Source: Candidatus Nomurabacteria bacterium (GTDB lineage Bacteria; Patescibacteriota; Saccharimonadia; Saccharimonadales; JAGQNJ01). From it: a DNA stretch of 64,000 bases. The notes beneath the pieces are model-generated. The model did no database searches. It was not told where the DNA came from and saw nothing but the letters and a program-made list of their open reading frames with translations. Where the stretch lies: contig CP060231.1 of the NCBI GenBank assembly GCA_023898625.1, positions 737,890 through 801,889 of the forward strand, in the 5' to 3' direction. This document shows, one piece after another, positions 1 to 64,000 of the stretch; position 1 is the stretch's first letter, and every line of letters begins with the position of its first letter. Both the position numbers and the translations under genes were made by a program.

Positions 1-1
1 A

Positions 2-259
2 GGCGGGTATTTATTAACGCCAGATATTTTGCCAATTTTACAAGAAGAAAAGGTTAGTGCTCGAGGCGAGATTGAATTATCCGAAGGAATTAATCAGTTG
101 TGCTCCAAAAATTTAGTGGCTTGCAGGCAAATAGAAGGCGTATATCATGATACTGGCAATAAATTAAAGTATCTTGAGGCACTGGTTGATACGGCACTGT
201 CACACACAACAATATCTGATGAGTTTCGAAGGTATCTTGTAAAACGTCTAGAAGAGTAG
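2..259 (+). CDS. galU: UTP--glucose-1-phosphate uridylyltransferase, C-terminal fragment (5' end outside window)
   Basis: The frame is open from the window edge (GGYLLTPDILPIL...). The tail YHDTGNKLKYLEALVDTAL resembles the conserved GalU C-terminal YDxGxKxGY..A region. Confidence 0.65.
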   Translation, partial: GGYLLTPDILPILQEEKVSARGEIELSEGINQLCSKNLVACRQIEGVYHDTGNKLKYLEALVDTALSHTTISDEFRRYLVKRLEE

Positions 260-272
260 TATTATCCTTAGT

Positions 273-536
273 ATGGACGCATACGAAATATTGGTTGTTA
301 TACTCTCGGTAACTTTAGCTATTTTACTTGTTTTATGTATTATTATTGCCGTTTATGTAATCAAGTTAATGAAAAAGATCCAGATTATTACCGACAAGGC
401 AAATGAGGTTATGGATGATGTAGAAGTTGTCAGTAGCTATTTTAGAAAGACAGCTGGCCCAGTTGCAATTACGGGAATATTTAGCAATATTGTTTCGAAA
501 GTAGCAGAAATGACTAATAAGAAAGGATCAAAATAA
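273..536 (+). CDS. Small N-terminally membrane-anchored protein, DUF948/YtxG-like
   Basis: 87 aa with one N-terminal TM helix and then a helical tail. It is directly coupled (ATAATG overlap) to a YtxH-type gene, as in the Firmicute ytxG-ytxH pair. Confidence 0.4.
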   Translation: MDAYEILVVILSVTLAILLVLCIIIAVYVIKLMKKIQIITDKANEVMDDVEVVSSYFRKTAGPVAITGIFSNIVSKVAEMTNKKGSK

Positions 537-943
537 TGTCTAGTAATAATGGAAGTAAATTTGCTGTGGGCGCTATGTTGGGCGTAGTAGTAGGTTTAGT
601 GGCGGGCATACTTACGGCTCCTAAGAGTGGAAAAGAAACCAGAAAAGACCTCAAAGACACTGCAACAAAAGTCTTTGCTGAGGCAGAAAAGAGACTAAAA
701 GTTTTATATAGTGAACTAGACGTTCTGATTACAAAAGGAAAATCTAAAGCCGGTGATTTGTCAGGCAGAAGCAAGGAAGAACTTGACAAAGCTTTAGATG
801 TCGCTCAAAAAGCTCAAGTAAAGGCCAAAGAGGTAATTAGTGCAGTTCGTGGTGGCGAAACCACCAATCCAGAACTAGAAAAAGCGATTAAGGAAGTAAC
901 TTCAGCAAAGAATCAGCTTAAAAAGTACCTTCAATCATCATAA
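536..943 (+). CDS. YtxH domain-containing protein
   Basis: 135 aa. It has the N-terminal GxxxGxxxGxLxAPKSGKETRKDL signature of the YtxH family, followed by a Lys/Glu-rich helical region. Confidence 0.7.
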   Translation: MSSNNGSKFAVGAMLGVVVGLVAGILTAPKSGKETRKDLKDTATKVFAEAEKRLKVLYSELDVLITKGKSKAGDLSGRSKEELDKALDVAQKAQVKAKEVISAVRGGETTNPELEKAIKEVTSAKNQLKKYLQSS

Positions 944-955
944 CAAAACAACTAC

Positions 956-1225
956 ATGAAAAAACAAAAATCAGCCTTAAACAACAAGGATGCTCAAGTT
1001 GCTTCTAGAGCTCTAGAGGTTTTGTTTACGACACAGTATGTTAGTCGTCGACAATTATATAAAGAGAATTTTCTTAGAGGGATGTTCTTTAGTGCCGGAA
1101 CCATCATTGGTGCTGCAATAATTGTGGCACTGACAGCCTGGCTGTTATCATTGTTCAACGAAGTTCCAATTATCGGCCCAGCTGTCAATACGGTGCAACA
1201 ATCAATCGAAAAAAGTCAGCAGTAA
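956..1225 (+). CDS. Small membrane protein (DUF5665-like)
   Basis: 89 aa. The NFLRGMFFSAGTIIGAAIIVALTAWLL hydrophobic core matches my recollection of the DUF5665 family. Same strand and operon as the two preceding genes. Confidence 0.35.
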   Translation: MKKQKSALNNKDAQVASRALEVLFTTQYVSRRQLYKENFLRGMFFSAGTIIGAAIIVALTAWLLSLFNEVPIIGPAVNTVQQSIEKSQQ

Positions 1226-1288
1226 TACGTTGTAATACAAGCCTTAGATATCGCTTAGTTCTGAACTTTTTATTATACTAAAGGTTGC

Positions 1289-4200
1289 ATGGGAAATAAG
1301 ATTGTTGCTAGTGATTATGTTCATTTACATAATCATACACAGTATAGTTTACTTGATGGCTTAACAAAGCTGCCAGAATTATTGGATTTTGTCTGTGACT
1401 CTGGTATGCAAGCCATCGCCATGACCGATCATGGCACTCTTTCGGGTGCGATCGAATTCTATAAATTAGCACAAGCAAAACAAATCAAACCGATAATTGG
1501 CATAGAAACATATGTTGCTTCGCGAAAACATACTGACAAAGACCCGGTAAAAGATAAGCAGAGATATCATTTGATTTTGCTGGCAATGAACAATACTGGC
1601 TATCAAAATTTAATGAAGCTTAGTACTATTGCAAATCTCGACGGGTATTACTATTTCCCACGGATTGATCATGATTTACTTGAACAATATAGCGAAGGGG
1701 TCATCGCATTAAGTGCGTGTATGGGGGGTGAGCTTGGCGACGCATTGAAGAATGGACAATACAAAACAGCCAAACAGATTGCTACGTGGTACCAGAAAAC
1801 TTTCAAAGATCGGTATTATTTGGAGATCCAGGATCACGGACATCCAGATAATCCACTATATAACGAAGAGCAGGGAGAGATTAATAAGCAAGTTCTTCAA
1901 ATCGGTAAAGAATTGAACATCAAAGTGGTGGTCACCTGTGATGCTCACTATCTGAAACACGAAGACCAAGACGCTCATGAGGTATTGTTGTGTGTTGGCA
2001 CGGGATCATTATTATCTGACGAAAAACGTATGTCATTGAAGGAGTTTCCGCTTCATGTTACTGACCCTAAAGAAATTATTAAAAGGTGGGGAACAGAACA
2101 TCCTGAGGTAATTATAAATACCAAAGAAATTGCCGATCGTTGCAGTGTTTCGATAAAGCTTGGCGATATTTTGATACCAAAATTTCCTGTCCCCAAAAAA
2201 GAAACCGAAAAGACCTATCTGCACAAGTTAGTTTACCAAGGTTTAGCTTGGAGGTACGGGAATCAATCTTTTGAAAAATCAAAAGAGTTAGGAGTATCCA
2301 AGGCTCAGAAAACCTTACCTGACAATATTGCCGAAAGAGCTTCATATGAATTGAAGGTCATAGATACAATGGGTTTCAATGGGTATTTCTTAATAATTTC
2401 CGATTTTATTAATTGGGGGAAAAACCAAGGTATTGTTTTTGGTCCAGGTCGTGGAAGCGCGGCAGGATCGATTATTGCCTATGCCTTGCGCATCACTGAG
2501 CTTGACCCGATGCAATACGATTTGCTGTTTGAGCGGTTTTTAAACCCAGATCGTATTTCTATGCCAGATATCGATATAGATATCCAAGATACTCGCAGAG
2601 ATGAGGTTATACAATATTGTGTTGAGAAATATGGCTCGGAAAGGGTGGCGAATATTGTTACTTTTGGTCGTATGGCTGCGCGAAATGCTGTACGTGACAC
2701 CGCAAGGGTACTAAATGTTCCATATGCTGATGCCGACAGGCTAGCTAAGATGATTCCACCTCCAGTTCAGGGGCGACACATACCTCTAAAAAAATCTCTG
2801 GAAGATAATTTTGAACTAAAATCAGAATATCAAAATAACCCAGTCGCCAAGCAAGTCTTTGATTTTGCCACTCAACTTGAAGGAACAATAAGATCTCATG
2901 GAGTTCATGCGGCGGGCGTTGTAATTGCACCTGATGATATAGTGAAGTATGCCCCACTTGAGAGGGCGCAAAAGGGGGTGATATCTACTCAATACTCAAT
3001 GGGGCCAATCGAGGAGCTGGGGTTGCTCAAAATGGATTTCTTAGGACTTTCAAACTTATCGATAATAAAAAACGCACTGAGAATTATAAAAAAGGTTCAT
3101 GGTAAAGATATTGATATCGACAATCTGCCTTTAGACGACGATAAAACATACAAACTATTACAAGCCGGCGATACAACAGGAGTATTTCAGTTGGAGTCAG
3201 CGGGTATGAAGCGTTATTTAAAAGAACTAAAGCCTTCGCAGTTTGAAGATGTTGTAGCGATGGTTGCTTTGTATCGACCGGGACCTATGCAGTTTATTGA
3301 TGAATTTATCGGACGAAAACGTGGAACAATGAAGATACAATATCCTCACCCTTCTATGGAAAATGCATTAAAAAACACCTATGGAGTCTTAGTTTATCAA
3401 GAACAGGTTATGCAGATAAGCAAAGAGGTTTGTGGCTTTAGTGGTGGTGAGGCTGACACATTAAGAAAGGCTATTGGCAAGAAGAATGCTGAACTGATGG
3501 CCAAAATGAAAGATAAAATGATTGTTGGTGGCCAAAACCAATCTGGAATCAGTAAATCTGTAATGGAGAAGTTCTGGAAGCAATTAGAAGATTTCGCTGC
3601 ATACTGTTTTAATAAATCTCACGCTGCTTGCTATGGGCTCATTGCCTATCAAACTGCATACTTAAAGGCACATTATCCTTCGGCCTTCATGGCGGCATTG
3701 ATGACTAGTGCTTACGGTGATACTGATCGATTAGCCATAGAGATTAAAGAGTGTAGCAATATGGGTATAGAGGTTTTGCAACCAGACGTTAATGAATCGT
3801 TCTTAGAATTTGCTGTTGTTCCAGAGTCATTGCAAATCCGATTTGGGATGAGTGCTATAAAGAATGTTGGTACGAATGCGGTGGAAGAGATATTAAGAGT
3901 CCGACAACAAAACAGAAACTTCAAAACAATCGATGATTTTTTTGCAAATGTAAACCCAAGTATAGTTAATAGAAAAAATATAGAGAGCTTAATTAAGGCT
4001 GGCGCATTCGATAGTTTGGCAGATAGATTGCAGTTACTTGATAACCTTGATTTGATTATGGCTTTTGCTTCAAAGATTCAAAAAGAACAAAATAGTGGCC
4101 AAACCGATCTATTCGGTAACTTAGATGGTGAATCGGCTAGACCAGAATTAACACTTGGTCCAATTGTTGGTTCCTATAATTCTAATGATAAATTATTTTG

Positions 4201-4897
4201 GGAGCGAGAGTTATTGGGCTTATATATTTCTCAGCACCCACTTGATGCATACAAAAACATTCTTGCCGAAACTACAGTTGATATTAAACAGATCAAGCCA
4301 AGTCACGACTCTAAAGTAGTCGCAATAGGAGGATCGGTAATTGATGCCAGAGAGATTGTAACCAAAAGTGGCCAAAAGATGGCATTTATTCAGCTGACTA
4401 ACGGAGAGAAAGAAATTGAGCTAATAGTTTTCCCTAGCGTGTTTCAGCAAACTATTGGAATATGGAACAAAGATACTGTTGTTATTGTAAAAGGAAAGGT
4501 TTCGGCAAAAGATAAGTCTGGAGTAATAGGTGACGACGTCAAAATAATTGTTGATGAGGCCAGGCAGGTTACGTTAGAGCAAGCCGAGGCATACCAACCC
4601 ACCGGGCGCAAGAAACGTACTCCTAAAGAGTCACGGATTAAAATGAAAGAGGTGAAAAGAACAATTAAACCGGAACAAAAATTATACATTAGACTTCACG
4701 ATGCATCGGATAATGCTAAGCTTATTGAATTGAAAGAGATTGTCTCCTTACACAAAGGCGATTCTGAGGTTATTTTAGTTCTCGGTAAAGAGTCTAAAAA
4801 ACAGGCCATAAAACTACCATTTAAAATAAACATTTCGGATGAAGTTATGGAACAATTAAAATATTTGGTTGGGGAAGAGAATATTGCAATAAAGTAG
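1289..4897 (+). CDS. dnaE: DNA polymerase III subunit alpha
   Basis: 1202 aa. It has an N-terminal PHP domain (HLHNHTQYSLLDG), a polymerase core (GPGRGSAAGS, PDIDIDI) and a C-terminal OB fold. Confidence 0.95.
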   Translation: MGNKIVASDYVHLHNHTQYSLLDGLTKLPELLDFVCDSGMQAIAMTDHGTLSGAIEFYKLAQAKQIKPIIGIETYVASRKHTDKDPVKDKQRYHLILLAMNNTGYQNLMKLSTIANLDGYYYFPRIDHDLLEQYSEGVIALSACMGGELGDALKNGQYKTAKQIATWYQKTFKDRYYLEIQDHGHPDNPLYNEEQGEINKQVLQIGKELNIKVVVTCDAHYLKHEDQDAHEVLLCVGTGSLLSDEKRMSLKEFPLHVTDPKEIIKRWGTEHPEVIINTKEIADRCSVSIKLGDILIPKFPVPKKETEKTYLHKLVYQGLAWRYGNQSFEKSKELGVSKAQKTLPDNIAERASYELKVIDTMGFNGYFLIISDFINWGKNQGIVFGPGRGSAAGSIIAYALRITELDPMQYDLLFERFLNPDRISMPDIDIDIQDTRRDEVIQYCVEKYGSERVANIVTFGRMAARNAVRDTARVLNVPYADADRLAKMIPPPVQGRHIPLKKSLEDNFELKSEYQNNPVAKQVFDFATQLEGTIRSHGVHAAGVVIAPDDIVKYAPLERAQKGVISTQYSMGPIEELGLLKMDFLGLSNLSIIKNALRIIKKVHGKDIDIDNLPLDDDKTYKLLQAGDTTGVFQLESAGMKRYLKELKPSQFEDVVAMVALYRPGPMQFIDEFIGRKRGTMKIQYPHPSMENALKNTYGVLVYQEQVMQISKEVCGFSGGEADTLRKAIGKKNAELMAKMKDKMIVGGQNQSGISKSVMEKFWKQLEDFAAYCFNKSHAACYGLIAYQTAYLKAHYPSAFMAALMTSAYGDTDRLAIEIKECSNMGIEVLQPDVNESFLEFAVVPESLQIRFGMSAIKNVGTNAVEEILRVRQQNRNFKTIDDFFANVNPSIVNRKNIESLIKAGAFDSLADRLQLLDNLDLIMAFASKIQKEQNSGQTDLFGNLDGESARPELTLGPIVGSYNSNDKLFWERELLGLYISQHPLDAYKNILAETTVDIKQIKPSHDSKVVAIGGSVIDAREIVTKSGQKMAFIQLTNGEKEIELIVFPSVFQQTIGIWNKDTVVIVKGKVSAKDKSGVIGDDVKIIVDEARQVTLEQAEAYQPTGRKKRTPKESRIKMKEVKRTIKPEQKLYIRLHDASDNAKLIELKEIVSLHKGDSEVILVLGKESKKQAIKLPFKINISDEVMEQLKYLVGEENIAIK

Positions 4898-4920
4898 GTA
4901 TATCTAGCCTAGGACCATAG

Positions 4921-5796
4921 TTATAAAATTTGCCCTGCCGAACGTAGCATAATGACCCCTAATGCAATCAAACAGATTACCGCACTATCGAGTAAGGGGT
5001 GTTTTATTATGAACTTCTCTCCCTTTTTTATTTTTTTTCTAAGGCTACTACCATGCGCCCCTGCGAGATACATTACAGACACGCCTATAATCGCTCCTAC
5101 TAAATAGATGCCCCATGTCGATCCAGTGTATTTATTGGCATTTAATACTGACTTACTATCGCCTAAAATATGAGTCTGATTGGATTGAGTACTACTAACT
5201 GAGCCAGGAGGCAACGGATCAGCATACATCGCAACTACTACTGTTGAATGACCACTTTCGTTAAAGTTGTTACTATCAGCAATACCAAAACCTACTTCCG
5301 TAAAATCCTTATCAAGGAGATTGCGCTTATGTGACTCACTTTTCATCCAGCCATCTATTGTTGAGGCGCTGTCATTGAATCCGTATGCTAGATTTTCTCC
5401 AGCTTTTTGGTATTGATAATTTTCATTTGCAATAAACACCCAAGGGTCTTTACCTTCTGGCGTTTTGTGCGACCAGTAGTTTCGGTTAACCATATCCTCT
5501 GCTTTGTTTTGTGCGGCGTTTTGCAGTTGAGGATTAATTGTTAGAGCGTTCTCACCCGTAAGTTGACGTTGTGTATTAGTTGCACTTAGTAACTGCTGGG
5601 GAGTTATGTTTGAGTACGCGCCTAATACGGCTTGGTTGCTTTTTTGGAAAGGACTAAACAATACAATGATTAAAAAACCAATACTTGCAAAAAGCGGAAT
5701 AAATGGGTAGTAATGCTTTAAATATTCTTTGGTGTGACGATGATTTGGTTTTAAGTTATTGTGTTTTTTTGTTTTTGGCGACTTGGCGCGACTCAT
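4921..5796 (-). CDS. CAP/SCP (PR-1-like) domain membrane protein
   Basis: 291 aa. It has a Lys-rich N-terminus plus a TM helix, a CAP-domain core (NYWSHKTPEG...GENLAYGF...WMKSESHKRNLL...VGFGIA) and C-terminal TM helices. Confidence 0.7.
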   Translation of the reverse strand: MSRAKSPKTKKHNNLKPNHRHTKEYLKHYYPFIPLFASIGFLIIVLFSPFQKSNQAVLGAYSNITPQQLLSATNTQRQLTGENALTINPQLQNAAQNKAEDMVNRNYWSHKTPEGKDPWVFIANENYQYQKAGENLAYGFNDSASTIDGWMKSESHKRNLLDKDFTEVGFGIADSNNFNESGHSTVVVAMYADPLPPGSVSSTQSNQTHILGDSKSVLNANKYTGSTWGIYLVGAIIGVSVMYLAGAHGSSLRKKIKKGEKFIIKHPLLDSAVICLIALGVIMLRSAGQIL

Positions 5797-5816
5797 GGTT
5801 TAACTATACAACAAGC

Positions 5817-6311
5817 TTAAGCTTCTCGCAAGACAAATAGAGCAATAGCAGTAGCTTGGGCTACATTAAAGGACTCTTTTTGACCATACATGGCAATCTC
5901 AACAATATCGTCACATTGGTTTAATAGGTCGTGAGGGATGCCGTCAACTTCAGTGCCAAGTAGCAGGGCACATTTAGTTGGCGGTTGGTAGTCATTTAGT
6001 TTTATGCTATTACTAGACTGCTCTAGTCCAATGATTGTATACCGATCATTTTTTAGCTTTCTTAGTAGTTGCTGGAGGTTATCTTCATAGCTCCAAGAAA
6101 TGGAATTTTCTGCTCCAAGGGCTGTTTTCTTGATTTGATTAGTAAGCTTTTGGCTGATATGTGGCAAACGTTGATCAGAGTCAATGGTAGGGTACGGCGT
6201 AATCCCAGTCAGGTAAAAATGACTAACTCCAAATCCATCTGCAGTACGTAACAAAGATCCAACATTGTGGGTACTTCTAATGTCGTTTGCTATTATTACA
6301 ATGTCACGCAT
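5817..6311 (-). CDS. SpoU/TrmH-family RNA 2'-O-methyltransferase
   Basis: 164 aa with SPOUT motifs (HNVGSLLRTADGFG, LLLGTEVDGIP, SFNVAQATAIALF). Confidence 0.8.
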   Translation of the reverse strand: MRDIVIIANDIRSTHNVGSLLRTADGFGVSHFYLTGITPYPTIDSDQRLPHISQKLTNQIKKTALGAENSISWSYEDNLQQLLRKLKNDRYTIIGLEQSSNSIKLNDYQPPTKCALLLGTEVDGIPHDLLNQCDDIVEIAMYGQKESFNVAQATAIALFVLREA

Positions 6312-6379
6312 TCACATAGTGTATCATTTGTGTTTAAATAGAGACATATGAATGTGGTTCAGATTGGTGGGTATGAACA

Positions 6380-7984
6380 ATGAGTCAAGATGCTCGATTT
6401 GATGATGAACAGTCAACTTTAAAACGTGCTCGCATATTGGGATTGCCATATATCGATACCTCTCAAATTACCAATAAAATTCTGTATAAGGATGTCTTAT
6501 CCAAAGATGAGCTTTACAGATTACGAATTATCCCTATTCAAGCAGACTCAAATTCAATTACTTTTGGTATCACTAATACAACATCTCAAACTACAATATC
6601 TAGCTTCAAGCAACGATTTTTAGACCAACAAACAAATTTTGCGTTAATTTCTGATAGTGGATACAGAGAATATATGCGTCTATATGATCCTCCACGGAAG
6701 GTAGAATACGAGGATATTAGTATTACTAACGCCGGAACCGAGGATCTTATTCAGAGGGTTTCTCAAATGCTTGAACAGGTACGCGCTGATGACATGTTGG
6801 CTTATCTAGTACATCAAGCTCATAAATTACAGGCATCCGATATTCACACTGAAAACCAGCGAGGATATGTACGGATTCGATTCCGAATCGACGGTGTACT
6901 CCACCCAATAGCAAGAATGACTCCAGAGAAATATCGAATTTTAGTTTCTGCTATTGCTAGCTCGGCAAACTTATCGACCCAGGCGCCAGATGCTCAACAA
7001 GGTCATATTGCCCAAAGAGTTAGGATGGCAGATGGTGCGGATGTGGATGTTAACTTACGAGTCGAAACCGTTCCAACAATCCATGGCATGGATATAGTTA
7101 TGAGGCTGTTTAACTTAAGCCAAGATATGTATAATCTCGATAAATTAGGACTTAATCCCGAGGAAAGAAAAATAGTAGACGATATTATTGCCAAACCAAC
7201 TGGCCTTGTTCTTGTTGTTGGGCCCACCGGCTCTGGAAAAACCACAACTCTTTATTCGATGCTCAATTCCCTTAATAATGATAGCCGAAAGATTATTACT
7301 ATCGAAGATCCGGTTGAGTATCAGTTTGAGGGATTAACTCAGATTCCAGTCAATAGCAAAGGTACACAAGAAGTAAATTTTGCCGAAAAATTGCGGGCTG
7401 TATTACGTCTTGACCCTGATATCGTAATGGTTGGTGAGGTGCGAGATATGGATACTGCTAAAACTGCATTGCAAGCCTCCTTAACAGGTCACCTAGTGCT
7501 ATCTACCTTCCATGCTGGTTCAGCCTCTGCAGCTCTAACTAGACTGGTTGATGTTATTGGCGCTAACCCGTTATTTGCATCTGCAATTCGGTTAGTTATG
7601 GCGCAAAGACTAGTTAGAAAGTTAGACGACAATACTAAACAGGCCTACACGCCTTCTGATAAAGAGAAAGACTATATATCTAGGGCTTTATCAGATTTGC
7701 CTGAAGACTTTGAAAAGCCAAATCTAAGTGCGCTACAACTTTACAAACCAGGTTCGTCTGCAGATAATCCTTATGGCTTTACAGGACAACTCGCCCTAAG
7801 AGAGCAGTTTATTATGACCGGTGAAATTTTAAAATTAATGCAAAACAGTAGCTCTGGCGCAACGACACAACAAATTGAAGAGGCAGCCATAAAGAGTGGC
7901 ATGAAGACAATGCGTCATGACGCAATTCTTAAGGTTTGTGCGGGGCAAACTACGCTTGACGAAGTGATTCGTGTGCTTGGTTAA
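6380..7984 (+). CDS. pilB: GspE/PilB-family type II/IV secretion (type IV pilus assembly) ATPase
   Basis: 534 aa. It has an N-terminal T2SSE_N-like region, Walker A GPTGSGKTT, an Asp box, Walker B (IVMVGEVRD) and a His box (LVLSTFHAG). Confidence 0.85.
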   Translation: MSQDARFDDEQSTLKRARILGLPYIDTSQITNKILYKDVLSKDELYRLRIIPIQADSNSITFGITNTTSQTTISSFKQRFLDQQTNFALISDSGYREYMRLYDPPRKVEYEDISITNAGTEDLIQRVSQMLEQVRADDMLAYLVHQAHKLQASDIHTENQRGYVRIRFRIDGVLHPIARMTPEKYRILVSAIASSANLSTQAPDAQQGHIAQRVRMADGADVDVNLRVETVPTIHGMDIVMRLFNLSQDMYNLDKLGLNPEERKIVDDIIAKPTGLVLVVGPTGSGKTTTLYSMLNSLNNDSRKIITIEDPVEYQFEGLTQIPVNSKGTQEVNFAEKLRAVLRLDPDIVMVGEVRDMDTAKTALQASLTGHLVLSTFHAGSASAALTRLVDVIGANPLFASAIRLVMAQRLVRKLDDNTKQAYTPSDKEKDYISRALSDLPEDFEKPNLSALQLYKPGSSADNPYGFTGQLALREQFIMTGEILKLMQNSSSGATTQQIEEAAIKSGMKTMRHDAILKVCAGQTTLDEVIRVLG

Positions 7985-9114
7985 ACAATAACCTTGGCAA
8001 TTTCTGGCACTAACCGTTTATCAAGAACTGATGGAATAATTTCGTCAGGTGTTGGGTTTTCAACCAGACCGGCAATTGTTTTAGCTACAGCAAGCTTATG
8101 CTCGTCTGTAATTTTTTGTACTTTATTATCTAGTGCTCCCCGAAAAATACCAGGGAAAGCTAGGGCATTGTTGACTTGATTAGGGAAGTCACTTCGTCCA
8201 GTAGCGACAACTGATGCCCCGGCAGATTTAGCCTCGTCTGGCATAATTTCTGGGGTTGGATTAGCCATTGCAAAAATAATCGGATCGTTGGCCATGGTTT
8301 TTATATGTTCAGCGCTTAGTAAGCCACCTTTGGATACGCCAATAAATATATCAGCATTTTTTAGTGCATCCTCTAAGCTTCCGTTAACATTATTTTTGTT
8401 AGTAAATTCAAGCAGTTTTTTCTTTTCGTCATTAAGGTCGGTACGCTCTTTGCTGATGATACCTTTGCTGTCTACGGCTAAAATTTCGGGGTTGGCGTAT
8501 AATTTAATAAGTTTAATTATTGCCGTACCAGCTGCGCCCGCTCCTACAACAACGATACGTGAGTTATCTAAATTTTTGTTGGTGATTTTAATAGCGTTTA
8601 TCAGTCCTGCAAGTACTACAATTGCTGTACCGTGTTGATCATCATGAAAAACCGGGATAGATAGTTCCGTTTTTAGTCTATCTTCTACCTCAAAGCAAAG
8701 TGGGGCAGAAATATCTTCAAGATTAATTCCGCCAAAGCTAGGGGCAATTGCTTTAACTGTGGCGACTATCTCGTCTGCCGAGTGAACATCCAAAACAATT
8801 GGCAGAGCATCAATGTTTGCAAAATGCTTAAACAACATAGCCTTGCCCTCCATAACTGGTAGAGCGCCCTCGGGGCCAATATTGCCAAGCCCTAAAACAG
8901 CCGAACCGTCACTAACTACAGCCACTGTATTATTAGTCCATGTATATTCAGCTGTCTGTTCTGGATGGAGGGCAAGATGGCTACTTACCGCTCCTACTCC
9001 AGGGGTGTAGTATGTACTAAGTTGATCTTTAGTATCTAAACCATCTTTAAGTTCGATTGAAATCTTACCCTTTAGTTGTTTGTGTAGTTGCAGTGCTTTT
9101 TCTGAATAGTCCAT
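7981..9114 (-). CDS. NAD(P)-dependent malic enzyme (short form)
   Basis: 377 aa. Matches include YTPGVG, VVSDGSAVLGLGNIGP, FGGINLEDI and the Rossmann motif VVGAGAAG, all typical of short malic enzymes. Confidence 0.85.
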   Translation of the reverse strand: MDYSEKALQLHKQLKGKISIELKDGLDTKDQLSTYYTPGVGAVSSHLALHPEQTAEYTWTNNTVAVVSDGSAVLGLGNIGPEGALPVMEGKAMLFKHFANIDALPIVLDVHSADEIVATVKAIAPSFGGINLEDISAPLCFEVEDRLKTELSIPVFHDDQHGTAIVVLAGLINAIKITNKNLDNSRIVVVGAGAAGTAIIKLIKLYANPEILAVDSKGIISKERTDLNDEKKKLLEFTNKNNVNGSLEDALKNADIFIGVSKGGLLSAEHIKTMANDPIIFAMANPTPEIMPDEAKSAGASVVATGRSDFPNQVNNALAFPGIFRGALDNKVQKITDEHKLAVAKTIAGLVENPTPDEIIPSVLDKRLVPEIAKVIV

Positions 9115-9276
9115 GACCTATATTGTAACTCCTTAGGATAAATTTGTGTATCTATTAACACAATAGAGTCCTCAATAATATTAGCAACCCTAATAGTATG
9201 AGTTTATTAAATATCAGCAAATGAATTTAATTGTAAAAATGAATTATGTATCTCTCCCCATGCTAATATATACCTA

Positions 9277-11193
9277 ATGTCAGAAAATCATTTATCTCGC
9301 CAAGGTGCTCAATTCCTCCATCAGCAATACAGTACACTACATCAATCAGACCCAGTCAATCAAGAACAAATAAGAAGAGCTAGAAGACTAAGCCATGATC
9401 TAGAGGATTCCTTTCTACCAGAAGATATAACTGAGTCTGAAGCTGTAAGTACTATTCCAGCTCACGAACTAGATTCAGAAGTACACACCAAGCCTATAGA
9501 TAAAATAGATGACTGGATGAAAGTACTAGAACGTACTCATCAAGGTCATCGTGATGACCCAAGAGTACTAGAACGTATTAAGAATAGTTACCATAGACAA
9601 TATGTTATCAAGCCAGAGCAAGTTCCAGAGTCTGCCTTTGCACTAGAAGCTCAAATAGCCAGGAATATGGGTTATGGTGATATACCAATAACCGATGAGT
9701 TCAGACAAGCTAAAACAAAAGAAATTATCTCTAACCAAGAAGAAAGCCTAGATCGTTGGGTAGACTATCTTTCCAGTCCTGATGCTGTCTACCCAATGTG
9801 GCTTAAGTACTGGGCATTTACTAGCATTACTAAAATGGGCAAACTAGAAAAGAACACAACAACTGATGAACATGGAGTAGAACACGAAACAACTCGCTTT
9901 GCTAGACGAACAGAAGATACTGTATCTCCATTCCCACCACTCAACCCCAGAGCTCTAGCTTTAACCCTTTCAGCTATTGAAGCTAAGGCTAGCCAAAGAG
10001 GAATACCTAAGAAAGAAAGACAGCCAATCGACAATACTAGTACTAAGCTAAACGACAGTGACTTTGCTCAACTAGTATCTTCTGAAAGCTTCTCTAAGTT
10101 GTATGCTCAGTTCTTATCTGAACTACCAGCCTATTCAACTGAAGGACTTAGAGAAACCAGAGGACAATGGGTTAAGTATGATCAAGGTAGTGATGCCCAA
10201 CCCTTAGTAGATAGCCTAGAAGGTCACCCCCTAGAGTGGTGCACAGCAGGTATAGAAACTGCCAGGAATCAACTATCTACAGGTGACTTCTATGTTTACT
10301 ATTCTATTGACCAAGACGGTAACCCAACAATACCTAGAGTAGCTATTAGGATGCAAGATAGCTCTATAGCCGAAGTAAGAGGCATAGCCCCCGACCAAGA
10401 AATAGATCCATTCATTGCTGATGTGGTAAGCGAAAAGATGCAAGAATTCCCAGACGGTGAACAATACCAAAAGAAAGCTAGCGATATGAAGCGACTCACC
10501 GAAATCGATGAACGTAAGGCCGGTGGTAGTGAACTAACAACAGAGGACCTAAGATTCCTCTACGAAATAGACAATCCAATTAATGGCTTTGGCTATGAAA
10601 AAGACCCAAGAATCGAACAACTACTACAAGACAGAGACACTCGCATGGATCTTTCTAACATTCTAGGTGTACCACCACAACAAATTAGCTTAACCCAAGA
10701 AGAAGCCCTTAGTGGAACACCAGAACAACCAATCGTTTACCATTATGGAAACCTTGATCTATCTAGCCTGACCAGCGCCGAAGGACTAACTTTGCCAAGT
10801 AGTATTAGTGGAAACCTTGATCTCTATAACCTAACCAACGCCGAAGGACTAACTTTGACAAACAGTGTTGGTGGAGACCTTATTCTCTCTAACCTGACCA
10901 GCGCCGAAGGACTAACCTTGCCAAATAGTGTTGGTGGAGGTCTTTATCTCTATAACCTAACCAGCGCCGAAGGACTAACTCTGCCAAACAGTATTGGTGA
11001 AGACCTTATTCTCTCTAACCTGACCAGCGCCGAAGGACTAACTCTGCCAAACAATATTGGTGGAGGTCTTAATCTCTCTGGCCTGACCAGCGCCGAAGGA
11101 CTAACCTTGCCAAATAGTATTGGTGGAGACGTCTATTTGTACAATCTAGCTAGCACTGAAAAGAAGCTCTCCGCCAAGCCAGACCAGACCTAA
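9277..11193 (+). CDS. Hypothetical protein: N-terminal PcfJ-like region plus a C-terminal array of 21-residue leucine-rich repeats
   Basis: 638 aa with no signal peptide. The segment LEGHPLEWCTAGIETARNQLSTGDFYVYYS...PRVAIRM...IAEVRGI resembles the PcfJ-like domain pattern, recalled from memory. The C-terminus has about 6.5 copies of LTSAEGLTLPNSIGGDLxLxN. Confidence 0.5.
   Translation: MSENHLSRQGAQFLHQQYSTLHQSDPVNQEQIRRARRLSHDLEDSFLPEDITESEAVSTIPAHELDSEVHTKPIDKIDDWMKVLERTHQGHRDDPRVLERIKNSYHRQYVIKPEQVPESAFALEAQIARNMGYGDIPITDEFRQAKTKEIISNQEESLDRWVDYLSSPDAVYPMWLKYWAFTSITKMGKLEKNTTTDEHGVEHETTRFARRTEDTVSPFPPLNPRALALTLSAIEAKASQRGIPKKERQPIDNTSTKLNDSDFAQLVSSESFSKLYAQFLSELPAYSTEGLRETRGQWVKYDQGSDAQPLVDSLEGHPLEWCTAGIETARNQLSTGDFYVYYSIDQDGNPTIPRVAIRMQDSSIAEVRGIAPDQEIDPFIADVVSEKMQEFPDGEQYQKKASDMKRLTEIDERKAGGSELTTEDLRFLYEIDNPINGFGYEKDPRIEQLLQDRDTRMDLSNILGVPPQQISLTQEEALSGTPEQPIVYHYGNLDLSSLTSAEGLTLPSSISGNLDLYNLTNAEGLTLTNSVGGDLILSNLTSAEGLTLPNSVGGGLYLYNLTSAEGLTLPNSIGEDLILSNLTSAEGLTLPNNIGGGLNLSGLTSAEGLTLPNSIGGDVYLYNLASTEKKLSAKPDQT
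10747..11160 (+). repeat. In-frame tandem repeat, 63-bp period, about 6.5 copies
   Basis: The core ACCAGCGCCGAAGGACTAAC recurs at 10771, 10834, 10897, 10960, 11023 and 11086, exactly 63 bp apart, with very few substitutions. Confidence 0.9.
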
Positions 11194-11278
11194 ATATTAT
11201 CTAGAATACGTATCTCTTAAGGTGTAATATCGGTAATAGTGTTGATGTGAGTAAATAAATAGTGTACAATAAGGTCTT

Positions 11279-11731
11279 ATGCAATCAGTAATTCAGAAAA
11301 TTGAAGAAAAATATAAGAAACATCAAGTAGTTGATGTACGTTCTGGCGATACAGTACGTGTTCATCAAAAGATTAAAGAAGGCAACAAAGAACGAATTCA
11401 GGTTTTTGAAGGCTTGGTAATCCGAACAGATCGAAAAAATAGCCATACCTCACGAATTACTGTTCGTCGGGCAAGTGGTGGTATTGGCGTAGAGAAAAGC
11501 TATCTTCTTCATTCGCCGTTAGTAGTAAAGGTAGAGGTTGTTAAAAGAAGTAAAGTTCGCAGAAATTACTTAACCTATATGCGCAAGCTAACAGGTAAAT
11601 CTGCTCGTTTAACTGGCGTAGATTTTGACAAAGAGGCCGTCAATAAAATTGAAGAAAAACCCGCCGAACAACCTAAGACTGAAGACAAACAAGATTCTAA
11701 TTCAACTGATAATACAGAAGCAAAAGACTAA
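11279..11731 (+). CDS. rplS: 50S ribosomal protein L19 with an acidic C-terminal extension
   Basis: 150 aa. It carries an L19 core (VRSGDTVRVHQKIKEGNKERIQVFEGLVI...) and an extra C-terminal tail of about 35 aa. Confidence 0.9.
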   Translation: MQSVIQKIEEKYKKHQVVDVRSGDTVRVHQKIKEGNKERIQVFEGLVIRTDRKNSHTSRITVRRASGGIGVEKSYLLHSPLVVKVEVVKRSKVRRNYLTYMRKLTGKSARLTGVDFDKEAVNKIEEKPAEQPKTEDKQDSNSTDNTEAKD

Positions 11732-11754
11732 ATAAACCTAAATTGCCATAAATC

Positions 11755-11779
11755 AAGATCACCGATATGGTGATCTTTT
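11755..11779 (+). terminator. Intrinsic terminator after rplS
   Basis: A perfect 9-bp stem AAGATCACC/GGTGATCTT with a 5-nt loop runs into TTTT. Confidence 0.6.
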
Positions 11780-11794
11780 GATAGTATATATGTG

Positions 11795-12355
11795 ATGATT
11801 GGAATAGATGAAGTCGGCAGGGGTGCATGGGCAGGGCCTTTGTTAGTTGTGGGGTCGCGACGTAAGTCAGGCCATACTATTGCATGCAAGGATTCCAAGA
11901 TGTTAACAAGGAAAGGTCGTGAAGAATTATTCAAAACTTTTGCTATGTATTACGAATTTGGTGAAGGTTGGGTATCTGCCGATGAAATTGACCAATTGGG
12001 GTTGAGTAATGCCATGCGCCTAGGGGTTGAAAGGGCACTCAAAAATCTTAAAGCTGAACTAAACGAAAAGATTATTATGGACGGTAATATCAATTATTGC
12101 CCGGAGGAGTATACCAATACGACATTTTTAGTAAAGGCGGATAACGTTATTAATGAAGTAAGTGTAGCTAGTGTTTTTGCTAAAGTTGTGCGCGATAGAT
12201 ATATGTTGCTTGAGTCACACAAATATCCTAAATATTACTTTGAGAAAAACGTAGGTTACGGAACTCAAAAGCATCGGCAAGCTCTTAAAGTTTTTGGATT
12301 GACAAAAATTCATAGGCGATCCTTTGCGCCAATGAAGGGAATGATAAATGACTAA
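11795..12355 (+). CDS. rnhB: Ribonuclease HII
   Basis: It has the IGIDEVGRGAWAGPLLV catalytic motif. I chose the ATG at 11795 (the ORF-track start is GTG at 11792) because an extended -10 TGaTAGTAT ends 7 nt upstream. Confidence 0.85.
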   Translation: MIGIDEVGRGAWAGPLLVVGSRRKSGHTIACKDSKMLTRKGREELFKTFAMYYEFGEGWVSADEIDQLGLSNAMRLGVERALKNLKAELNEKIIMDGNINYCPEEYTNTTFLVKADNVINEVSVASVFAKVVRDRYMLLESHKYPKYYFEKNVGYGTQKHRQALKVFGLTKIHRRSFAPMKGMIND

Positions 12356-12701
12356 CTATTCTACTGGGCATTACGCCGAACAAGTCGCTAGTCAGTACCT
12401 GAAAGGCCATGGTTATCAGATAATCGAAACAAACTGGAAGACTCCTAAATGCGAGATTGACGTCGTAGCTAAACAAAACGGAGCGATCTATTTTTTTGAA
12501 GTAAAATATCGGCGCACTCACAACCAGGGTGCCGGACTAGATTATATTACCTCTAAAAAGCTTTCTCAAATGGCTTTTAGTGCAGAGATGTGGGTGCAAA
12601 CAAATAATTGGCGAGGTGATTATCAGCTTGGCGCAATCGAAATGAGTGGGGAGGAATTTCAGATTGACAACGTCGTTCTGGATATCTATGGCAACCGATA
12701 A
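12348..12701 (+). CDS. yraN: YraN-family (UPF0102) endonuclease
   Basis: 117 aa with G..AE..A..YL...GY.I...NW......EIDVVA and a conserved FFEVKYR. It shows the classic rnhB-yraN linkage with an 8-nt overlap. Confidence 0.8.
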   Translation: MTNYSTGHYAEQVASQYLKGHGYQIIETNWKTPKCEIDVVAKQNGAIYFFEVKYRRTHNQGAGLDYITSKKLSQMAFSAEMWVQTNNWRGDYQLGAIEMSGEEFQIDNVVLDIYGNR

Positions 12702-12710
12702 GGGTATGGA

Positions 12711-15278
12711 TTAGTGCTGTAATTTGAAATAATCAATAATCTTTTGACGGTCTCTCTTGCGCCAGGCAACACGAGCCTCAATATCTGCAAAACCAATTTT
12801 GATGTTGCGTTCTAATGTTTTGTTATCAAGCTTTGGTTCAAAAAACTCGTGGTAACGTTTTTGCCACTTTTCATCATTCATAGCATTTGCGGTATACACA
12901 GGCAAGAAATCGAAAGCTTTACTTTTAGATAGTGTTTCTTCAAACCATAACCAGTTTTGTTCCATAAATTCCCATATAGTTTCTCGGGTGTGACGATTGC
13001 GCAAAAACATGGCCATCCAGCGCATAATATCTTGTGGTCGGACAAAGCCGTCTTGGCCGAGTGCTTTAGATATTACTTTGTGTGCGACTTTGGGGTCTTT
13101 GGTACTCGACAGCCCACTGGTAATATCGGTTTGAACCTCAGAACTGGCTTGTTGATATTCATTGATTAATTTATCGATTACATCAGGAGATCCATAACGA
13201 ACTGCCGAACTTAAAATTGTTGGTCTAATTTCAGCATCAATATCGGTTATTGATGAAACTTGGTTGTATTTGCCTAGAGCTTCACTTATCGCTGGCTTAT
13301 GCTCTCCGGCTATCATGTAGGCAATCATTGTATGGCGTAACTGCTTGGTGTTAGGGTTATCTCTGGGTTGATCATCCCAGCCCAGTTTTTTGTACCAATC
13401 GCGAGCAAGCCGAATGCGGAGCTTTTTTAGCGCATCTTCGGTAGCCTGATGACCTTCGGTTAACTGGAGTACGTATCCTAATGTTCTGCTAATAAGCGCC
13501 CAAACACTATCGCGATCTTCTTTATGGCAATCAGATATTAATTTGACGGTAGTTAGAAGTGAATGAGTTCCTCCTCTTGCCAATAATAAACTATCATTAA
13601 TGAGATTAATCCTAGTAACGGCATCAACGGTCATGTTGGCGATTGAACTAGCTAGAAATTCTTGATCTTCTTGGTCTTCGTATTCAACGAAGTAGTGACC
13701 ACTACCATTAATATTTAACAAAATTGGCGAGTTCTTAAGATGGTTAATATTCTGGGCTGGCTTGCTTAGTAGTTCATGAGAAAGATTTTCGTTAGCAAGT
13801 AGTGGAATAGGCCATAGGGTGCCATTCGTAGCCTCATCTAGAACGAATCTTTTCTGAGATAAGCTAATGATATTGTTTTGATGATTAATTTTAACCACTG
13901 GCATACCAGATTGTTCAATCCAGGGCGTCATGAGTTTAGATATGTTTTTGTTGCTAGATTTAGAGAAAGCCTCCCACAGATCCTCGCGAGAAGTATTGCT
14001 ATAGGCGTGTTTTTTGAAGTATGTGTTTAATCCTTTTCTGAAGGCCTCTTCTCCGATGTATTCGCGTAACATTTTCAGAAGTCTACCACCCTTGGCATAA
14101 ACAATACTCGGATCAAAGAGGGTGTCTATTAATTCTGGGTCGGTTACCTTAACACCAACAGGCTGAATATCTTTATAGATATCTCGATTAGAAGTTGTAA
14201 TGACATCTGTTGACGTGTAGAACTCCCATTGTCGCCAACTAGGATGCAGTTCATCTAGTGCGATATGCTCCATGATGCTGGCGAAACTTTCATTCAACCA
14301 GAGATCGTCCCACCATTTCATAGTTACCAGATTGCCGAACCACTGATGAGATAGTTCATGAGCAATTACTAGGGAGATATATTGCTCGCTACTTATTGAT
14401 GGGTTGTCTGGATCGCTAAGCAGAGCAACTTCCCTATAAGTGATTAGTCCCCAGTTTTCCATAGCGCCAGCATCAAAATCTGGTAATGCTACCTGATCAC
14501 ATTTCTTAAGAGGATACTTTACTCCAAAATATGCTGTGAAAAACTCCAGCACTCTCACTGCTTCATCAACAGAGTAGCGTAGCTCTTTTTTTGGTCTTGC
14601 TAAACTGGACCAAGTACGAACTATAACACCGTCTTTTGTTTTGCTTTCAACGCTGTGCATAGGGCCAGTGACAAATGCAAGCAAATAAGTAGACATTTTT
14701 GGGGTAGTTTCAAAGATTGTTGTGGTGCGATTTGCAATTGTTTTTTGTTTAGAGACCGGAGTATTAGACAGTACTACATCTTTACTATCTGTTGTTAAGG
14801 TTAGGTCAAAAGTTGCTTTGGCAATTGGTTCGTCGATACAAGGGAAGGCCTCTCGAGCATAGTGACTTTCGAATTGAGTAGCGATGATTGTTTGAGCCTT
14901 ACCCTCATACTCAAATTTCGATGGATATATACCCAACATGCTGTCAGTAATTTGGCCTTCAAACTCTAGTTCCAGTGTATAATTTCCTGCGTATAGTTGA
15001 TCTTTAGAGTGTAACCGTACTTCGTCATAAGATTTGTGACACAGTATTCTAGAAAGTTCGATTTCTTGATCCTCGTTTTTGTTGTGTTTTATGACTTTAG
15101 CAGACGTTATGCGTAAATCTCTTTGATGCAATGTAATCCTTTGACTAGGTCTGCCAACTTTTTTCCCAGTAATAACAACCACACCCTTAAATTTTAAGTT
15201 TGTTTTATCAATATCTAGAGTTAGTTGATAGTTATTCGGTTGAAACTGTTCGTAGAGATGTCGTAATTTTTTGCTCAT
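12711..15278 (-). CDS. pepN: M1-family aminopeptidase N
   Basis: 855 aa with the GAMENWG exopeptidase motif and the HELSHQWFGNLVTMKWWDDLWLNESFA zinc site. Confidence 0.9.
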   Translation of the reverse strand: MSKKLRHLYEQFQPNNYQLTLDIDKTNLKFKGVVVITGKKVGRPSQRITLHQRDLRITSAKVIKHNKNEDQEIELSRILCHKSYDEVRLHSKDQLYAGNYTLELEFEGQITDSMLGIYPSKFEYEGKAQTIIATQFESHYAREAFPCIDEPIAKATFDLTLTTDSKDVVLSNTPVSKQKTIANRTTTIFETTPKMSTYLLAFVTGPMHSVESKTKDGVIVRTWSSLARPKKELRYSVDEAVRVLEFFTAYFGVKYPLKKCDQVALPDFDAGAMENWGLITYREVALLSDPDNPSISSEQYISLVIAHELSHQWFGNLVTMKWWDDLWLNESFASIMEHIALDELHPSWRQWEFYTSTDVITTSNRDIYKDIQPVGVKVTDPELIDTLFDPSIVYAKGGRLLKMLREYIGEEAFRKGLNTYFKKHAYSNTSREDLWEAFSKSSNKNISKLMTPWIEQSGMPVVKINHQNNIISLSQKRFVLDEATNGTLWPIPLLANENLSHELLSKPAQNINHLKNSPILLNINGSGHYFVEYEDQEDQEFLASSIANMTVDAVTRINLINDSLLLARGGTHSLLTTVKLISDCHKEDRDSVWALISRTLGYVLQLTEGHQATEDALKKLRIRLARDWYKKLGWDDQPRDNPNTKQLRHTMIAYMIAGEHKPAISEALGKYNQVSSITDIDAEIRPTILSSAVRYGSPDVIDKLINEYQQASSEVQTDITSGLSSTKDPKVAHKVISKALGQDGFVRPQDIMRWMAMFLRNRHTRETIWEFMEQNWLWFEETLSKSKAFDFLPVYTANAMNDEKWQKRYHEFFEPKLDNKTLERNIKIGFADIEARVAWRKRDRQKIIDYFKLQH

Positions 15279-15321
15279 TGTTATAGAGTATCATAAATGC
15301 AGTCATCGAATTGATTTACTT

Positions 15322-15351
15322 TTGACAGCAGGAGTTTTTTTAAGTTATAAT
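15322..15351 (+). promoter_or_regulatory. Putative sigma70-type promoter of nusA
   Basis: TTGACA (15322-15327), an 18-nt spacer, then TATAAT (15346-15351). Confidence 0.55.
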
Positions 15352-15364
15352 GTTTGTTGTAAAC

Positions 15365-15388
15365 GTCGACCGACAGGTCGGCTTTTTT
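15365..15388 (+). terminator. Intrinsic-terminator-like hairpin in the nusA 5' leader (candidate attenuator)
   Basis: A 7-bp stem GTCGACC/GGTCGGC (one G-U pair) with loop GACA, followed by T6 (15383-15388). It lies between the promoter and the nusA SD/ATG. Confidence 0.6.
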
Positions 15389-15415
15389 CATAGTTTAGTT
15401 AAGAAAGGTAGAAAT

Positions 15416-16570
15416 ATGGATTTAGATGTAAAACAAATGGCTATAGCACTAAGAGCTATCGCAGAAGAGAAGAACTTGCCAGAAGAGACAGTGCAAGAAA
15501 TAGTCGAACAAGCACTCGCGGCTGCTTACAAAAAAGATTACGGGGACAGAGAGCAAGAAGTAAGAGTTAGTGTAAATTTACACACAGGTGATGTTGATGC
15601 ATACGTCACTAAAACCGTTGTCGATAAAGTAGAAGATGAGCAAACCGAAATTTCATTGACCAAGGCTCAAGCTATTCGCAAGAATATTGCAGTTGGCGAC
15701 ACACTAGAGCTACATCAAGATGTTTCAACATTTGGACGAGTCGCAGCTCAGACAGCCAAACAAGTTATATTACAGCGTTTACGTGAAGCTGAAAGAGAAA
15801 TTATTGTCAACGAATATCAAGACAAAATTGGAACAATCCTTAATGGTATTGTGGCCAGGATAGAGGGTCGTTTGATTCGTGTTGATCTTGGAAAGGCACA
15901 AGGAATTTTACCAGCAAGTGAGCAGATTCAAGGTGAACACTACTATCCAGGGCAAAGATTAAAAGTATTCTTAAAAGACGTAGAACGTGGCTTAAGAGGG
16001 CCACAGCTAGTTTTGTCACGGGGAAATAGTGAATTTATTGAATGGTTGTTCAGGGCAGAGGTTCCAGAAATGGAAAGCGGTGCTGTTGAAATTAAGGGTA
16101 TTGCTAGAGAGGCAGGGGTTCGCAGTAAAATCGCAGTTTCAAGTACTGTTCAAGGTGTAGATCCGGTAGGAACATTTGTTGGTGGTCATGGAACTCGTGT
16201 AAATGCTGTGATGAGTGAAGTTGGCGAGCAAGAAAAAATTGATATTGTTATTTGGGACGATTCCACGAAAGAGTATATTATTAATGCATTAAGTCCAACA
16301 AAGGTCAGTAGTGTAGATATTGACGAGGGACGCAAAAAAGCTACAGTAAAGGTGCCCGAAGATCAGTTAAGTATTGCAATTGGTAAAAGTGGTCAAAATG
16401 TTAGACTTGCTAGTAAACTTACTGGTTATGAAATCGACATCGTAGGAACAAAGGAAGAGCAGAAGGAAATCAAAGAAGAGCCCAAACAACCACCAAAGTT
16501 AAAGAAGAAAAGTGAACTCGAGAGTAGTTTACTAGAGGCAATAGAAGAACACGGCGAAGAAAGTAATTAG
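15416..16570 (+). CDS. nusA: Transcription termination/antitermination factor NusA
   Basis: It contains S1 and two KH domains (IGKSGQNVRLASKLTG). I chose the start at ATG 15416 (MDLDVKQ...), which is preceded by AAGAAAGG. The ORF-track start at 15350 lies inside the -10 box and spans the leader hairpin. Confidence 0.9.
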   Translation: MDLDVKQMAIALRAIAEEKNLPEETVQEIVEQALAAAYKKDYGDREQEVRVSVNLHTGDVDAYVTKTVVDKVEDEQTEISLTKAQAIRKNIAVGDTLELHQDVSTFGRVAAQTAKQVILQRLREAEREIIVNEYQDKIGTILNGIVARIEGRLIRVDLGKAQGILPASEQIQGEHYYPGQRLKVFLKDVERGLRGPQLVLSRGNSEFIEWLFRAEVPEMESGAVEIKGIAREAGVRSKIAVSSTVQGVDPVGTFVGGHGTRVNAVMSEVGEQEKIDIVIWDDSTKEYIINALSPTKVSSVDIDEGRKKATVKVPEDQLSIAIGKSGQNVRLASKLTGYEIDIVGTKEEQKEIKEEPKQPPKLKKKSELESSLLEAIEEHGEESN

Positions 16571-16593
16571 CACTCTTGACTTGCGAGTGCTAA
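16567..16593 (+). promoter_or_regulatory. CIRCE element (HrcA operator consensus) overlapping the clpC promoter
   Basis: TTAGCACTC-TTGACTTGC-GAGTGCTAA is an exact match to TTAGCACTC-N9-GAGTGCTAA. TTGACT in the spacer lies 18 nt upstream of TATACT (16600-16605). Confidence 0.8.
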
Positions 16594-16656
16594 TTTAGTT
16601 ATACTAAAAACAGCGATTTTGCGCTACATATAATTTAACGAGGGTATAACTAAAAA

Positions 16657-19134
16657 ATGCCACCAAATTCATCTGATTTTCAAGAGATCCTGAATCATTT
16701 AACCGAAAATGCTCTGCGAAGCTTACAGCAAGCTGACGGTATTGCTCGTGCTTCAGGTAGTCCGTATGTTGGAACACAGCATATTCTTTTGGGTATATTG
16801 GCACAAGAAGCATCTATCGGCGCAAAAATGTTACAAGATAGCGGAGTAACACTCGATAGGGCTAGACTTGCCTTAAATCTGACACCAAAAGCCACTGTCA
16901 TAAATATGGGCGCCAAAGGTTTGAGCGAAACAGCAAAGCTGACATTAAAAATGGCTTACGAAACAGCTCAGGATTACAGCCAAGAGTTTTGTGGTACAGA
17001 GCATATTCTTTATAGTATCCTAAGCCAGAAGAACTCTAGAGCAACTGTTTTGCTTCGAGATATGAATACAAATGTCGATAACTTAATAAATGGCCTGGAA
17101 CAATTTTTGAATAGGCAACAATATGAAGATTCAGCAAATCCGAGTGGAGGACGTGTACGTACAAAGCAAAGGCGAAAGACTGCACTCGATTTTTTCGGGA
17201 CAGATCTTACTCGGTTAGCAAAACAAGGGAAGCTAGACCCAGTGATTGGGCGCGAAGCACAGATTAGGCGAGTCATTACAATTTTAAACCGACGAACAAA
17301 AAATAACCCAGTATTAATTGGCGAACCTGGCGTAGGAAAGACTGCTATAGTAGAAGGCTTAGCTCAGAGAATTGTTAATGAGGATGTGCCGGATACCTTG
17401 CTAGACAAGCGAATTGTTATGTTGGATTTGACAAGTATGATTGCCGGAACAAAATATAGAGGTGAATTTGAAGAACGCTTAAAAAAGGTCATGCAAGAAC
17501 TCGAAAATGATAAAAAAACGATTATCTTTATTGATGAGGTACACTTGATTGTAGGGGCGGGTTCGGCAGAAGGCTCACTTGATGCCGGCAATATATTAAA
17601 GCCAGCTCTTGCTCGAGGCAAAGTTCAGGTTATCGGTGCAACAACCACAGATGAATATACTAAGTATATTGAAAAGGACAGTGCTTTAGAGAGGCGATTT
17701 CAACCGGTACAGGTTCCGCAAACTAATCTTTCAGAAACTGTAGCGATATTAAAGGGGCTACGTAAGCACTATGAATCTTTTCATAATGTAAAGATTCCTG
17801 ATGAAGTTATAGAAGATACTGTTAATCTGGCAGATCGATATATAAATGACAGGTTTATGCCAGACAAAGCTATTGATCTACTTGATGAAACTGCAGCACA
17901 TCTGCGAATAGACAAAGGCAGAACACCACCAGAGGTGCGACGCTTAAAAAATGAACTTAAACTTGTGAATTCTAAAATTGATGATGCCGTAGATAATGAG
18001 GATTACGAAAAGGCGGCGCAGTTTAAGCAACGTGTTAGCCAAATTGACGATGAGTTAAAGAAGTTGCAATCAGCATCAAAAAGCGTTAATGAGCTTACAA
18101 TGACAAGCGATGACGTTGCTGAGATTGTGGCACGAATAACAGGTGTTCCTGTGCAAAAAGTAATTAGGTCAGAAGCTAAATATTTGCTCAATCTAGAAAG
18201 TAATTTATCGCGTTTTGTAATTGGTCAAGAAGAAGCAGTTCATGCTGTTTCTAGGGCTGTACGACGAAACCGATCGGGTGTAAGCAGTGCCAAGCGTCCC
18301 ATTGGATCTTTTGTATTCTTGGGTCCTACTGGGGTTGGCAAGACCGAACTTGCTAGGGTATTGGCTCGAGAGTTTTTTGGCTCAGAATCTGCTTTAGTAA
18401 AAATCGACATGAGCGAGTTTGGCGAACATCATAATGTATCTCGTTTAGTGGGAGCCCCGGCTGGATATGTAGGGTACGATGATGGAGGTCAATTGACAGA
18501 CAAGATACGTCGTCAACCGTACAGTGTGGTTTTGTTTGACGAGATCGAGAAAGCTCACCCCGATGTATTGAATATGTTATTGCAACTACTTGAAGATGGG
18601 CATTTGACAGACTCAAAAGGCCGTAAGATTGATTTTACAAATACTATTGTGATAATGACTAGTAACATCGGTGCTGACAAACTCCAAAAAGAAGTTTCTC
18701 TAGGTTTTGATGCAAATAGCAAGATTGATTTAAGTGATTTAGACAAACTCCATGAATCAAACAAGGATAAAGTTCTTGATCAGCTTAAGAAGATGATGCG
18801 CCCAGAGTTACTAAATCGTATCGATAAGATTATTGTATTTAGGGCTTTAACAAAAAACAATATTTCCAAAATATTAGATTTACAAGTGAACGAGCTCAAG
18901 AATCGTCTAGCAAAACAGGGCATAAGCGTAAAACTAACTACATCTGCTCGAAATTATTTATTAAATCATGGTTATGATTCACTAAACGGCGTAAGGCCAA
19001 TGCGCAGACTTTTACAAGATACTCTTGAGGATCATATCGCTGTAGAGTTGATTAAGGGTTCATACGACAAAGGGTCGATAGTTGAGGTCGGCACCAAGAA
19101 TCGTGAACTAGCATATTCTGTAATATCTGAATAG
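16657..19134 (+). CDS. clpC: ATP-dependent Clp protease ATP-binding subunit ClpC
   Basis: 825 aa. It has a double Clp_N repeat, two AAA+ modules (GEPGVGKT and GPTGVGKT), a short UVR-type middle domain ([13 protein letters not shown]) and an LGF loop. Confidence 0.9.
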
Positions 19135-19169
19135 CTAATTTAAGCTTTAGTGATATATAATTAATGTAT

Positions 19170-20129
19170 ATGAAGTTCGCGCGTCGGATCGCTAGCCTAC
19201 TTGTTACGTTAGTTTTAATAGGTGCAATATTAATAACTTGGTTTGCAAGAGAAGATATCTATGACTGGTGGGTGTTACGCAATTATACTCCACCCCAGGA
19301 AGTAGCATCGTTGGCTGATGAAACTACTATGACTTCTCATGCTCGTCGAATATTTTATGTAAATCATCCTGATATTGCTCAGGCTTCACAATTTAATCAG
19401 GCATGTAGCCAAGAAACTTCTATTGTTATCGGATGTTATATCCCTGGTAAGGGTATCTACATTTTTAATATAACAGATCAACGACTTGCTGGAGTCAAGC
19501 AAGTAACCGCTGCCCATGAAATGCTACATGCTGCCTACGATAGGCTATCCTTGTCTGAGCAAAGACATGTCGATGCGCTAACAGAAGCTGAATATGATAA
19601 ATTAACCAATCAAAGAATTAAAGACAATGTCGAAAAATATCGCTCTCAGGATCCTTCGGTTGTATCAAACGAACTTCATTCTATATTAGCAACAGAAGTA
19701 AGCGATCTTTCGCCGGAATTGGAAAATTACTACAAACAGTATTTTACTGATCGTCAAGCAGTGGTTAGATATTCAAATCATTACGAAGCTGAATTTACTA
19801 ATCGGCAACAACAAGTTGCAAATTACGACAAACAGCTAGCAGAGTTAAAAGGCTCGATAGATGCTGGTAAAAATGAGTTAAATCTGCAGTTGAATGCATT
19901 AAAGGCTGAAAAAAATAGACTAGATAGCCTGATAAGCCAAAATAGAATAGCCGAATATAATAATGCGGTGCCTGGTTTTAATGCCAATGTTGGTTCATAT
20001 AATGTACTGGTACATAAGGTCGATAACGATATAAACACCTATAATCAAATCGTCCAATCTCGTAATAATATCGCAGGAGAGATGCAAGATTTAGCAAACT
20101 CAATAGACAGCCGACCACAAAGTTTTTAA
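19170..20129 (+). CDS. Hypothetical membrane-anchored protein with an HExxH motif and a C-terminal coiled coil
   Basis: It has an N-terminal TM helix (LLVTLVLIGAILITWF), AAHEMLHAAY and an Asn/Gln-rich heptad region. I prefer the ATG at 19170 over 19164 because TATAAT (19156-19161) ends 8 nt upstream. Confidence 0.5.
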   Translation: MKFARRIASLLVTLVLIGAILITWFAREDIYDWWVLRNYTPPQEVASLADETTMTSHARRIFYVNHPDIAQASQFNQACSQETSIVIGCYIPGKGIYIFNITDQRLAGVKQVTAAHEMLHAAYDRLSLSEQRHVDALTEAEYDKLTNQRIKDNVEKYRSQDPSVVSNELHSILATEVSDLSPELENYYKQYFTDRQAVVRYSNHYEAEFTNRQQQVANYDKQLAELKGSIDAGKNELNLQLNALKAEKNRLDSLISQNRIAEYNNAVPGFNANVGSYNVLVHKVDNDINTYNQIVQSRNNIAGEMQDLANSIDSRPQSF

Positions 20130-20149
20130 TTATCTGATAGACTAAAGTT

Positions 20150-21490
20150 ATGGCAAAGACAACAAAGAGGTATATTTGTTCAAATTGTGGGGCTGTTTCG
20201 CAGGCTTGGTCAGGTAAATGTCATGCGTGTGGAGAATGGAATAGGCTGGAGGAAGATATAATAGTATCGGTTGCTGGAACCAACAAAAATGTAGTACAAA
20301 GCCTCAAACCTCAGCCTATATCAGAGGTGATAGCCGATAAAGAGGAGCGATACCCACTGAAGTTTGGGGAGCTAGATAGAATTTTGGGTGGAGGAATAGT
20401 TAAGGGTGCGGTGATGCTTTTTGCTGGAGAGCCCGGTATTGGTAAGAGTACACTGTTAATGCAGGTATGCGATGCTTTTGCAAAACAGAATCACTCAGTG
20501 TTGTATGTTAGTGGTGAGGAATCTGCCCACCAGGTTGGAATTAGAGCAAAACGTCTTGGTGTTAACAGTGATAAGGTTAAGATTGTTTCGGGAAATGTCA
20601 CCGAGGAGATAGTCGAATTAATCAAGGTGGGTGGATACAAACTCGTAGTGGTAGACTCAATACAAACTCTTCAATGTTTAGGTGTTGGATCATCTCCAGG
20701 CAGTGTTAGTCAAATAACTAATAGTACTCACCAGTTAATGAATTGCGCTAAGCAAACATCAACTAGCTTGATAATCGTTGGTCATGTTACCAAAGAAGGC
20801 ACAATAGCTGGACCAAAAATCCTTGAACATATTGTTGACGCAGTATTTCAACTAGAAGGGGATAGATATGGTGGATTCAAGGTGCTTAGGAGCGTAAAAA
20901 ATCGTTATGGATCGACCAATGAGACTGTTTTGTTTGACATGATGGACTATGGTCTCCAACCGATAGATAATCCATCGAAAGCATTACTGGCCCAAAGGCG
21001 AATAACGGATGGATCAATAGTTCTAGCGACAATGGAAGGGTCACGCCCAATCCTAGTCGAAGTCCAGGCGCTAGTTAACAAAACAAGCTTTGGGTATCCA
21101 AAAAGGGCAACTAGTGGCCTAGACTTAAGTAGACTAAATGTTTTAGTGGCAATGCTAGAAAGACGTACAAAGTTGAATCTATCAGACAAAGACATCTATG
21201 TGAATATTGTCGGCGGGATCAAGATTCAGGAGCCGGCAAGTGATTTAGCAATATGCATGGCGATTGGTTCTGCCTCTAGAGGACTAACTCTTAAAAAAAA
21301 CTGTGTTGTCTTTGGTGAGGTTGGACTGTCTGGCGAGGTTCGTCATGTACCATTCATCGACAAAAGGATTGATGAAGCCAAGAAGCTAGGGTTTGAGGGA
21401 ACAATTGGTCCTGTAACAAAGAAAAATGATTTTCATATTACTGTAGGTGATGTAAAGGACACACTTAATATATTCCTGAAATCAAGTTAA
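20150..21490 (+). CDS. radA: DNA repair protein RadA
   Basis: 446 aa with a zinc ribbon CSNCGAVSQAWSGKCHACGEWN, Walker A GEPGIGKST, the KNRYG motif and a Lon-like C-terminal domain. Confidence 0.92.
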   Translation: MAKTTKRYICSNCGAVSQAWSGKCHACGEWNRLEEDIIVSVAGTNKNVVQSLKPQPISEVIADKEERYPLKFGELDRILGGGIVKGAVMLFAGEPGIGKSTLLMQVCDAFAKQNHSVLYVSGEESAHQVGIRAKRLGVNSDKVKIVSGNVTEEIVELIKVGGYKLVVVDSIQTLQCLGVGSSPGSVSQITNSTHQLMNCAKQTSTSLIIVGHVTKEGTIAGPKILEHIVDAVFQLEGDRYGGFKVLRSVKNRYGSTNETVLFDMMDYGLQPIDNPSKALLAQRRITDGSIVLATMEGSRPILVEVQALVNKTSFGYPKRATSGLDLSRLNVLVAMLERRTKLNLSDKDIYVNIVGGIKIQEPASDLAICMAIGSASRGLTLKKNCVVFGEVGLSGEVRHVPFIDKRIDEAKKLGFEGTIGPVTKKNDFHITVGDVKDTLNIFLKSS

Positions 21491-21506
21491 TCGAATTAAC
21501 TAGTTT

Positions 21507-24326
21507 CTAATCATCATCGTGATTATTCCATGGGTTTGGCGATTGATTATTATGTGAATTTCCGTTGTTTGATGATTGTGAAGAGTTGGAGGATGCCGTT
21601 ATAGTTTTTGAGTCGCTGGCATCGTACAGCACACTATCAGTTACTGTTGCTGTTATGGTTGGTGCAGTTCCATTTGCTGGCTTATAGTTTTGGTAAACGA
21701 CCGAACCAGAAGCACTAATTTCGTAGGAACCACCGGCAAGCTGTTGACCATCAGCAGTAAATGTAACGTTTCCTTTGAACTTATCACCGGATAGTGGGTG
21801 AGTACCTTGTACTACAGTTGCGACTAAGGTGTACTGATCACCACTCTTTTGTACGGTTAGGGTGATAGTTGGTTTTACGTCTTCGCATTTATGGACATCG
21901 TCTTTATCGTCGCCATTACCGGATCCACTTGATGAGCTATTGCCATGTAGTGTATCACTTGAGAAGGCATCAGCACCGCTATCGCTAGTTTCTTGTTTTG
22001 CTCGCGGTGGCGTACAGTCTGTGGCTAATTTACCTGATACTTGATCGAGAATTCGCTTTTCCGTTGTTGCTTTCTTAGTATTCTTATACCAAGAAGGGAA
22101 GAGATCATTATTCGGACCAGGGACACGGGCTCGACCACCGGGACTTGTCCTCTGAACATAAGCTGGTAGTGTTTGAATCCCGGCAGGCTTAGCTCGTTCT
22201 TCGGGTTTTAGATTATCATGTACCGCATTCATCCAACCCTTCCATATTGGGGAAGTCATGTTCTCCATAAATCCGCTCATATCTTTTTGTCTAGTATGGT
22301 ATCCGACCCACACCCCAGCTGCATACTGAGTAGAATACCCCATCATCCAACCGTCTTTGGAATCATTTGTAGTACCAGTTTTTACAGAAAACTTATGACC
22401 TTTGTAGTTTTGGATCTTTGTAGCCATGTAGCTAGCGTTTGGATCAGATAAAATGTCCGAAATTATATAAGCTGCTTCTGGGTTAACGGCCTGTTCGCCT
22501 TTGCTAGGCTTCCATTCATCGACAACTTTATTGTTTGAATCTTCAATTTTGAGTATATAAGTTTGAGGTATATTCAACCCATTTCGAGAAAGAGATGCAT
22601 AGCCGTGGACGTGCTCATCTAGTCGTAAGTATGCACCGTCACCAATAGCAGATGAAGCATAGCACTGAGATTCTTTTGTTAGGCTTGCGTCTGCGTAGCA
22701 CTTATAACCACTTTTTAGACCTAATTTTTCGGCAGTTTGAATAGTTTTATCTATGCCCGCAATAAGCATTGCTTTCACGGCAGGTACGTTTCGTGATCCG
22801 GCTAGACCATAGCGGATAGTTGTTGGTCCAGGGTATCTGAAATCATAGTCCCAAAGACAGTTTCCACCTTGCTGAGGACGTTGTTTATTTGTGCAGGGGT
22901 AACCTTCAACTGGACCTTGAGTATCATATAATACCGAACCTGCTCCAGAATTGGTGGTGTTTTCAATGAGTGTTGTATAGTCGTATGGCTTAAAGCTGGA
23001 TCCTGGTGGTAGGCGCATCCGTGCATAATTGTTTTGGCCAAAATCCGGATTACTAAAGTCACTACCTCCAACCAGCGCAACTATTTGCCCGGTTTTAACA
23101 TCTTCTGCGGCAAAGGCAGCAACATCCCCACCTTGTCGGCGTACTTGTTTTAGTCCTTTACTAACTTGCTCTTCGGCTTTTTGTTGCAGATCAAGGTCTA
23201 GAGTAGTAGTCACTTTCCATCCACTCCTCTTTACTGCGTCTTGTCCTCTAGTCTGTTCTAGTTGCTCTTTGGCTGCCAAAACAAACCAGGGTGATTTTAT
23301 ACCATCATATTTAGGTTTGCGAGGCTTGACCTTGGCAACTGTGTCAACTTTTTTTGCTTCCTCTTTTTCCTCGGCAGTTATCATTCCTTGATCAGTCATT
23401 TGGTCTAATACATAGTGCTGACGACCAACAAAAGCATCTTTATCGAAGCTATTGCTATACGGAGAATAGTAGGTTGGCGATTTTGGAATAGTAGCAAGCA
23501 TGGCCGCCTCATCTAAGGTTAAGTCTTTTGCTGACTTTTCAAAATAATCTCTGGATGCTGCCTCAACTCCGTATTCAATCCCTCCGTAAGGGGCAGTGTC
23601 TAGATAACCAGCCAGTATCTGTTGCTTAGAATATTCTCTTTCTAACTCAACAGACAAGATAAGCTCTTTAACTTTACGAGTATAAGTTTGGTCTTTAGTC
23701 CAATCCTGAGATAGCTTTACAAGTTGTTGGGTTATGGTTGAACCACCTTGTTGGCCACCGCTGAGTCCAAAGACGTTATTAACCCCAGCACGCATAATGC
23801 CTCTTACATCGAATCCGCCATGCTTATAAAAATCACGATCTTCTATGGCTACAGTGGCATCTTTCATGTATTTATTGATGCCATTTTCTCCCACAGGTAT
23901 TCGTTTAACAGCATCGTAATCTTCAAATAATAAAACTTGGCCTGTTCTATCATAATATCTTATGCTTCCTCCAATATTATTGCCAGATATGTCCTTAAGG
24001 TTAGGTAAATCCTTTCGAAAGTAGGCAAACATACCAGCTAGCAGAACAAACCCGACAATGAATGACAGCCCAACAATCTTGAGCGCCATTATCCCACCTT
24101 CACGGCTAAACCAATAGGCTGCTAGTCGTTTAGGATGTAATCGATAGAAGAATCTTTTAAAACGAGATTTAGGCATGCCACTTAAGCGTTCAGCTTTGCG
24201 TAATGCTTTGCTGTCCTTCATCCCCTGAACACGCTGTGAGAGGCTTCTGTTTACTTTTACGCTTTTGCCACTTCTTGTAGTAAATACGTTTTTATTAACG
24301 CGCCCACGACGTTTTGATGTTTTCAT
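21507..24326 (-). CDS. Class A penicillin-binding protein (transglycosylase/transpeptidase) with a long C-terminal extension
   Basis: 939 aa. GT51 motifs are present (EDRDFYKHGG, GGSTITQQLVK), as are the transpeptidase motifs SSFKP, SRN and KTGTT. The C-terminal ~190 aa are Ser/Asn-rich beta-type sequence. Confidence 0.9.
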   Translation of the reverse strand: MKTSKRRGRVNKNVFTTRSGKSVKVNRSLSQRVQGMKDSKALRKAERLSGMPKSRFKRFFYRLHPKRLAAYWFSREGGIMALKIVGLSFIVGFVLLAGMFAYFRKDLPNLKDISGNNIGGSIRYYDRTGQVLLFEDYDAVKRIPVGENGINKYMKDATVAIEDRDFYKHGGFDVRGIMRAGVNNVFGLSGGQQGGSTITQQLVKLSQDWTKDQTYTRKVKELILSVELEREYSKQQILAGYLDTAPYGGIEYGVEAASRDYFEKSAKDLTLDEAAMLATIPKSPTYYSPYSNSFDKDAFVGRQHYVLDQMTDQGMITAEEKEEAKKVDTVAKVKPRKPKYDGIKSPWFVLAAKEQLEQTRGQDAVKRSGWKVTTTLDLDLQQKAEEQVSKGLKQVRRQGGDVAAFAAEDVKTGQIVALVGGSDFSNPDFGQNNYARMRLPPGSSFKPYDYTTLIENTTNSGAGSVLYDTQGPVEGYPCTNKQRPQQGGNCLWDYDFRYPGPTTIRYGLAGSRNVPAVKAMLIAGIDKTIQTAEKLGLKSGYKCYADASLTKESQCYASSAIGDGAYLRLDEHVHGYASLSRNGLNIPQTYILKIEDSNNKVVDEWKPSKGEQAVNPEAAYIISDILSDPNASYMATKIQNYKGHKFSVKTGTTNDSKDGWMMGYSTQYAAGVWVGYHTRQKDMSGFMENMTSPIWKGWMNAVHDNLKPEERAKPAGIQTLPAYVQRTSPGGRARVPGPNNDLFPSWYKNTKKATTEKRILDQVSGKLATDCTPPRAKQETSDSGADAFSSDTLHGNSSSSGSGNGDDKDDVHKCEDVKPTITLTVQKSGDQYTLVATVVQGTHPLSGDKFKGNVTFTADGQQLAGGSYEISASGSVVYQNYKPANGTAPTITATVTDSVLYDASDSKTITASSNSSQSSNNGNSHNNQSPNPWNNHDDD

Positions 24327-24445
24327 TTAAGTACTATTCCTCATCGTTATGTAGATATTATAGCAAAAATAACCATAATTAAAGCCATAATTTTAATGTT
24401 TTGTTCTCCTATAAAAATTTGTCAATCTGTATTATGATAGTAATC

Positions 24446-25693
24446 ATGACATTATCAGAAGAACTAAAGTGGCGAGGTTTTATCAATCAAACCACCATAT
24501 CTAATCTACAAATCTTAGATGAGAAAAAGCTGAAATTTTATCATGGTTATGATGCTTCTGTCGATTCGTTAACTATCGGTAATTTAGCTGCAATTATGAT
24601 GGATAAGGTATTTATTCGTCACGGGTGGCAACCGGTTATTTTGTCGGGCGGGGCAACCAGTTTGATTGGAGACCCAGGGGGTAAAGATTCTGAAAGGCCA
24701 ATGCAATCAGTTGACCAGGTGACTCACAATGTTGATTCAGTAACAAAGCAGATCGCCAAACTTTTTGGGAGTGAGATTGAATTCGTTAACAATCTTGATT
24801 GGTTTAGCAACATGAATGTCTTAGAGTTTTTACGAGATGTTGGCAAACATTTTAGTATGACACCTTTAACCCAAAGAGATTATATTGCTAAACGCCTAGG
24901 CGATGGAGGAAGCGGAATAAGCTATACTGAATTTAGTTATACTCTTCTTCAGGGTTATGATTTCTTGTATTTATATAAGAATTACGGGGTTGTTCTGCAG
25001 TTAGCTGGTAGCGACCAGTGGGGAAATTCATTATCTGGAGTTGACTTAGTAAGGCGTGTTGAGGGAGCAGAGGTTAACGTATTAACATGCCCTCTTATTA
25101 TCAATAAAGCTACTGGAAAAAAGTTTGGAAAAAGTGAAGCTGGTGCAGTATGGCTAGATTCTGAAAGAACGTCAATATATCAGTTGTATCAATTTTGGCT
25201 GAATGTTGACGACGAAGGTGTGGAAGATTATCTTAAAATCTACACTGAACTTTCAAAAGAGCAAATCGATGAGATTATTCAAAAGTTTAGTAATGATAAG
25301 TCAAAGCGTCTGGCACAGAAGACCTTAGCCTATGAGGTTACTAAATTAGTTCATGGCAAAGACTCTGCAGATGCTGTGGTGCGCGTAACGGATGTACTGT
25401 TTGGATCGAGCGACTATTCTTTATTAAAATCTGAAGACTTCGTTGTTTTGAAGACAGAGTTGCCCTTAATATCTACAAACTCTAACTCTTTGATATCTAA
25501 ATCACTGGTTGAAAATGGTTTTATCCAATCAAATTCTGAGGTAAGAAGGCAAATTCAGCAAAAGAGTCTATATATAAATGGCGTATCACTGTCCGAAGAT
25601 CGACCATGGAATAGTGCTGACTTTATTGATGGCCACCATGCAATTATCAGGCGTGGTAAAAACCATAACGCCATTGTTCAACTAGATCAATAA
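24446..25693 (+). CDS. tyrS: Tyrosine--tRNA ligase
   Basis: Matches the TyrRS core (GGATSLIGDPGGKDSERP, KFGKSE) and has a C-terminal S4 domain. I chose the start at ATG 24446 (MTLSEELKWRGF). Confidence 0.9.
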   Translation: MTLSEELKWRGFINQTTISNLQILDEKKLKFYHGYDASVDSLTIGNLAAIMMDKVFIRHGWQPVILSGGATSLIGDPGGKDSERPMQSVDQVTHNVDSVTKQIAKLFGSEIEFVNNLDWFSNMNVLEFLRDVGKHFSMTPLTQRDYIAKRLGDGGSGISYTEFSYTLLQGYDFLYLYKNYGVVLQLAGSDQWGNSLSGVDLVRRVEGAEVNVLTCPLIINKATGKKFGKSEAGAVWLDSERTSIYQLYQFWLNVDDEGVEDYLKIYTELSKEQIDEIIQKFSNDKSKRLAQKTLAYEVTKLVHGKDSADAVVRVTDVLFGSSDYSLLKSEDFVVLKTELPLISTNSNSLISKSLVENGFIQSNSEVRRQIQQKSLYINGVSLSEDRPWNSADFIDGHHAIIRRGKNHNAIVQLDQ

Positions 25694-25714
25694 AAACTGA
25701 TATACTGTTTTGGT

Positions 25715-26512
25715 ATGACAAAACATAGTAAGAAAGCAATCGAACAATCGAAACATCCAAAAAAGAAAGCAGATCAATATGATAGCGGAAACTACAATTA
25801 CTTAAAATATTGGAAAGGTCGCGATTACGAGCATGCTTCTGAAGAAATGGCCATACATCGACTATTAAAAGATAAGCATTTCAAAAAGGCCGTCGATATT
25901 GGAGGTGGTTATGGACGATTATGTATTCTGCTTCAGCAATATGCAGATGACGTTACATTAGCAGAGCCTAGTCAACAGCAACTGAATATTGCTAAAGATT
26001 ACCTTGAAGATTATCCAGAGGTGCATCAGATAAAAATGCAAGCCGATGATTTAAAGTTCAAAGACAGCTCGGTAGATTTAATAACTATGATTCGAGTTAT
26101 GCATCATCTACCAGATCCTTCAGCAGAGTTTAAGGAGCTAGCCCGCGTATTAAGCGATAATGGAGTTTTAATACTAGAGATGGCCAACTATGCTCACGGC
26201 CGAAATAGACTTAAACATGCGCTAAAACTTAAGAAATTACCCGTTGAACCGGTTGATATCAGAAGTGCCAAGAACAAGCGTGATGATGAAGTTGCGTTTG
26301 TCAATCATAATCCCAAAACCGTAGTCAAACAACTTGCCCATGCAGGATTAAAAGTAGATAAAGTATTGTCAGTCTCTAACTTACGATCAACAACATTAAA
26401 AAAATATGTACCTCAGAGTGTCATGTTATCCCTAGAGACATTTCTTCAATCAGCATTAGCTAAGACATATTTTGGTCCAAGCGTATTCTTTTTAGTAAAA
26501 AAAGCAAAATAA
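25715..26512 (+). CDS. Class I SAM-dependent methyltransferase
   Basis: 265 aa with motif I VDIGGGYGRL and the post-I/II pattern typical of the Methyltransf_11/25 type. Confidence 0.7.
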   Translation: MTKHSKKAIEQSKHPKKKADQYDSGNYNYLKYWKGRDYEHASEEMAIHRLLKDKHFKKAVDIGGGYGRLCILLQQYADDVTLAEPSQQQLNIAKDYLEDYPEVHQIKMQADDLKFKDSSVDLITMIRVMHHLPDPSAEFKELARVLSDNGVLILEMANYAHGRNRLKHALKLKKLPVEPVDIRSAKNKRDDEVAFVNHNPKTVVKQLAHAGLKVDKVLSVSNLRSTTLKKYVPQSVMLSLETFLQSALAKTYFGPSVFFLVKKAK

Positions 26513-26537
26513 ATTAACTAAGAGTATACTACTGATT

Positions 26538-28571
26538 GTGCACTTGAGTGATAATATTAGCGCAATATCTGGAGTAGGCGACAAGCTAGCAAAGCTATAT
26601 TCAAAGCTTGGATTGTCAACCGTCGAGGATTTATTAACCAACTATCCCAGGAAGTACAACGACTACTCAAAAGTTGAAACAATCGATCGAATAAAGCCTG
26701 GTCAAGTATCAATCAAGTCTAAAATCAAGCAGATTAAAGGTCGATACATTAGGGGTGGTTTGCACATTACCGAAGCAGTAGCAAGCGATGAAACGGGCAG
26801 TGTTAGGTTAGTTTGGTTCAATCAGCCATACAGAGCTAATGGTATGAACGAAAACGAAGATTATTATATTTCAGGCTTGTTCGAGTTTCGCTATAAACGG
26901 CTATCAATAACAAATCCAGCAACCGAATTAGTGTCATCATTTCCAATAAACACAGCAAGAATTATTCCAATATATAGAGAAACCAAAGGGCTTACCTCCA
27001 GGCAAATTCGCAAGTCAATAAAAGCTGCGCTTTCAACTCAAGATTTAATACCTGAGACTTTACCTCCTAGCTTGGTTCGTGAGCAAAAATTGATTAGTCG
27101 CTCACGAGCTATCAAGTTAAAGCATTTTCCAAATAACTCAAAAGATCTTATCGATGCAGATGAGCGTTTAGGGTTCGAAGAATTATTCGAAATAATTTTG
27201 GCTTCACAATATGCACGCCGAGATATAAATCAAACTGGTGGTATAAAGATAGATTTCGATGCAGAGTTAGCTAAGGCCTTTACTCAAGGACTTCCTTTTA
27301 CCTTAACAGATGGACAAAAGAAAGCGATTTGGCAGTCATATATTGATATTGGGTCTGGAAAATTAATGAATAGGCTGATTGAAGGTGATGTTGGCTCTGG
27401 TAAAACAGTCGTGGCAACAATGATTGCTGTTATGGTCATGTCCAAGGGTTATCAAGTGGCTTTATTGGCACCAACTGAAATCCTTGCTCAGCAACATGCC
27501 TCAACAATACGGGATTTACTCAAACCACTAGGTCAAGAGGATCAAGTGGTTGCCTTAACAGGGTCGTTATCGGCAACCAAAAAAAATCATATCCGAGAAG
27601 ATATCAAGCAGTCAAAGAAATTATTCGTAGTTGGAACGCACGCTTTGATTCAGGATTCTGTTGACATCAAAAGACTTGCTTTGGTTATAGTAGACGAACA
27701 GCATCGATTTGGTGTTGAACAACGTCAAAAATTACTATCTAAAGTCGGGCATATGCCTCATATGTTAAGTCTCACTGCAACTCCAATTCCAAGAAGTCTC
27801 GCCCTAACCATATTTGGTGAGCTAGACATTTCAATACTTAGTCAAAAACCAAAAAATCGGTTACCAATTATTACTGAACTTGTGAAGCCAACTGATCGCC
27901 AAAAAGCATACAAAGACGTGACAAGACAGCTAGAATCTGGTCGACAGGTGTTTGTGGTTTGTCCGTTAATTAATGAATCGGATGTATTGCAGGCAAAATC
28001 TGTGGAGAATACGTTCAGCGAGATTGAGCAAATCTTTAAAGAATATAAGGTGGATTTGCTACATGGACGCATGAAGGCAGACGATAAACAGCGAGTCATG
28101 GAAGAATTCACCAAAGGGAAAACGCATATTCTTGTTTCGACGACTGTTATAGAAGTTGGTGTTGATATTCCAAATGCAACTGTTATGTTGATCGAAGCGC
28201 CAGAAAGGTTTGGACTAGCTCAGCTTCATCAACTTCGTGGACGAGTTGGCCGTAGCTCACATCAAGGTTACTGTCATCTGATGCTTAGTGATTCGAATTC
28301 AGTATCACGTAGATTGCGAGCAATTGAGTCAACAAATGATGGATTCAAATTAGCAGAACTAGACTTAGAAATCAGGGGTGCTGGATCATTGTACGGCACT
28401 AGCCAGCATGGAGAACTAGATCTGAAAATTGCCGATTTTACAGATACAAAATTGATAGCTAGAGCCCAAAAGTCAGCAAAAGTGTTTATGCAAAATGACG
28501 AAAATCTGTTAAAATATCCCTATATCAAGAAAAGGATTCATGAGCTTCAATCTGTAGTTCATCTGAATTAA
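26538..28571 (+). CDS. recG: ATP-dependent DNA helicase RecG
   Basis: 677 aa with a wedge/OB N-terminus and helicase motifs GDVGSGKT, DEQHRFG, TATPIPR and QLRGRVGR. It uses a GTG start. Confidence 0.92.
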   Translation: MHLSDNISAISGVGDKLAKLYSKLGLSTVEDLLTNYPRKYNDYSKVETIDRIKPGQVSIKSKIKQIKGRYIRGGLHITEAVASDETGSVRLVWFNQPYRANGMNENEDYYISGLFEFRYKRLSITNPATELVSSFPINTARIIPIYRETKGLTSRQIRKSIKAALSTQDLIPETLPPSLVREQKLISRSRAIKLKHFPNNSKDLIDADERLGFEELFEIILASQYARRDINQTGGIKIDFDAELAKAFTQGLPFTLTDGQKKAIWQSYIDIGSGKLMNRLIEGDVGSGKTVVATMIAVMVMSKGYQVALLAPTEILAQQHASTIRDLLKPLGQEDQVVALTGSLSATKKNHIREDIKQSKKLFVVGTHALIQDSVDIKRLALVIVDEQHRFGVEQRQKLLSKVGHMPHMLSLTATPIPRSLALTIFGELDISILSQKPKNRLPIITELVKPTDRQKAYKDVTRQLESGRQVFVVCPLINESDVLQAKSVENTFSEIEQIFKEYKVDLLHGRMKADDKQRVMEEFTKGKTHILVSTTVIEVGVDIPNATVMLIEAPERFGLAQLHQLRGRVGRSSHQGYCHLMLSDSNSVSRRLRAIESTNDGFKLAELDLEIRGAGSLYGTSQHGELDLKIADFTDTKLIARAQKSAKVFMQNDENLLKYPYIKKRIHELQSVVHLN

Positions 28572-28616
28572 CCGAAAGGATCTGTTACGAGTAAGTAACA
28601 TGAAGACAACAAAGAT

Positions 28617-29444
28617 ATGTATTCTGGAACAACTCTAACGCCTGTTTCTGGGCGTATTATGGGCGCTCATCAAAAGTTTGACCGTGTTGCTCGTAATCAA
28701 CTTAGCAAGATATTGCCAAACGATAAGGTTTTCCCTAGCTCTAGAAAAATATTGCATTTTGAAGGAAGGAAAGGGCCGGATGCTATTAAGCGAAAGAGTC
28801 CGGCCAGGGATGAACCGTGGCACTATTATAGTCCTTTTGATAACAACGACTCACAGTTGATAGAGTTAATACAATCACATTATTCACAATTGGTTAAAGA
28901 GCTTAAAAATGATAATAAAGAACGAGTAGCCTTCGAATCCGCTTGGTTGGCTCATGCTATTGTTGATGGCCTAACCCCTGCTCATCACTATCCATATGAG
29001 GAAGAGCTTAGTAAAATACGTGGATCAGGCAAAGAAACAAGAACGACTGTCCGTGAAAAGCTCCTTCCAAAAGGCGAAACAAAACGGGACACCCTTAAAA
29101 AAAGTTGGAAAGTTTACGGGCCAAAAGGTTTGATGAGCACCCATGGATTATTTGAGCTCGGCGTGGCTTTCATTATTGCCCCTTTAAGTATGTCAAATGC
29201 CACAATAACAGAGCAGGATATCAATAATGCTCAGGTTCTTGGAGTCGTTGAGCTGTTTCGAAGAACAGCTCGTGAAATTGCCGTCTTAGACATGTTTGAA
29301 AGATTCAAAGATCGAGGTTGGACAACTAAATTGATGATGGATGTTCGCAATAAACTAGCTCCGTCAATCTCAAAAATGATAACCATGTCTTGGTACTTAG
29401 CGTTGGTTGATGCCAAGCTCATCGAACCTCGGGATATTATTTAG
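28617..29444 (+). CDS. Hypothetical protein, possibly zinc-dependent phospholipase C-like fold
   Basis: 275 aa. The pattern H..(F)DRVA ... PWHYYSP ... AWLAHAIVDGLTPAHH resembles the His/Asp metal-ligand spacing of the zinc PLC/P1-nuclease superfamily. This is a weak call made by eye. Confidence 0.3.
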   Translation: MYSGTTLTPVSGRIMGAHQKFDRVARNQLSKILPNDKVFPSSRKILHFEGRKGPDAIKRKSPARDEPWHYYSPFDNNDSQLIELIQSHYSQLVKELKNDNKERVAFESAWLAHAIVDGLTPAHHYPYEEELSKIRGSGKETRTTVREKLLPKGETKRDTLKKSWKVYGPKGLMSTHGLFELGVAFIIAPLSMSNATITEQDINNAQVLGVVELFRRTAREIAVLDMFERFKDRGWTTKLMMDVRNKLAPSISKMITMSWYLALVDAKLIEPRDII

Positions 29445-29446
29445 GT

Positions 29447-29974
29447 ATGCGAATCATTTCAGGTATTTACGGAGGGCGGACAATACAATCACCATCTGGT
29501 CACAAAACTCACCCAATGAGCGAGAAAATGCGTGGCGCAATTTTTAATGCACTCGGTGATATAAAGGGATTGTCATTTTTAGATGCCTATGGTGGAAGTG
29601 GCGCGGTGGCGCTAGAAGCCATTAGTAGGGGCGCAACTAATGTTACTGCAATTGATTCGGATAAAAACGCTATTCAAACAATCAAAGCAAATGCACATGC
29701 ACTAAAGGCAGATGTAAAGGTTACTCAGGTCAATATAAGTTCATGGCTAGATAATAATCCAGGGCATTGTTTTGATATTATAGTCGCCGATCCACCATAC
29801 AATAATGTAAACAAAACACATCTTTATAAGCTCGCCAAAGCATTAAATAGTGGTGGTGTAATCATATATTCGTTGCCACCAAAGGAAGATATCCGTCTTA
29901 GTGATTCTTACCAAATTTTGTCTGAACGAGAATATGGCGATTCTAGGCTGGTATTCTATCGATTTATCGGTTAA
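29447..29974 (+). CDS. rsmD: 16S rRNA (guanine966-N2)-methyltransferase RsmD
   Basis: 175 aa with RIISGIYGGRTI, a TxPMSEKMRGAIFN-like motif, GSGAVALEA and ADPPY. Confidence 0.85.
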   Translation: MRIISGIYGGRTIQSPSGHKTHPMSEKMRGAIFNALGDIKGLSFLDAYGGSGAVALEAISRGATNVTAIDSDKNAIQTIKANAHALKADVKVTQVNISSWLDNNPGHCFDIIVADPPYNNVNKTHLYKLAKALNSGGVIIYSLPPKEDIRLSDSYQILSEREYGDSRLVFYRFIG

Positions 29975-30004
29975 AATATACCTCGTATTAAATGTACATT
30001 GCTT

Positions 30005-30089
30005 GGGCGAGTGGTGGAATTGGTAGACACGCTAGTCTTAGGAACTAGTGTCGCAAGACGTGAAGGTTCAAGTCCTTTCTCGCCCACCA
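30005..30089 (+). tRNA. tRNA-Leu, anticodon UAG, encoded CCA end
   Basis: I folded the cloverleaf by hand. Acceptor stem is GGGCGAG/CTCGCCC and the D-loop is GGAATTGGTAGAC. The anticodon stem CTAGT/ACTAG carries loop CT-TAG-GA. There is a long variable arm and a T-arm GAAGG-TTCAAGT-CCTTT, followed by A-CCA. Confidence 0.9.
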
Positions 30090-30109
30090 TTTTTAAGAAA
30101 ACCTCAAAC

Positions 30110-30132
30110 ATCGCTCGAAAGGGCGATTTTTT
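30110..30132 (+). terminator. Intrinsic terminator after tRNA-Leu
   Basis: Stem ATCGC(T)/(G)GCGAT around a GAAA-type loop, followed by T6. Confidence 0.6.
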
Positions 30133-30227
30133 GCATTTTTGGATTTTCCCGCCGATTTTCTTTTTTTAGTTGAGAAAAGTCAGGACGGTCGGTTTGTTTA
30201 CACTGTTAGAGTGATATAATCATTCCC

Positions 30228-30845
30228 ATGAGTGAAACGAATAGCAGAACTATTGAAAGTTACGACACGCATATACAAGAATATATTGACGGCACACCTC
30301 ACGAGGTTTCTGGAGTTGTCAAAGATTGGCTAGACGCCTCTCTTGCAGGTGTGCCAAAGGACGCACGAATTCTAGAGTTTGGAAGTGCTTTTGGGCGTGA
30401 TGCTGAATACCTTGCAGGACTTGGTTACGCTGTTGAGTGTACAGATGCTAGCACGGCATTTGTTGAGTTGTTGCAGACAAAAGGTTTTGACGCAAAAGTA
30501 CTCAATGCTATTACTGACGAACTTCCGCTAGGACTTGATTACGTGTTGGCAAACGCCGTATTATTGCATTTTACGCGCGTTGAAGCAGAGCATGTTATTG
30601 CGAAAGTCTACGACGCACTAAATACAAATGGTAAATTTGCGTTTACATTGAAACAAGGTGAGGGGGAGGGTTGGTCAGAGGCAAAACTAGGCGCTCCACG
30701 CTTTTTCTGCTACTGGACTGAGCCACAAATTCATGAAGTGCTTGAAAACACAGGCTTTGGTGCTGTTGAGATTAGTGGCGATAAGGCAACAGCAAACTCT
30801 ACATGGTTGCATATAATTGCGAAGAAGACCGAGAATAATGTCTAA
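30228..30845 (+). CDS. Class I SAM-dependent methyltransferase
   Basis: 205 aa with motif I ILEFGSAFGRDAEYL. It looks visibly more GC-rich than its neighbours. An extended -10 TGaTATAAT ends 7 nt before the ATG. Confidence 0.7.
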   Translation: MSETNSRTIESYDTHIQEYIDGTPHEVSGVVKDWLDASLAGVPKDARILEFGSAFGRDAEYLAGLGYAVECTDASTAFVELLQTKGFDAKVLNAITDELPLGLDYVLANAVLLHFTRVEAEHVIAKVYDALNTNGKFAFTLKQGEGEGWSEAKLGAPRFFCYWTEPQIHEVLENTGFGAVEISGDKATANSTWLHIIAKKTENNV

Positions 30846-31443
30846 TTTACCAACGCCTGAGCAAATCGAGTTGTTGCACAAAAAATACGCGCCAACAGAA
30901 AGTGTCTTTGAGTTGGTTTTTACACACTGCAGAATTGTTAGTGAAATCGCTGTACAATTAGCGAAAAAGTCGGGCGCAAATGTAGACATCGAGCTCGTAA
31001 AAGTGGGTTCTTTACTTCATGATATAGGAGTCTATTCACTATTTGACAACAATGGTGTTGAGATAGATGTCAGTAAATATATTACACATGGTATTCGTGG
31101 GGAAGAAATACTAAGAAACGAGGGTTTTGCTAAGGAACTCTGCAGATTTGCATCACACCATACTGGCGCAGGAATCACAAAAAGACAAATAATAGAAAAT
31201 AAACTACCTTTGCCGGCTAAAGATTACCTTGCTGAAACACCAGAAGAAGAATTGGTTATGTACGCCGATAAATTCCATTCCAAAATCGATCCACCCGTAT
31301 TTAACTCTCATAAGTTTTATACAGAATACGTTGCTCGTTTTGGCGTTGAGGCGGTAGAAAGCTTTGATAAGTTAACGAAAAAATTTGGCAAGCCTGAGTT
31401 AGAACTGCTGATATCAAAATATAAACACGGCTGGAGGGATTAG
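30838..31443 (+). CDS. HD domain phosphohydrolase
   Basis: It has the HD signature (LLHDIGVY ... HH.GAG). I chose the start at ATG 30838 (MSNLPTPEQ), which overlaps the methyltransferase stop by 8 nt. Confidence 0.7.
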   Translation: MSNLPTPEQIELLHKKYAPTESVFELVFTHCRIVSEIAVQLAKKSGANVDIELVKVGSLLHDIGVYSLFDNNGVEIDVSKYITHGIRGEEILRNEGFAKELCRFASHHTGAGITKRQIIENKLPLPAKDYLAETPEEELVMYADKFHSKIDPPVFNSHKFYTEYVARFGVEAVESFDKLTKKFGKPELELLISKYKHGWRD

Positions 31444-31566
31444 GCCTGCTGTTTTAGAAAGTATACTTATGCCAAATCTGCTAGTTACTAAGCAGATTAG
31501 CCTGAGTCAGTGTGCATATAAGCAAACTGATGATAAAATACAGGTATTATTTAAAAAAGGACAAAT

Positions 31567-32031
31567 ATGAACTTAGCTTTATTAGCTCAATCAACAACAT
31601 CATCAGGATGTACTCTAAATGGCCAACCCGTAAGTTGCTCGGAACTTGCCGACAAGGCCGGACCATTAATTGGCGGAATACTGATATTTGTATTGTTAGG
31701 CATCATCTTAGTGGCTTTGTTGATTTTTTGGATATTTATGTTGGTGCACGCTATCAGACACAATAGTCCTAACAAAACCGTTTGGCTTGTTGTGTTGATT
31801 GTGTCATTAATTCTGGGGTTTGCACCACTGGCTGCTATTGTTTACTTTTTTGCCGAGAAAAAGAAAGCCGATCAATTTCCTGCCTCAAGTCAAGTGGCAC
31901 CAGTTGCATCCAGTAACACACCTGTATCTTCACCAACAGATATAAGCAGTAATAATACAACTACAACATCTCCAACCTCTCCTACGCCTCCTACCTCACC
32001 TACACCTCCAACTGCACCACCCAATGCTTAA
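31567..32031 (+). CDS. Small membrane protein with a PLDc_N-type domain and a Pro/Thr/Ser-rich tail
   Basis: 154 aa. FWIFMLVHAIRHNSPNKTVWLVVLIV...AAIVYFF fits the PLD-nuclease N-terminal TM domain pattern. The C-terminus reads TSPTSPTPPTSPTPPTAPP. Confidence 0.5.
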   Translation: MNLALLAQSTTSSGCTLNGQPVSCSELADKAGPLIGGILIFVLLGIILVALLIFWIFMLVHAIRHNSPNKTVWLVVLIVSLILGFAPLAAIVYFFAEKKKADQFPASSQVAPVASSNTPVSSPTDISSNNTTTTSPTSPTPPTSPTPPTAPPNA

Positions 32032-32188
32032 AGTTCTTTATATACGATAAGTTATGCAAATTTTGCTTAGCATAGAGTTTTTGAACAAGCAGTTCCCCAT
32101 GCGAGCTACTAAATTTTCAATTAATAAATGATATCTACATGTTTTTTATCGATAACGATAATGCTATGATTACATTAAGACCAAAGAC

Positions 32189-33292
32189 ATGAAGCGTATC
32201 AAGATATTTTTCATTAAGAAGCGAGTTATTGCTTCTATTGTAGTTGTTGCAATTCTAGGATCTGTGATCATTTGGTCAATAAAAGCATCTACATTTTCAA
32301 TATCCCTTGAAATTGAGCAGGGAAATAGAACCTCAGAAGTAAGTATTGGTTCTGAGAAAAATGCTTCAGGTGGTTCTTTTGTGCTATTTGGAACCAAGCA
32401 AAATAGTGATGATATTAGTTCAAGCAAGCCATGCGGAGCAACAGCACCACCAGCAAAGTGGAATCATGTTGTAGTGCTAATCTTTGAAAATAAGAAATAT
32501 AGTGAAGTTATTACATCTAAAAACTCGCCTTATATTGCAGACCTAGCTAAAAAGTGCGGCACTTATGCTAACTGGAAAGATGCAGACTATAAAGTCAACG
32601 GCCAAAAGGATGGGTCGTATTCGTCCAAACCAAACTATGCAACTTTAACAAGTGGTTTATCGCCTTCTGCTCACAACATTAAGGATAACGATTATGTCGA
32701 CACTACATCTGTGGATAATATTTTTAACAAACTAAATAGCCTTGGTAAGATGGCCAAATCATATATCAGTACAAAAAATAAGATTCCAAATTGCGCAAAT
32801 AGCGGTGACCAGAAGGGTTCATATCATGATCCAATGAGGTTCTATTCTAATCTTGGCGGTCAATCTGCCAGTACGAGTACATATTGCAATACTCATGACG
32901 TCCCGGCTAATACTTTTTTAACTGATTTAAACAACGGTAACCTGCCGGCTCTATCAATAGTAATTCCTACAAATGACGAGAACACTCATGATAACTCCAT
33001 CCCTTCTGGAGATGCATGGGCACATAATTTTCTTAATCCATTATTTGATAGTAATGCGTATAAGAAGGGAGATATAGCATTTTTCTTTTTATGGGATGAA
33101 GATACCCCGATACCATCAGTTTTTGTTGCTCCATCTATTATTCCAGGTTCATCTCCAGTTCTAAAAAGTGGGAGCAATCCATTTAGTCATTTCAGTGCTC
33201 TTAAAACGTGGCAAGAAATGCTAGATGCAAAGCCATTTTTAGGGGAATCGGGACAAGCACCAAGTTTATTAGATTACTATAATGGGAGATGA
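32189..33292 (+). CDS. Secreted/anchored phosphoesterase-family protein (phospholipase C / acid phosphatase type)
   Basis: 367 aa with an N-terminal signal/anchor. WNHVVVLIFENKKYSEVI resembles the N-terminal HVVvlxxENrSFD motif of the phosphoesterase family (PF04185-type). Confidence 0.5.
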   Translation: MKRIKIFFIKKRVIASIVVVAILGSVIIWSIKASTFSISLEIEQGNRTSEVSIGSEKNASGGSFVLFGTKQNSDDISSSKPCGATAPPAKWNHVVVLIFENKKYSEVITSKNSPYIADLAKKCGTYANWKDADYKVNGQKDGSYSSKPNYATLTSGLSPSAHNIKDNDYVDTTSVDNIFNKLNSLGKMAKSYISTKNKIPNCANSGDQKGSYHDPMRFYSNLGGQSASTSTYCNTHDVPANTFLTDLNNGNLPALSIVIPTNDENTHDNSIPSGDAWAHNFLNPLFDSNAYKKGDIAFFFLWDEDTPIPSVFVAPSIIPGSSPVLKSGSNPFSHFSALKTWQEMLDAKPFLGESGQAPSLLDYYNGR

Positions 33293-33891
33293 TTTATATG
33301 GCTGAGATAATTTCAAAGAAGCTGTTAAGAAATTCTAAAGCATATGCAGGCATGTTATTTATTGGGTTGTTGATAATCGCTTGTGTAGTTTCGATTTGTA
33401 TATTTGTGTATTCACGAGGCTTAAATAGAAACATCAATACAGCTAGCCCTTTAACACAGCCAAATAAAGCAGATCAAAGCAATACAACCGAAGCTTCAGG
33501 TGCTAGTGATGAGTATGCCTTGGTTAATGGAGGACCTAGCAAGATGGCAACAGCCGGATTGTCAACAACAGAGTATTTTGAACGTCTCGAAAAGCCTACG
33601 GTCACATTTAACTTAGTCGTTGAGGAAGGAAAATTGATTAGTGGGCCTTCAAAAATCGAGGTCAATAAAGATTCCACGGTTCGTGTAAATATAAATGTTG
33701 AGGATGAGGAGGCGCGAGTACGTCTAGAAGGATATGAGATCATTACGGAAAGTGACTTACCCTCTCCCGGTGGATATAGCTTTATAGCAAATAAGACAGG
33801 TGCTTTTAATTTTTATGCTCTCCCAGAAGACGAGCATGAGCAGTCTGACTTTAATAAACCTCAAGTATTAGGGCAAATTATTGTAAAATAG
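33289..33891 (+). CDS. Hypothetical membrane-anchored protein (beta-rich ectodomain)
   Basis: 200 aa with one TM helix. Its start overlaps the upstream stop (ATGA). I recognised no catalytic motif. An alternative start exists at 33298. Confidence 0.45.
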   Translation: MIYMAEIISKKLLRNSKAYAGMLFIGLLIIACVVSICIFVYSRGLNRNINTASPLTQPNKADQSNTTEASGASDEYALVNGGPSKMATAGLSTTEYFERLEKPTVTFNLVVEEGKLISGPSKIEVNKDSTVRVNINVEDEEARVRLEGYEIITESDLPSPGGYSFIANKTGAFNFYALPEDEHEQSDFNKPQVLGQIIVK

Positions 33892-34043
33892 AATAATATC
33901 CAATTAATGGAACTAGCTGAACTTTAATCAATGTGCCCTATAGAAAATATTAACTCTGTAAAGCGTATATCTGATAACAGATGTATGAAACTGTAACAGA
34001 ATTTATTTAAAATATATATCGATAGTGGTAATATTGATTAGAG

Positions 34044-35351
34044 ATGAGTTTATCAACACAACCATATAAAGGTGCTAGGGACTTCTATCCTGAAGACAAG
34101 CGTTTGCAGGAGTGGATTTTTAATAAGTGGCGCAATGTTGTTGAGAGTTTTGGATATGAAGAGTATGACGCACCAATGCTTGAACCTACCGAATTGTATG
34201 CTAGTAAAACTAGTGACGAAATTGTTAATGAACAAACCTATAGTTTTACCGATCGCGGTAACCGCCAAGTAACTATTCGGACAGAAATGACCCCATCGGT
34301 AAGCCGTATGGTGGCTGGCAAGCGTCAAGAGCTGGCGTATCCACTGCGTTGGTATTCTATCCCGAATTTATGGCGCTATGAAAGGCCACAGCGTGGAAGA
34401 CTTCGTGAATTTTGGCAGTTGAACGTTGATTTGTTTGGCATTGGTAATTTATCTGCAGATTTTGAAATGATTCAACTTAGTCATGAAATAATGAAGTCTT
34501 TTGGCGCTAAGCCCAGGATGTATGAAATACATATCAATAGCCGGAAGTTAGTAAATTACCTACTTCAAGGTTATCTTGGCATGGATGAGGTGCAAGCCTC
34601 AACGGTGATTCGACTTGTTGATAGACTTCATAAAATGCCCAGAAGTGAATTTAGTGCCAAGATAGACGCATTGTTAACAATGCAACAACGAGAGGATAGG
34701 CTTACGGAGCGATTAAATACCTTGTTGCACGTACAATCTGTTTCTGAATTACCTGACGTAACCCAGTCCAATGCCACAGTCATGGAACTAACTAATTTAA
34801 TGACGTTAGCCAAACAATCTGGAATTACAAATGTAATATTTGACATAACATTAATGCGGGGCTTTGATTACTATACAGATATTGTTTTTGAGGTATTTGA
34901 TACGCATACCGAGAACAATCGTTCAATGTTTGGAGGTGGCCGATACGATGGTTTAGTGGCTCAGTTTGGAGTTGACCCTGTGCCTACAGTCGGCTTCGGA
35001 ATGGGCGATGCTACTTTATATAATTTTTTGGTTTTGCACGATTTGCTTCCGTCGATAACTACTAATACAGATGTTTATGTTGCATTGCTAGGAAATGTTT
35101 ACGAGCAAGCCTTGAGGCCAATTTCATTACTACGTGAAATGGAACTTAATGTGGCAGTTGATAGTAGTGGCCGAAAGGTAGAAAAACAAATTAAAACAGC
35201 CGATAAAAAAGGAATTCGCTACGTACTCTTTATTGGTGACCACGAGCTGGCCAGCGAGCATTATAAACTAAAAGATTTAAAAACTGGTGTTGAAGAACCG
35301 CATAGCTTGGAGCGAATAGCCTCGATTATAAAAGACTATCGACGCAAGTAA
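34044..35351 (+). CDS. hisS: Histidine--tRNA ligase
   Basis: 435 aa with class II motifs (YRYERPQRGRLREFWQ, GGGRYDGL) and an anticodon-binding C-terminus. Confidence 0.92.
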   Translation: MSLSTQPYKGARDFYPEDKRLQEWIFNKWRNVVESFGYEEYDAPMLEPTELYASKTSDEIVNEQTYSFTDRGNRQVTIRTEMTPSVSRMVAGKRQELAYPLRWYSIPNLWRYERPQRGRLREFWQLNVDLFGIGNLSADFEMIQLSHEIMKSFGAKPRMYEIHINSRKLVNYLLQGYLGMDEVQASTVIRLVDRLHKMPRSEFSAKIDALLTMQQREDRLTERLNTLLHVQSVSELPDVTQSNATVMELTNLMTLAKQSGITNVIFDITLMRGFDYYTDIVFEVFDTHTENNRSMFGGGRYDGLVAQFGVDPVPTVGFGMGDATLYNFLVLHDLLPSITTNTDVYVALLGNVYEQALRPISLLREMELNVAVDSSGRKVEKQIKTADKKGIRYVLFIGDHELASEHYKLKDLKTGVEEPHSLERIASIIKDYRRK

Positions 35352-35419
35352 CCAAAAATACTTTTGATTGAAGTAAATGCTCTGGACTGAAATAGGATTT
35401 GATGATACAGTTAGTCACT

Positions 35420-36703
35420 ATGCAGATTAAAAGAAATGACATATCATCAACGAAAATAAAACTAATTATTAGTGCTGACGACGATGAAATATCAAAACTT
35501 AAAGATAAGATTCTGACTAAATTTCAGGTAAAAAGCAAGATTCCTGGCTTTCGTCAGGGTAAAGCACCTCTTTCGGTAGTAGAAAAGCATGTTGAAAGCT
35601 CCGCTCTTCAGGCTGAATTCATCGATGAGGCAATAAATTCGTTATACATAGGTGCTATTAATCAGGAAAAGATTAAGCCATTTGGTTCCCCAAAGATTTC
35701 GTTATCAAAATTCGTGCCATTCACTACTTTAGAGTTTGAAGCTGAAGCTGATACGCTTGGCAAAGTTAAGCTAACCGATTATAAAAAAATAAAAAAACAG
35801 CCTGTGAAGGCGAAAGTAACTGCTGAAGATGTTAATGAAGTAATTGATAGTCTAAGGACTAGGTCTGCTACAAAGAAAGAAGTAACTCGCGCTTCAAAAG
35901 AATCTGACGAGGTTATAATTGATTTTAGGGGTGTTGACAGCAAGAAGCAACCAATACAAGGAGCAGACGGGAAAGATTACGCACTTACATTAGGTAGTAA
36001 GGCATTTATTCCAGGATTTGAGGATAATCTCATTGGCCTAAAGCCAAAGCAGGAGAAAACATTTGATTTGAAGTTCCCTAAAGATTACGGAGTTAAGGAT
36101 CTGTCTAGCAAAAAAGTAACCTTTACAGTAAACATTAATCAGATTAACGAGATAACTAAACCAAAATTAGACGCTGAGTTTGCTGGCAAAATTGGGCCAT
36201 TCAAAACCGTTGCTGAAATGAAAGAAGATATCAAAAAACACCTCTTAGCTGAAAAACAAAAGCAGGAAGATCAAAAGCTAGAGAACGAAATTGTCCTTGA
36301 AGTTGTTGATAAAAGTGAGGTTGATTTGCCGGATGTTTTGGTTGCAGAGCAAATCGAACGATTAAAGACAGAAGTAAGGCAAAATCTAACTTATCGAGGT
36401 CAGACTTGGCAAGAAATGCTCGAGGAAGAAGGATCTAGTGAGGAGCAGTTTATTGATAAACAACTGCGACCTGAAGCCGAGAGAAGAGTTAAAACTGGGT
36501 TAGTATTATCTGAAATTTCAGTTAAAGAGAATCTAGATGTAACTAAAAATGAGCTAGATACCAGGATGCAAGAATTAAAAGATCAATATAGTGATCAAGC
36601 TATGCAGGCAGAGCTTGCAAAGCCAGAAGCCAGGCAAGAAATTGCATCGCGAATGATTACAGAAAAAACAGTTAAAAAGCTAGTTGAAATTGCTACAAAA
36701 TAA
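35420..36703 (+). CDS. tig: Trigger factor
   Basis: It has a ribosome-binding N-terminus (GFRQGKAP), a central FKBP-type PPIase and a C-terminal arm domain. I chose the start at ATG 35420. Confidence 0.88.
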   Translation: MQIKRNDISSTKIKLIISADDDEISKLKDKILTKFQVKSKIPGFRQGKAPLSVVEKHVESSALQAEFIDEAINSLYIGAINQEKIKPFGSPKISLSKFVPFTTLEFEAEADTLGKVKLTDYKKIKKQPVKAKVTAEDVNEVIDSLRTRSATKKEVTRASKESDEVIIDFRGVDSKKQPIQGADGKDYALTLGSKAFIPGFEDNLIGLKPKQEKTFDLKFPKDYGVKDLSSKKVTFTVNINQINEITKPKLDAEFAGKIGPFKTVAEMKEDIKKHLLAEKQKQEDQKLENEIVLEVVDKSEVDLPDVLVAEQIERLKTEVRQNLTYRGQTWQEMLEEEGSSEEQFIDKQLRPEAERRVKTGLVLSEISVKENLDVTKNELDTRMQELKDQYSDQAMQAELAKPEARQEIASRMITEKTVKKLVEIATK

Positions 36704-36721
36704 TTTTACGATGATTATAAA

Positions 36722-36748
36722 TTAGCACTCTTGACTATTGAGTGCCAA
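36722..36748 (+). promoter_or_regulatory. CIRCE element overlapping the clpP promoter
   Basis: TTAGCACTC-TTGACTATT-GAGTGCCAA matches the consensus at 17 of 18 arm positions. TTGACT in the spacer lies 18 nt upstream of TATACT (36755-36760). Confidence 0.75.
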
Positions 36749-36769
36749 GTTCTGTATACTAGATACTAT

Positions 36770-37381
36770 ATGAATATCAAATCTACAAAATCTATTAAAG
36801 ATTCCGTGCTAGTGCCAACAGTTATTGAATCAGAGGGTCGTATGGAGCGCGCCTTTGATATATATTCTAGGCTGTTAAAAGATCGGATTATATTTTTAGG
36901 TACGGACGTTAATGAGCATACTTCAAACTTGATTGTTGCTCAGATGCTGTTCCTTGAAAACGAAGACCCAAAAAAAGATATTAAGTTTTACATCAATAGT
37001 CCTGGCGGCAGCGTGTATGATGCCTTGGCAATCTATGACACAATGCAATACGTTAAATGTGATGTTCAAACAGTTGGTATTGGTGTTCAGGCTAGTGCTG
37101 CAGCCTTTTTGCTGAGTTCAGGGGCAAAAGGCAAGAGGTTTTTGTTACCACATTCTACTGTGATGATACATCAACCATCAGCTGGCACCCGAGGTAAGGT
37201 TACGGATATGGAGATTGACCTCAAGGAAGGCCTTAGACTAAAACAACTATTGAATCAGATCATGGCCAAAAATACTGGTCAGACAGTTAAGAAAATTGCT
37301 CAAGATGCGGAACGTGATTTCTGGATGGACGCACAAGAAGCCAAACAATACGGTCTTGTCGACAAAATACTAACAACCTAA
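36770..37381 (+). CDS. clpP: ATP-dependent Clp protease proteolytic subunit
   Basis: ClpP core (LVPTVIE...[19 protein letters not shown], catalytic GxQASAA and IHQP). I chose ATG 36770. The ORF-track TTG start at 36731 lies inside the CIRCE spacer/-35 box. Confidence 0.9.
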
Positions 37382-37567
37382 TCATTGGTACCCATAGGAT
37401 GGCATATAGCCATTATATTAAATATGTATTCTGTGCAGTATATGCGAGCTGTAGTATTTGACGCCTCTACCATTTTTTATTATCATAAGAGGTATTACAA
37501 TCATTTGTATGATAAGTTGTGATTAATAGACGATAAATAAAAGAGGGGTGTAATAAATAAACTAACC

Positions 37568-40279
37568 ATGAAAAAGATACTAAATAAACTATCTATAACA
37601 AACAAAGTAAAAATTATAAACTATCTAGTACTATCCCTACTATTCACTATAACTACCCTTATACCATTAACTACCAGCACAGCCAATGCTACCCCACCAG
37701 ACTCTTGTTTTAGTTTTAACTCTGGTACTAATACCATAGAAGACTACTACGATAACGAAAACAACGACTCAGGCCAACCAGCTTGTCCTAAGGCTGTAGA
37801 TATACCTAGTACTATTGGAGGCAATGCAGTCACCACCATCGGCAACTCTGCATTTTATTCCAACCAACTCACCTCCGTCACCATCCCTAGCTCGGTAACC
37901 ACCATCAGCAACTATGCTTTCCAATACAACCAACTCACCTCAGTCACCATCCCGGGCTCTGTCACTACCATCGGTGACTATGCCTTTTATTCCAACCAAC
38001 TCACCTCCATCACCATTCCTAGCTCAGTTACCTCCATCGGCGACTATGCATTCCAAGGCAACCAACTAACCTCCGTCACCATAGCAGGCAATCCCACAAC
38101 CCTCGGTACAAGGATACTTGAATATAACCCCATAACCTCAATCTCATACAATGGCACAGCCTATACCGATACCAGTACACTTGGTGAACAATGTTTTGAC
38201 TTTGATTCCGGTACAGGCACTATAAACGACTACATATTTGCAGATCTAAACCTAATTAAAAGCAGTAGCATTGCTTGTCTAGACAGAAGCGTAGATATAC
38301 CAAGCGCTATAGGTGGGGTTGGTGTCGAGCATATAGGTGCGGTTGCATTCTGTCAAAAAAGTCTGACCAGTGTGGTACTTCCAGCGTCACTACTAACTAT
38401 AGAGAATGGTGGCTGGGGCTGTGGCGGTGCTTTCCGAGACAACCAACTCACCTCCATCACCATCCCTAGCTCAGTTACCACCATCAGCAACTCTGCTTTC
38501 TATGGTAACAAACTCACCTCCGTCACTATTCCTAGCTCGGTCACCACCATCGGCGACTATGCTTTTTCTAACAACCAACTCACCTCCGTCACCATCCCTA
38601 GCTCAGTCACCACCATCGGCGACTATGCTTTTTCTAACAACCAACTCACCTCCGTCACCATCCCTAGCTCAGTCACCACTATCGGCGACCATGCTTTTTC
38701 TTACAACCAACTCACCTCCATGTCTATTCTCGGAAGCCCCACCACACTAGGTAGCGGTATATTAATATCTAACCCCATAGAATCTATTACCATAAATGGT
38801 AATACCTACACTAGTTCATCACCTAATACTGATGCTTGCTTTGAATTTGATACAGGTAATGGCACCATTAATGGATGGCTCCAAGCAGACTTAACCACGG
38901 CTAGAGATGGAGGCTCTGCTTGTCTTAACAAATCAGTCACTATCCCTAACACTATTGGTGGTACATCAGTAACCACTATCGATAGCGGTGCTTTTTCTTC
39001 CAACCAACTCACCTCCATCACCATCCCTAGCTCAGTCGCCACCATCGGTAGCGAGGCTTTTTTTTTCAACCAACTCACCTCCGTCACTATTGGTAATGGG
39101 GTGGCTTCGTTAGATCCTTCTGTGTTTGCGTTCAATTCAGACTATACATTTGCAGATTTTGAGCTAGAAATGCAACAACTGGAGCAACAACACAAAGCTA
39201 CTTGGGCAGACCCTAACAACCCAACACCTGCCGAACAACAAGCTGCTGTGCAAGAAATGTATCTCCTTTACTACAAATTCTACACCTCTGCCTGGTATGT
39301 CCAGGTGTATACAGCTGACCCATCTAACCCTAATAACTTGCAAGATGCTTCTACTTCTATGACCGAAGCAGATACTTTTGAAGTTGATGTAAACGGTAAC
39401 GGCAACACTACTGACCCAGTCTTTTTTGGCGGTCACCTCATCAACCCAGCCTACGCTCAAATCAACTATCAGGATCAATCAGGTAACACCATCTCCCCCT
39501 CTACCAAAGTAACAGGCTATAACACAGACAACAGCACCAACCTAACAACCTACCTAGCTAAAGACAACCCTACCAGTAATATGAGCTTCTACCACAAAGT
39601 AGGTAGTACCGCTCATCTACCTACTCCCCCAAGTATTGCAGGCTACAGTATAGTATCTACTCCTCCTAGTACCCTAACCCTAAATAACACAGGAGCTAAC
39701 GAAATAACCTATACCTACAAAATAGACACTAACTCTGACTCCGACTCCGATGGCATCCCTGACTCCGTAGAGACTAATGCCCCCAACTCTGGTGATGCTA
39801 ACAATGACGGTATAGCCGATAGTACCCAAGCTAACGTAACTAGCTATCTAAACCCAGTAACTAATAACTATGTAGTACTCCAAACATCTAGTGCATGTAG
39901 TATTACTACCACTACTACAACTAGTGAAGATAGCCTATCTACTAAAGACTCTGGCTATGACTACCCAGTAGGCCTAACTAACTTCACTACTGACTGTAAT
40001 ACCCCAGGCTTTACAGCTACTATAAACCTCTACTACTACAACCTAGCTAGTAATAACTATGTTCTCAGAAAACATAACCCTAACAATAACTCTTTCCTTA
40101 CTATAGCTAACCCTACACTAACTAACCTAACTATAGACAATAAACCAGTAACCAAAGTAACCTACCAAGTTACTGACGGACAACAACTAGACATAGACAA
40201 CACCACTAACGGAACCATAGTAGACCCAGTAGGCCTAGCTACATTAGCTGTAGGGAGTCCTAATACGGGGTTGAGATAA
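37568..40279 (+). CDS. Secreted BspA-type leucine-rich-repeat surface protein with TSP3-like Ca-binding repeats
   Basis: 903 aa with a signal peptide. It has three super-repeats, each starting CFxF(D/N)xGTxTI...AC...V(D/T)IPxxIGG and followed by 22-aa LRR_5-type units (QLTSVTIPSSVTTIGDYAFxxN). Next come DSDSDGIPD...DANNDGIAD and a beta-rich C-terminal domain. Confidence 0.8.
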   Translation: MKKILNKLSITNKVKIINYLVLSLLFTITTLIPLTTSTANATPPDSCFSFNSGTNTIEDYYDNENNDSGQPACPKAVDIPSTIGGNAVTTIGNSAFYSNQLTSVTIPSSVTTISNYAFQYNQLTSVTIPGSVTTIGDYAFYSNQLTSITIPSSVTSIGDYAFQGNQLTSVTIAGNPTTLGTRILEYNPITSISYNGTAYTDTSTLGEQCFDFDSGTGTINDYIFADLNLIKSSSIACLDRSVDIPSAIGGVGVEHIGAVAFCQKSLTSVVLPASLLTIENGGWGCGGAFRDNQLTSITIPSSVTTISNSAFYGNKLTSVTIPSSVTTIGDYAFSNNQLTSVTIPSSVTTIGDYAFSNNQLTSVTIPSSVTTIGDHAFSYNQLTSMSILGSPTTLGSGILISNPIESITINGNTYTSSSPNTDACFEFDTGNGTINGWLQADLTTARDGGSACLNKSVTIPNTIGGTSVTTIDSGAFSSNQLTSITIPSSVATIGSEAFFFNQLTSVTIGNGVASLDPSVFAFNSDYTFADFELEMQQLEQQHKATWADPNNPTPAEQQAAVQEMYLLYYKFYTSAWYVQVYTADPSNPNNLQDASTSMTEADTFEVDVNGNGNTTDPVFFGGHLINPAYAQINYQDQSGNTISPSTKVTGYNTDNSTNLTTYLAKDNPTSNMSFYHKVGSTAHLPTPPSIAGYSIVSTPPSTLTLNNTGANEITYTYKIDTNSDSDSDGIPDSVETNAPNSGDANNDGIADSTQANVTSYLNPVTNNYVVLQTSSACSITTTTTTSEDSLSTKDSGYDYPVGLTNFTTDCNTPGFTATINLYYYNLASNNYVLRKHNPNNNSFLTIANPTLTNLTIDNKPVTKVTYQVTDGQQLDIDNTTNGTIVDPVGLATLAVGSPNTGLR
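38444..38707 (+). repeat. In-frame tandem repeat, 4 x 66 bp, units 2-4 nearly identical
   Basis: Units start at 38444, 38510, 38576 and 38642. Units 3 and 4 differ at only about 3-4 positions. Confidence 0.9.
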
Positions 40280-40423
40280 AACAAGATAAAACCATAAAAA
40301 GCTATTCTCTGAGTCTCTGAGGACTGTCCTCATAAAGAGGGAAAATATGGTGTAGTATAGTTTTTGGTGGAAGTGTCTTAAGTTGGGGTAATGGATACGG
40401 TTTATCAACATAGATAAAATCTT

Positions 40424-40452
40424 TTGACACTTTTAAAACCATTGTGTAAAAT
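40424..40452 (+). promoter_or_regulatory. Putative rpoBC promoter
   Basis: TTGACA (40424-40429), a 17-nt spacer, then TAAAAT (40447-40452). This would give a leader of about 195 nt containing an AGGGTA...TACCCT stem. Confidence 0.4.
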
Positions 40453-40651
40453 TGATGTTAAGAAGTAGGGTAAGCGGGCTTTGCTATTTGTACCCTAGAT
40501 AGCTACCCAAATTATGCTTAGAATCTTCGCGCGCATTTATCAACAATTTAGCATCCAAAATTATATTCGGTAGTTTTGGTTACAACTTTGGGTCATTGTA
40601 GCTGATACTCTGAATAAATTAGGATAGTATTAAGGAGAGTGCATACACGTT

Positions 40652-43600
40652 ATGGCAAAAACGTCTGCAATTGCGTCTCAAAAACGCACGTACTTTACAC
40701 AAAAAAATGACATCTTGGATCTTCCAAATTTGGTTGATCATCAAAACAAATCTTTTCAATGGTTCGTTGAGGAAGGTCTTGGCGAACTGTTAGCCGAAAT
40801 TAGTCCGATTGATGACTATACAGGCACAAAATTATCACTCAGCTTTAAAGATTATCACTTTGAAGATCCCAAAACTACCGAAGCAGAGGCGAGAGAGAAC
40901 AACGTCTCTTATGAAGCACCGCTAAAGGCTACAGTTGTACTAACAAATAAAGTAACTGGGGAAGTTAAAGAGCAGGAGATCTATCTTGGCGATTATCCAT
41001 GGATGACTTCACGTGGTACTTTTGTGATTAATGGTGCTGAAAGAGTAGTTGTGAGTCAGTTGATTCGTTCAGCAGGTGTTTTCTTTACGGCAGAGCAAAA
41101 TACATCAGGTAATTTGTATGGTGCTAAAGTTATTCCTGGCAGAGGCGCTTGGCTTGAGTTTGAAACCGCCAGTAATGGCGCTATGTACGTAAAGATTGAT
41201 CGAAAGCGTAAGATTGCTGTCACAACTTTGCTACGGGCGCTTGGAATGACAGAAGCAAAGATAAAAGAAGCATTTGCTCATGTTGACCAAGGGAAAATAA
41301 ACTATATAGATGCAACTATTGATAAAGATCCAGCAAGAGGCACCAATGAGGCCTTGATTGAGGTCTATCGTAAGCTTCGACCTGGCGACTTAGCGACTGT
41401 AGATAATGCCAGAAGCTTAATTGAAAATATGTTCTATAACTATAAACGGTTTGATTTCAGTAGAGTTGGTCGTTATAAGATAAACAAGCGTTTAGATTTG
41501 AAAGTGCCAAATACTGTAGAAAATCGAGTCATGCGTCTAGAAGACTTGACGGCGATTATTGCTGAAATTATTAGGTTGAATAATACCCAGGAGCCAGCAG
41601 ATGATATTGATTCATTAGCAAATCGACGAGTTAAATTGGTTGGCGAGCTAGTACAACGACAGTTTAGAATCGGCTTGCTTCGTATGGAGCGCAATACTAA
41701 AGATCGTATGAGTATGTGCGAAATAGAGACCGTCACACCAGGGCAATTAATTAATGCTCGTCCAATTGTGGCTGCGGTTCGTGAATTCTATGCAAGCTCA
41801 CAGTTATCTCAGTTTATGGATCAGATTAACCCTTTGAGTGAATTGGCTGCAAAAAGACGACTAAGCTCGATGGGGCCAGGTGGTTTGTCGCGCGAACGCG
41901 CCGGGTTCGAAGTTCGTGACGCGCACGCTACACACTATGGTAGGATTTGTGCGGTAGAAACTCCAGAAGGTGCAAATATTGGGTTGGTGCTTAATCTAGG
42001 TTTATATGCCCAGATAAATGAGTATGGATTTATCGAAACACCATACATAAAGGTAATCAATGCTGTAACCGCTAAAGATGCGCCAGGACACATCGCTAGT
42101 CAAGATCTTGAGGATGAATCTGGCAAAGTTCTAGTCAAGGCCGGTAGTAAAATATCAGAGGCAGACGCCAAAAAGCTGGCAAATGTAAAATCTAAAGTGA
42201 CATGGCCGGTTAAGGCTAAGGTTACAAACAAGGTTATTTACCTGGATGCATCAGAAGAAGAACAATCGGTTATCGCTGGGTCTAATGAAGACGTCGGCGA
42301 TGACGGTTATTTTGTTAACGAACGTGTTTCGGCGCGTAGTCATCTAGTATCTGGAGAGGTTGATGCTGATGAGGTTACTCATATGGATGCATCAAAGAAA
42401 CAAATCATCGGCTCGAGCGCTGGTTTGATTCCGTTTATCGAAAAGAACTTCGTGTATAGAAGTTTAATGGGCAGCAACCAACAGCGTCAAGCTGTGCCTT
42501 TGGTACAGCCTCGTCGTCCAATCGTTGGAACGGGGCTGGAAGGTGTTGTTGCTAGTAATACTGGTCAGCTAGTACAAGCCATTGAAGACGGTGAGGTTAT
42601 TAAGGCTACAGCAGATGAAGTTATTGTTAAGTATCCAAAGGCTGGAAAAGTTACATACAACCCACAACATTTTGTACGTAGTAACGAAGGATCATCAATC
42701 AATCAAAAAGTCGTTGTTGAAACTGGTGACAAACTCAAGAAAAGCGACCCAATAATTGAGGGGATGTCTATCGATGGTGGCGAATTAGCTCTTGGTAAAG
42801 ACTTGATTGCTGCCTTCATGCCGTGGTCTGGATATAACTTCGAAGATGCAATTATTGTTTCTCGTAAGCTAGTAGAAGACGATACTCTGACATCGATTCA
42901 TATAGTCGACTACATGACGGAAGTCCGCGAGACAAAACTCGGCCCTGAAATCGTAACTCGTGATATTCCAAATGTTTCGGATGAGGCACTTAGACATCTT
43001 GATGATGACGGAATTGTAACAATTGGCGCCGATGTACACCCTGGAGATATCTTAGTAGGAAAAATTACACCTAAAGGTGAACAAGAGCTTTCTAGTGAAG
43101 AGCGCCTACTTCGGGCAATTTTCGGTGAAAAGGCTAAAGATGTGCGAGATACTTCTCAGCGAATGAGCAATGGTAAACACGGTAAAGTGGTTGGCGTTAA
43201 GGTATTTAGCCGTGATAATGGCCATGAGTTAAAGGCCGGTGTGATTATGCAAATTCAAGTGTTTGTAGCACAGATGCGCAAAATTGCAGTGGGTGATAAA
43301 TTGGGTGGTCGGCACGGTAACAAAGGTGTAATTGCGAGAGTATTGCCTGTTGAGGATATGCCGTTTATGGAAGACGGAACTCCGATTGATATTATTTTGA
43401 ATCCTTTGGGTGTCCCAAGTCGTATGAATATTGGGCAATTGTTTGAAACTCACCTTGGTATGGCGGCTCGTGCACTTGGTTTGCATGTTGCTTCTCCATC
43501 TTTCGATGGAGTATCGACAGAAAAGATTCAGGACTTACTTAATGATGCAGGATTGCCAAAAGATGGAAAACAACAGCTGTATGATGGGCGCACAGGTGAG

Positions 43601-44203
43601 CCATTTTCTGAACGGACCACTGTCGGAAGCATGTACATGATCAAGCTTAACCATATGATTGTTGACAAGATCCATGCTCGTTCAACCGGGCCATACACCA
43701 TGGTGACACAACAGCCACTTGGCGGAAAGGCACAAAATGGTGGTCAGCGTTTTGGAGAAATGGAAGTTTGGGCACTAGAGGCTTATGGCGCAGCGAGTAC
43801 TTTACAAGAAATGCTAACTATCAAGTCAGACGATGTTTATGGACGATCTAAGGCCTACGAATCAATAATTAAGCAAACACCTATTATTGGGCCAAAAGTT
43901 CCAGAAAGCTTTAACGTACTAGTTAAGGAGCTACAAGGTCTCGGTTTGAAAGTTGACTTATTGTTGCCAGATAAAGCCGTCGATGCCGAGGATGTTTTGG
44001 CTGAAAATATCAAAGATGAGGCTAGCCATCAATCGGATGTTGATGTTCCAACTCCTGAGATTTCTGATGTTGACATAACAGCTGAAGATGGTGTTGACGA
44101 ATTCGATTTGCTTGAGCTTGATGACCAAGTTCATGCTAGCGTAGGAGCAAATGCAGTTGGTAGCGAATCTGCTATAGATGAAGAAGAAAAGGAGGCAAAA
44201 TAA
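40652..44203 (+). CDS. rpoB: DNA-directed RNA polymerase subunit beta
   Basis: 1183 aa with conserved RpoB blocks (GRHGNKGV, NPLGVPSRMNIGQ, GGQRFGEMEVWALEAYGA). Confidence 0.97.
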   Translation: MAKTSAIASQKRTYFTQKNDILDLPNLVDHQNKSFQWFVEEGLGELLAEISPIDDYTGTKLSLSFKDYHFEDPKTTEAEARENNVSYEAPLKATVVLTNKVTGEVKEQEIYLGDYPWMTSRGTFVINGAERVVVSQLIRSAGVFFTAEQNTSGNLYGAKVIPGRGAWLEFETASNGAMYVKIDRKRKIAVTTLLRALGMTEAKIKEAFAHVDQGKINYIDATIDKDPARGTNEALIEVYRKLRPGDLATVDNARSLIENMFYNYKRFDFSRVGRYKINKRLDLKVPNTVENRVMRLEDLTAIIAEIIRLNNTQEPADDIDSLANRRVKLVGELVQRQFRIGLLRMERNTKDRMSMCEIETVTPGQLINARPIVAAVREFYASSQLSQFMDQINPLSELAAKRRLSSMGPGGLSRERAGFEVRDAHATHYGRICAVETPEGANIGLVLNLGLYAQINEYGFIETPYIKVINAVTAKDAPGHIASQDLEDESGKVLVKAGSKISEADAKKLANVKSKVTWPVKAKVTNKVIYLDASEEEQSVIAGSNEDVGDDGYFVNERVSARSHLVSGEVDADEVTHMDASKKQIIGSSAGLIPFIEKNFVYRSLMGSNQQRQAVPLVQPRRPIVGTGLEGVVASNTGQLVQAIEDGEVIKATADEVIVKYPKAGKVTYNPQHFVRSNEGSSINQKVVVETGDKLKKSDPIIEGMSIDGGELALGKDLIAAFMPWSGYNFEDAIIVSRKLVEDDTLTSIHIVDYMTEVRETKLGPEIVTRDIPNVSDEALRHLDDDGIVTIGADVHPGDILVGKITPKGEQELSSEERLLRAIFGEKAKDVRDTSQRMSNGKHGKVVGVKVFSRDNGHELKAGVIMQIQVFVAQMRKIAVGDKLGGRHGNKGVIARVLPVEDMPFMEDGTPIDIILNPLGVPSRMNIGQLFETHLGMAARALGLHVASPSFDGVSTEKIQDLLNDAGLPKDGKQQLYDGRTGEPFSERTTVGSMYMIKLNHMIVDKIHARSTGPYTMVTQQPLGGKAQNGGQRFGEMEVWALEAYGAASTLQEMLTIKSDDVYGRSKAYESIIKQTPIIGPKVPESFNVLVKELQGLGLKVDLLLPDKAVDAEDVLAENIKDEASHQSDVDVPTPEISDVDITAEDGVDEFDLLELDDQVHASVGANAVGSESAIDEEEKEAK

Positions 44204-47200
44204 TGAAGCGTTACTCTAACGGACCAACTATTTCTGATTTTGACGCAGTTCGATTAGCTGTTGCAAGTGGCGAAGATGTTTTGGATTGGTCATATGGTGA
44301 GGTTACTAAACCAGAAACGATTAACTATAGGACTCAAAAACCTGAACGTGATGGCCTATTCTGTGAAAGAATCTTTGGTCCAGTAAAGGACATTAACCCT
44401 CATGATGCCAAATACAAAGGTGTTCGTTCGCGTGAGGCGGCAGTCGATAAGAATGGCGAAATCGTCACTAGGAGCATTGTGAGACGCGAAAGGATGGGGC
44501 ATATTGCATTAGCTAGTCCTGTGGCACATATTTGGTTTTTGCGAGGAACTCCAAGCGCAGTAGGCTTGTTGCTTGGGATGACTGTTAAGAATCTTGAACG
44601 TGTTACCTATTTTGCAAGCTTTATTGTTAAGTCTGTTGATACCGCAAAGCGGGATCAAATGCTATCTGACAAAGAAGCAGAGTTTGTAGCTGCTCAAGAA
44701 GCTATAAAGGCAAGATATGAATCAGAATCCAAGAAGGACGATGCCAATATTAAGGCATTAGCTGAAATGCAGACCAAAGAACTTGAAGAAGTTGCACAGG
44801 CCTTTGAAGCCTATAAGGCTCAAGTCGAATCTCTTGTTAAGCTAGGTCTACTTAGTGAAAATGATTACTATAATTTGCCTGATGAGCTAGTAGATATTAT
44901 CGAAGTTGGCATGGGTGGCTCAGCAATAAAAGACTTGCTTGAAGAAATTGATCTTAAAGAACTCATTAAAACTTTAACTGAAGAATCTGATGAGGCCAAA
45001 GGTCAACGAAAGAAGAAGTTGATGAAACGATTGCGACTTCTTGAGAGCATGGACGCCGCCAATATTAAACCTAGCTCCATGTGTATTTCGGTATTACCGG
45101 TTATTCCTCCGGATCTTAGGCCAATGGTTCAACTTACTGGTGGTCGATTTGCTACAAGTGATATGAACGACTTATATCGTCGGGTAATTAATCGTAATAA
45201 CCGATTGAAAAAATTAATGGATCTGAACGCTCCGGAAGTGATTTGTCGGAATGAACAACGAATGCTTCAGGAAGCTGTAGATGCCCTGATTGATAACGGC
45301 AATGCCCGTTCAGGACGTGCCGTGGCTGCAACGGGTCAACGTCGTCGATTGAAGTCACTAAGTGATGTCCTAAAAGGAAAGCAAGGACGATTCCGTCAAA
45401 ACTTACTCGGAAAGCGTGTTGATTACTCTGGCCGTTCAGTAATTGTTGCTGGACCAGAACTGTCAATTAATGAGTGTGGACTTCCAAAGATGATGGCCTT
45501 AGAGCTATTTAAGCCATTTGTAATTGGTAGTTTGATAGCTAATGATTATGCTCATAACATCCGTTCTGCGACTCGAATGATAGAAGCCGGAGAAACACCC
45601 GTTTGGGACGCACTCGATGAGGCTATTAAAGGTAAGTATGTCTTACTTAATCGTGCACCATCCTTGCACCGCTTAAGTGTTCAGGCCTTCCAGCCAATAC
45701 TTATTGAGGGTAAGGCAATCCAGCTTCATCCTTTAGTGTGTAAAGGATTCAATGCTGACTTTGACGGAGACCAGATGGCAGTACACTTGCCTCTATCTGA
45801 TTCTGCACAAAAAGAGGCTCAAGAAATTATGGCTGCTAATAAAAACCTGTTGAAGCCGGCAGATGGTTCACCGATATTACATATTGAACAAGATATAGTT
45901 TTGGGTTGTTATTACTTAACCTATGAACGACCTGGTACTAAGAAAGAATCGATGCTGCTTTCTGATCTTGCTGAAGCAGTCATGGCTTTTGATGCAGGTA
46001 AGATTACATTACAAAGCTACGTCAAACTTCCTTTTAGGGGCGAGATAAGATCAACAACTCTTGGTCGATTATTGTTTAACGAAATCTTCCCAGAAGATTT
46101 TGCATTCCAGAATGATACAATGACCAAAAAGAAGCTAAACACAGTTCTTTCGGAAATATATCAAATTTACGGTCAGGCAAAGACTGCAGAGATTGCTGAT
46201 CAGCTTAAGTTTATTGGGTTTGAATATGCAACTAGGTCAGGCTTATCTCTTGGGATGGATGATTTCCGTGATGTTAAGGGACTAGATGCGATAATCAATG
46301 AAGGTGATGAACGAACGGCGCTAATTAGTGAACAATATGAACATGGCTTCATTTCAGAAGAAGAACGCTATCGACACACCGTCGAGAACTGGCTAAAGGT
46401 TGACGCAAAAGTACAAGATACTTTGAGTAAGCAATTTGCCGATGAAGATAGCGCTATGGCAACGGCAGTTGTGTCTGGTGCACGTGGAAACATCGGGCAA
46501 GTCAAGAATGCCGTGGGAATGCTTGGTGTCTCAATGGACACAACCGGGCGAGCAATCGAGTTACCTATTAAATCTGGATATAAAGCAGGCTTGACGCCGT
46601 TAGAGTACTTCACTTCTACTCGTGGTACACGAAAAACCATGATTGATACAGCTCTAAAGACAGCTGACTCAGGATACTTGACTCGTCGTTTAGTAGATGT
46701 TGCACAAGATGTGTTTACGATCGAAGATGATTCAGATCAAGACGACCCCGGATTCGCTTTGAATCGTTCAGATGCTGAAGAAATTGGAACTTCATACTCA
46801 TCTCGACTTGAAGGGCGTTTCTTGGCGGAAGACGTTATCTCTATTGCCAAAAAGGGCGAATTAATCACTAAAGAAATTGCACAAAAGATTGAAGACGATA
46901 AATCATTGGATGGTGTGCGAATCATGAGTGCATTATCCGCTCTTTCAGCAAAAGGTGTGCCTCGTAAGTCATATGGGCTTGACCCAGCTACTGGCCAGCT
47001 AGTATCTGGTCATCATCCAATCGGAGTTATTGCTGCTCAATCTATTGGTGAACCAGGAACACAGCTAACCCTACGTTCATACCACGGTGGTGGTTCGGCT
47101 GCAGCTGATGATATTACTCAAGGTTTACCACGTGTAGAAGAGATTTTTGAAGTTAGAACACCAAAAGGACAAGCATTTCTTTCTGATATATCTGGCACAG

Positions 47201-48033
47201 TTAAAGCTTGGGAAGACGGCGATCACTACGTGGTAGAAGTGAAAGCTAAAGCTGACGAGCCGGTCGAGTATCCTCTCGGTGAACGAAAAGCTCATATTAA
47301 GAATAATGCTGATATCAACATTGGTGACGTTATAGCATCTGAAGAAGAAGGCGCAAATCCATTGATTGCTCCTGTTGCAGGTAAAGCAAAAGTTACTAAG
47401 AAGTCAATTTTCATTACTCCTGGTGAACAGTCAGCAATTCGTTATGAGATTCCTGGATTCAAGCAACTTCAGGTTAAAGATGGCGATGAAGTTGTTGCCG
47501 GACAAAGACTAACCAACGGTTCAATTAATTTGCATGAATTGTTAAGACTTCAGGGTGTTGAAGCGACACAACGTTATATAATGAACGAAATCTTGAAGAT
47601 ATTTGCTTCTCAGGGTCAAGACATCTCTGACAAACACCTTGAGATTATCGTTCGACAAATGTTTAGTCGAGTTCAAATCGAAGATATTGGTGACAGTGAT
47701 TTTGTAACAGGCGACATTGCAAGTAAGATTGCCGTTCAGGATGCTAACGAAAAGCTTCAAGCCTCTGGTAAACAGCCTGTACAATATAGTCAGTTGTTGT
47801 TGGGAATCACTAAGGCATCCCTATCTACAGAGTCCTTCTTGAGCGCCGCGAGCTTCCAAGACACAACACGTGTATTGATTTCTGCCGCGACTAGTGGACG
47901 AGTCGATAAGCTGTATGGTCTGAAAGAGAATGTTATTTTGGGTCGTAAGATTCCTGTTGGTACAGGCTATAATTCTGAAAGTTCAATGGACGAGAGTCAG
48001 ATACAACAAGAGCAAACTACTGCTGTGGCCTAG
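44203..48033 (+). CDS. rpoC: DNA-directed RNA polymerase subunit beta'
   Basis: 1276 aa with the catalytic [12 protein letters not shown] motif and bridge-helix and trigger-loop blocks. Its start overlaps the rpoB stop (TAATG). Confidence 0.97.
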
Positions 48034-48047
48034 ATAAGATTGCAGAT

Positions 48048-48076
48048 TTGCCAAAATTACATCAATTTGTTAAAAT
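48048..48076 (+). promoter_or_regulatory. Putative str-operon promoter
   Basis: TTGCCA (48048-48053), a 17-nt spacer, then TAAAAT (48071-48076). Confidence 0.4.
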
Positions 48077-48159
48077 GTTCAAGTTAAATAAGTAGTCCGA
48101 GCCTCTGCGATTGGCATTTGCAGTGTTGCGGTAGATTACAACTCAGTAAAGGAGAATCA

Positions 48160-48573
48160 ATGCCAACAATCAATCAATTAGTGCGCAAACCACGCGCCAA
48201 GGTGACCAAGAAATCGAAGTCGCCAGCTCTTCACCGTGTGGTGAATAATTTAAAAACAACGAATTACGAGAAACCATCACCGTTTAAGCGAGGTGTTTGT
48301 GTCAAGGTGACTACCAAGACACCAAAAAAACCAAACTCTGCGCTTCGAAAGGTTGCCCGTGTTCGTTTACAAAATGGTCATGAGGTTTGGGCTTATATCG
48401 GTGGCGAAGGTCATAACTTGCAAGAACACGCCGTAGTAATGATTAGGGGCGGTCGAGTAAAAGACCTTCCTGGTGTTCGTTACCATATTGTACGTGGTGC
48501 ATTAGATTTACAAGGTGTAGAAAACCGTAAACAAGGTCGCTCAAAGTACGGTACCAAGAAAGCAGGTAAATAA
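48160..48573 (+). CDS. rpsL: 30S ribosomal protein S12 (with a ~13-aa internal insertion)
   Basis: [12 protein letters not shown]...KRGVC...[11 protein letters not shown]...[10 protein letters not shown]...[13 protein letters not shown]. The start at 48160 is preceded by AAGGAG. Confidence 0.95.
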
Positions 48574-48575
48574 TC

Positions 48576-49052
48576 ATGCCTAGGAAGAAAACTAAGAGTC
48601 TAGTTCGTGATATTCAGCCAGATCGGTTATATAACAGCGTTCAAGTTCAAAAAGTAATCAATAGAGTAATGCTTAATGGTAAGAAGCAAATTGCTGAAAG
48701 GCTAGTTTATGGTGGAATGCAAAAATCTGCCGATAAACTAAAGGTTAAAAATCCACTGGATGTTTTTGAGCAAGCATTGAAAAATATTCAGCCAAGTCTA
48801 GAAACTCGTTCTCGTCGTGTTGGTGGTGCTAATTATCAGATCCCTTTTGAGGTTAAAGGGCAACGTCAACAACATTTAACAATTATGTGGTTTGTTCAAG
48901 CTTCTCGTGCAAGAAGTGGTATAAGTATGGAAGACCGAATAGCGTTAGAGTTAGTCGATGCCTATAACAATACCGGCTCTGCAGTTAAGAAAAAAGAGGA
49001 TACTCACAAAATGGCCGAAGCCAACCGTGCTTTTGCTCACTTTGCCAGGTAA
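48576..49052 (+). CDS. rpsG: 30S ribosomal protein S7
   Basis: 158 aa with an S7 core (GKK..AE.I.Y.A ... RRVGGANYQIP.EV). Confidence 0.95.
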   Translation: MPRKKTKSLVRDIQPDRLYNSVQVQKVINRVMLNGKKQIAERLVYGGMQKSADKLKVKNPLDVFEQALKNIQPSLETRSRRVGGANYQIPFEVKGQRQQHLTIMWFVQASRARSGISMEDRIALELVDAYNNTGSAVKKKEDTHKMAEANRAFAHFAR

Positions 49053-49056
49053 TCAT

Positions 49057-49398
49057 ATGAGTTTAAAGTGTATCTATGAAGGACTGTGTCCAGCCTATAT
49101 GGCTTGCGAATCTGCAACAGATGCGTTAGATGCGTTTGTTGACAAGAATTCGGTAGATCAAAGTTGGAAGCAAGAACAAGAACTAATAGTTCAAATGAGA
49201 AAGTACGCACTATTGTCTGTAGCAGAAAGAATTGACTGTGGTCGCTTTCAAGATAATGAAGAATGTGCTGATAATGTTTCACAATATTCTTGTCCATTGC
49301 CATTTGGTTTAGTAGAAAATACTGCTTTTGGACCTCCAGAAGAAATGCGACGTTCAGCAATACAAATTGTAAATAATAACAAGCCAAAAGGATTTTAA
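49057..49398 (+). CDS. Hypothetical 113-aa Cys-containing protein embedded between rpsG and fusA
   Basis: The ATG lies 4 nt after the rpsG stop. The ORF fills the whole rpsG-fusA gap and ends 13 nt before fusA. It has six Cys residues. I recognised no homology. Confidence 0.5.
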   Translation: MSLKCIYEGLCPAYMACESATDALDAFVDKNSVDQSWKQEQELIVQMRKYALLSVAERIDCGRFQDNEECADNVSQYSCPLPFGLVENTAFGPPEEMRRSAIQIVNNNKPKGF

Positions 49399-49411
49399 TT
49401 AAGGAGAGGTA

Positions 49412-51499
49412 ATGGCAGAGAAAAAGATAGAACTAAGTAAATATAGAAACATCGGTATTATTGCTCATATTGATGCCGGCAAAACTACCACCACAGAAGG
49501 AATTTTGTTTCGAACAGGTTTGAAGCACAAAATTGGGGCCGTCCATGAAGGCGAGACAACTACCGACTGGATGACCCAAGAACGCGAGCGAGGCATAACA
49601 ATTACATCCGCTGCGGTCACTTGTTACTGGAAGGATCATAAGATTAACATCATTGATACCCCAGGACACATCGATTTTACGGCAGAAGTGGAACGTTCAT
49701 TACGCGTACTAGATGGTGCTGTTACCGTATTTGACGGCAAAATGGGTGTAGAGAGTCAGTCAGAAACTGTCTGGCGTCAGGCCGATAAGTATGGTGTACC
49801 ACGTCTTTGTTTTATTAATAAGATTAATCAAACAGGTGGTGACTTTTATAAGAGTTTGGATAGTATTCATAATCGTCTTAACAAACATGCCTTCCCAATT
49901 CATTTACCAATCGGTTTTGAACAAAGTATCAACGGTGTAGTTGACTTGATTACTATGAAGGCCTACACCTATAAAGAATTTACAGATAATGAATTGGTTG
50001 AGGGTGAGATACCAGAAGATATGCTTGATAAAGCCAAGAAGTATCGTAGTTTGTTGATCGAAAATGCTGTAGCCGAAGATGAGGTAATGCTAGAGAAGTT
50101 CTTTGAAGTCGGCGAAGAAGGACTGAGTGTCGAAGAAATTAAGCAAGCCGTCCGAACTGCAGTATTAACGGGTAAGTTTTATGCCGTTACCGGTGGTGAT
50201 GGTCGTGGCGTGATTGTTGAAAAACTACTCGATGCTGTTAATGACTTTTTACCATCGCCTGTAGATCGTGGTTCAGTTTGGGGTACTCACCCTAAGACCG
50301 ACGAGGAGCTAGAGCGAAAACCAGAAGAAACTGGAGCTATGGCCGGAATCGCCTTTAAGATTGCTACTGACCCATTTGTTGGTAAGCTTTGTTTCGTACG
50401 CGTGTACTCAGGAAAACTAGAGGCGGGATCGTATGTATTCAACAGTTCAACAGGGCAAAAAGAACGTATTGGCCGACTTGTGCGAATGCAAGCTGACAAA
50501 AGAGAAGACATTACCGAAGTCTCTGCAGGAGATATTGCTGCCATTGTTGGCCTAAAAGGTACTACTACCGGAAATACTCTTTGTGATCAAAACAACCCAG
50601 TCATCCTAGAGTCTATTACCTTCCCAGAGCCACCTGTGTCGATTGCCATTGAACCAAAGACAAAGAGTGACCAAGAAAAGATGAGCCTAGCTCTTCAACG
50701 ATTGGCGGAAGAAGATCCAACCTTTAGGGTTCATGTTGATGATGATACTGGACAGACAATTATTAGTGGTATGGGCGAGCTACATCTTGAAATTCTAGTT
50801 GATCGAATGAAGCTTGAATTTAGTGTAGAAGCAAATATTGGTCAACCACAAGTGGCCTACCGCGAAACAATCCGTAAAGATGCCGTTGAGGTTGAAGGAA
50901 AATTTGTCCGACAAAGTGGTGGACGTGGTCAATATGGACACGTTTGGTTACGTTTGTCGCAGAATGAAGCTGGTAAAGGATTTGAATTCATTAACTCTAT
51001 TAAGGGTGGCGTTGTGCCTGCAGAGTACATCAACCCAGTTAAGGCGGGTATTGAAGAAGCAATGGCTAACGGTGTATTGGCGGGTTATCCAGTTGTAGAT
51101 ATCAAGGCAGAACTTTACGACGGTAGCTACCACGATGTTGACTCTAGCGAAATGGCCTTCAAAATTGCAGGTTCAATGGCGCTACAACAAGGAGTTAAGC
51201 AAGCAAATCCGGTACTACTAGAGCCAATAATGAAAGTCGTCGTAGTTACTCCAGAAGAATTTATGGGTGACGTGATTGGTGACTTAAACAGTAAGCGTGG
51301 CCGTATTGAATCTATGGAAGACCTAACGACCGGCATTAAAGAAATCACATCATTCGTGCCTCTTGGAGAGATGTTTGGATATACAACAAACCTTCGTTCA
51401 ATGACTCAAGGTCGCGCAAGTTCAAGCATGGAACTTGATCATTATGCCGATGTTCCAGGCCATGTCGCCGAGGCTATTGTTGCAAAAAATAGCAAATAA
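49412..51499 (+). CDS. fusA: Elongation factor G
   Basis: 695 aa with G-domain motifs [17 protein letters not shown] and NKID. A strong SD AAGGAGAGG precedes the start. Confidence 0.97.
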
Positions 51500-51578
51500 C
51501 AGTTAGAACAATAATCTTCTATACAGGCATTAATCATAAGAAGAAGTGATACTACTGCATAAGTTCAGAAACATATTG

Positions 51579-51622
51579 GACTCCTGAAGGCTAGCGATAG
51601 CTAGCTGGGAAGGAGTCTTTTT
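51579..51622 (+). terminator. Long bipartite hairpin plus T5 immediately upstream of the transposase ATG
   Basis: The outer stem is GACTCCT/AGGAGTC and the inner stem GCTAGC-GATA-GCTAGC, followed by TTTTT. The 3' arm contains the transposase SD AAGGAG (51610-51615). Confidence 0.65.
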
Positions 51623-52714
51623 ATGCAACAGATATATACTGAATCATTCTTGAGGGGTTATGCTCGTAAGACTATGAGATCTATACAAGACATAACCCAA
51701 CACCCATATAAACATGTAATTGAGCAAAGACTCAAGATAATTCAGTTCTATGATGATTTCGGGGAACAAGCCACCAGACAAGCTTTTAGCGTAAGTAGGA
51801 GCACTGTGTTCAGCTGGAAGAGGCGTCTAAAGGATAACAATGGCTCACTCAGATGTTTAGCTCCAAAGAGCACTGCACCAAAACACAAACGCAAGCGAAT
51901 GGTAGATATGCGTATTACTAACTTTATTCTAGAACAAAGAAGCTTACACCCTAAGCTAAGTAAAGATAAGCTAGCCGTATTACTCAAAGATGAGTGTACA
52001 GCTTGGAATCTAAAACCACCTTCGGCATCTACCGTAGGTAGAATCCTCAAAGACCTTAAGTTTCAAGGCCTATTACCAAAATATACCAGGTTAACCGTTT
52101 CAGGTGCTACCGGCAAACTACTTGAGAAACAAAGTCGTAAGCCAAGACTCAATAAACAACGCAGGAATGGTTATCAGCCTGAGCAACCAGGAGATATGCT
52201 ACAGATAGACACTATTGTTAAGTTTATAAACGGTATACGCCGTTATGTACTTACAGCAGTAGATTACAAAGGTAGATTCGGCTTTGCCTATGGCTATACT
52301 AGCCCCAGTAGTACCAACGCAGCAGACTTCCTGAACAAACTGCAAGCTGTTACCCCATTTGAGATCAGACGAGTGCATCATGACAATGGTAGTGAGTTCT
52401 ACAAACACTTCATAAGAGCCTGTGATGAACGAAACATTGAACAGCTCTGGAACTATCCCAAAAGACCTAAGAATAACGGAATGGTTGAAAGATTTAACCG
52501 TAGCATCCAAGAAGAGTTTATAGACTGGAACCTAGATAATCTAGCCTATGACCTTGAGGATTTCAATAATTCATTGATGGACTGGTGTATATGGTATAAC
52601 ACAAAAAGACCACATTATGGACTTGGTTTAAAAAGTCCAATGCAGTACTTACTAGAAGTGTTACAATTAAGCCAACAGGAGTCCAGAATGTTATGGACGG
52701 ATACAACTACTTGA
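51623..52714 (+). CDS. DDE-type (integrase core, rve) transposase, IS481-family-like
   Basis: 363 aa with an N-terminal HTH (STVFSWKRRL). The catalytic region runs LQIDT... HHDNGSEF ... NGMVERFNRSIQEEF ... YNTKRPHYGLGLKSP. Confidence 0.85.
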   Translation: MQQIYTESFLRGYARKTMRSIQDITQHPYKHVIEQRLKIIQFYDDFGEQATRQAFSVSRSTVFSWKRRLKDNNGSLRCLAPKSTAPKHKRKRMVDMRITNFILEQRSLHPKLSKDKLAVLLKDECTAWNLKPPSASTVGRILKDLKFQGLLPKYTRLTVSGATGKLLEKQSRKPRLNKQRRNGYQPEQPGDMLQIDTIVKFINGIRRYVLTAVDYKGRFGFAYGYTSPSSTNAADFLNKLQAVTPFEIRRVHHDNGSEFYKHFIRACDERNIEQLWNYPKRPKNNGMVERFNRSIQEEFIDWNLDNLAYDLEDFNNSLMDWCIWYNTKRPHYGLGLKSPMQYLLEVLQLSQQESRMLWTDTTT

Positions 52715-52805
52715 CAAATGTATGAATTAATGCTAATGTTAAGTGAATACAAAATTTAGATACATTTAGATATTTGTATTTATGTTAACGATTAAGGAGA
52801 AATAT

Positions 52806-53387
52806 ATGTTAGAGAAAAGAGAGATACTAGACCTTGAATTATTTGAAGGTGCTGGTGTTAAGCATGATCAAATTGCATTAATTAGTGCGGCAACTGACGC
52901 AATTGTTGCATGCAGTGATTGGGCAGAAAGACAGAAAGTTGCCGTCGCAAGTTTATTAGCTAGTTGCGTCACTATTGATAGTGATATACTGGGTGGAGAT
53001 GTTGATTTTGATGATTCAGCCTGGCAAGACACTGTGTCTAGACTAGTTGCTGCTGGAGTTGTTGATGCTTCAGCGTATTACGAAGAAATAGACAGTTCTT
53101 GTTTATTTGATGAGGATAGTGATCCTACAACAATTTCAAGAACTAAGCTTGAAAGTATACTCTCCAGCGCAGAAGAATATAAACGGCAACAAAGTATCGT
53201 TCCTGAGGGAGATGACGAATCAGAGGACTATTCTGACGATTTTCTAGAACTTCTTGCTGATTCACGGGGCGACGATATTGTTGAATCGCGAGACTATACT
53301 AGTGGCGACGAAGAATCTAACGGAGAAGATGATCTCGATGATGATCAACAAAATGATGTCGTTATCATTGACGGCGTAGAATTTTAG
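52806..53387 (+). CDS. Hypothetical, extremely acidic protein (193 aa)
   Basis: I chose the ATG at 52806 because AAGGAG lies 7 nt upstream. The C-terminal half is packed with Asp/Glu runs (GDDESEDYSDD, GDEESNGEDDLDDDQQND). No known domain recognised. Confidence 0.55.
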   Translation: MLEKREILDLELFEGAGVKHDQIALISAATDAIVACSDWAERQKVAVASLLASCVTIDSDILGGDVDFDDSAWQDTVSRLVAAGVVDASAYYEEIDSSCLFDEDSDPTTISRTKLESILSSAEEYKRQQSIVPEGDDESEDYSDDFLELLADSRGDDIVESRDYTSGDEESNGEDDLDDDQQNDVVIIDGVEF

Positions 53388-53429
53388 TTATTTGTATATT
53401 AAAATTGTTAAATTTTGGATATCTGATCT

Positions 53430-55019
53430 ATGAAATCGAACCCTGAGCTTATTGATGAGGTTTTTGAGTATGTATCCCCAATAGCAGTTGCTTACGGTGG
53501 TGATATATCATCTGTCATGTCTTCACTGGCTTTAACTAAGTCGATTCTTCAAACCGCTCATCCAGACAGAGGTTTTGAATATTCTGATTCATTGGTTAAT
53601 GCAAATAGGCTATATTCGTCAATTAAAGACTCAAACAAAGTACAACACGAGATTCTAACAGAATGTACCGAAGACACAGTGGAGCCTCTCGGTAAGTTAC
53701 GAAAAGCGGATGTTTTGAACCAAAATATTGATGTATTGATTGAGTCAATAACTAAAGAAACCAGACAAGATACACATGACGTATCTGATACTTCTCACTA
53801 CATTGTCCCAAGTGATGTTGATATAGACGAAGACAGTAGTGATCATGATCTTTCCTTTTTACTGAACACAAAGATTATCGATCAGTTAAAAGAACTAGAT
53901 GGTGAGGATCTTAATTTTGTGATTAAACAATTAAGGAAATATACTTTAAAAAATCAAAATTTAGAAATTCCGGATATATCTAGTAGTCAATGGTCAGTAC
54001 TATTTGATAGAATTCAAAATGGTGATGTTTCATGGGAATCTCTAAATAAGTCGAATGGAGAGGTCGCTAGCGTGCATCTTAAAAACGCAGAAGATCGAGT
54101 GTTACCTTTTTTGAGTTTATTTAGTCCAGAATCAAGCTATATTTTCCCAAAAAACTGGTATAGGTCCTTCAGTGGTTTGGTATATGCCCCCATGTTTGAT
54201 ATTTATGATTACGAGGATCACCAAACAAGAATTGCGCGTAATAAAAAATCATATTGGCAAAACTTTAAAATCTTAAATGTACAGAATGGCATTGTTGTAG
54301 ATGAAAGACAAATAGATTACGGGGACAGAGAGTCAATTCAACTTGTAGATGGTTTGCCAACAAAGAAGCACCGATCGATAATGGAATTAGTTAATGATGT
54401 GCTAAAGGAGATAGGTAGCGACGATAGCTTTTTGGTCACAAATTCTGAAAACGGAGACCAAATCGGTCCTGCAAATTTTGTATTTTTTGTCAAAAATCAA
54501 ATAGCTACGGTAGTCGGTACTGACTTGCAACATGCTAAACACACCATAAATAACAAGATACAGCGTGAGGATGTGGCTATTGATGACGGAGTATATATGA
54601 TTAAGGCTGGTAAACCACAAGGTGCTACTGAATATGATAAACAAAACTTACCTCTCGCTCTGATAAAATTAAAAGAGATGAAAATTCCAAAACGAAATAG
54701 CTACAAGGGTTTCGCTCTGGTAGGTGAGTGCTCATATGTTCTTGATGCTAATGACGATGTTTCAACAATGATACGCAATAACCAGATTATGGATGTATGT
54801 TTAGATCAGAAACCTGACACCGAACAAATTAACGGAAGGCAGAGAATAGAAGTTATGTTAAAAATCTTGTTACAGGATTCAATATCTAAAGTAACTCAAA
54901 GCTTATTAATGAAACGTGATTATATGAAGGTAAGTAGAATGTTGGCGGTTAATAAGGATAATCAGATGATCAATATTAATGAGCTTGACCCATATAGGCT
55001 TACGTTTATTAGCGAGTAA
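53430..55019 (+). CDS. Hypothetical protein (529 aa)
   Basis: A long uninterrupted ORF on the same strand with codon usage like the core genes. I saw no Walker, HExxH, DxD or other motif. Confidence 0.6.
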   Translation: MKSNPELIDEVFEYVSPIAVAYGGDISSVMSSLALTKSILQTAHPDRGFEYSDSLVNANRLYSSIKDSNKVQHEILTECTEDTVEPLGKLRKADVLNQNIDVLIESITKETRQDTHDVSDTSHYIVPSDVDIDEDSSDHDLSFLLNTKIIDQLKELDGEDLNFVIKQLRKYTLKNQNLEIPDISSSQWSVLFDRIQNGDVSWESLNKSNGEVASVHLKNAEDRVLPFLSLFSPESSYIFPKNWYRSFSGLVYAPMFDIYDYEDHQTRIARNKKSYWQNFKILNVQNGIVVDERQIDYGDRESIQLVDGLPTKKHRSIMELVNDVLKEIGSDDSFLVTNSENGDQIGPANFVFFVKNQIATVVGTDLQHAKHTINNKIQREDVAIDDGVYMIKAGKPQGATEYDKQNLPLALIKLKEMKIPKRNSYKGFALVGECSYVLDANDDVSTMIRNNQIMDVCLDQKPDTEQINGRQRIEVMLKILLQDSISKVTQSLLMKRDYMKVSRMLAVNKDNQMININELDPYRLTFISE

Positions 55020-55108
55020 TATTAGCATGTATGATCTTTTGATATTTGACAACTTAACTGGTGTAAAATACCATATAATTGGTAATCAACCCAAGAAAGG
55101 ATTTGAAA

Positions 55109-55324
55109 ATGAGTGAATATAATAGAAGGCAAACTTCTGATGAGGAAAGAGCCAAGGCAGAAGAATGGATGAGGAAGAACCAGGAAGCACTTGGTGATGA
55201 TTTTTTGCAGGGTGAGCGTGTTCTATCACGCGAAGAACAGCAAAGTTATGTTGAAGAACAGTCTAACAGTGGACATAATGGCGATGAAGGCCAGCCTCAA
55301 GAGCTTAACGTTCCGAAAGAATAG
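55109..55324 (+). CDS. Hypothetical small acidic protein (71 aa)
   Basis: The ATG at 55109 is preceded by AAAGGA at 8 nt. The sequence is helical and Glu-rich (SDEERAKAEEWMRKNQEAL). Confidence 0.4.
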   Translation: MSEYNRRQTSDEERAKAEEWMRKNQEALGDDFLQGERVLSREEQQSYVEEQSNSGHNGDEGQPQELNVPKE

Positions 55325-55432
55325 TTATTACGAGAAATTATAGACAAACCAAAATGTTGGTATTGCGGGAAAGTTAAGGCGAACGCAATAGATTGATGAG
55401 ATACGAAAAGTTCATCAATAGTTAGAATATAC

Positions 55433-55461
55433 TTTACAATTAGTGGATAGTTGGATACAAT
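55433..55461 (+). promoter_or_regulatory. Putative dedicated tuf promoter
   Basis: TTTACA (55433-55438), a 17-nt spacer, then TACAAT (55456-55461). The SD AAAAGGAG lies upstream of ATG 55532. Confidence 0.45.
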
Positions 55462-55531
55462 TCATTGGTAACTCGTGTGAGTTGTTATACTCATGCAAGA
55501 TAAAATTAAGTAATAAAAGGAGCTAATATTC

Positions 55532-56713
55532 ATGGCTGACTTCGATCGAAGCAAACCGCATGTTAACGTAGGCACAATGGGTCACGTTGACCACGGTAAA
55601 ACAACATTAACGGCAGCAATTACCCATACGCTTTCAAAGCGTTTGCCAAGCGACGTAAACAAACCTATAAATTACGATCAAATTGATAACGCCCCTGAAG
55701 AAAAACAACGCGGTATTACCATTGCTGTTTCTCACCAGGAATATGAAACCGAAAAGCGACACTATGCTCACGTTGATATGCCAGGACACGCTGACTACAT
55801 CAAGAACATGATTACCGGCGCAGCCCAGGTTGATGGGGCTGTATTGGTTGTTTCGGCAGCGGATGGTCCTATGCCACAAACTCGCGAGCACGTTCTTTTA
55901 GCTCGACAAGTTGGTGTTCCTAAAATTGTTGTATTCCTAAACAAGATGGATCTTGCAGACCCAGAGCTTGTTGAACTTGTTGAAATGGACGTCCGTGAAC
56001 TACTTGAAAAGAATGGTTTTGATGAAGATGCTCCAATTATCAAGGGTTCTGCTACTAAAGCTCTTGAAGGTTCAGAAGCTGATATGGATGCAGTTATGGA
56101 ACTTGTTAAGGCTATGGATGAATTTATTCCAGAACCAAAGCGTGATCTTGATAAGCCATTTATGATGGCCATTGAAGATGTATTCTCAATCAAGGGTCGT
56201 GGTACGGTAGCTACTGGTCGTATTGAACAAGGTATCGTAAAGATTAACGACGAAGTTGAGATTGTCGGTATCCGAGACACTAAGAAGAGTGTTGTTACTG
56301 GTGTTGAGATGTTCAAGAAGAATCTTGATCAAGGTCAAGCTGGCGATAACGTTGGTATTTTGCTTAGAGGTATTGAGCGCGATGATATAGAGCGCGGTCA
56401 AGTTTTGGCTAAACCAGGAACAATTACTCCTCATACAGAGTTTGACGCAGAAGTTTATGTGTTAACTAAAGAAGAAGGTGGACGACACACACCATTCTTT
56501 AAAGGATATAAGCCTCAGTTCTACTTCCGTACAACGGATGTGACTGGCGAGGTTGAACTACCTGCCGATAAAGAGATGGTGATGCCTGGCGATACTGTTA
56601 CGTTTAAGGTCAAATTGATCCAGCCAATTGCTATGGACCAAGGTCAACGTTTTGCTATCCGTGAAGGTGGTCGAACCGTTGGCGCTGGTGTCGTAACAAA
56701 GATTACTAAGTAA
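55532..56713 (+). CDS. tuf: Elongation factor Tu
   Basis: 393 aa with [18 protein letters not shown] and NKMD motifs and canonical domains II and III. Confidence 0.98.
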
Positions 56714-56733
56714 TCCGAGAAGCCAAAAAAAAC

Positions 56734-56763
56734 GAATGAGCCGAGCTTATCCTCGGCTCATTC
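56734..56763. other. Perfect 12-bp hairpin downstream of tuf, with the A8/T8 tract on the upstream side
   Basis: GAATGAGCCGAG-CTTATC-CTCGGCTCATTC is preceded by A8 (56725-56732) and followed only by AATTTAT. The U-tract geometry therefore fits a minus-strand terminator better than a plus-strand one. Confidence 0.6.
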
Positions 56764-56792
56764 AATTTATAAGTTATGGTATATTTTGTAAT

Positions 56793-56990
56793 ATGAGTAT
56801 AGAATATTTTGATTCTAAAGAAATGAAGACTTATGGATTTGATCCACTAAGCAGTGTTGACCGTGAACTATGGTTGGCAACTACTCCTGACGAGTATGCT
56901 GAGACAGATTATAGCCAAGACCATCAAGCTTATGGTGGTTTATGTTCGGATGAAACATCTGGACAGAACTATGATATTAATGTAGAATAA
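56793..56990 (+). CDS. Hypothetical small acidic protein (65 aa) between tuf and rpsJ
   Basis: The ATG at 56793 lies 7 nt after an extended -10 TGgTATATT (56777-56785). The ORF-track start at 56736 would run through the hairpin. Confidence 0.4.
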   Translation: MSIEYFDSKEMKTYGFDPLSSVDRELWLATTPDEYAETDYSQDHQAYGGLCSDETSGQNYDINVE

Positions 56991-57084
56991 TGTGTGTAAA
57001 TTAATTGTGATGACTAAAAGTCGTTGTATGCGTTCTAAATACTATACAAAGATGTTACATCACTAGAATAAAGGAGCTTATTCT

Positions 57085-57417
57085 ATGGCGACTGCCAAAA
57101 AACCAGAATCTACAAAACCAAGGATACGTATTCGTCTTAAGGCATATGATCATAAAGTTATTGATCAATCAGCAAAGCAAATTGTTGAAACGGCGCTTAG
57201 GACTGGGGCAACGATTGCTGGGCCTATTCCATTACCTACTCAAAAAACAACCTATACTGTTGTAAAGAGCCCTCATGTTTATAAAAAAGGGCGTGAACAA
57301 TTTGAGATGCGGATTCATAAAAGATTGATTGATGTCTTAGAGCCAACACCTAAAACTATTGATAATCTAATGAATCTATCGCTCCCAGCAGGTTGTGATG
57401 CAGAAATCAAAATGTAG
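57085..57417 (+). CDS. rpsJ: 30S ribosomal protein S10
   Basis: 110 aa with [12 protein letters not shown] and [22 protein letters not shown]. The SD is AAAGGAG. Confidence 0.95.
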
Positions 57418-57456
57418 CATTTCTACACTAAGACCAATGTGATAAACTACTAGTTA

Positions 57457-57729
57457 GTGTCAGCCAAACAAACAAACAAAAAAAATCGCAAAAAGTTAGC
57501 AGATAACAGATATCTATTGAAATTTGTTATCGCATTAATTCTGGGCTTCATTTGGGTTCGTGTGTCCATCAGTGGAATAGTCATACCTATCCCAATTGGC
57601 TTGATAGTTGGTCTGTTATTTATCAGTAAAAACAAGTTAAATACTGATAAAAAGATTGTTACAGCTGTTCTATTGGTTTCGATGTTGATTGGATATTGGG
57701 CTCAAACAGGGTTATTTATTAGCTTATAA
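57457..57729 (+). CDS. Hypothetical small membrane protein (90 aa, about 3 TM) between rpsJ and rplC
   Basis: It has a GTG start, a Lys-rich N-terminus encoded by a (CAAA)n/A8 tract, and then three hydrophobic helices. Confidence 0.4.
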   Translation: MSAKQTNKKNRKKLADNRYLLKFVIALILGFIWVRVSISGIVIPIPIGLIVGLLFISKNKLNTDKKIVTAVLLVSMLIGYWAQTGLFISL

Positions 57730-57736
57730 TACTTTG

Positions 57737-58165
57737 ATGATTAAGGATGATTTTAAAATACAAGATCTAGATATTCCTGTTTCAATACAGGATTTTCAGG
57801 ATGTGGCCATAAATATTGGGAGCGAGAAAGGTATCGGAACCAGACTATTTAGAGATATTAGCTTGAGAGGGTCGCTTTATCCAATTGCTTTAAAGACAAA
57901 ACAAGGCGAACATTTAACTTTTGATGAACAAAGAAAGCTAGAACAATACGGGAGTGACTACCTTGAAATTCACTATTTTGGAGATGACGCCACAGACCCA
58001 AGCAATCTGTCGTTAAATGGACTGAATAGATTATTAAGTAGCGGTATGCTCGAAGGCGTTATGTCGACAACTAACAAGAGATATCAAGTAAGAAAACAAA
58101 TATTAGACGAAGTAATCTCTAGCAAATCAGTAGTAAAGACACACCAACCCGACGATGTAGAATAA
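57737..58165 (+). CDS. Hypothetical protein (142 aa) between rpsJ and rplC
   Basis: The ATG at 57737 lies 6 nt after TATAAT (57725-57730). No domain recognised. Confidence 0.5.
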   Translation: MIKDDFKIQDLDIPVSIQDFQDVAINIGSEKGIGTRLFRDISLRGSLYPIALKTKQGEHLTFDEQRKLEQYGSDYLEIHYFGDDATDPSNLSLNGLNRLLSSGMLEGVMSTTNKRYQVRKQILDEVISSKSVVKTHQPDDVE

Positions 58166-58317
58166 ACAACATATTGACAGAGGTATAGGTAATCTGTTAA
58201 TCTGTTATGGTATATTTTCAATTACTTGGTGTATACTCGTAAGTTCATGTCAATGAATACTGCAATATGCCAAGGATTTTTATGTCAAATAATCGGTAAA
58301 GAAATAATAGGAGAACT

Positions 58318-58929
58318 ATGAAAGCATTAATTACTAGAAAGGTAGGCATGACAAGCATTATTGGTGAAGATGGTGTCTTGCAAGCAGTTACCTTGCTTTC
58401 CGCTAGTCCGAATGTCGTTACTCAAATAAAGTCTATTGAGAGTGATGGGTATATGGCAGTTCAGCTTGGTTTTGAAGAAGGTAAGAATCTCTCCAAACAA
58501 GTAGCTGGACACGTTAAAAAGGCGGGGGTAACACCAAAGAAAATTCGTGAATTTCGAATTGATGAAGTATCAGAAGATCTAGTAGTCGGTAGTAAAGTAA
58601 CTGCCGACTCTTTTGTTGCAGGTGATACAGTTGATGTGGTGGGAACTAGCAAGGGTAAAGGCTTTGCTGGAACAATCAAACGACATAACTTCCACCGTGG
58701 ACGGAAGACTCATGGTGGAAGAAGCTACAGAAGGCCTGGATCAATCGGCTCTATGTACCCTCAGAAGATTTTCAAAGGCAAGAAAATGGCTGGTCAAATG
58801 GGCGCCGAAAGAGTAACTGTCAAGAATCTTAAAGTAGCATTCGTGGATACTGATCTGAATATTATTGCAGTGGCTGGTGCTGTTCCGGGTCCAAGAAAAG
58901 GTCTAGTACTTATAAAGGAGGCTAAGTAA
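58318..58929 (+). CDS. rplC: 50S ribosomal protein L3
   Basis: 203 aa with GTSKGKGFAG.IKRHNF and GS.G....P.KIFKGKKMAG.MG. Confidence 0.95.
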   Translation: MKALITRKVGMTSIIGEDGVLQAVTLLSASPNVVTQIKSIESDGYMAVQLGFEEGKNLSKQVAGHVKKAGVTPKKIREFRIDEVSEDLVVGSKVTADSFVAGDTVDVVGTSKGKGFAGTIKRHNFHRGRKTHGGRSYRRPGSIGSMYPQKIFKGKKMAGQMGAERVTVKNLKVAFVDTDLNIIAVAGAVPGPRKGLVLIKEAK

Positions 58930-59561
58930 TGAGCGTCCCAACATATACCAAGACTGGAAATAAGGCAACTACAACACAAACTTTAAATAAAGCAATTTTT
59001 GGGCTTAAGGTTGAAAGTCATGATTTATTAAAACAAGCTTATCATGCTTACCTAGCAAATGGGCGTGCTAACCTTGCTGTAACCAAGACTCGTGGATTAG
59101 TGCGTGGTGGTGGACGCAAACCTTGGAAGCAAAAAGGAACTGGACGTGCTCGTTTTGGATCAATCAGAAACCCTATTTGGCGAGGCGGTGGTATTGTATT
59201 TGGTCCTACTGGTCAAGAAAATTACACCCATACTCTAAACACCCAGTCAAAGCGAACTGCTATTAAACAAGCATTGAGCTTACAGAACAGCCAAATAAAA
59301 GTTATCGAAACATTTGAGTCAAAAGATGGAAAGACAAACGAAACTGCCAAGTTGCTTGCAAAACTCGGAGCAGAAAGAAGAATATTGCTAGTTGTTGACA
59401 ACAAGAACGATTTAGTAGAGCGTGCCACTCGTAATATATCGAACTTGTTAGTAGTGCAGGCTAAGTATTTGAATGTTTTTGATATCTTAAATGCTGATTC
59501 TATTCTTATCACAAAAGAATCATTGAAGATTATTGATGAGTGGCTTGGAGGTGATAAATAA
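58929..59561 (+). CDS. rplD: 50S ribosomal protein L4
   Basis: 210 aa with GGGRKPWKQKGTGRAR.GS.R.P.W.GGG. Its start overlaps the rplC stop. Confidence 0.95.
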   Translation: MSVPTYTKTGNKATTTQTLNKAIFGLKVESHDLLKQAYHAYLANGRANLAVTKTRGLVRGGGRKPWKQKGTGRARFGSIRNPIWRGGGIVFGPTGQENYTHTLNTQSKRTAIKQALSLQNSQIKVIETFESKDGKTNETAKLLAKLGAERRILLVVDNKNDLVERATRNISNLLVVQAKYLNVFDILNADSILITKESLKIIDEWLGGDK

Positions 59562-59920
59562 TGAGTAAATTTATGACGCTAAAACCACGAATGAGTGAGA
59601 AAGCCTATGCATTAAGCCTTACATTAAATACTTATGTATTCAATGTGCCGATGACTGCAAATAAACTTACGGTGGCTAAAGCTGTCGAGTCGCAATTTGA
59701 TGTAGTGGTGGATGATGTAAAAATCGCGATCGTTAAGGGCAAGGCAAAGAAATCGTACCAGAAGCGTAATCGTCCAGTAGATGGTCAGCGCGCAAAGGTC
59801 AAAAAGGCATATGTTAGGTTAGCTGAAGGAAGCTCAATTAATTTATTCGGTGATGAAGAAGATTCAAAGAAAAGTACGAAATCAAAGAAGGATTCATCAA
59901 AGAAAAAGGAGTCTAAATAA
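59561..59920 (+). CDS. rplW: 50S ribosomal protein L23 with a Lys-rich C-terminal tail
   Basis: 119 aa with an L23 core (ITEKAY-like SEKAY...FNVPMTANK..VAKAVE.QF.V.V..V), in the conserved operon position. Confidence 0.9.
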   Translation: MSKFMTLKPRMSEKAYALSLTLNTYVFNVPMTANKLTVAKAVESQFDVVVDDVKIAIVKGKAKKSYQKRNRPVDGQRAKVKKAYVRLAEGSSINLFGDEEDSKKSTKSKKDSSKKKESK

Positions 59921-60777
59921 TGTCAGTTACATTGTATAAGCCAACAACTCCAGCACGTCGTGGAATGACTACGCGCGATTTTAGTGAGGTTACCTCAAAG
60001 AGCCGGCCTGTAAAATCACTTATCGCCAAGCGTAAGCAAAATAGTGGACGAAATAATCAGGGTAGGATTACTGTGCGTCATCGCGGTGGTGGTGCGCGAC
60101 GATTTTATCGCATCCTAAACTTTAAACTAGCCCCTGGTACGACTGCTACGATTGAGGCTATTGAATATGACCCAAATCGTTCTGCCAATATTGCTCGAAT
60201 TAAAGATAGTAACAATAAGTATCATTATATTTTAGCCGCAAGTGGTATGTCGGTGGGTCAGAAGATTGAATCAAACGAGGAAACGCCCATAGAAGTCGGC
60301 AATCGTTTACCATTAAAGAATATACCAGTAGGAAGTACTATTCATGCAATTGAAATGCAACTGGGTAAAGGCGCTCAAATGGTAAGAAGTGCTGGAACGA
60401 GTGCACAACTTTCAGCTAAAGAAGGTGAATATGCATTAATTAAGTTGCCAAGTGGCGAAGTCAGAAAAGTTAATATTGACTGCACAGCAAGTCTTGGGGT
60501 AGTTGGCAATGTCCAACACCAAAACGTCAAGATTGGTTCAGCTGGACGAAAGCGTCATTTAGGATTTAGGCCAACTGTTCGTGGTGTGGTTATGAATGCC
60601 GTAGATCACCCACATGGCGGTGGAGATGGTGGCCGTCATGGTATTGGTGGTGGCAAGAATCATGGTGCAGCACCTCGTACGCCTTGGGGTCAGAAAACTC
60701 TTGGTTACAAAACTCGACGTCGTAAGAGTAGTAACAAGATGATTGTGCGAAGTCGTCATGAAAGTAAAAGAAGGTAA
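59920..60777 (+). CDS. rplB: 50S ribosomal protein L2
   Basis: 285 aa with GRNN.GRIT.RHRGGG and VMNAVDHPHGGG.G. Confidence 0.97.
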   Translation: MSVTLYKPTTPARRGMTTRDFSEVTSKSRPVKSLIAKRKQNSGRNNQGRITVRHRGGGARRFYRILNFKLAPGTTATIEAIEYDPNRSANIARIKDSNNKYHYILAASGMSVGQKIESNEETPIEVGNRLPLKNIPVGSTIHAIEMQLGKGAQMVRSAGTSAQLSAKEGEYALIKLPSGEVRKVNIDCTASLGVVGNVQHQNVKIGSAGRKRHLGFRPTVRGVVMNAVDHPHGGGDGGRHGIGGGKNHGAAPRTPWGQKTLGYKTRRRKSSNKMIVRSRHESKRR

Positions 60778-60790
60778 GTAGGAAGAAATT

Positions 60791-61066
60791 ATGAGTCGAT
60801 CACTAAAAAAAGGACCATTCGTAGATCCAAAATTGGCGAAAAAAGTCAGTGCATTGGGATCTGAAGACCGAACAATCATTAAGACATGGGCGCGAAGCTC
60901 AACAATTGCTCCTGAGTTTGTTGGCAAGACAATTGCAGTTCATAACGGTAAAGTTCATGTTCCAGTTTTTATTACAGAAAATATGGTTGGTCACAAACTT
61001 GGAGAATTTTCACCTACTCGTAAATTCCGCAGTCATGGTGGTAAGCTGGCGAAAGGTGGCAAATAG
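60791..61066 (+). CDS. rpsS: 30S ribosomal protein S19
   Basis: 91 aa with [11 protein letters not shown] and [32 protein letters not shown]. Confidence 0.97.
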
Positions 61067-61453
61067 ATGAGTGTTCAAGCTATAGCAAAAGGAGTACGCA
61101 TTAGCCCACGTAAAACTGGGGTTGTAGCCTCTTTGGTACGTGGTCGTAGTGTGAATGATGCGCTTGTTATCCTAGAGCATACTCCACGACGAAGCGCTTT
61201 GGCCGTCGCAAAAGTTATTAAGTCTGCACAAGCAAACGCTGAGAATAATCATAACTACAAGCCAGGCACATTGCGCATTACTGAGATTACCGTTACACCC
61301 GGGCCACGACTTAAGCGATACAAACCAGCTGCTCATGGTCGTGCATTACCTTTCCAGAAGAAATCTTCTCATATCAGAGTTTTAGTGGACGGTGACAAGA
61401 GACAGCCAAAGAAAGCTACCAAAGCATCAGCTGAGAAGAAGGAGGCAAAGTAA
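61067..61453 (+). CDS. rplV: 50S ribosomal protein L22
   Basis: 128 aa with RISPRK...VA.LVRG..V..AL.IL, in the conserved operon position. Confidence 0.95.
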   Translation: MSVQAIAKGVRISPRKTGVVASLVRGRSVNDALVILEHTPRRSALAVAKVIKSAQANAENNHNYKPGTLRITEITVTPGPRLKRYKPAAHGRALPFQKKSSHIRVLVDGDKRQPKKATKASAEKKEAK

Positions 61454-62082
61454 TGGGACAAAAAGTTAATCCAATTTCAATGCGATTGCAAGTCAATAAA
61501 GATTGGCGAAGTAAATGGTTTGTTGGCAAAAAAGACTATGCTACGTATCTGACACAAGATCTAAAGGTACGCAGAATGATTAGTGATAAGCTTGGATCTA
61601 GAGCTGCCATTAATAAAGTCGACATTGAACGATCACCTAATCTAGTAACAGTAACGTTATCAACGGCTAAAGCTGGTGTTGTTATTGGGCGAGGAGGTGC
61701 CGGTGCACAAGAATTAAAGTCTGCAATTGAGGCAATATATAAAGTACCGGTTAGAGTAAATATTGAAGAATTAAAAAAACCAGAACTTTATGCTAAGTTA
61801 GTAGCAGAGAATATCGCATTTCAGTTACAACGACGTATTTCATTTCGTCGTGCCATAAAGTCAACGGCCGCTTCTACTATGAGATCCGGGGCTAAGGGCA
61901 TTAGGATTGAAGTATCGGGTCGACTTAATGGTGCAGAGATGGCTAGAAGAGAAAAAGAGATTGCTGGAAGTGTACCATTACATACACTACGAGCAGATAT
62001 TGACTATGCTTATGTACCCGCTAAGACGCCGGCAGGCATTATTGGTGTAAAAGTCTGGATCTATAAAGGAGAGGTAGCTTAA
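61453..62082 (+). CDS. rpsC: 30S ribosomal protein S3
   Basis: 209 aa with MGQKVNP...R and a KH domain (VIGRGGAG...L). It ends [11 protein letters not shown]. Confidence 0.97.
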
Positions 62083-62084
62083 CC

Positions 62085-62498
62085 ATGTTGATGCCAAAAC
62101 GAACTAAATACCGCAGAGTCCGAGTTGGAAGGATGAAGGGTGTGGCTACCAGTGGTAACACAATTGCTTTCGGCCAATATGCACTACAATCTCAAGGCAT
62201 GGAACGTATTACATCCCGCCAGATAGAGGCGGCACGACAGGCCATGACACGCTACATTAAACGTGGCGGAAAGATTTGGATTCGCGTTTTTCCTCATACC
62301 CCTGTAACTCGTAAAGCTTTAGGAACAAAAATGGGTAGCGGTAAGGGTAGTCCTGATTTCTTTGTAGCAAAGGTAAAGCCCGGTACCATTTTGTTTGAAA
62401 TGCAAGGTGTTGATGAAGACATAGCACGCGAAGCTATGCGTCTTGCTGCACATAAGTTGCCAATTAAGACTAAGTTCCTTGTTAGAGAGGAAAACTAA
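62085..62498 (+). CDS. rplP: 50S ribosomal protein L16
   Basis: 137 aa with [11 protein letters not shown]...GR.KG and RMGSGKGSP-like [17 protein letters not shown]. Confidence 0.97.
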
Positions 62499-62499
62499 T

Positions 62500-62700
62500 A
62501 TGAAGATTCAAGAAATAAGAAAGCTATCAACTACAGATTTAACCAAGCAAATTACCACGTTGCGTGAGGAAATCGCTTCATTACGACGCCAAATCGTATT
62601 GGGTGAAACTCAAAATTCTCGCGCAATAAGAAACAAACGTCGTGATTTAGCTAGGATGTTGACGGTCTTGAGTGAACAATTAATAAAGGAGGCTAAGTAG
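62500..62700 (+). CDS. rpmC: 50S ribosomal protein L29
   Basis: 66 aa. MKIQEIRKLSTTDLTKQITTLREE...LRRQ is the typical L29 pattern. The ORF-track start at 62443 overlaps rplP and is rejected. Confidence 0.9.
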   Translation: MKIQEIRKLSTTDLTKQITTLREEIASLRRQIVLGETQNSRAIRNKRRDLARMLTVLSEQLIKEAK

Positions 62701-62973
62701 ATGGCTAAGATCTTACAAGGCACAGTAACATCTGATCGACCAGATAAAACCATCGTCGTAACGATTGTTACACATAAAAGCCACCCACTATATAAAAAGC
62801 GATATATTTCTTCTCAAAAAGTTATGGCACATGACGAAAAGAACGAGGCAAAGATTGGTGATAAAGTTCAGATTTCTGAGACTCGACCATTGAGCGCCCG
62901 TAAACGTTATGAACTTAAGAAGATATTAGAGCGACCCACGTTGACTGATAAAGACGTAAAAGGAGAGGCGTAA
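62701..62973 (+). CDS. rpsQ: 30S ribosomal protein S17
   Basis: 90 aa with LQGTVTSD...KTIVV......HPLYKK and H.DE.N....GD.V.I.ETRPLS. Confidence 0.95.
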
Positions 62974-63341
62974 TGATTCAACAAGAGTCTCGATTAAAAG
63001 TTTGTGATAACAGTGGCGCTAAGGAGATTCTGTGTATTCGTGTACTTGGTGGAACGCGAAGGCGCTATGCACGGATCGGAGATGTGATAGTTGCTACGGT
63101 TAAGGACGCAAGTCCAACTGGAAACGTCAAAAAGAAATCGGTTGTGCGCGCAGTTGTAGTACGTTCTAAGTATGTAATAAAACGTAAAGACGGTTCAACG
63201 ATTAAGTTTGACGATAACGCCGCGGTCATTATTGGTGAAGATAAGTTGCCGAAAGCTACGCGTATTTTTGGTCCAGTACCAAGAGAACTTCGCGACCAAG
63301 GTTATGCTAAGATTATCAGCCTAGCTCCGGAGGTACTTTAA
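62973..63341 (+). CDS. rplN: 50S ribosomal protein L14
   Basis: 122 aa with [25 protein letters not shown]. Confidence 0.97.
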
Positions 63342-63342
63342 T

Positions 63343-63672
63343 ATGAAAATTGTTAGTAAAATTAGACTAGTTAAGGGTGATACAGTTATTGTTTTGAGTG
63401 GGAAAGACAAAGGAAAAACCGGAAAGGTTGTCTCTACTCATCCAACATTAAATGCAGTTACTGTAGAAGGTATTAATGTATATAAAAAACATCTAAAGCC
63501 AAACAAGCAACACCCACAGGGTGGAATCATTGATATTACAAAACCTATTCTTGTATCTAAGGTAGCAATACTGGAGCCGACAACCAAAAAACCTAGTCGT
63601 ATTGGTTATATCTTTGATAAAGACGGGAACCGTAAACGTATATATAAATCAACAAACAAGGAGATTAAGTAA
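63343..63672 (+). CDS. rplX: 50S ribosomal protein L24
   Basis: 109 aa with a KOW motif (VKGDTVIVLSGKDKGKTGKV). Confidence 0.95.
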   Translation: MKIVSKIRLVKGDTVIVLSGKDKGKTGKVVSTHPTLNAVTVEGINVYKKHLKPNKQHPQGGIIDITKPILVSKVAILEPTTKKPSRIGYIFDKDGNRKRIYKSTNKEIK

Positions 63673-64000
63673 TGGCAACATCTACTATGATTCCAAGACT
63701 AAAGAGTCAATATGATGACAAGTTTGTTGAAGAGCTAAAAAAAGAACTAAAGCTAAGCAATGTTAGTCAAGTTCCAAAGCTAGAGAAGATTGTCGTGAAT
63801 GTTGGTCTTGGTCGTGCTAAAGATGATAAGAGGCTCATGGAAGTAGCTACTACAACACTTAGAAAAATCACAGGACAAGAGCCAATTCAAACAACTGCCA
63901 AATTATCGATTGCCAGCTTTAAATTGCGAGAAGGCAATAAAATTGGCCTCAAGGTTACACTGCGAGGTGATAAAATGTATGAATTCCTTGATAGATTAAT
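63672..64000 (+). CDS. rplE: 50S ribosomal protein L5, N-terminal part (runs off the window)
   Basis: PRLKSQYDDKFVEELKKEL...VPKLEKIVVNVGLG. Its start overlaps the rplX stop (TAATG). Confidence 0.93.
   Translation, partial: MATSTMIPRLKSQYDDKFVEELKKELKLSNVSQVPKLEKIVVNVGLGRAKDDKRLMEVATTTLRKITGQEPIQTTAKLSIASFKLREGNKIGLKVTLRGDKMYEFLDRL

Follow-up and report, generated by a model that had tools for sequence, protein, structure and literature searches.

A CIRCE operator enclosing the −35 element of the clpC promoter points to an HrcA regulon that includes ClpCP in Saccharibacteria

The stretch of DNA analysed here, 64,000 nucleotides long and referred to as the window, contains clpC and, further along, clpP, each preceded by a CIRCE inverted repeat (Table 1). 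Its relatives are MAGs of Saccharibacteria (Saccharimonadales), its proteins recur on metagenome contigs, and one close relative, GCA_046350715.1 (contig JAXLZW010000001.1), is 98–100% identical to the window across the overlap. The product of clpC combines a Clp_N domain with two AAA modules and a short middle region that bears a UVR-like motif; it also has, at residues 682–684, an LGF loop that we take to correspond to the ClpP-docking tripeptide. The protein is thus of the ClpC type and not ClpB. Downstream of clpC lie a 321-aa open reading frame of unknown function and then radA. The gene upstream is nusA, as it is in 60 of 77 relatives, and the statement of the first-pass annotation that neither ctsR nor mcsAB stands ahead of clpC is thereby upheld. 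In fact, the open reading frames of the window include no ctsR, mcsA, mcsB, groESL, dnaK or grpE, none of these genes occurs in the flanking 10 kb on either side, and the same flanks contain no chaperone gene and no further CIRCE. An Rfam scan of the window returned a tRNA as its sole match.

Table 1. Positions of the genes, operators and promoter elements within the window
Feature	Position	Strand	Description
nusA	15350..16570	+	gene upstream of clpC; NusA_N, S1 and KH domains; TAG stop at 16568-16570
CIRCE operator, clpC	16567..16593	.	left arm 16567-16575, spacer 16576-16584, right arm 16585-16593
clpC −35, TTGACT	16576..16581	+	first 6 nt of the CIRCE spacer
clpC −10, TATACT	16600..16605	+	18 nt past the −35; 51 nt ahead of the clpC ATG
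clpC	16657..19134	+	ATG at 16657; 825-aa Hsp100 ATPase
CIRCE operator, clpP	36722..36748	.	between tig (trigger factor) and clpP; 21 nt ahead of the ATG
clpP promoter (predicted from sequence)	36731..36760	+	−35 TTGACT 36731-36736, 18-nt spacer, −10 TATACT 36755-36760
clpP	36770..37381	+	203 aa; CLP_protease domain

The element ahead of clpC, TTAGCACTCTTGACTTGCGAGTGCTAA, is a perfect CIRCE, with arms TTAGCACTC and GAGTGCTAA around a 9-nt gap that agree at 18 of 18 positions with the consensus TTAGCACTC-N9-GAGTGCTAA quoted in PMC3842655. When up to three mismatches are allowed, the window contains two CIRCE sites, against a mean of 0.04 in dinucleotide-preserving shuffles of the window, and both of them lie close to the start of a proteostasis gene. 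The spacer of the clpC site, TTGACTTGC, opens with a −35 hexamer that is followed at the proper distance by a −10 hexamer, and a promoter consensus scan scores this TTGACT/TATACT pair, which is of the sigma70 type, at 10 out of 12. We infer a transcription start near 16612, about 7 nt past the −10 box, which, with the arms flanking the −35 box, would place the operator at about −45 to −19. This much of the anatomy had been recognized in the first-pass annotation, which described a perfect CIRCE before clpC, a −35 box opening its spacer with TATACT 18 nt on, and a left arm lying over the nusA stop codon; our coordinates agree with it on all of these points. The TAG codon does fall within the left arm, but the overlap is incidental to the window, since in relatives the stop lies anywhere from 1 to more than 2000 nt away from CIRCE.

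The second CIRCE, which is absent from that annotation, lies 20 kb from the first and ahead of clpP. It matches the consensus at 17 of 18 positions; its sequence, TTAGCACTCTTGACTATTGAGTGCCAA, reads as TTAGCACTC-TTGACTATT-GAGTGCCAA, with the single mismatch in the right arm, GAGTGCCAA. Here too a TTGACT/TATACT pair begins with the spacer, and the same operator–promoter module is thus found on both components of ClpCP. The clpP mRNA is probably leaderless, because the ATG comes only 9 nt past the −10 box.

A scan of the genome collection had selected loci on the motif itself, and conservation was therefore assessed on 80 metagenome clpC loci that were selected on protein similarity alone (72–77% identity), blind to the motif. 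CIRCE, with at most three mismatches and within 350 nt upstream, is present at 77 of these 80 loci. The arms are without mismatch in 41 of the sites, with one mismatch in 19, with two in 14 and with three in 3, and of the three loci that lack the element, two are on contigs that stop 113 and 173 nt ahead of clpC. The clpC leader that follows the operator varies from 16 to 227 nt across relatives. Relatives of clpP, likewise collected by protein similarity alone (78–88% identity), carry CIRCE in six cases out of six, with 0–1 mismatch and 19–47 nt before the ATG. The first-pass annotation had allowed that the motif might prove to be missing at the clpC of relatives; this does not occur, and clpP shares in the conservation.

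The promoter boxes are conserved together with the operator. In the motif-blind set, 67 of the 77 clpC sites have TTGAC starting at the first position of the spacer, 6 more have TTGCA or TTGAT there, and every one of these 73 sites has TANNNT 16–19 nt downstream. The scan of the genome collection, with one genome per species, required the CIRCE arms and TTGAC at the start of the spacer and left the −10 box out of its search pattern; it returned at least 120 loci, about three-quarters of them from Saccharibacteria. TANNNT follows at 16–19 nt in 85 of 86 Saccharibacterial sites of this set, as against about 4% at other offsets, and the spacing is 17 nt in 59% and 18 nt in 31%. Where TTGAC instead lies near the 3′ end of the spacer, at position 5 (L181, L183 and L185 for clpC; L207 and L219 for clpP), the −10 box shifts downstream likewise. 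Such joint movement of −35 and −10 is what a real promoter predicts, and no other feature of the sequence argues as strongly, in our view, for operator and promoter being one unit. In relatives the arms are near-invariant, and the sequence around the operator holds little information beyond the promoter boxes.

At the 3′ end of nusA the inverted repeat can also fold into a 10-bp hairpin with an energy of −13.9 kcal/mol (z = −2.4), and the frequency with which nusA is the upstream gene could be taken to mean that the palindrome works chiefly in the RNA, as a terminator of nusA or a stabilizer of its 3′ end. We consider such a role highly improbable. The element does not qualify as an intrinsic terminator of nusA, as the stem has no U-tract after it (TTTAGTTATACT), the terminator scan makes no call and the distance from the stop is unconserved; the register of the operator with −35 and −10, on the other hand, is fixed. 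Furthermore, the same element stands ahead of clpP, dnaK, dnaJ, hsp20 and hrcA, behind unrelated genes, and a terminator has no need of exact CIRCE arms, yet it is the arms that hardly vary.

The genes that follow the operator speak for a regulon. Among the loci listed from the genome-collection scan, these genes are dnaK, clpC (41–75% identical to that of the window), clpP, Hsp20-family genes and a short HrcA homologue. A second, pattern-free scan of the Saccharibacterial loci listed, in which CIRCE was allowed up to two mismatches, gave 201 sites, which precede clpC (101), dnaK (44), hrcA (23), clpP (12), hsp20 (8), dnaJ (7) and groES (1); of the remaining five, two are cut by the end of the locus and three belong to clpC genes with a long leader. 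Not one of these 201 sites stands ahead of a non-proteostasis gene. The operators of dnaK in Saccharibacterial loci are often tandem. The converse check, again on the loci listed, finds an operator at 11 of 11 clpP, 7 of 7 hsp20, 1 of 1 groES and, at up to three mismatches, 28 of 29 hrcA genes, the 29th copy being cut off by the end of its locus. Six dnaK genes have no CIRCE of their own, and all six are on loci, among those listed, with a site at hrcA, consistent with hrcA–dnaK operons. The repressor gene can also adjoin its target: a 303-kb contig (L167), whose ClpC is 75% identical to that of the window, has the order nusA, CIRCE, hrcA (239 aa), grpE, CIRCE, clpC, radA, each unit with its own operator-promoter, and hrcA is likewise upstream of clpC in a further locus (L179).

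In the window itself, hrcA was not found when the open reading frames were compared with Pfam and NCBIfam, nor was it found in the 10 kb past either end, and none of the 240 best HrcA matches listed falls on JAXLZW010000001.1, the contig of the close relative. One might thus suppose that a different regulator binds the operators in place of HrcA, or that the operators are relics left after hrcA was lost, with clpC and clpP now constitutive, and the atypically short HrcA of the lineage could be cited in the same sense. We judge this to be very unlikely. The sequence inspected amounts to 84 kb, about 9% of a genome of ~0.94 Mb, so the absence of hrcA from it says little. The two operators of the window are intact, at 0 and 1 mismatch, whereas relics under no selection would be expected to decay. 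Throughout the lineage hrcA recurs behind a CIRCE of its own, in the 28 of 29 copies counted above among the loci listed, and the winged helix encoded in relatives is clearly HrcA-like. We therefore hold to HrcA as the regulator and infer that its gene is present in the genome of the window.

The HrcA proteins encoded behind CIRCE in Saccharibacteria differ in size from the canonical form. They are 225–245 aa long and consist of the HrcA winged helix (PF03444) and the C-terminal part of the HrcA domain, PF01628 being matched only from about positions 80–107 to 215. The canonical protein of ~340 aa has a full C-terminal region of ~215 positions with a dimerizing insert; the relatives' protein, at ~235 aa, is some 100 residues below it and has no such full region. 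The best 240 database matches from two HrcA searches are all short as well (226–259 aa), and those that are named come from Saccharibacteria or Patescibacteria. The N-terminus aligns with residues 16–110 of T. maritima HrcA (1STZ) at E=3e-18, and in a profile search against PDB sequences the winged-helix domain alone aligns (1.5e-22). The TIGR00331 score is 178.5, below the NCBIfam hrcA cutoff of 197.2, and this score together with the short length suggests that the biochemistry of Saccharibacterial HrcA may differ from that of the canonical protein. An AlphaFold model (pLDDT 77.8) predicts a winged helix, a flexible linker and one α/β domain. With this model, Foldseek gives 1STZ as the best match (E=1e-11), with ~90 target positions unmatched, followed by two-domain IclR-type regulators, and alignment of short and long HrcA with MAFFT and BLASTP yields scattered gaps that do not place the deletion precisely. 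T. maritima HrcA reportedly has an inserted dimerizing domain, and the data on the Saccharibacterial proteins fit, without proving it, a loss of this insert.

We thus consider it likely that the clpC element is a working HrcA operator, built into a sigma70-type promoter that it would occlude, and that it belongs to an HrcA regulon found across the lineage, with ClpCP among its members. An HrcA dimer on both arms would sterically block the contact of sigma with the enclosed −35 box and spacer, RNA polymerase would be kept off the promoter and clpC would be held off. Upon protein-folding stress, HrcA would lose its activity and the promoter would be freed. The identical operator–promoter module would act at clpP, and modules of the same type would drive dnaK, dnaJ, hsp20, groES and hrcA in the lineage. 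As the chaperone genes share their module with clpC and clpP, ClpCP would belong to the Saccharibacterial HrcA heat-shock regulon, and since nearly all relatives keep the layout, the chaperones and the Clp protease are probably under a common repressor.

The first-pass annotation had gone further and proposed that HrcA/CIRCE, in place of CtsR or ClgR, had taken over the Clp genes. Control by HrcA/CIRCE is favoured by the twin site at clpP, by conservation, by the co-variation of the promoter and by the relatives' hrcA. Boxes for the other two regulators occur at chance level: a CtsR box (RGTCAAANANRGTCAAA, tandem heptad, three mismatches) is matched 13 times in the window against 10.6 expected, with none near 16567 or 36722, and a ClgR-type box, with an assumed palindrome core of CGC-N5-GCG (one mismatch), is matched 7 times against 6.6 expected, with none at either promoter; the assumed core makes the ClgR test a weak one. 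A takeover, on the other hand, would require an ancestral CtsR system to have given way to HrcA, of which we see no sign; the lineage may never have had CtsR at all.

HrcA could also be one of two inputs, with a second, unrecognized regulator or sigma factor at clpC and clpP. Dual control has precedents: S. salivarius clpP is reportedly under both CtsR and HrcA (Chastanet and Msadek 2003). The same is described for L. plantarum hsp1 (PMC3842655). Clp leaders of up to the length given above for clpC could hold further signals, and in TM7x the expression of clp genes and of chaperones moved in opposite directions during symbiosis. In those co-cultures, the clp genes TM7x_03020 and TM7x_02110 were up together in stable symbiosis, and for the majority of chaperones the higher level was that of the initial encounter, a pattern that does not look like simple co-regulation of clp and chaperone genes, in experiments that were co-cultures and not heat shocks. 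Around the operator, however, relatives have no second conserved motif, and boxes of the CtsR and ClgR types are absent from both promoters of the window. A second input is thus unlikely in our analysis, if somewhat less so than the loss of hrcA, and regulation by HrcA through the shared module remains our preferred reading.

A more far-reaching reading, which we put forward tentatively and hold to be rather doubtful, is that a single mini-HrcA of ~235 aa, without the dimerizing insert, runs DnaK, DnaJ, GrpE, GroES/EL, Hsp20, ClpC and ClpP, from an operator joined to the −35 box at a constant register. If this were true, the class I regulon of chaperones and the class III regulon of proteases would come together in one circuit. 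As the usual dimerizing insert would be missing, dimerization and stress sensing might then depart from GroEL titration and proceed, for example, via DnaK or via ClpCP, which would itself be a member of the regulon.

Our literature search returned nothing relevant that links CIRCE or HrcA with Saccharibacteria, Patescibacteria, CPR or TM7. The operator and the regulator are well known; what appears to be newly documented is a lineage-wide regulon that includes ClpCP and has the −35 box within the operator spacer. The genomes of Saccharibacteria and other CPR bacteria are tiny and encode few regulators, and hardly any of their transcription control has been characterized by experiment; these bacteria would gain a concrete and testable regulon, in which operator and promoter geometry are defined and the targets are few. 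In that case, the link between CtsR and Clp, which is taken as a rule in Gram-positive-like bacteria, would not be general. Furthermore, CIRCE can be used to mark promoters and stress genes when CPR genomes are annotated, and the operator–promoter module could become a heat-inducible expression element in those Saccharibacteria that can, as of recently, be manipulated genetically. For heat-shock biology in general the effect is modest, because HrcA is already known to act on AAA+ genes in Mollicutes and lactic acid bacteria.

We now turn to how this proposed regulon compares with known systems. First of all, its operator, TTAGCACTC-N9-GAGTGCTAA, is identical to that of the class I system of B. 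subtilis, where HrcA and CIRCE act at dnaK and groESL. As in class I, hrcA in the relatives is preceded by CIRCE, in keeping with autoregulation, and is linked to grpE and dnaK, and the repressor would act on a sigma70-type promoter, as we propose here from the sequence. The targets differ, being clpC and clpP here, which in Bacillus are CtsR (class III) genes. The geometry differs as well: the Saccharibacterial operator straddles the −35 box, whereas CIRCE in B. subtilis reportedly sits between the promoter and the start codon. The HrcA of the lineage has ~235 aa against ~340 aa, and that of B. subtilis is said to be kept active by GroEL. Textbook HrcA regulons consist of the dnaK and groE operons (PMC3842655).

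Second, HrcA of the Mollicutes acts on dnaK, clpB and lon, and the promoters of dnaK and clpB bear CIRCE in tandem (PMC5138195). Both groups are genome-reduced, and HrcA serves the Mollicutes as their stress regulator, as we propose for Saccharibacteria; in both, CIRCE reaches past dnaK and groE to genes for AAA+ chaperones and proteases, and dnaK has tandem CIRCE. The Mollicutes, on the other hand, belong to another phylum, their AAA+ targets are clpB and lon and not clpC and clpP, and a fixed geometry with the −35 box in the spacer is not described there. Third, CIRCE and HrcA reportedly act on clp genes in S. salivarius (clpP) and in L. gasseri, whose clpL is HrcA-regulated according to work cited in PMC3192767. 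These are single genes in hosts that have CtsR, whereas here there is no CtsR box and both the ATPase and the peptidase carry the operator across the lineage.

Finally, clpC and clpP of Firmicutes belong to the CtsR regulon (ctsR-mcsA-mcsB-clpC-radA-disA). It differs from the arrangement described here in that ctsR, mcsA and mcsB are not upstream of the Saccharibacterial clpC and the operator is CIRCE instead of a heptad-repeat CtsR box. Common to both are clpC and clpP as targets, the logic of a heat-labile repressor, which is proposed in our case, and the linkage of clpC with radA.

In the clpP promoter, which holds the second CIRCE (the HrcA operator) of the window, just 9 nt lie between the end of the -10 box and the ATG at 36770, and the clpP mRNA is thus probably leaderless. 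Similarly short distances are seen in many relatives, where the coding sequence of clpC or clpP starts only 16–21 nt past the end of CIRCE. At nusA, the 12/12 promoter overlaps the first ATG of the ORF, at 15350; from sequence, the real nusA start therefore probably lies further downstream, or else the nusA transcript is leaderless. The NusA_N domain does not start until residue 33 of this ORF.

The HrcA of Saccharibacteria is a ‘mini’ form, with a length of 226–259 aa among the matches listed versus ~340 aa for canonical HrcA, and its architecture consists of a winged helix and one GAF-like domain. When the saccharibacterial protein is aligned by Foldseek to 1STZ, the HrcA of T. maritima, ~90 residues of the target have no counterpart, suggesting that it lacks the inserted dimerising domain. 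Separately, in Chloroflexi (Dehalococcoidia, Tepidiformales, HR29; loci L020, L021 and L033), the same type of CIRCE, with TTGAC in its spacer, lies upstream of a short ORF whose product has a zinc ribbon with CxxC motifs and looks FmdB-like. The HrcA regulon of this phylum may thus include a gene not recognised as a member so far.

Features in the window and in relatives' loci (L, from genome-collection and metagenome searches; P, HrcA proteins from database searches)
Feature	Position or locus	Detail
Sigma70-type promoter, nusA	15322-15351	perfect 12/12: TTGACA, 18 nt, TATAAT; promoter scan
ORF, clpC/radA interval	19164-20129	321 aa
Second CIRCE-in-promoter	36722-36770	upstream of clpP
clpP -10 box	36755-36760	TATACT
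BspA-type leucine-rich-repeat protein	37568-40279	903 aa; directly 3' of clpP
IS-type integrase	51623-52714	rve domain
Two ORFs	52782-53387, 53430-55019	no family match
dnaK upstream regions, tandem operators	L016, L031, L075, L101, L122 and others	
hrcA examples	L167:1541-2260; also L058, L102, L118, P0001-P0359	

Parts of the window vary between strains. The integrase and the two ORFs behind it (51623–55019) are placed between the EF-G and EF-Tu genes, and a 799-aa ORF replaces them in the closely related assembly GCA_046350715.1; on sequence comparison, the str operon region thus carries an insertion here that varies between strains. The BspA-type protein, which contains internal repeats, ranges from fragments of 170–201 aa to >734 aa among strains with identical clpP.

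The ORF between clpC and radA, which has no match in Pfam or NCBIfam, is missing from the relative L167, where radA directly follows clpC. The clpC–radA linkage mirrors that of the Firmicute operon ctsR-mcsA-mcsB-clpC-radA. Finally, saccharibacterial dnaK promoters carry tandem operators, in which one CIRCE covers the -35 and a CIRCE-like repeat lies directly past the -10 (44 sites at ~28 dnaK genes among the saccharibacterial loci listed), an arrangement similar to that in Mollicutes, where CIRCE also occurs in tandem (PMC5138195).

Follow-up and report, generated by a model that had tools for sequence, protein, structure and literature searches.

HrcA and its operator CIRCE, for which the consensus is TTAGCACTC-N9-GAGTGCTAA, have been described together with their mechanism (PMC3842655). 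The class I regulon of Bacillus subtilis and other bacteria, made up of groESL and hrcA-grpE-dnaK-dnaJ, carries the same operator sequence that is found in the present study (PMC3842655). In the Mollicutes Mycoplasma gallisepticum and Spiroplasma melliferum, HrcA is the one recognisable heat-shock regulator, and CIRCEs precede the AAA+ protease/unfoldase genes clpB and lon in addition to dnaK (PMC5138195, PMC4245973). According to Chastanet and Msadek (2003), as cited in PMC3842655, clpP of Streptococcus salivarius is dually regulated by CtsR and HrcA. In the literature searched, no paper on HrcA or CIRCE in Saccharibacteria/Patescibacteria was found. Gene regulation in the Candidate Phyla Radiation is almost wholly uncharted, and the site described here, at clpP of a Saccharibacterium (Patescibacteria/CPR), provides an entry point to it. 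The genome of this organism measures ~1 Mb. The window, by which is meant the whole stretch of 64 kb of DNA that was analysed, has a G+C content of 40%. Judged from the sequence, and with a probability of about 0.72, the element in front of clpP would be an HrcA-repressed, effectively leaderless composite operator/promoter of the HrcA-CIRCE heat-shock system, with a twin that controls clpC.

The clpP coding sequence lies on the plus strand (36770-37381) and encodes a protein of 203 aa (Pfam CLP_protease, 1.6e-77), which scores 298.7 bits against NCBIfam PRK00277 with residues 11-202 matched. On its 5' side and on the same strand lies tig, coding for trigger factor (35399-36703; Pfam Trigger_N, FKBP_C and Trigger_C), and the stop codon of tig is located 18 nt before an inverted repeat of the CIRCE type, which would serve clpP as its HrcA operator (36722-36748, no strand being assigned to the repeat). 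It reads TTAGCACTC-TTGACTATT-GAGTGCCAA, with the left arm at 36722-36730, a spacer of exactly 9 bp at 36731-36739 and the right arm at 36740-36748, and agrees with the consensus at 17/18 arm positions. The one mismatch is a T-to-C change at 36746 in the right arm, which recurs in relatives and is therefore probably tolerated. The promoter scan placed the -35 hexamer TTGACT (36731-36736, plus strand) within the CIRCE spacer and the -10 hexamer TATACT (36755-36760, plus strand) 18 nt past it. The operator thus surrounds the -35 of a TTGACT-18-TATACT promoter that lies immediately upstream of a proteostasis gene. The -10 is followed by the nine bases AGATACTAT and then by the ATG of clpP (36770-36772), and this stretch of the plus strand (36761-36772) is devoid of a Shine-Dalgarno sequence.

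A perfect CIRCE, TTAGCACTC-TTGACTTGC-GAGTGCTAA, is present at clpC (16567-16593, again with no strand assigned); it matches 18/18 arm positions and has a 9-bp spacer. The promoter scan found at this site TTGACT (16576-16581), a distance of 18 nt and TATACT (16600-16605), so that the TTGACT-18-TATACT promoter of clpC (16576-16605, plus strand) is identical to that of clpP. The clpC gene (16657-19134, plus strand) encodes a ClpC-type AAA+ protein of 825 aa with Clp_N, UVR and two AAA domains (Pfam) and with an LGF ClpP-docking loop at residues 682-684. Its leader is 51 nt long and contains GAGGG at 16640-16644. The gene upstream is nusA, whose stop codon TAG (16568-16570) falls inside the left arm of the CIRCE. 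These two sites are the CIRCE matches (<=3 mismatches) of the 64-kb window, each of them directly in front of a Clp gene. A preliminary description of this DNA had claimed a CIRCE with one arm mismatch at clpP and the same promoter as at clpC, with TTGACT in the spacer 18 nt from TATACT; both claims were borne out, the latter at 36731-36760 and at 16576-16605.

Conservation was followed in ClpP relatives that were fetched from metagenomes by protein similarity alone, blind to the motif. The product of 203 aa is encoded in identical form in GCA_046350715.1 and in many metagenome contigs, the DNA of which is 99.2-99.97% identical to the window. Eight such loci (L001-L008, 99.2-99.97% identical overall) have a promoter identical to that of the window and are for this reason uninformative on conservation. 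It was found that every relative with at least 71% ClpP identity and with upstream DNA carries a CIRCE (0-3 mismatches), located 60-200 nt before the conserved PTVIE, and two relatives at 66% ClpP identity have one as well. No CIRCE was present at clpP of relatives at 68-70% identity (L151-L162); this control is therefore not universal in the phylum. The arms were compared in 25 metagenomic clpP loci with a CIRCE (ClpP 66-82% identical) together with the window, all aligned on the repeat. Across these 26 orthologous promoters the arms are nearly invariant, with an information content of 1.83 bits per position as against 0.18 in the 5' flank, 0.41 in the spacer and 0.37 in the 3' flank. The -35 lies inside the 9-bp spacer in all 26, in a variable register: TTGAC occurs at offset 9, 10, 11, 12 or 13, that is, at the beginning of the spacer (the register of the window), at its end (TTAGCACTC-nnnnTTGAC-GAGTGCTAA) and in between. 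The -10 of the clpP relatives follows in every case 16-18 nt after the -35. Among the composite promoters of relatives in general, the -35/-10 spacing is 17 or 18 nt in 126/137, and TATACT is the commonest -10 (32/137). Variation in the arms is non-compensatory, as in TTAGCACTC...GAGTGCCAA (the window) and TTGGCACTC...GAGTGCTAA, which fits a protein-binding site and not an RNA stem. The preliminary description had named a lack of conservation in relatives as the result that would speak against the element; the motif proved to be conserved, with 25 metagenomic loci at 0-3 mismatches and the -35 in the spacer.

The ATG at 36770 is preferred as the predicted start codon of clpP. It lies 9 nt downstream of the -10 hexamer, and GGAG, GAGG and AGGA are all absent from the 20 nt upstream of it. 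The distance from the -10 to the first in-frame ATG was surveyed in 36 clpP promoters with the composite architecture, and the distribution was bimodal. The ATG is found 5-11 nt after the -10 in 23/36, with a mode of 6-7 nt and a value of 9 nt in the window; none of the 36 falls at 12-16 nt, and 11 fall at 17-44 nt, typically behind a Shine-Dalgarno sequence of GGAG type. One further relative has a leader of 114 nt, and in another (L076) one ATG lies 3 nt after the -10 and a second, behind a Shine-Dalgarno sequence, 27 nt after it. The distances are likewise bimodal at hrcA, where the ATG lies 6-10 nt after the -10 in 21/33 composite promoters. At clpC, where the bimodality is partial, the short distance occurs in 10/31, and at dnaK and hsp20 leaders are always present. 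Relatives of clpP that have no CIRCE likewise show TATAAT 6-9 nt before the clpP ATG. Within the window, a -10-like hexamer ends 5-10 nt upstream of 20/50 ORF starts, compared with 15.7% of control ATGs (p=3e-5), and leaderless starts therefore seem to be a general habit of this genome. The ribosomal-protein genes in the window carry strong AAGGAGG sites. Transcription of clpP may thus begin with the A of ATG 36770 or 1-3 nt upstream of that base; since the gap of 9 nt is among the longer ones in the 5-11 nt range, a leader of 1-3 nt has the same likelihood as a true +1 AUG. The clpP mRNA is apparently leaderless or nearly so. It should be noted here that this had been proposed beforehand from the short distance of 9 nt between the -10 and ATG 36770. 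The distance itself is confirmed in the sequence, and the proposal gains support from the bimodal distances (23/36 at 5-11 nt) and from the enrichment at the genes of the window. The TTG start at 36731 given in the list of open reading frames had been taken for the -35 box, and rightly so: TTG is the first codon of the hexamer. As a start of clpP this TTG was rejected, for it has no Shine-Dalgarno sequence and the frame upstream of the ATG is not conserved, because the register of the -35 shifts between relatives.

The least improbable alternative accepts the operator and the promoter as real and places the start of translation at an internal GTG (36806; M-LVPTVIE...), in which case the leader would be ~40 nt and the N-terminal extension would not be made. 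This is unlikely, even if it has some evidence in its favour. From ATG 36770 the protein carries an extension of 11-12 residues before the conserved VLVPTVIE; the ClpP family profiles match only from residues 11-14, and several relatives begin directly at MSVLIPTVIE. On the other hand, inspection of the bases before the GTG, AAAGATTCC, revealed no Shine-Dalgarno sequence, and the frame is open from ATG 36770 onward. In the closest relative (L017, a Saccharibacteria MAG with 93% ClpP identity) the protein begins with a comparable extension, MNKQSLKST..., read from an ATG behind a Shine-Dalgarno sequence (AGAGGA), and this supports translation of the extension in the window from ATG 36770. In addition, the relatives with extensions of 3-14 residues all start at an ATG 5-11 nt past the -10, and the gene callers behind the public annotations give the identical product of 203 aa on the 23 contigs examined. 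The extension could conceivably be cleaved off later, as happens to the propeptide of E. coli ClpP.

It could also be that clpP is mainly read through from tig, that TTGACT and TATACT do not form a working promoter, and that the CIRCE serves only as a roadblock, or else forms an RNA hairpin with an effect on transcript stability or termination. Adjacency of tig and clpP is common in bacteria. The tig gene ends 18 nt upstream of the repeat on the same strand, a scan of the window found no terminator-like site between the two genes, and the repeat is able to fold into a hairpin (-5.1 kcal/mol as DNA, z=-2.3). However, this hairpin is weak and has no T-run after it, the variation in its arms does not preserve pairing, and a terminator or RNA hairpin as the main function of the clpP repeat was rejected on these grounds. 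Moreover, the -35/-10 spacing stays at 16-18 nt in every relative despite the shifts of the -35 register, and the ATG keeps to 5-11 nt from the -10, a relation that makes sense only if transcription starts there. Read-through from tig may add to the expression of clpP, but it leaves the conserved geometry of -35, -10 and ATG unexplained, and as the principal account it is quite improbable.

The identity of the regulator was approached through the genes that lie behind the same operator. A scan for TTAGCACTCTTGACNNNNGAGTGC, a CIRCE with TTGAC in the spacer, in one genome per GTDB species gave at least 120 loci; of the 120 listed, 84 are from Saccharibacteria/Patescibacteria by record title, and the others include Chloroflexi, cyanobacteria, Streptococcus and Clostridia. 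Among the matches listed, the downstream gene codes for a ClpC/ClpB-like protein in 30, HrcA in 27, DnaK in 27, ClpP in 11, Hsp20 in 7, Zn-ribbon genes (in Chloroflexi) in 3, GroEL in 2 and GroES in 1. The composite operator precedes hrcA in about 30 Patescibacteria loci; the repressor gene therefore has the same operator, which amounts to classical autoregulation. One locus (L209) shows hrcA-grpE-dnaK synteny with composite CIRCEs, most dnaK promoters of the relatives have a second CIRCE within the 5' UTR, and in one Saccharibacteria MAG the CIRCE of groES-groEL occupies the classical position, immediately past the -10. In related Saccharibacteria/Patescibacteria the same operator is thus found at hrcA, dnaK, groES, hsp20 and clpC. 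As the composite precedes hrcA, dnaK, clpC, hsp20 and clpB-like genes, the link of the clpP operator to HrcA is well founded.

The HrcA of this lineage is unusual in size. Search of the 64-kb window by tblastn with HrcA, DnaK, GroEL and Hsp20 seeds found nothing. A profile search returned HrcA homologues of the lineage, with at least 8000 clusters of a short form; none among the 120 HrcA clusters listed belongs to the contig of GCA_046350715.1 that encodes the identical ClpP. In the lineage, hrcA occurs on contigs of about 1 Mb (P0069 and P0072), and we infer from the lineage that HrcA is present in this genome. The short form has 231-245 aa, or ~234 as against ~340 aa, ~100 residues below the characterised HrcA proteins, so that it may differ from them in dimerisation and in its dependence on GroEL. 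It matches the winged helix of Thermotoga maritima HrcA (1STZ residues 16-99, E=2.7e-23) and scores 183-185 bits against TIGR00331, just under the cutoff of 197.2, over profile positions 1-123 and the C-terminal part. With a canonical streptococcal HrcA it aligns at residues 1-74 and 185-232 only. An AlphaFold2 model of the short HrcA, built with 34 closely related sequences, reached a pLDDT of 43.5, too poor for a fold search.

Clp genes are under CtsR in Firmicutes and under ClgR in Actinobacteria, and the repeat could in principle be bound by a lineage-specific Clp regulator analogous to these and not by HrcA. That hrcA is not found within the 64-kb window and that the lineage HrcA stays just below the NCBIfam equivalog cutoff would agree with such a regulator. 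Against it, the arms match the CIRCE consensus at 17/18 positions at clpP and at 18/18 at clpC, and in the phylum the motif also stands before hrcA, dnaK and groES, the set of genes known as the classical, autoregulated HrcA regulon; a different regulator is hence a very remote prospect. Control of clpP of the CtsR type is not supported either, as the CtsR operator RGTCAAA-NAN-RGTCAAA has 0 matches in the window (<=2 mismatches, both strands). The idea that the consensus is matched by chance, for which nothing speaks except that the motif is short, is excluded by the 0.04 CIRCE sites expected per window from dinucleotide shuffles (at least 2 sites in 0/100 shuffles) against the 2 observed, both at Clp promoters (an argument against chance already made in the preliminary description), and by the arms being kept in 26/26 orthologous clpP promoters.

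Our data hence point to the HrcA-CIRCE reading. From the DNA sequence we infer that HrcA binds at clpP and represses it, that heat induces the gene, where its transcription begins and that its translation is leaderless. In unstressed cells, an HrcA dimer would sit on the two 9-bp arms and bracket the -35, the right arm taking up the upstream half of the -35/-10 spacer. By covering the -35 and this half of the spacer, the repressor would keep sigma-70 RNA polymerase out. A build-up of unfolded proteins would render HrcA inactive, in the studied bacteria by way of the titration of GroEL/ES. Transcription would then begin about 6-9 nt past TATACT, either on the first base of ATG 36770 or 1-3 nt ahead of it, and the leaderless or near-leaderless clpP mRNA would be translated without a Shine-Dalgarno sequence. 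Lying upstream of this predicted start, the operator would be absent from the clpP mRNA that originates here. In this way ClpP and its partner ClpC could be co-induced with the chaperones.

A broader reading is more doubtful, and we put it forward only tentatively: throughout Saccharibacteria and the wider Patescibacteria, a minimal HrcA of ~234 aa, without ~100 central residues, might serve as the single global proteostasis repressor of the chaperones and of ClpCP, acting on a module of ~50 bp in which the -35 lies in the operator spacer and the start codon is the transcription start. If true, all control would be exerted at transcription initiation, without a 5' UTR, in a heat-shock circuit of distinct design shared across the phylum, and the truncated repressor could possibly have an altered, perhaps GroEL-independent, way of sensing. 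The site at clpP and its relatives give a concrete, testable regulon for these ultrasmall epibionts, comprising hrcA, dnaK, groESL, hsp20, clpB-like genes, clpC and clpP. Saccharibacteria are described as now genetically manipulable in a report on the group (PMC10633639). The defined promoter architecture (-35, spacer of 17-18 nt, -10 and an ATG 6-9 nt later) could aid the annotation of gene starts and the design of expression tools.

It remains to compare the locus with the known systems. The CtsR regulon of Firmicutes and the ClgR regulon of Actinobacteria bring about coordinated stress induction of unlinked clpP and clpC genes, the same functional outcome as the one proposed here. However, the regulators and operators are unrelated, and the heptad direct repeat of CtsR is absent from the window. 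As in Bacillus, hrcA of the lineage is autoregulated and linked to grpE-dnaK, and groES-groEL of a Saccharibacterium has a CIRCE right after the -10. Unlike in Bacillus, the targets in the window are clpP and clpC and not the chaperonin genes, and the clpP operator has the -35 at its centre, the hexamer being in the spacer, instead of lying in the stretch from transcription start to start codon; it would therefore not be transcribed and could not act as an mRNA element. The clpP transcript is moreover apparently leaderless, and the HrcA of the lineage has ~234 aa and not ~340. The Mollicutes resemble the present organism in their reduced genomes, and two CIRCE copies are present at some of their promoters (PMC5138195, PMC4245973), as at dnaK of Saccharibacteria. 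They belong to another phylum, their targets are clpB and lon whereas here they are clpP and clpC, and the same two papers report neither a -35 inside the spacer nor a leaderless start (PMC5138195, PMC4245973). A CIRCE in front of clpP has a precedent in S. salivarius; in the account cited in PMC3842655, CtsR is the main regulator there and the CIRCE an additional one, whereas here no CtsR box is present and the CIRCE is apparently the sole operator. With the leaderless mRNAs of Actinobacteria, Deinococcus-Thermus and archaea, clpP shares a -10 (TANNNT) a few nt before the ATG, the lack of a Shine-Dalgarno sequence and the recurrence of this arrangement genome-wide (see, for instance, the GeneMarkS-2 paper cited in PMC7441243); the gap of 9 nt at clpP is slightly long in comparison. 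In the literature searched, no report of leaderless genes in Saccharibacteria/Patescibacteria and nothing specific on a CIRCE spanning the -35 was found. That the system occurs in Saccharibacteria/Patescibacteria and takes in both clpC and clpP, that the -35 is consistently placed in the spacer, that this is coupled to leaderless starts and that HrcA is short all appear to be undescribed in that literature. Set beside these systems, the clpP element is real and conserved and belongs to a familiar type of regulatory site, found here at a target that is less common but has precedents, and its biology extends a textbook pair of repressor and operator without requiring a new mechanism.

A hexamer resembling a -10 box and ending 5-10 nt before the start, without a Shine-Dalgarno sequence, was found at 20 of the 50 ORFs of the window (40%), while 15.7% of control ATGs have the same -10 geometry (p=3e-5). 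Starts of this type are exemplified by 4921-5796, 5817-6311 and 7981-9114 on the minus strand, and by those at 9277, 20150, 25715, 26538, 30228 and 34044. Given this enrichment, leaderless genes, as predicted from sequence, appear to be common in the Saccharibacterium of the window. The operon-internal ribosomal-protein genes (window 58-64 kb) carry strong AAGGAGG sites.

In a clade of metagenome clpP relatives (L151-L162, 68-70% identity), in which the N-terminus of ClpP reads ...NYLVPTVIE, CIRCE is absent from clpP, and TATAAT is still present 6-9 nt before the ATG. The putative control of clpP by HrcA has thus either disappeared from this clade or never arose in it, and the predicted leaderless start was retained. 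At clpC, the stop codon TAG of nusA falls within the left arm TTAGCACTC of the CIRCE (window 16567-16570), so that the operator overlaps the 3' end of nusA.

Immediately 3' of clpP lies the gene for a 903-aa protein with repeated 'NQLTSVTIPSSVTTIGDYAF' leucine-rich units of LRR_5 type (window 37568-40279). The window also contains an rve-family integrase of an IS element (51623-52714) and two large ORFs with no Pfam match, of 638 aa (9277-11193) and 529 aa (53430-55019).

The HrcA of Saccharibacteria and Patescibacteria is 231-245 aa long (hrcA of the related loci L064, L065, L089, L108, L124 and L209; proteins P0001-P0120) as against about 340 aa in characterised bacteria. Canonical HrcA aligns to the short form through the N-terminal winged helix and the C-terminal ~50 residues, and about 100 central residues are absent; the missing segment may be the inserted dimerising domain of the T. 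maritima structure 1STZ. The short proteins score 183-185 bits against the NCBIfam profile TIGR00331, slightly below its cutoff of 197.2, and hence bear only the NCBI name 'transcriptional regulator'. The AlphaFold model of short HrcA is poor (pLDDT 43.5).

An unexpected predicted target of CIRCE is found in three Chloroflexi genomes (L026, L027, L039), where a CIRCE with TTGAC in its spacer lies upstream of a gene that encodes a small protein of the Zn_ribbon_8 (FmdB) type.

At the dnaK promoters of Saccharibacteria, CIRCE occurs twice (L011, L013, L018, L019, L022, L031, L037, L043, L044, L209:7696-7785 and others): one copy lies around the -35 and the other, often more degenerate, in the 5' UTR, beginning a few nt past the -10; none of the dnaK promoters examined has leaderless geometry. 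Upstream of the dnaK promoter region of L209, a partial CIRCE-like sequence, TTAGCACTCTTGACAGGGGTGTCAAGAG (7462-7495), in which the left arm is intact and the right half differs, may be a decayed operator. Before the saccharibacterial groES-groEL of L058 (reverse strand, around position 1604), TTGACG-17-TATACT is followed by a CIRCE, CTAGCACTC-N9-GAGTGCTAA, which begins 5 nt past the -10, and then by the Shine-Dalgarno sequence AAAGGAGG. This order of promoter and operator is the classical arrangement, from which the clp genes differ.

Follow-up and report, generated by a model that had tools for sequence, protein, structure and literature searches.

The S12–S7–EF-G gene string is among the most rigid gene arrangements in bacteria. 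Zinc-binding small ribosomal proteins with C4 sites include bL31, bL32, bL33, bL36 and the 'C+' forms of uS14, and the zinc ribbon consists of two CxxC or CPxCG knuckles on beta-hairpins that together form a C4 site; the ferredoxin-like fold is a beta-alpha-beta-beta-alpha-beta sandwich. FusB/FusC-type fusidic-acid resistance proteins are zinc-binding proteins that bind EF-G and are composed of a helical domain and a Cys-ligated zinc site, and proteins of the DksA/TraR family join a coiled-coil hairpin to a C4 zinc finger, both Cys pairs of DksA following the coiled coil. Replacement-type flexible genomic islands and islets, such as O-antigen loci, carry variable cassettes between core genes that are exchanged by homologous recombination. 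We found no description in the literature of a gene at the rpsG–fusA junction in Saccharibacteria or other Patescibacteria (CPR), and no account of a single-ORF exchange cassette that is coupled on both sides in the str operon.

The window analysed here is a stretch of 64,000 nucleotides from a Candidatus Nomurabacteria bacterium genome (Saccharimonadales; contig CP060231.1, positions 737,890 to 801,889), in which the 359 bp rpsG–fusA spacer is filled by a single ORF at 49057-49398, with the coordinates as an earlier note on this DNA gave them. The rpsG stop codon TAA (49050-49052) is followed 4 nt on by the ORF ATG at 49057, and the ORF stop codon TAA (49396-49398) is followed by 13 nt and the fusA ATG at 49412. 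That note took the junction to be normally short, in agreement with the rpsG–fusA spacers of 15-51 nt in outgroup bacteria. The ORF product is identical to NCBI USN95446.1, a 'hypothetical protein'. The features of the locus are:

48048..48076, + strand: promoter-like TTGCCA-17-TAAAAT site before rpsL, plus an upstream TG (consensus scan only)
48160..48573, + strand: rpsL, ribosomal protein S12, 137 aa; the frame in the ORF list has an upstream TTG, and the start at MPTINQL is the probable one, from the 137-aa Ribosom_S12_S23 genes at the equivalent place in relatives
48576..49052, + strand: rpsG, ribosomal protein S7, 158 aa (Pfam Ribosomal_S7, E = 4.7e-54)
49037..49387, - strand: antisense 116-aa ORF, rejected as a gene
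49047..49050, + strand: Shine-Dalgarno-like AGGT, 7 nt ahead of the ORF ATG (putative function)
49057..49398, + strand: the junction ORF, 113 aa, pI 4.6, predicted all-helical, six Cys
49401..49409, + strand: fusA Shine-Dalgarno sequence AAGGAGAGG, 2 nt ahead of the ATG
49412..51499, + strand: fusA, elongation factor G, 695 aa (Pfam GTP_EFTU, EFG_III, EFG_IV, EFG_C)

Judged by its pattern of substitution, ORF 49057-49398 is a genuine protein gene that is lineage-restricted and under purifying selection. Comparison with its closest relatives gave dN/dS values of 0.19-0.33 with dS of 0.5-0.9, significantly below 1 (Fisher p = 3e-9 to 5e-5), and the sense ORF, whose conservation the earlier note proposed to check, is kept in relatives. 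The invariant residues are each encoded by 2-4 synonymous codons across the family, which argues that constraint acts on the protein. An open sense frame spans 95% of the spacer, compared with a mean of 36% for shuffled sequences (0/300 shuffles match), and the codon usage is core-like, as had been claimed, with a log-likelihood of 0.138 that falls inside the range of the window genes (0.172 +/- 0.048); the two other sense frames score approximately -0.7 and the antisense ORF 0.011. An alternative reading, that the spacer is non-coding and carries a regulatory RNA or that the true gene is the antisense ORF 49037-49387, could draw on an antisense frame that in the window stays open for 99% of the spacer, and on a junction RNA fold that is weakly better than that of shuffled sequences (z = -1.84; 3/100 shuffles as good). 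However, this minus-strand frame, which the earlier note had named as the one that might turn out to be conserved, is interrupted in relatives, with a longest open stretch of 0.57 (L001) and 0.47 (L002) of the spacer, and its codon score is lower than that of every training gene. With no Rfam match for the junction at E <= 1, and with substitutions in the ORF that are codon-periodic and dN far below dS, the alternative is hardly credible. Searching by Rfam, terminator and promoter scans, and RNA folding yielded no RNA element in the junction. A fusion of S7 to the ORF via frameshift or readthrough was likewise rejected, the frame of the ORF relative to rpsG being +1, 0 and +2 in the three closest relatives.

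The borders of the ORF have a geometry suited to coupling its translation with that of S7 on the upstream side and of EF-G on the downstream side. In the AGGT ahead of the ORF, AGG is the final S7 codon and T begins the S7 stop codon; AAGG, GAGG or GGGG is present at the same place in family members. The family ORF starts 0-13 nt past the S7 stop codon and ends with a TAATG overlap, an 11-nt overlap with fusA, or a gap of at most 16 nt; in L001 and L002 the fusA Shine-Dalgarno sequence lies inside the ORF, and the ORF stop codon overlaps the fusA ATG as TAATG. The tight arrangement reported for both ends in the window (gaps of 4 nt and 13 nt) is thereby upheld by the overlaps in relatives, but stoichiometric co-expression with S7 and EF-G, which the earlier note had drawn from it, does not follow from coupling alone. 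The promoter-like site at 48048..48076, found by a consensus scan in which the count of such sites is at background level, is a candidate start of the ORF-carrying transcript, and no terminator-like sites were found on the + strand from this site to the end of fusA. The ORF would be expressed from the str-operon transcript, with ribosomes handed over by rpsG and passed on to fusA. The sequence AGGTAAT stands at both borders of the ORF in the window; this was weighed as a possible target-site duplication but dismissed as a general feature, the repeat being missing in distant members, and AGGTAAT would more simply reflect a shared Shine-Dalgarno-plus-stop design.

The family of the window ORF is very small, with ~12 distinct sequences. 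A single-sequence search yielded 3 clusters, a search of 1.84 billion representatives yielded 5 true distant matches (family hmmsearch E-values of 6e-27 to 1e-5), and a profile search yielded 8. One further sequence from the representative search (P0006, 903 aa) is a low-complexity repeat protein and was dropped as a false positive. GTDB genomes gave no matches when first scanned with the alignment of close relatives, the back-translated peptide patterns being specific to the window subgroup, and S7-anchored scans of genomes were the productive route to junctions. Homologs down to ~21% identity share the rpsG–fusA location, and each of the 10 members with known context (the window, P0001-P0003, P0007-P0011 and L116; the count leaves out P0004 and P0005) is located between rpsG and fusA. 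At 21-34% identity there are nine invariant and seven nearly invariant positions, and the family motifs are C-P at helix 1, [DG]-C after helix 2, and C-x-L-P-x-G-x-x-E. The features within the ORF are:

49069..49107, + strand: N-terminal cluster C5-x5-C11-P12-x4-C17, with C11-P12 nearly invariant and immediately ahead of helix 1
49090..49233, + strand: predicted helical hairpin, residues 12-59 (helix 12-30, turn 31-34, helix 35-59)
49237..49239, + strand: C61, invariant in family alignments, immediately past helix 2
49240..49290, + strand: acidic linker, residues 62-78, variable, containing the non-conserved C70; its length differs among relatives (indels)
49291..49332, + strand: best-conserved motif, C79-P-L-P-F-G-L-V-E-N-T-A-F-G92
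49390..49395, + strand: codons of the C-terminal G112-F113 (GGA TTT), from the 3' junctions of nine members

All six cysteines listed in the earlier note (C5, C11, C17, C61, C70 and C79) are present in the product, but only C11, C61 and C79 are family-wide; the closest relatives keep only C5, C11, C17, C61 and C79, and C70 occurs in the window's own cluster only. Synonymous variation is seen in the Cys and Pro codons of the N-terminal cluster, and H or D stands three residues before C11 in distant members. In the best-conserved motif, C79, L81, P82, G84 and E87 are invariant and N88 and G92 nearly so, and the hairpin contains the invariant A20 and L24 and the nearly invariant R48. Conservation of G112-F113 is probably a nucleotide-level constraint, because the GGA serves as the fusA Shine-Dalgarno sequence in distant members.

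An AlphaFold2 model built on an 11-sequence alignment (pLDDT 75.6) was all-alpha, with helices at residues 3-7, 12-30, 35-59, 62-65, 85-91 and 94-107. The block-mean pLDDT was 91-96 for residues 11-50 and 81 for residues 51-60, and pLDDT was below 50 for residues 65-79, the segment bearing C79. The fold would thus be a helical hairpin with two short C-terminal helices. Proximity of C11 and C61 across the antiparallel hairpin is plausible in the model, because C11 lies just ahead of helix 1 and C61 just past helix 2; C79 is in the low-confidence segment. Candidate ligand residues are conserved, with C61 and C79 invariant, C11 nearly invariant, and C5 and C17 added in the subgroup, and a metal or disulfide clamp is plausible; C11, C61 and C79 (and C5 and C17 in the subgroup) could clamp the fold via a metal, most likely zinc, or via a disulfide. 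The Zn-ribbon that the earlier note suggested is at odds with the C-x5-C-x5-C spacing in place of CxxC, with the lack of strands in the model, and with the lack of a Pfam zinc-ribbon match, and its other suggestion, a ferredoxin-like fold, fails on an all-alpha model with no structural neighbour in Foldseek. Foldseek of the improved model against PDB and BFVD gave no match at E <= 0.001 (best E of 2.5 and 0.93, respectively), and an earlier, poorer model gave a best E of 2.1 against PDB; the top matches were generic helical proteins and were set aside as meaningless. Both the single protein and the 11 family members served as queries in sequence-library searches. The best Pfam match had E = 0.12, short of the cut-off, with no family at E <= 0.1 for 11 members, and the best NCBIfam match scored 15.6 bits where 170 bits are required. 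Sequences in PDB gave nothing at E <= 1, and none of the 11 members matched a PADLOC or PHROGs family at E <= 0.1.

The identity of the ORF among the three closest relatives was 69-76%, compared with 97-99% for S7 and EF-G, and its non-synonymous evolution was 20-30 times faster than that of S7 or EF-G. The window-family gene is also missing from nested relatives, which have junctions of 2-40 nt. A core ribosomal component is ill-suited to this picture because of the pI of 4.6, the fast evolution, and the absence from some close relatives. The earlier note's lineage-specific protein therefore stands in part: restricted distribution, purifying selection, and strict synteny down to ~21% identity speak for it, but its ribosome or translation association is not borne out, position being the one argument for it, and the protein being acidic, fast-evolving, and missing or replaced in relatives. 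A lineage-specific binding partner of the ribosome, S7 or EF-G whose synthesis keeps pace with theirs, for example a zinc-binding accessory ribosomal protein, an acidic S7/S12 chaperone or an EF-G-binding factor, would fit the fixed rpsG–fusA position in every family member, the coupling geometry at both ends and the conserved cysteines, and an acidic protein could pair with basic ribosomal proteins. A partner of conserved surfaces would, however, be expected to be conserved itself, in contrast to the 69-76% identity of the ORF seen here; the gene is dispensed with in the nested relatives, and unrelated ORFs substitute for it between near-identical flanks. Pfam, NCBIfam and PDB yielded no significant match to a family of ribosomal proteins or translation factors, nor did any ribosome component match the fold significantly. 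We consider such a translation partner unlikely.

Across Saccharimonadales, one small sense-strand ORF is present at the junction in most of the crown clade. A sense ORF covers at least 85% of the spacer in 27/34 junctions, compared with 5/34 for an antisense ORF and ~47% for shuffles. The 31 orphan junction ORFs have a Cys content of 2.95% compared with a background of 0.54%, and a median pI of 4.8. The Cys-count histogram of the 51 unique junction ORFs is bimodal, with at least 4 Cys in 27 of them (0.15 expected), and 25 of the 27 Cys-class ORFs have an N-terminal Cys pair (8.3 expected; 0/2000 shuffles reach 25). Approximately half of the junction ORFs are acidic with a bipartite Cys layout, in which an N-terminal C-x(2-7)-C is followed by at least 25 Cys-free residues (typically ~40-70) and one or two more Cys. 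Approximately 40% have 0-1 Cys, and the slot is therefore not specific to cysteine proteins. Comparison of the bipartite-Cys ORFs (27) with the window family by hhalign gave probabilities of at most 2.1% each, except for L029 (34.6%), and these ORFs adjoin window-family members in a neighbour-joining tree of ~360 residues with weak resolution. Iterated HMM and hhalign searches did not unite the bipartite-Cys ORFs, bar the marginal L029, and we propose no superfamily; their common architecture could be convergent, or a compositional bias of what survives in the slot. Other occupants of the rpsG–fusA interval on the same strand are DUF520/YajQ (L062, L072, L074, L148), a 23S_rRNA_IVP four-helix-bundle protein (L036) and an SPW-repeat protein (L065). 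These start 40-751 nt past the S7 stop codon (40-112 nt for DUF520/YajQ and 23S_rRNA_IVP) and end 45-223 nt before fusA; they share the insertion point of the window ORF, but are unrelated in sequence and not tightly coupled.

The same survey bears on a reading in which translation across an expanded spacer is itself selected, carrying ribosomes from rpsG to fusA, with a peptide that has little function or none. Boundaries that are far better conserved than content, a spacer whose sense strand is open throughout in nearly every case, a slot filled by dozens of sequences with no recognisable mutual similarity, ~40% of them without Cys, and C-terminal residues set by the fusA Shine-Dalgarno and start region would all be consistent with it. 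It is quite unlikely, given a dN/dS of 0.19-0.33 that is significantly below 1, the nine invariant and seven nearly invariant positions at 21-34% identity with varying codons, and a bipartite Cys layout and acidity that are strongly non-random. Furthermore, relatives manage with compact junctions of 2-40 nt, so a long bridge is unneeded, and recognisable functional genes (DUF520/YajQ, 23S_rRNA_IVP) occupy the slot, though they are not tightly coupled.

Comparison of L126 and L034 showed flanks that are 92% and 85% identical right up to the ORF start and stop, with no similarity between the ORF interiors in any frame, and approximately ten further pairs are alike (flanks 80-92% identical, no tblastx similarity inside). 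Local blastn and tblastx were used for the spacers; global-alignment identity was abandoned, being saturated at the random level of ~0.62. Identity between the window and L001 is 93-98% across rpoC and rpsL, 73-79% in the ORF and 86-88% in fusA, and identity between L001 and L002 climbs to 90-94% in fusA; on these identity profiles, there is a recombination breakpoint at or near the junction (rpsG/ORF) among the window's nearest relatives. The locus thus shows the marks of a replacement-type variable locus, namely conserved flanks around an interior that is non-homologous in close relatives, together with signs of recombination, and on comparison of these genomes the junction is a hypervariable, recombination-exchanged gene slot within the str operon. 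Natural competence and homologous recombination have been documented in Saccharibacteria (PMC10633639). The near-invariant rpsG and fusA may act as universal homology arms, by which naturally competent Saccharibacteria could swap the cassette through homologous recombination.

Hypervariability with cassette replacement between conserved flanks, the recombination mosaic at the locus, and small, acidic proteins encoded beside antibiotic-target genes (S12, EF-G) would also suit a protective or immunity-type protein, for example one shielding EF-G or the ribosome from translation inhibitors of the actinobacterial host or of competitors, with its diversity maintained by diversifying or balancing selection. 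Selection in the window's own lineage is purifying, not positive, there is no adjacent toxin or partner gene and no physical link of the protein to EF-G, and the PADLOC and PHROGs searches gave no match, making a protein of this type improbable. It is distinctly improbable that the junction is a dedicated diversity locus, in which ancient, mutually unrecognisable alleles of a small, zinc-clamped acidic protein would be shuffled by natural transformation and kept diverse through a rapidly changing partner. In such a locus, rpsG and fusA would be the homology arms for allele shuffling between lineages, and an example of the partner would be EF-G or the ribosome, guarded from translation-targeting molecules of actinobacterial hosts.

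The ORF is probably a genuine accessory gene of Saccharibacteria, encoding an exchangeable, highly expressed small protein that is not a core part of the ribosome. Saccharibacteria are transformable (PMC10633639), so deletion and allele-swap tests are feasible. An ultrasmall, genome-reduced epibiont clade would appear to tolerate a fast-changing, exchangeable small gene within the S12–S7–EF-G string. If this is true, conserved housekeeping genes would serve as homology arms for accessory-gene exchange in competent bacteria with few mobile elements, the junction would define a class of small, highly expressed cysteine proteins new to Saccharibacteria, the function of such proteins belonging to 'microbial dark matter', and genetic work in these bacteria would gain a natural insertion site with high expression.

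Compared with known systems, the window ORF resembles the C4 ribosomal proteins in its small size, two separated Cys groups, location in a ribosomal-protein operon and predicted co-expression with the translation apparatus. Those proteins are generally basic, near-universal and slow-evolving, with zinc-ribbon or knuckle beta-hairpins, whereas the window ORF product has a pI of 4.6, occurs in part of one order, evolves fast and is predicted to be all-helical, and it matches none of the Pfam or NCBIfam models of C4 ribosomal proteins. Its likeness to FusB/FusC lies in being helical with conserved Cys, the link to EF-G being the position of the gene beside fusA only; FusB-type proteins are about double the length, comprise two domains and are not known to be encoded at the rpsG–fusA junction, and no sequence (Pfam) or structural (Foldseek) match relates them to the window ORF. 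DksA/TraR proteins are, like the predicted product, acidic and small, with an antiparallel helical hairpin and Cys near the hairpin base. In the window ORF the Cys flank the hairpin, which is shorter (19 + 25 residues) than that of DksA, and the DksA/TraR zinc-finger model present in Pfam gave no match at E <= 0.1 for 11 members, with no Foldseek match. The junction slot shares with flexible genomic islands near-identical flanks around non-homologous content, a breakpoint, and a lineage that is naturally competent (PMC10633639). It differs from them in being a single 55-135-aa ORF within the str ribosomal operon that is coupled on both sides.

On the + strand of the window the genes run in the order rpoB, rpoC, rpsL, rpsG, fusA, and the 359 bp spacer between rpsG and fusA is occupied by an ORF whose position, size and six cysteines, on re-reading of the sequence, are exactly as the earlier note had described them. 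The features of this region and of the region downstream are:

48160-48573, + strand, rpsL
48576-49052, + strand, rpsG (S7), unambiguous Pfam match
49057-49398, + strand, the ORF, with its ATG at 49057 and TAA at 49396-49398
49412-51499, + strand, fusA (EF-G), unambiguous Pfam match
51623-52714, rve-family integrase/transposase gene with HTH_32 and rve/rve_3 domains
52782-53387, orphan ORF of 201 aa, no Pfam match
53430-55019, orphan ORF of 529 aa, no Pfam match
55532-56713, tuf

The ORF starts 4 nt past the S7 stop, finishes 13 nt short of the fusA ATG, and encodes 113 aa with cysteines at positions 5, 11, 17, 61, 70 and 79. At 7 nt ahead of the ORF ATG lies a Shine-Dalgarno-like AGGT, supplied by the final S7 codon and stop (AGG TAA), and the sequence upstream of the fusA ATG is AAGGAGAGG. 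Elsewhere in the window, 51623-55019 interrupts the usual fusA–tuf adjacency, and a gene just upstream of rpoB (37568-40279) encodes a 903 aa protein that has five leucine-rich repeat regions of the BspA type (LRR_5, E = 2e-103).

Homologs in synteny, dN/dS, codon usage, a broken antisense frame, the lack of an RNA element and an NCBI record establish that the ORF is a real gene, called before but uncharacterised. A search of 5.8 billion proteins returned three clusters at 99%, 76% and 67% identity to the window protein, all with genes between S7 and EF-G. For L002, which with L001 is the closest relative, the gene call starts at an internal Met, and an in-frame ATG 5 nt past the S7 stop recovers the MSLKC N-terminus. 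Among the window, L001 and L002, dN/dS was 0.19-0.33 for the ORF (dS 0.5-0.9; dN significantly lower than dS, p = 3e-9 to 5e-5) and near 0.01 for S7 and EF-G. The codon-usage score was 0.138 for the ORF vs 0.172 +/- 0.048 for the window genes, about -0.7 for the other two sense frames, and 0.011 for the antisense ORF at 49037-49387. The latter, which the earlier note had raised as the possible conserved frame, was rejected as a gene, being interrupted in both L001 and L002. Scanning of the junction found neither an Rfam family nor a terminator, nor any promoter above background, and its RNA folding was weakly better than shuffles (z = -1.84). The identical protein in NCBI is ‘hypothetical protein H6793_03920’ (USN95446.1), on a 939,581 bp contig. 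That record is labelled ‘Candidatus Nomurabacteria bacterium’, which looks wrong because the adjacent S7 is closest (85-88%) to Saccharibacteria/Saccharimonadales genomes.

A profile search through all 1.84 billion representative proteins identified five genuine remote homologs, 110-135 aa long (a sixth, low-complexity match was discarded as a false positive), and eight clusters came from a further profile search in the 5.8-billion set. All members with retrievable context lie between rpsG and fusA, several overlapping the fusA start by 11 nt, and no member matched Pfam, NCBIfam, PDB, PADLOC or PHROGs; the ORF's family is tiny, orphan and fixed at the junction. Alignment of 11 sequences, 21-99% identical to the window protein, shows A20, L24, C61, C79, L81, P82, G84, E87 and G112 to be invariant, and M1, C11, P12, R48, N88, G92 and F113 nearly so. 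The ten invariant residues besides the initiator Met are encoded by 2-4 synonymous codons each in a nine-member codon alignment, indicating that constraint acts on the protein. Conservation of the C-terminal Gly-Phe is probably a nucleotide-level constraint, since GGA TTT coincides with the fusA Shine-Dalgarno in distant members. Selection for coupling probably explains the well-kept ORF boundaries, but a role purely as a bridge ORF seems quite improbable, as both the constraint at the amino-acid level and the existence of compact junctions contradict it.

AlphaFold2 gave a pLDDT of 65 with four sequences and 75.6 (pTM 0.63) with eleven. The predicted fold is all-alpha, with a confident helical hairpin (residues 12-30 and 35-59; block-mean pLDDT 91-96 over 11-50) followed by a disordered acidic linker (65-79) and short helices (85-91 and 94-107). 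Foldseek against PDB and BFVD found no significant structural neighbour, and with the all-alpha model this speaks against the Zn-ribbon or ferredoxin-like fold suggested previously. In the model, C11-P12 directly precedes helix 1 and C61 directly follows helix 2, at the hairpin's open end, and C79, in a low-confidence stretch, opens the most conserved motif of the family; a putative Cys-ligated metal site (zinc most likely) or disulfide clamp is therefore plausible.

Relatives were found by an S7 scan of one genome per GTDB species, and a metagenome scan added 80 loci; the closest by S7 (about 85% identity) are Saccharibacteria/Saccharimonadales MAGs. Spacers between rpsG and fusA measure 15-51 nt in outgroup bacteria and, in most Saccharimonadales, 200-450 nt, occasionally 650-2200 nt. 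In 27 of 34 junctions at least 85% of the spacer is open on the sense strand, vs 5 of 34 on the antisense strand (shuffle average about 47%), and these sense ORFs start 0-13 nt past the S7 stop, most of them running to the fusA ATG or stopping no more than about 25 nt from it. The 81 unique junction ORFs are extremely diverse, the window's family (12 sequences) being the biggest cluster and the rest mostly singletons; few of the 37 GTDB-derived ORFs scanned belong to named families (DUF520/YajQ, 23S_rRNA_IVP/bAvd-like, SPW). One junction (L036, 3521-3886) holds a 23S_rRNA_IVP/bAvd-like four-helix-bundle gene, and its tree neighbours carry members of the window's family. Cys-free ORFs from L102, L112 and L118 form their own small family (116-123 aa, common ‘YEL…REIQFMEKA’ region); those of L105 and L167 are alike by eye and were not joined by phmmer at E <= 1e-3. 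Six loci (L069-L071, L073, L155, L157) share a 176 nt spacer, which has no ORF >20 aa, is 96-98% conserved, as are its flanks, and might hold a non-coding element; in their close relative L068 the spacer is 34 nt.

Cysteine makes up 2.95% of 31 orphan junction ORFs vs 0.54% of the window's long ORFs; 20 of the 31 have at least three Cys and 28 have a pI <6. Cys counts in a larger set, of 51 unique ORFs, are bimodal (0-1 in 21, 4-6 in 27), with 0.15 ORFs with at least four Cys expected from background composition. The two leading Cys fall within C-x(<=7)-C in 25 of the 27 Cys-class ORFs vs 8.3 expected (0/2000 shuffles reach 25), and they are separated from one or two further Cys by at least 25 residues (typically about 40-70) free of Cys, a bipartite layout that the window protein matches (C5/C11 … C61/C79). 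By hhalign, the probability between the window's family and other bipartite-Cys ORFs was at most 2.1% for all but L029 (34.6%); homology between them cannot be shown, and the shared architecture is treated as a resemblance only. Besides its family member at the rpsG–fusA junction, L089 has another small ORF, lying between rpsL and rpsG (3274-3519; acidic, 81 aa, five bipartite Cys, C6-x7-C14 … C42-x5-C48, C62); at that position the near-identical contig L090 has an unrelated 45 aa ORF (3382-3519).

Within the family, ORF identity falls fast with host divergence, from 69% at 99% S7 identity to 64% at 93%, 42% at 91% and about 31% at 78%. Gradual divergence does not account for all of the variation. 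L126 and L034 are 95% identical in S7 and EF-G, and identity in the DNA on either side is 92% and 85% up to the first and last codons of the ORF, whereas inside the ORFs no frame gives any similarity. About ten further pairs with unrelated interiors and flanks at least 80% identical came out of a systematic screen; in pairs from the window's family at the same flank identity, ORF similarity is still detectable. Nanosynbacter-like Saccharibacteria provide another replacement case, since their junctions hold unrelated genes, either a 164 aa DUF520/YajQ gene about 80-110 nt past the S7 stop (L062, L072, L074, L148) or an orphan gene of 224-231 aa (L063, L064, L149), within flanks 94-96% and 86-87% identical. 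Sliding-window comparison (44059-50200) gave identities between the window and L001 of 93-98% in rpoC and rpsL, 73-79% in the ORF and 86-88% in fusA, and between L001 and L002 of 80-89% upstream and 90-94% in fusA. L001 is thus a mosaic, nearer the window through rpoC and rpsL and nearer L002 in fusA, a profile indicating a recombination breakpoint at or near the junction. In a neighbour-joining tree of limited resolution (S7 and EF-G N-terminus), Cys-class ORFs and the window's family share a single crown clade, throughout which Cys-poor ORFs and compact junctions of 2-40 nt that lack an ORF are interspersed.

The ORF is an accessory gene, translationally coupled by its layout and under purifying selection, in a hypervariable slot subject to cassette replacement and recombination. 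It would be translated by ribosomes passed on from rpsG, its product may carry a Cys clamp, most likely binding zinc, and the cassette would be exchanged via the conserved flanks; natural competence is documented for Saccharibacteria, as is DNA integration through homologous recombination over arms of about 1 kb (PMC10633639). That the product is a ribosome or translation component, as the earlier note proposed, is unlikely: gene position is what speaks for it, and against it the protein is acidic, changes at a high rate, is absent from nested relatives and is replaceable. An arms-race or protective role would account for the hypervariability, and we consider it very unlikely. The locus is open to testing in transformable Saccharibacteria. 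In the literature that we searched, neither this gene nor a variable slot at the rpsG–fusA junction was described. In its behaviour the junction resembles replacement-type variable islands, but it differs from them in comprising just one small ORF, coupled within the str operon.

Follow-up and report, generated by a model that had tools for sequence, protein, structure and literature searches.

In the stretch of DNA analysed here, a window of 64,000 nucleotides, the ribosomal-protein genes rpsJ and rplC are 900 nt apart, and two short genes, ORF-A and ORF-B, lie inside the gap. The question raised by this locus is whether an S10 operon was broken here by newly acquired genes, or whether the junction between rpsJ and rplC is a place where other genes are ordinarily found. 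The gene order in the window is rpoB-rpoC-rpsL-rpsG-fusA-[IS481 transposase and three ORFs]-tuf-[small ORF]-rpsJ-[ORF-A, ORF-B]-rplC-rplD-rplW-rplB and onward, and its ribosomal-protein genes have strong AGGAG sites. By the names that database matches carry, the DNA belongs to a Candidatus Saccharibacteria (TM7) genome. Both of the ORFs that a first-pass annotation had claimed for the 900-bp gap are present at the coordinates it gave. They are presented together with the remaining features of the locus in Table 1.

Table 1. Features of the rpsJ-rplC region, in window coordinates.
Feature	Position	Strand	Remarks
Structured 5' leader of rpsJ	57007-57063	+	P1 57007-12 with 57058-63; P2 57020-22 with 57051-53
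rpsJ (ribosomal protein uS10)	57085-57417	+	Pfam Ribosomal_S10, E=7e-36
Extended -10 box TGATAAACT	57440-57448	+	8 nt before the GTG of ORF-A; putative promoter
ORF-A	57457-57729	+	90 aa; small hydrophobic protein; GTG start; Lys-rich N-terminus; motif DRKIEYA
(CAAA)3-C-A8 tract	57465-57485	+	Encodes KQTNKKN; not conserved in relatives
TATAAT	57725-57730	+	6 nt before the ATG of ORF-B; overlaps the Leu-stop codons of ORF-A
ORF-B	57737-58165	+	142 aa; soluble, predicted all-alpha; rare family
Box GTAGAAT-N3-CAAC	58157-58170	+	UP-element position; overlaps the last codons of ORF-B (Val-Glu-stop)
-35 hexamer TTGACA, rplC promoter	58174-58179	+	Invariant in a 28-sequence alignment (A2)
Extended -10 TGtTAATCT, rplC promoter	58195-58203	+	18-nt spacer after the -35
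YGGTAT box, here TGGTATATT	58208-58216	+	Conserved; at the putative transcription start
rplC leader hairpin	58225-58274	+	P1 58225-34 with 58265-74; P2 58242-47 with 58254-61
U-run (UUUUU) after the hairpin	58277-58281	+	Starts 2 nt past the stem; 4-6 U, short
Shine-Dalgarno AGGAG of rplC	58309-58313	+
rplC	58318-58929	+	Followed by rplD, rplW, rplB and further ribosomal genes

For surveying the gap, 80 Saccharibacteria loci around rpsJ were retrieved. The distance between rpsJ and rplC varies from 138 to 3343 nt among the 61 loci with both genes, and is 202 nt or less in only six of these. In about 24 loci, the DNA retrieved past rpsJ, at most 4 kb and less where a contig ended, does not contain rplC. 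All six short-gap loci still carry the rplC promoter and leader described below between the two genes, the promoter beginning a few bases past the rpsJ stop codon. On the other side, tuf is upstream of rpsJ in 69 of 73 loci, at a distance of 2 to 3173 nt. The first-pass annotation had presented the ribosomal cluster as a hotspot of variable junctions, and this is borne out across the clade, where the rpsJ-rplC junction can be as short as 138 nt or exceed 4 kb and the tuf-rpsJ junction covers the range given above.

The same annotation regarded the split as specific to one lineage, which the comparison with relatives contradicts: the break is common to the Saccharibacteria, the split is shared class-wide, and ORF-A is both the conserved occupant of the gap and intact in all close relatives. 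Its description of rpsJ-rplC adjacency as nearly universal was also overstated, given Archaea keep uS10 apart from uL3-uL4-uL23 (PMC10833476). Judging by gene order, the rpsJ-rplC split is ancestral and common to the Saccharibacteria class, ORF-A is the usual resident of the gap, and ORF-B is one among many cargo genes. The other genes found in the gap vary by locus, and include NUDIX, VanY, PGA_cap, DUF3152, DUF4870 and adenosine deaminase.

ORF-A homologues are found in the rpsJ-rplC gap of at least 44 loci. With a profile built from 38 members, at least 792 clusters (90% identity) were retrieved, each of about 85-110 aa, none with a Pfam domain and, where names are given, assigned to Saccharimonas or Saccharimonadales. 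Two distant members were checked independently, and both are located between rpsJ and rplC. By this distribution, the ORF-A family is widely conserved across Saccharibacteria and is without annotation. In all close relatives the gene has the same GTG start. Gene callers overlooked it in five of the 15 related contigs checked; ORF-A is easily overlooked because it is apparently leaderless and, in this clade, GTG-started.

When compared with the related loci L005 and L001 (Nei-Gojobori), ORF-A presents a dN/dS of 0.12-0.13, ORF-B of 0.13-0.15, and L3 of 0.01-0.04, with synonymous sites near saturation in the compared genomes (pS 0.62-0.84). ORF-A and ORF-B are real genes under purifying selection, with dN/dS of about 0.12-0.15. 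The possibility that they are spurious ORFs was rejected on these values and on their conserved homologues.

Scans of ORF-A against Pfam, NCBIfam, PHROG and PADLOC yielded nothing above threshold, and its AlphaFold model, searched against the PDB with Foldseek, yielded no match better than E=1. The weakest lead is Pfam DUF2198, which like ORF-A consists of small hydrophobic bacterial proteins (about 70 aa). This assignment was rejected, the score of 15.2 bits falling short of the 25.7 cut-off and just one of 38 family members matching. SecE was likewise rejected, since it has no support from the family. The AlphaFold model (pLDDT 79.7) has helices at residues 18-31, 47-57 and 65-82 and a hairpin at 34-45. 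Three hydrophobic segments are common to the family, together with a basic tail (15-45 residues) and a loop, ...H(D/E)HFxIDRKIEYA..., that is invariant. The three transmembrane segments attributed to ORF-A in the first-pass annotation are consistent with the three hydrophobic stretches and the three modelled helices, and to this extent are plausible.

The sequence preceding ORF-A is also shared. In most of 39 ORF-A loci, a TGnTAnnnT element is located 6-9 nt before the start codon and no Shine-Dalgarno is present; variants of this extended -10 in other loci include TGCTATAAT, TGATATAAT, TGCTACAAT and similar sequences. The same leaderless signature precedes at least nine other genes in the window. 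This suggests ORF-A heads a leaderless transcript made from its own extended -10 box.

These observations bear on a different history for the locus, in which an S10 operon, until then intact, was split by a recent insertion in one lineage, rplC acquired new promoters, and slippage at an A8 tract switches the membrane protein. The genome has a recent IS481-linked insertion between fusA and tuf, and ORF-B is confined to a small clade, both of which would suit such an event, as would the position of the A8 tract within the first ten codons of ORF-A. Yet ORF-A and the rplC promoter and leader are conserved across Saccharibacteria, a 38%-identical homologue of ORF-B occupies the same position, and no repeats or transposase are found beside the two genes. 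A search for terminal repeats bracketing 57418-58170 found none, and the sole transposase, which lies between fusA and tuf, is 5 kb away on the upstream side; a mobile-element origin of ORF-A and ORF-B was rejected on account of these missing flanking repeats and of the missing adjoining transposase or integrase.

The slippage part of this history can be followed in the tract itself. A (CAAA)3-A8 tract is present as reported in the first-pass annotation, with A8 at 57478-57485, but (CAAA)3 starts at 57465, one base earlier than given there. The phase-variable expression proposed from it is unsupported at the level of assembled sequences: the A-run is eight, with ORF-A in frame, in nine of nine independent assemblies of the same species, while in relatives the tract is interrupted by G or C (A6GA5, A6GA3 or A5GA3CA6), again always in frame. 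No frameshifted ORF-A allele was seen among the assembled sequences of the nine assemblies and the relatives. The tract encodes a positively charged N-terminus rich in Lys and Asn, as is found throughout the ORF-A family. Synteny largely refutes a recent insertion, an explanation we consider highly improbable.

Regarding ORF-B, the homologues found are 99, 88, 74, 70 and 54% identical, and every one that could be placed is located between rpsJ and rplC. Members of the family invariably follow ORF-A and precede the rplC promoter. An exhaustive HMMER search of 1.8 billion representatives with the ORF-B profile returned only eight, two of which, long proteins with DUF6348 and DUF7487 repeats, were treated as compositional artefacts; the family comprises about six real clusters at 50% identity. 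One member, P0012, is 38% identical and has the same layout of ORF-A, ORF-B, promoter, leader and rplC. Given this member is found in the same position, ORF-B is by comparison of sequences older than the immediate clade. Scans of ORF-B against Pfam, NCBIfam, PHROGs and PADLOC yielded nothing above threshold. Its AlphaFold model has a pLDDT of 68.5, for which Foldseek found no match in the PDB better than E=1, and neither ORF-A nor ORF-B has a match in the phage and defence libraries.

The TATAAT that the first-pass annotation assigned to ORF-B is indeed present as sequence, and is kept in the closest relatives only. L002 has a Shine-Dalgarno AGGAG instead, and in L087 its place is taken by TGGCATAAT, 8 nt before the ATG. 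This TATAAT may serve a leaderless ORF-B as its -10. The start of ORF-B is 7 nt past the ORF-A stop codon, and the gene is probably co-transcribed with ORF-A or translated by re-initiation.

By sequence identity, the last 150 nt or so before rplC are the most constrained part of the gap. Among genomes with saturated synonymous sites and an identity of only 54-88% in ORF-B, the 152 nt that separate ORF-B from rplC retain 87.5-97.6% identity. Upstream of rplC, the pattern TTGACA / TGnTAATCT is found in 54 of 62 loci, and the TG, TA and CT positions of the extended -10 are at least 90% conserved. The GTAGAAT-N3-CAAC box that precedes the -35 is conserved in loci without ORF-B as well, and ORF-B homologues end in ...VE. 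A consensus promoter/terminator scan overlooked this conserved promoter, because TAATCT agrees with the consensus at only three of six positions.

The first-pass annotation had argued for a promoter belonging to rplC itself, on the basis of two other -10 elements. The promoter stands, in the form of the conserved TTGACA and TGtTAATCT, whereas the elements on which it was based fare differently. The first, TATACT (58232-58237), was rejected as a promoter element, given it is inside the 5' strand of the conserved P1 stem of the leader hairpin. The second, TGGTATATT, is uncertain. A 65-aa leaderless ORF that follows tuf has an identical 9-mer (56777-56785) 7 nt ahead of its ATG; class-wide, the last T and the TG of the element are not conserved (TATATC, TATCTC, CGG...). 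From this comparison TGGTATATT is not the class-conserved -10 of rplC, and in this clade it may be a second, overlapping extended -10. Whichever -10 is used, the hairpin falls within the rplC 5' UTR.

This hairpin was followed through the class with a covariance model (R1) built from 27 sequences. In the 64-kb window the model has a single match, at 58208-58287 (62 bits, E=1e-11). Over all, it matches 54 of 84 sources, with one match per locus, on the + strand and immediately 5' of rplC, and it also matches in L087, L088 and L090. In every case the leader follows the TTGACA/TGnTAATCT promoter and precedes rplC by 20-200 nt. In an alignment fitted to the model, paired cells make up 96.9% of the total (84.7% in shuffles, 30-50% in slid controls), and compensatory changes are found in 12 of 14 pairs (101 cells); RNAalifold had earlier found compensatory changes in nine of 14 pairs on a plain MAFFT alignment. 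The hairpin has a folding energy of about -15 kcal/mol, and the sequence in the window folds only modestly better than its shuffles (z=-1.6). Beyond the pairs, P2 has a 2-nt bulge, the bases of the bulge and internal loop (GUAGGUC / AGAAACCGC) are conserved, and the TTTT after the hairpin is nearly invariant in a 54-sequence alignment (A6). In about half of the loci, the 9-mer ACAGRGGT occurs twice, once in the -35 flank and once in the hairpin tip. A conserved promoter and a covarying hairpin precede rplC, and this arrangement is found clade-wide.

The stem and the U-run have the form of an intrinsic terminator or attenuator, that is, a hairpin followed by a U-tract. The consensus scan did not flag the hairpin because its stem is interrupted, and Rfam 15 has no match to it in the region 55000-59000 at E<=1. 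Taken together, an Rfam gathering search of the whole 64-kb window and the E-value search of 55000-59000 returned one tRNA only. Given its form and position, we infer that the hairpin and U-run act as a leader or attenuator of the rplC operon.

The same form also fits a mere intrinsic terminator, closing the unit of rpsJ, ORF-A and ORF-B and having no role as a leader of rplC. No other terminator is found after rpsJ or ORF-B, as would be expected if the hairpin served them; the promoter/terminator scan detected none between rpsJ, ORF-A, ORF-B and the rplC promoter. However, the hairpin is downstream of the rplC promoter in every locus, and as a terminator it would also stop the rplC transcripts. 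It also occurs in L052, L055 and L064, whose upstream neighbour is encoded on the other strand; its spacing to rplC stays fixed, whatever gene lies upstream; and the conservation of GUAGGUC / AGAAACCGC goes far past the needs of a terminator. We therefore find it quite unlikely that the hairpin is a terminator only.

If the hairpin is a leader of rplC, what it responds to is a separate matter. In the reading we favour, it would be bound by a protein encoded in the operon itself, most likely uL4 by analogy with E. coli. Alternatively, the signal may not be a ribosomal protein at all: the hairpin may be a riboswitch, be bound by another protein or by an RNase, or stabilise the transcript as a 5' hairpin. 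In line with this, no similarity to E. coli rRNA was found: the best match of R1 has E=4.9, and motif scans of the 16S and 23S yielded nothing convincing. The ACAGRGGT repeat of about half of the loci could likewise point to a factor that binds both DNA and RNA. Nevertheless, the element is a single bulged hairpin with no multi-helix junction, unlike most riboswitches, and leaders before rplD-containing operons are controlled by ribosomal proteins where they have been studied (PMC3616713, PMC7247131). A signal of this other kind is thus unlikely, if somewhat less so than plain termination.

A structured leader is also found on the other side of the junction, before rpsJ. Its P2 is followed by a G.A mismatch, and it is located upstream of rpsJ in about 57 loci (nhmmer and regex). 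In the aligned leaders 96.8% of cells are paired, against 66.3% in shuffles, and Rfam yielded no match to it in 55000-59000 at E<=1. These values suggest it is probably a second new covarying leader RNA, besides that of rplC.

Considering the evidence as a whole, we think it likely that the junction between rpsJ and rplC is the boundary of two transcription units, that the rplC unit has its own promoter and an autoregulatory leader, and that ORF-A and cargo genes are inserted at this boundary. The gene rpsJ would go with tuf, and rplC-rplD-rplW-rplB onward would form a separate unit. This second unit would be driven by a sigma-70-type promoter (TTGACA, 18-nt spacer, TGnTAATCT) and begin with a structured 5' leader, which would act as an autoregulatory attenuator bound by a product of the operon, with uL4 as the favoured ligand. 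The transcription starts, the leaderless translation, the mechanism of attenuation and the identity of the ligand are here what we infer from the conserved elements. Genes inserted between the rpsJ stop codon and the rplC promoter would leave the ribosomal genes coupled: since insertions land upstream of the rplC promoter and leader, control of rplC-rplD and beyond would be kept. In most lineages the boundary would hold ORF-A, a small membrane protein made from a leaderless mRNA, plus variable cargo, which in this clade would be ORF-B. Given there is no terminator from rpsJ to the rplC promoter, read-through is likely, and the two units may not be fully independent.

The leader before rpsJ allows this to be taken further. 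The S10 cluster could consist of two separately regulated units, each with a new RNA sensing a ribosomal protein, namely the leader at 57007-63 before rpsJ and the attenuator of hairpin and U-run at 58225-81 before rplC, with ORF-A linked to translation or to the membrane. In that case, ORF-A would be a membrane protein with a highly basic cytoplasmic tail, and its fixed position would reflect its role. We hold this extension tentatively and lean slightly against it.

The regulation of ribosomal proteins is poorly mapped outside Proteobacteria and Firmicutes. In the literature we found no description of a ribosomal-protein leader for Saccharibacteria, nor one reported for the Candidate Phyla Radiation, and no experimental mapping of leaderless mRNAs in Saccharibacteria. 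What is new here is the class-wide architecture, the unannotated ORF-A family, and one, probably two, undescribed covarying leader RNAs. The leaders of rplC and rpsJ are concrete targets for understanding how ultra-small epibionts balance ribosome synthesis, and the placement of promoter and leader shows why a supposedly rigid rpsJ-rplC adjacency accepts insertions in this class. ORF-A and ORF-B themselves are nothing unusual as genes of an operon junction, the one a resident and the other cargo.

Leaderless mRNAs are common in Actinobacteria, Deinococcus and Archaea. ORF-A resembles them in having a -10 box 6-9 nt before its ATG or GTG and no Shine-Dalgarno, a likeness known from sequence alone.

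As to the junction, Archaea invariably encode uS10 away from uL3-uL4-uL23 (PMC10833476), and in Gammaproteobacteria multigene insertions are found between concatenated ribosomal operons (PMC6735719). Saccharibacteria are similar to these in that rpsJ is uncoupled from rplC and operon junctions tolerate insertions. They differ in that rpsJ and rplC are usually within a few kb and in the same orientation, with ORF-A resident between them.

As to the leader, a candidate L4 r-leader of Archaeoglobi, upstream of rplC-rplD-rplW-rplB and rated '?', has been described (Eckert & Weinberg 2020, PMC7247131). Like the element presented here, it is directly before rplC, with S10 outside that unit. Unlike it, the candidate is archaeal, and Rfam 15, where it would be expected to be filed, gave no match at 55000-59000 with E<=1.

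In E. coli the S10 leader responds to L4, both as an attenuator and as a translational operator (Zengel & Lindahl; reviewed in PMC3616713). Restricted to Gammaproteobacteria (PMC3616713), it precedes rpsJ and is built of five hairpins (HA-HG). Both leaders are structured 5' leaders past a promoter, in an operon that contains rplD, and both have a hairpin followed by a U-run, a form suggestive of attenuation. Nonetheless, the Saccharibacteria element is between rpsJ and rplC and consists of a single long bulged hairpin; identification of the rplC leader as an S10 (L4) leader of the E. coli type was rejected, given it lies after rpsJ, has a single hairpin, and has no Rfam match at E<=1. By analogy, the rplC leader resembles the E. 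coli L4 attenuator in its logic, and not in sequence, architecture or position.

The 5' UTR of rpsJ contains a conserved structured RNA, which is the second such element besides the rplC leader. This rpsJ leader is present in approximately 57 loci, wherever the tuf-rpsJ spacing exceeds about 150 nt, and is absent from loci in which rpsJ lies directly 3' of tuf. Helix P1 is formed in the window by GTGATG pairing with CATCAC, and covaries to ATGCCG/CGGCAT or GTATCG/CGATAC in other clades. P2 includes a G.A mismatch, and the conserved unpaired stretches are ACUAAAA (or AGAA) and GUUAC. Pairing is observed in 96.8% of cells versus 66.3% in shuffles, for a structure hand-drawn from the same sequences. 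A search of 55000-59000 against Rfam (E<=1) returned no match for this leader.

Features of the window and their coordinates
Feature	Position	Remarks
Additional small ORF, rpsG-fusA junction	48958-49398	
Insertion between fusA and tuf	51623-55324	4 kb
IS481-family transposase	51623-52714	NCBIfam 178 bits, under the 224-bit cut-off; Pfam rve
Strong 13-bp hairpin	56733-56764	3' of the tuf stop codon
tuf-rpsJ interval with the hairpin and an 84-aa ORF	56733-56990	
Conserved structured RNA	57007-57063	rpsJ 5' UTR
Final codons of ORF-B	58157-58165	GTA GAA TAA
Examples of the leaderless signature	5817-6311(-), 9277, 12711-15278(-), 20150, 25715, 26538, 30228, 34044	

ORF-B, the second of the two genes between rpsJ and rplC, has final codons that coincide with the conserved box GTAGAAT(AA) upstream of the rplC promoter. 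Given that the ...VE ending is also kept in its distant homologues P0006, P0012 and P0014, the DNA element fixes the C-terminus of ORF-B.

An 8-9-mer, ACAGRGGT(A), occurs in two copies about 80 nt apart in the rplC promoter and leader. In the 28-sequence alignment of the promoter region, the two-copy arrangement is found in the Saccharibacteria loci L040, L008, L021 and L026, among others, and not in the window's own clade. Copy 1 comes immediately 3' of TTG in the -35 hexamer (TTGACAGAGGTA); copy 2 lies in the hairpin tip of the leader (AACAGAGGTAGAAACC). The full AACAGRGGT is present in 16 of 54 leaders.

In the tuf-rpsJ interval, the hairpin is flanked by an A8 run on its 5' side and a weak U-run on its 3' side. 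For the 84-aa ORF, a leaderless gene of 65 aa is the likelier reading, with its start at ATG 56793, 7 nt past TGGTATATT (56777-56785). This shorter ORF is conserved at 73-81% identity in the related loci L001 and L005, and no family match was found for it. Throughout the window, many operon-first genes lack a Shine-Dalgarno sequence and present an extended -10 box (TGnTAnnnT) 6-9 nt 5' of their initiation codon, a signature by which leaderless initiation seems common in this Saccharibacterium, GTG starts included.

The small ORF at the rpsG-fusA junction, for which Pfam yielded no match, is listed with 146 aa in the window and called with 124 aa in L001. Besides the transposase, the fusA-tuf insertion carries three ORFs of 201, 529 and 81 aa without a family match. 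Since the fusA-tuf spacing is just 110 nt in the relative L001, this insertion must be recent and is probably mobile.
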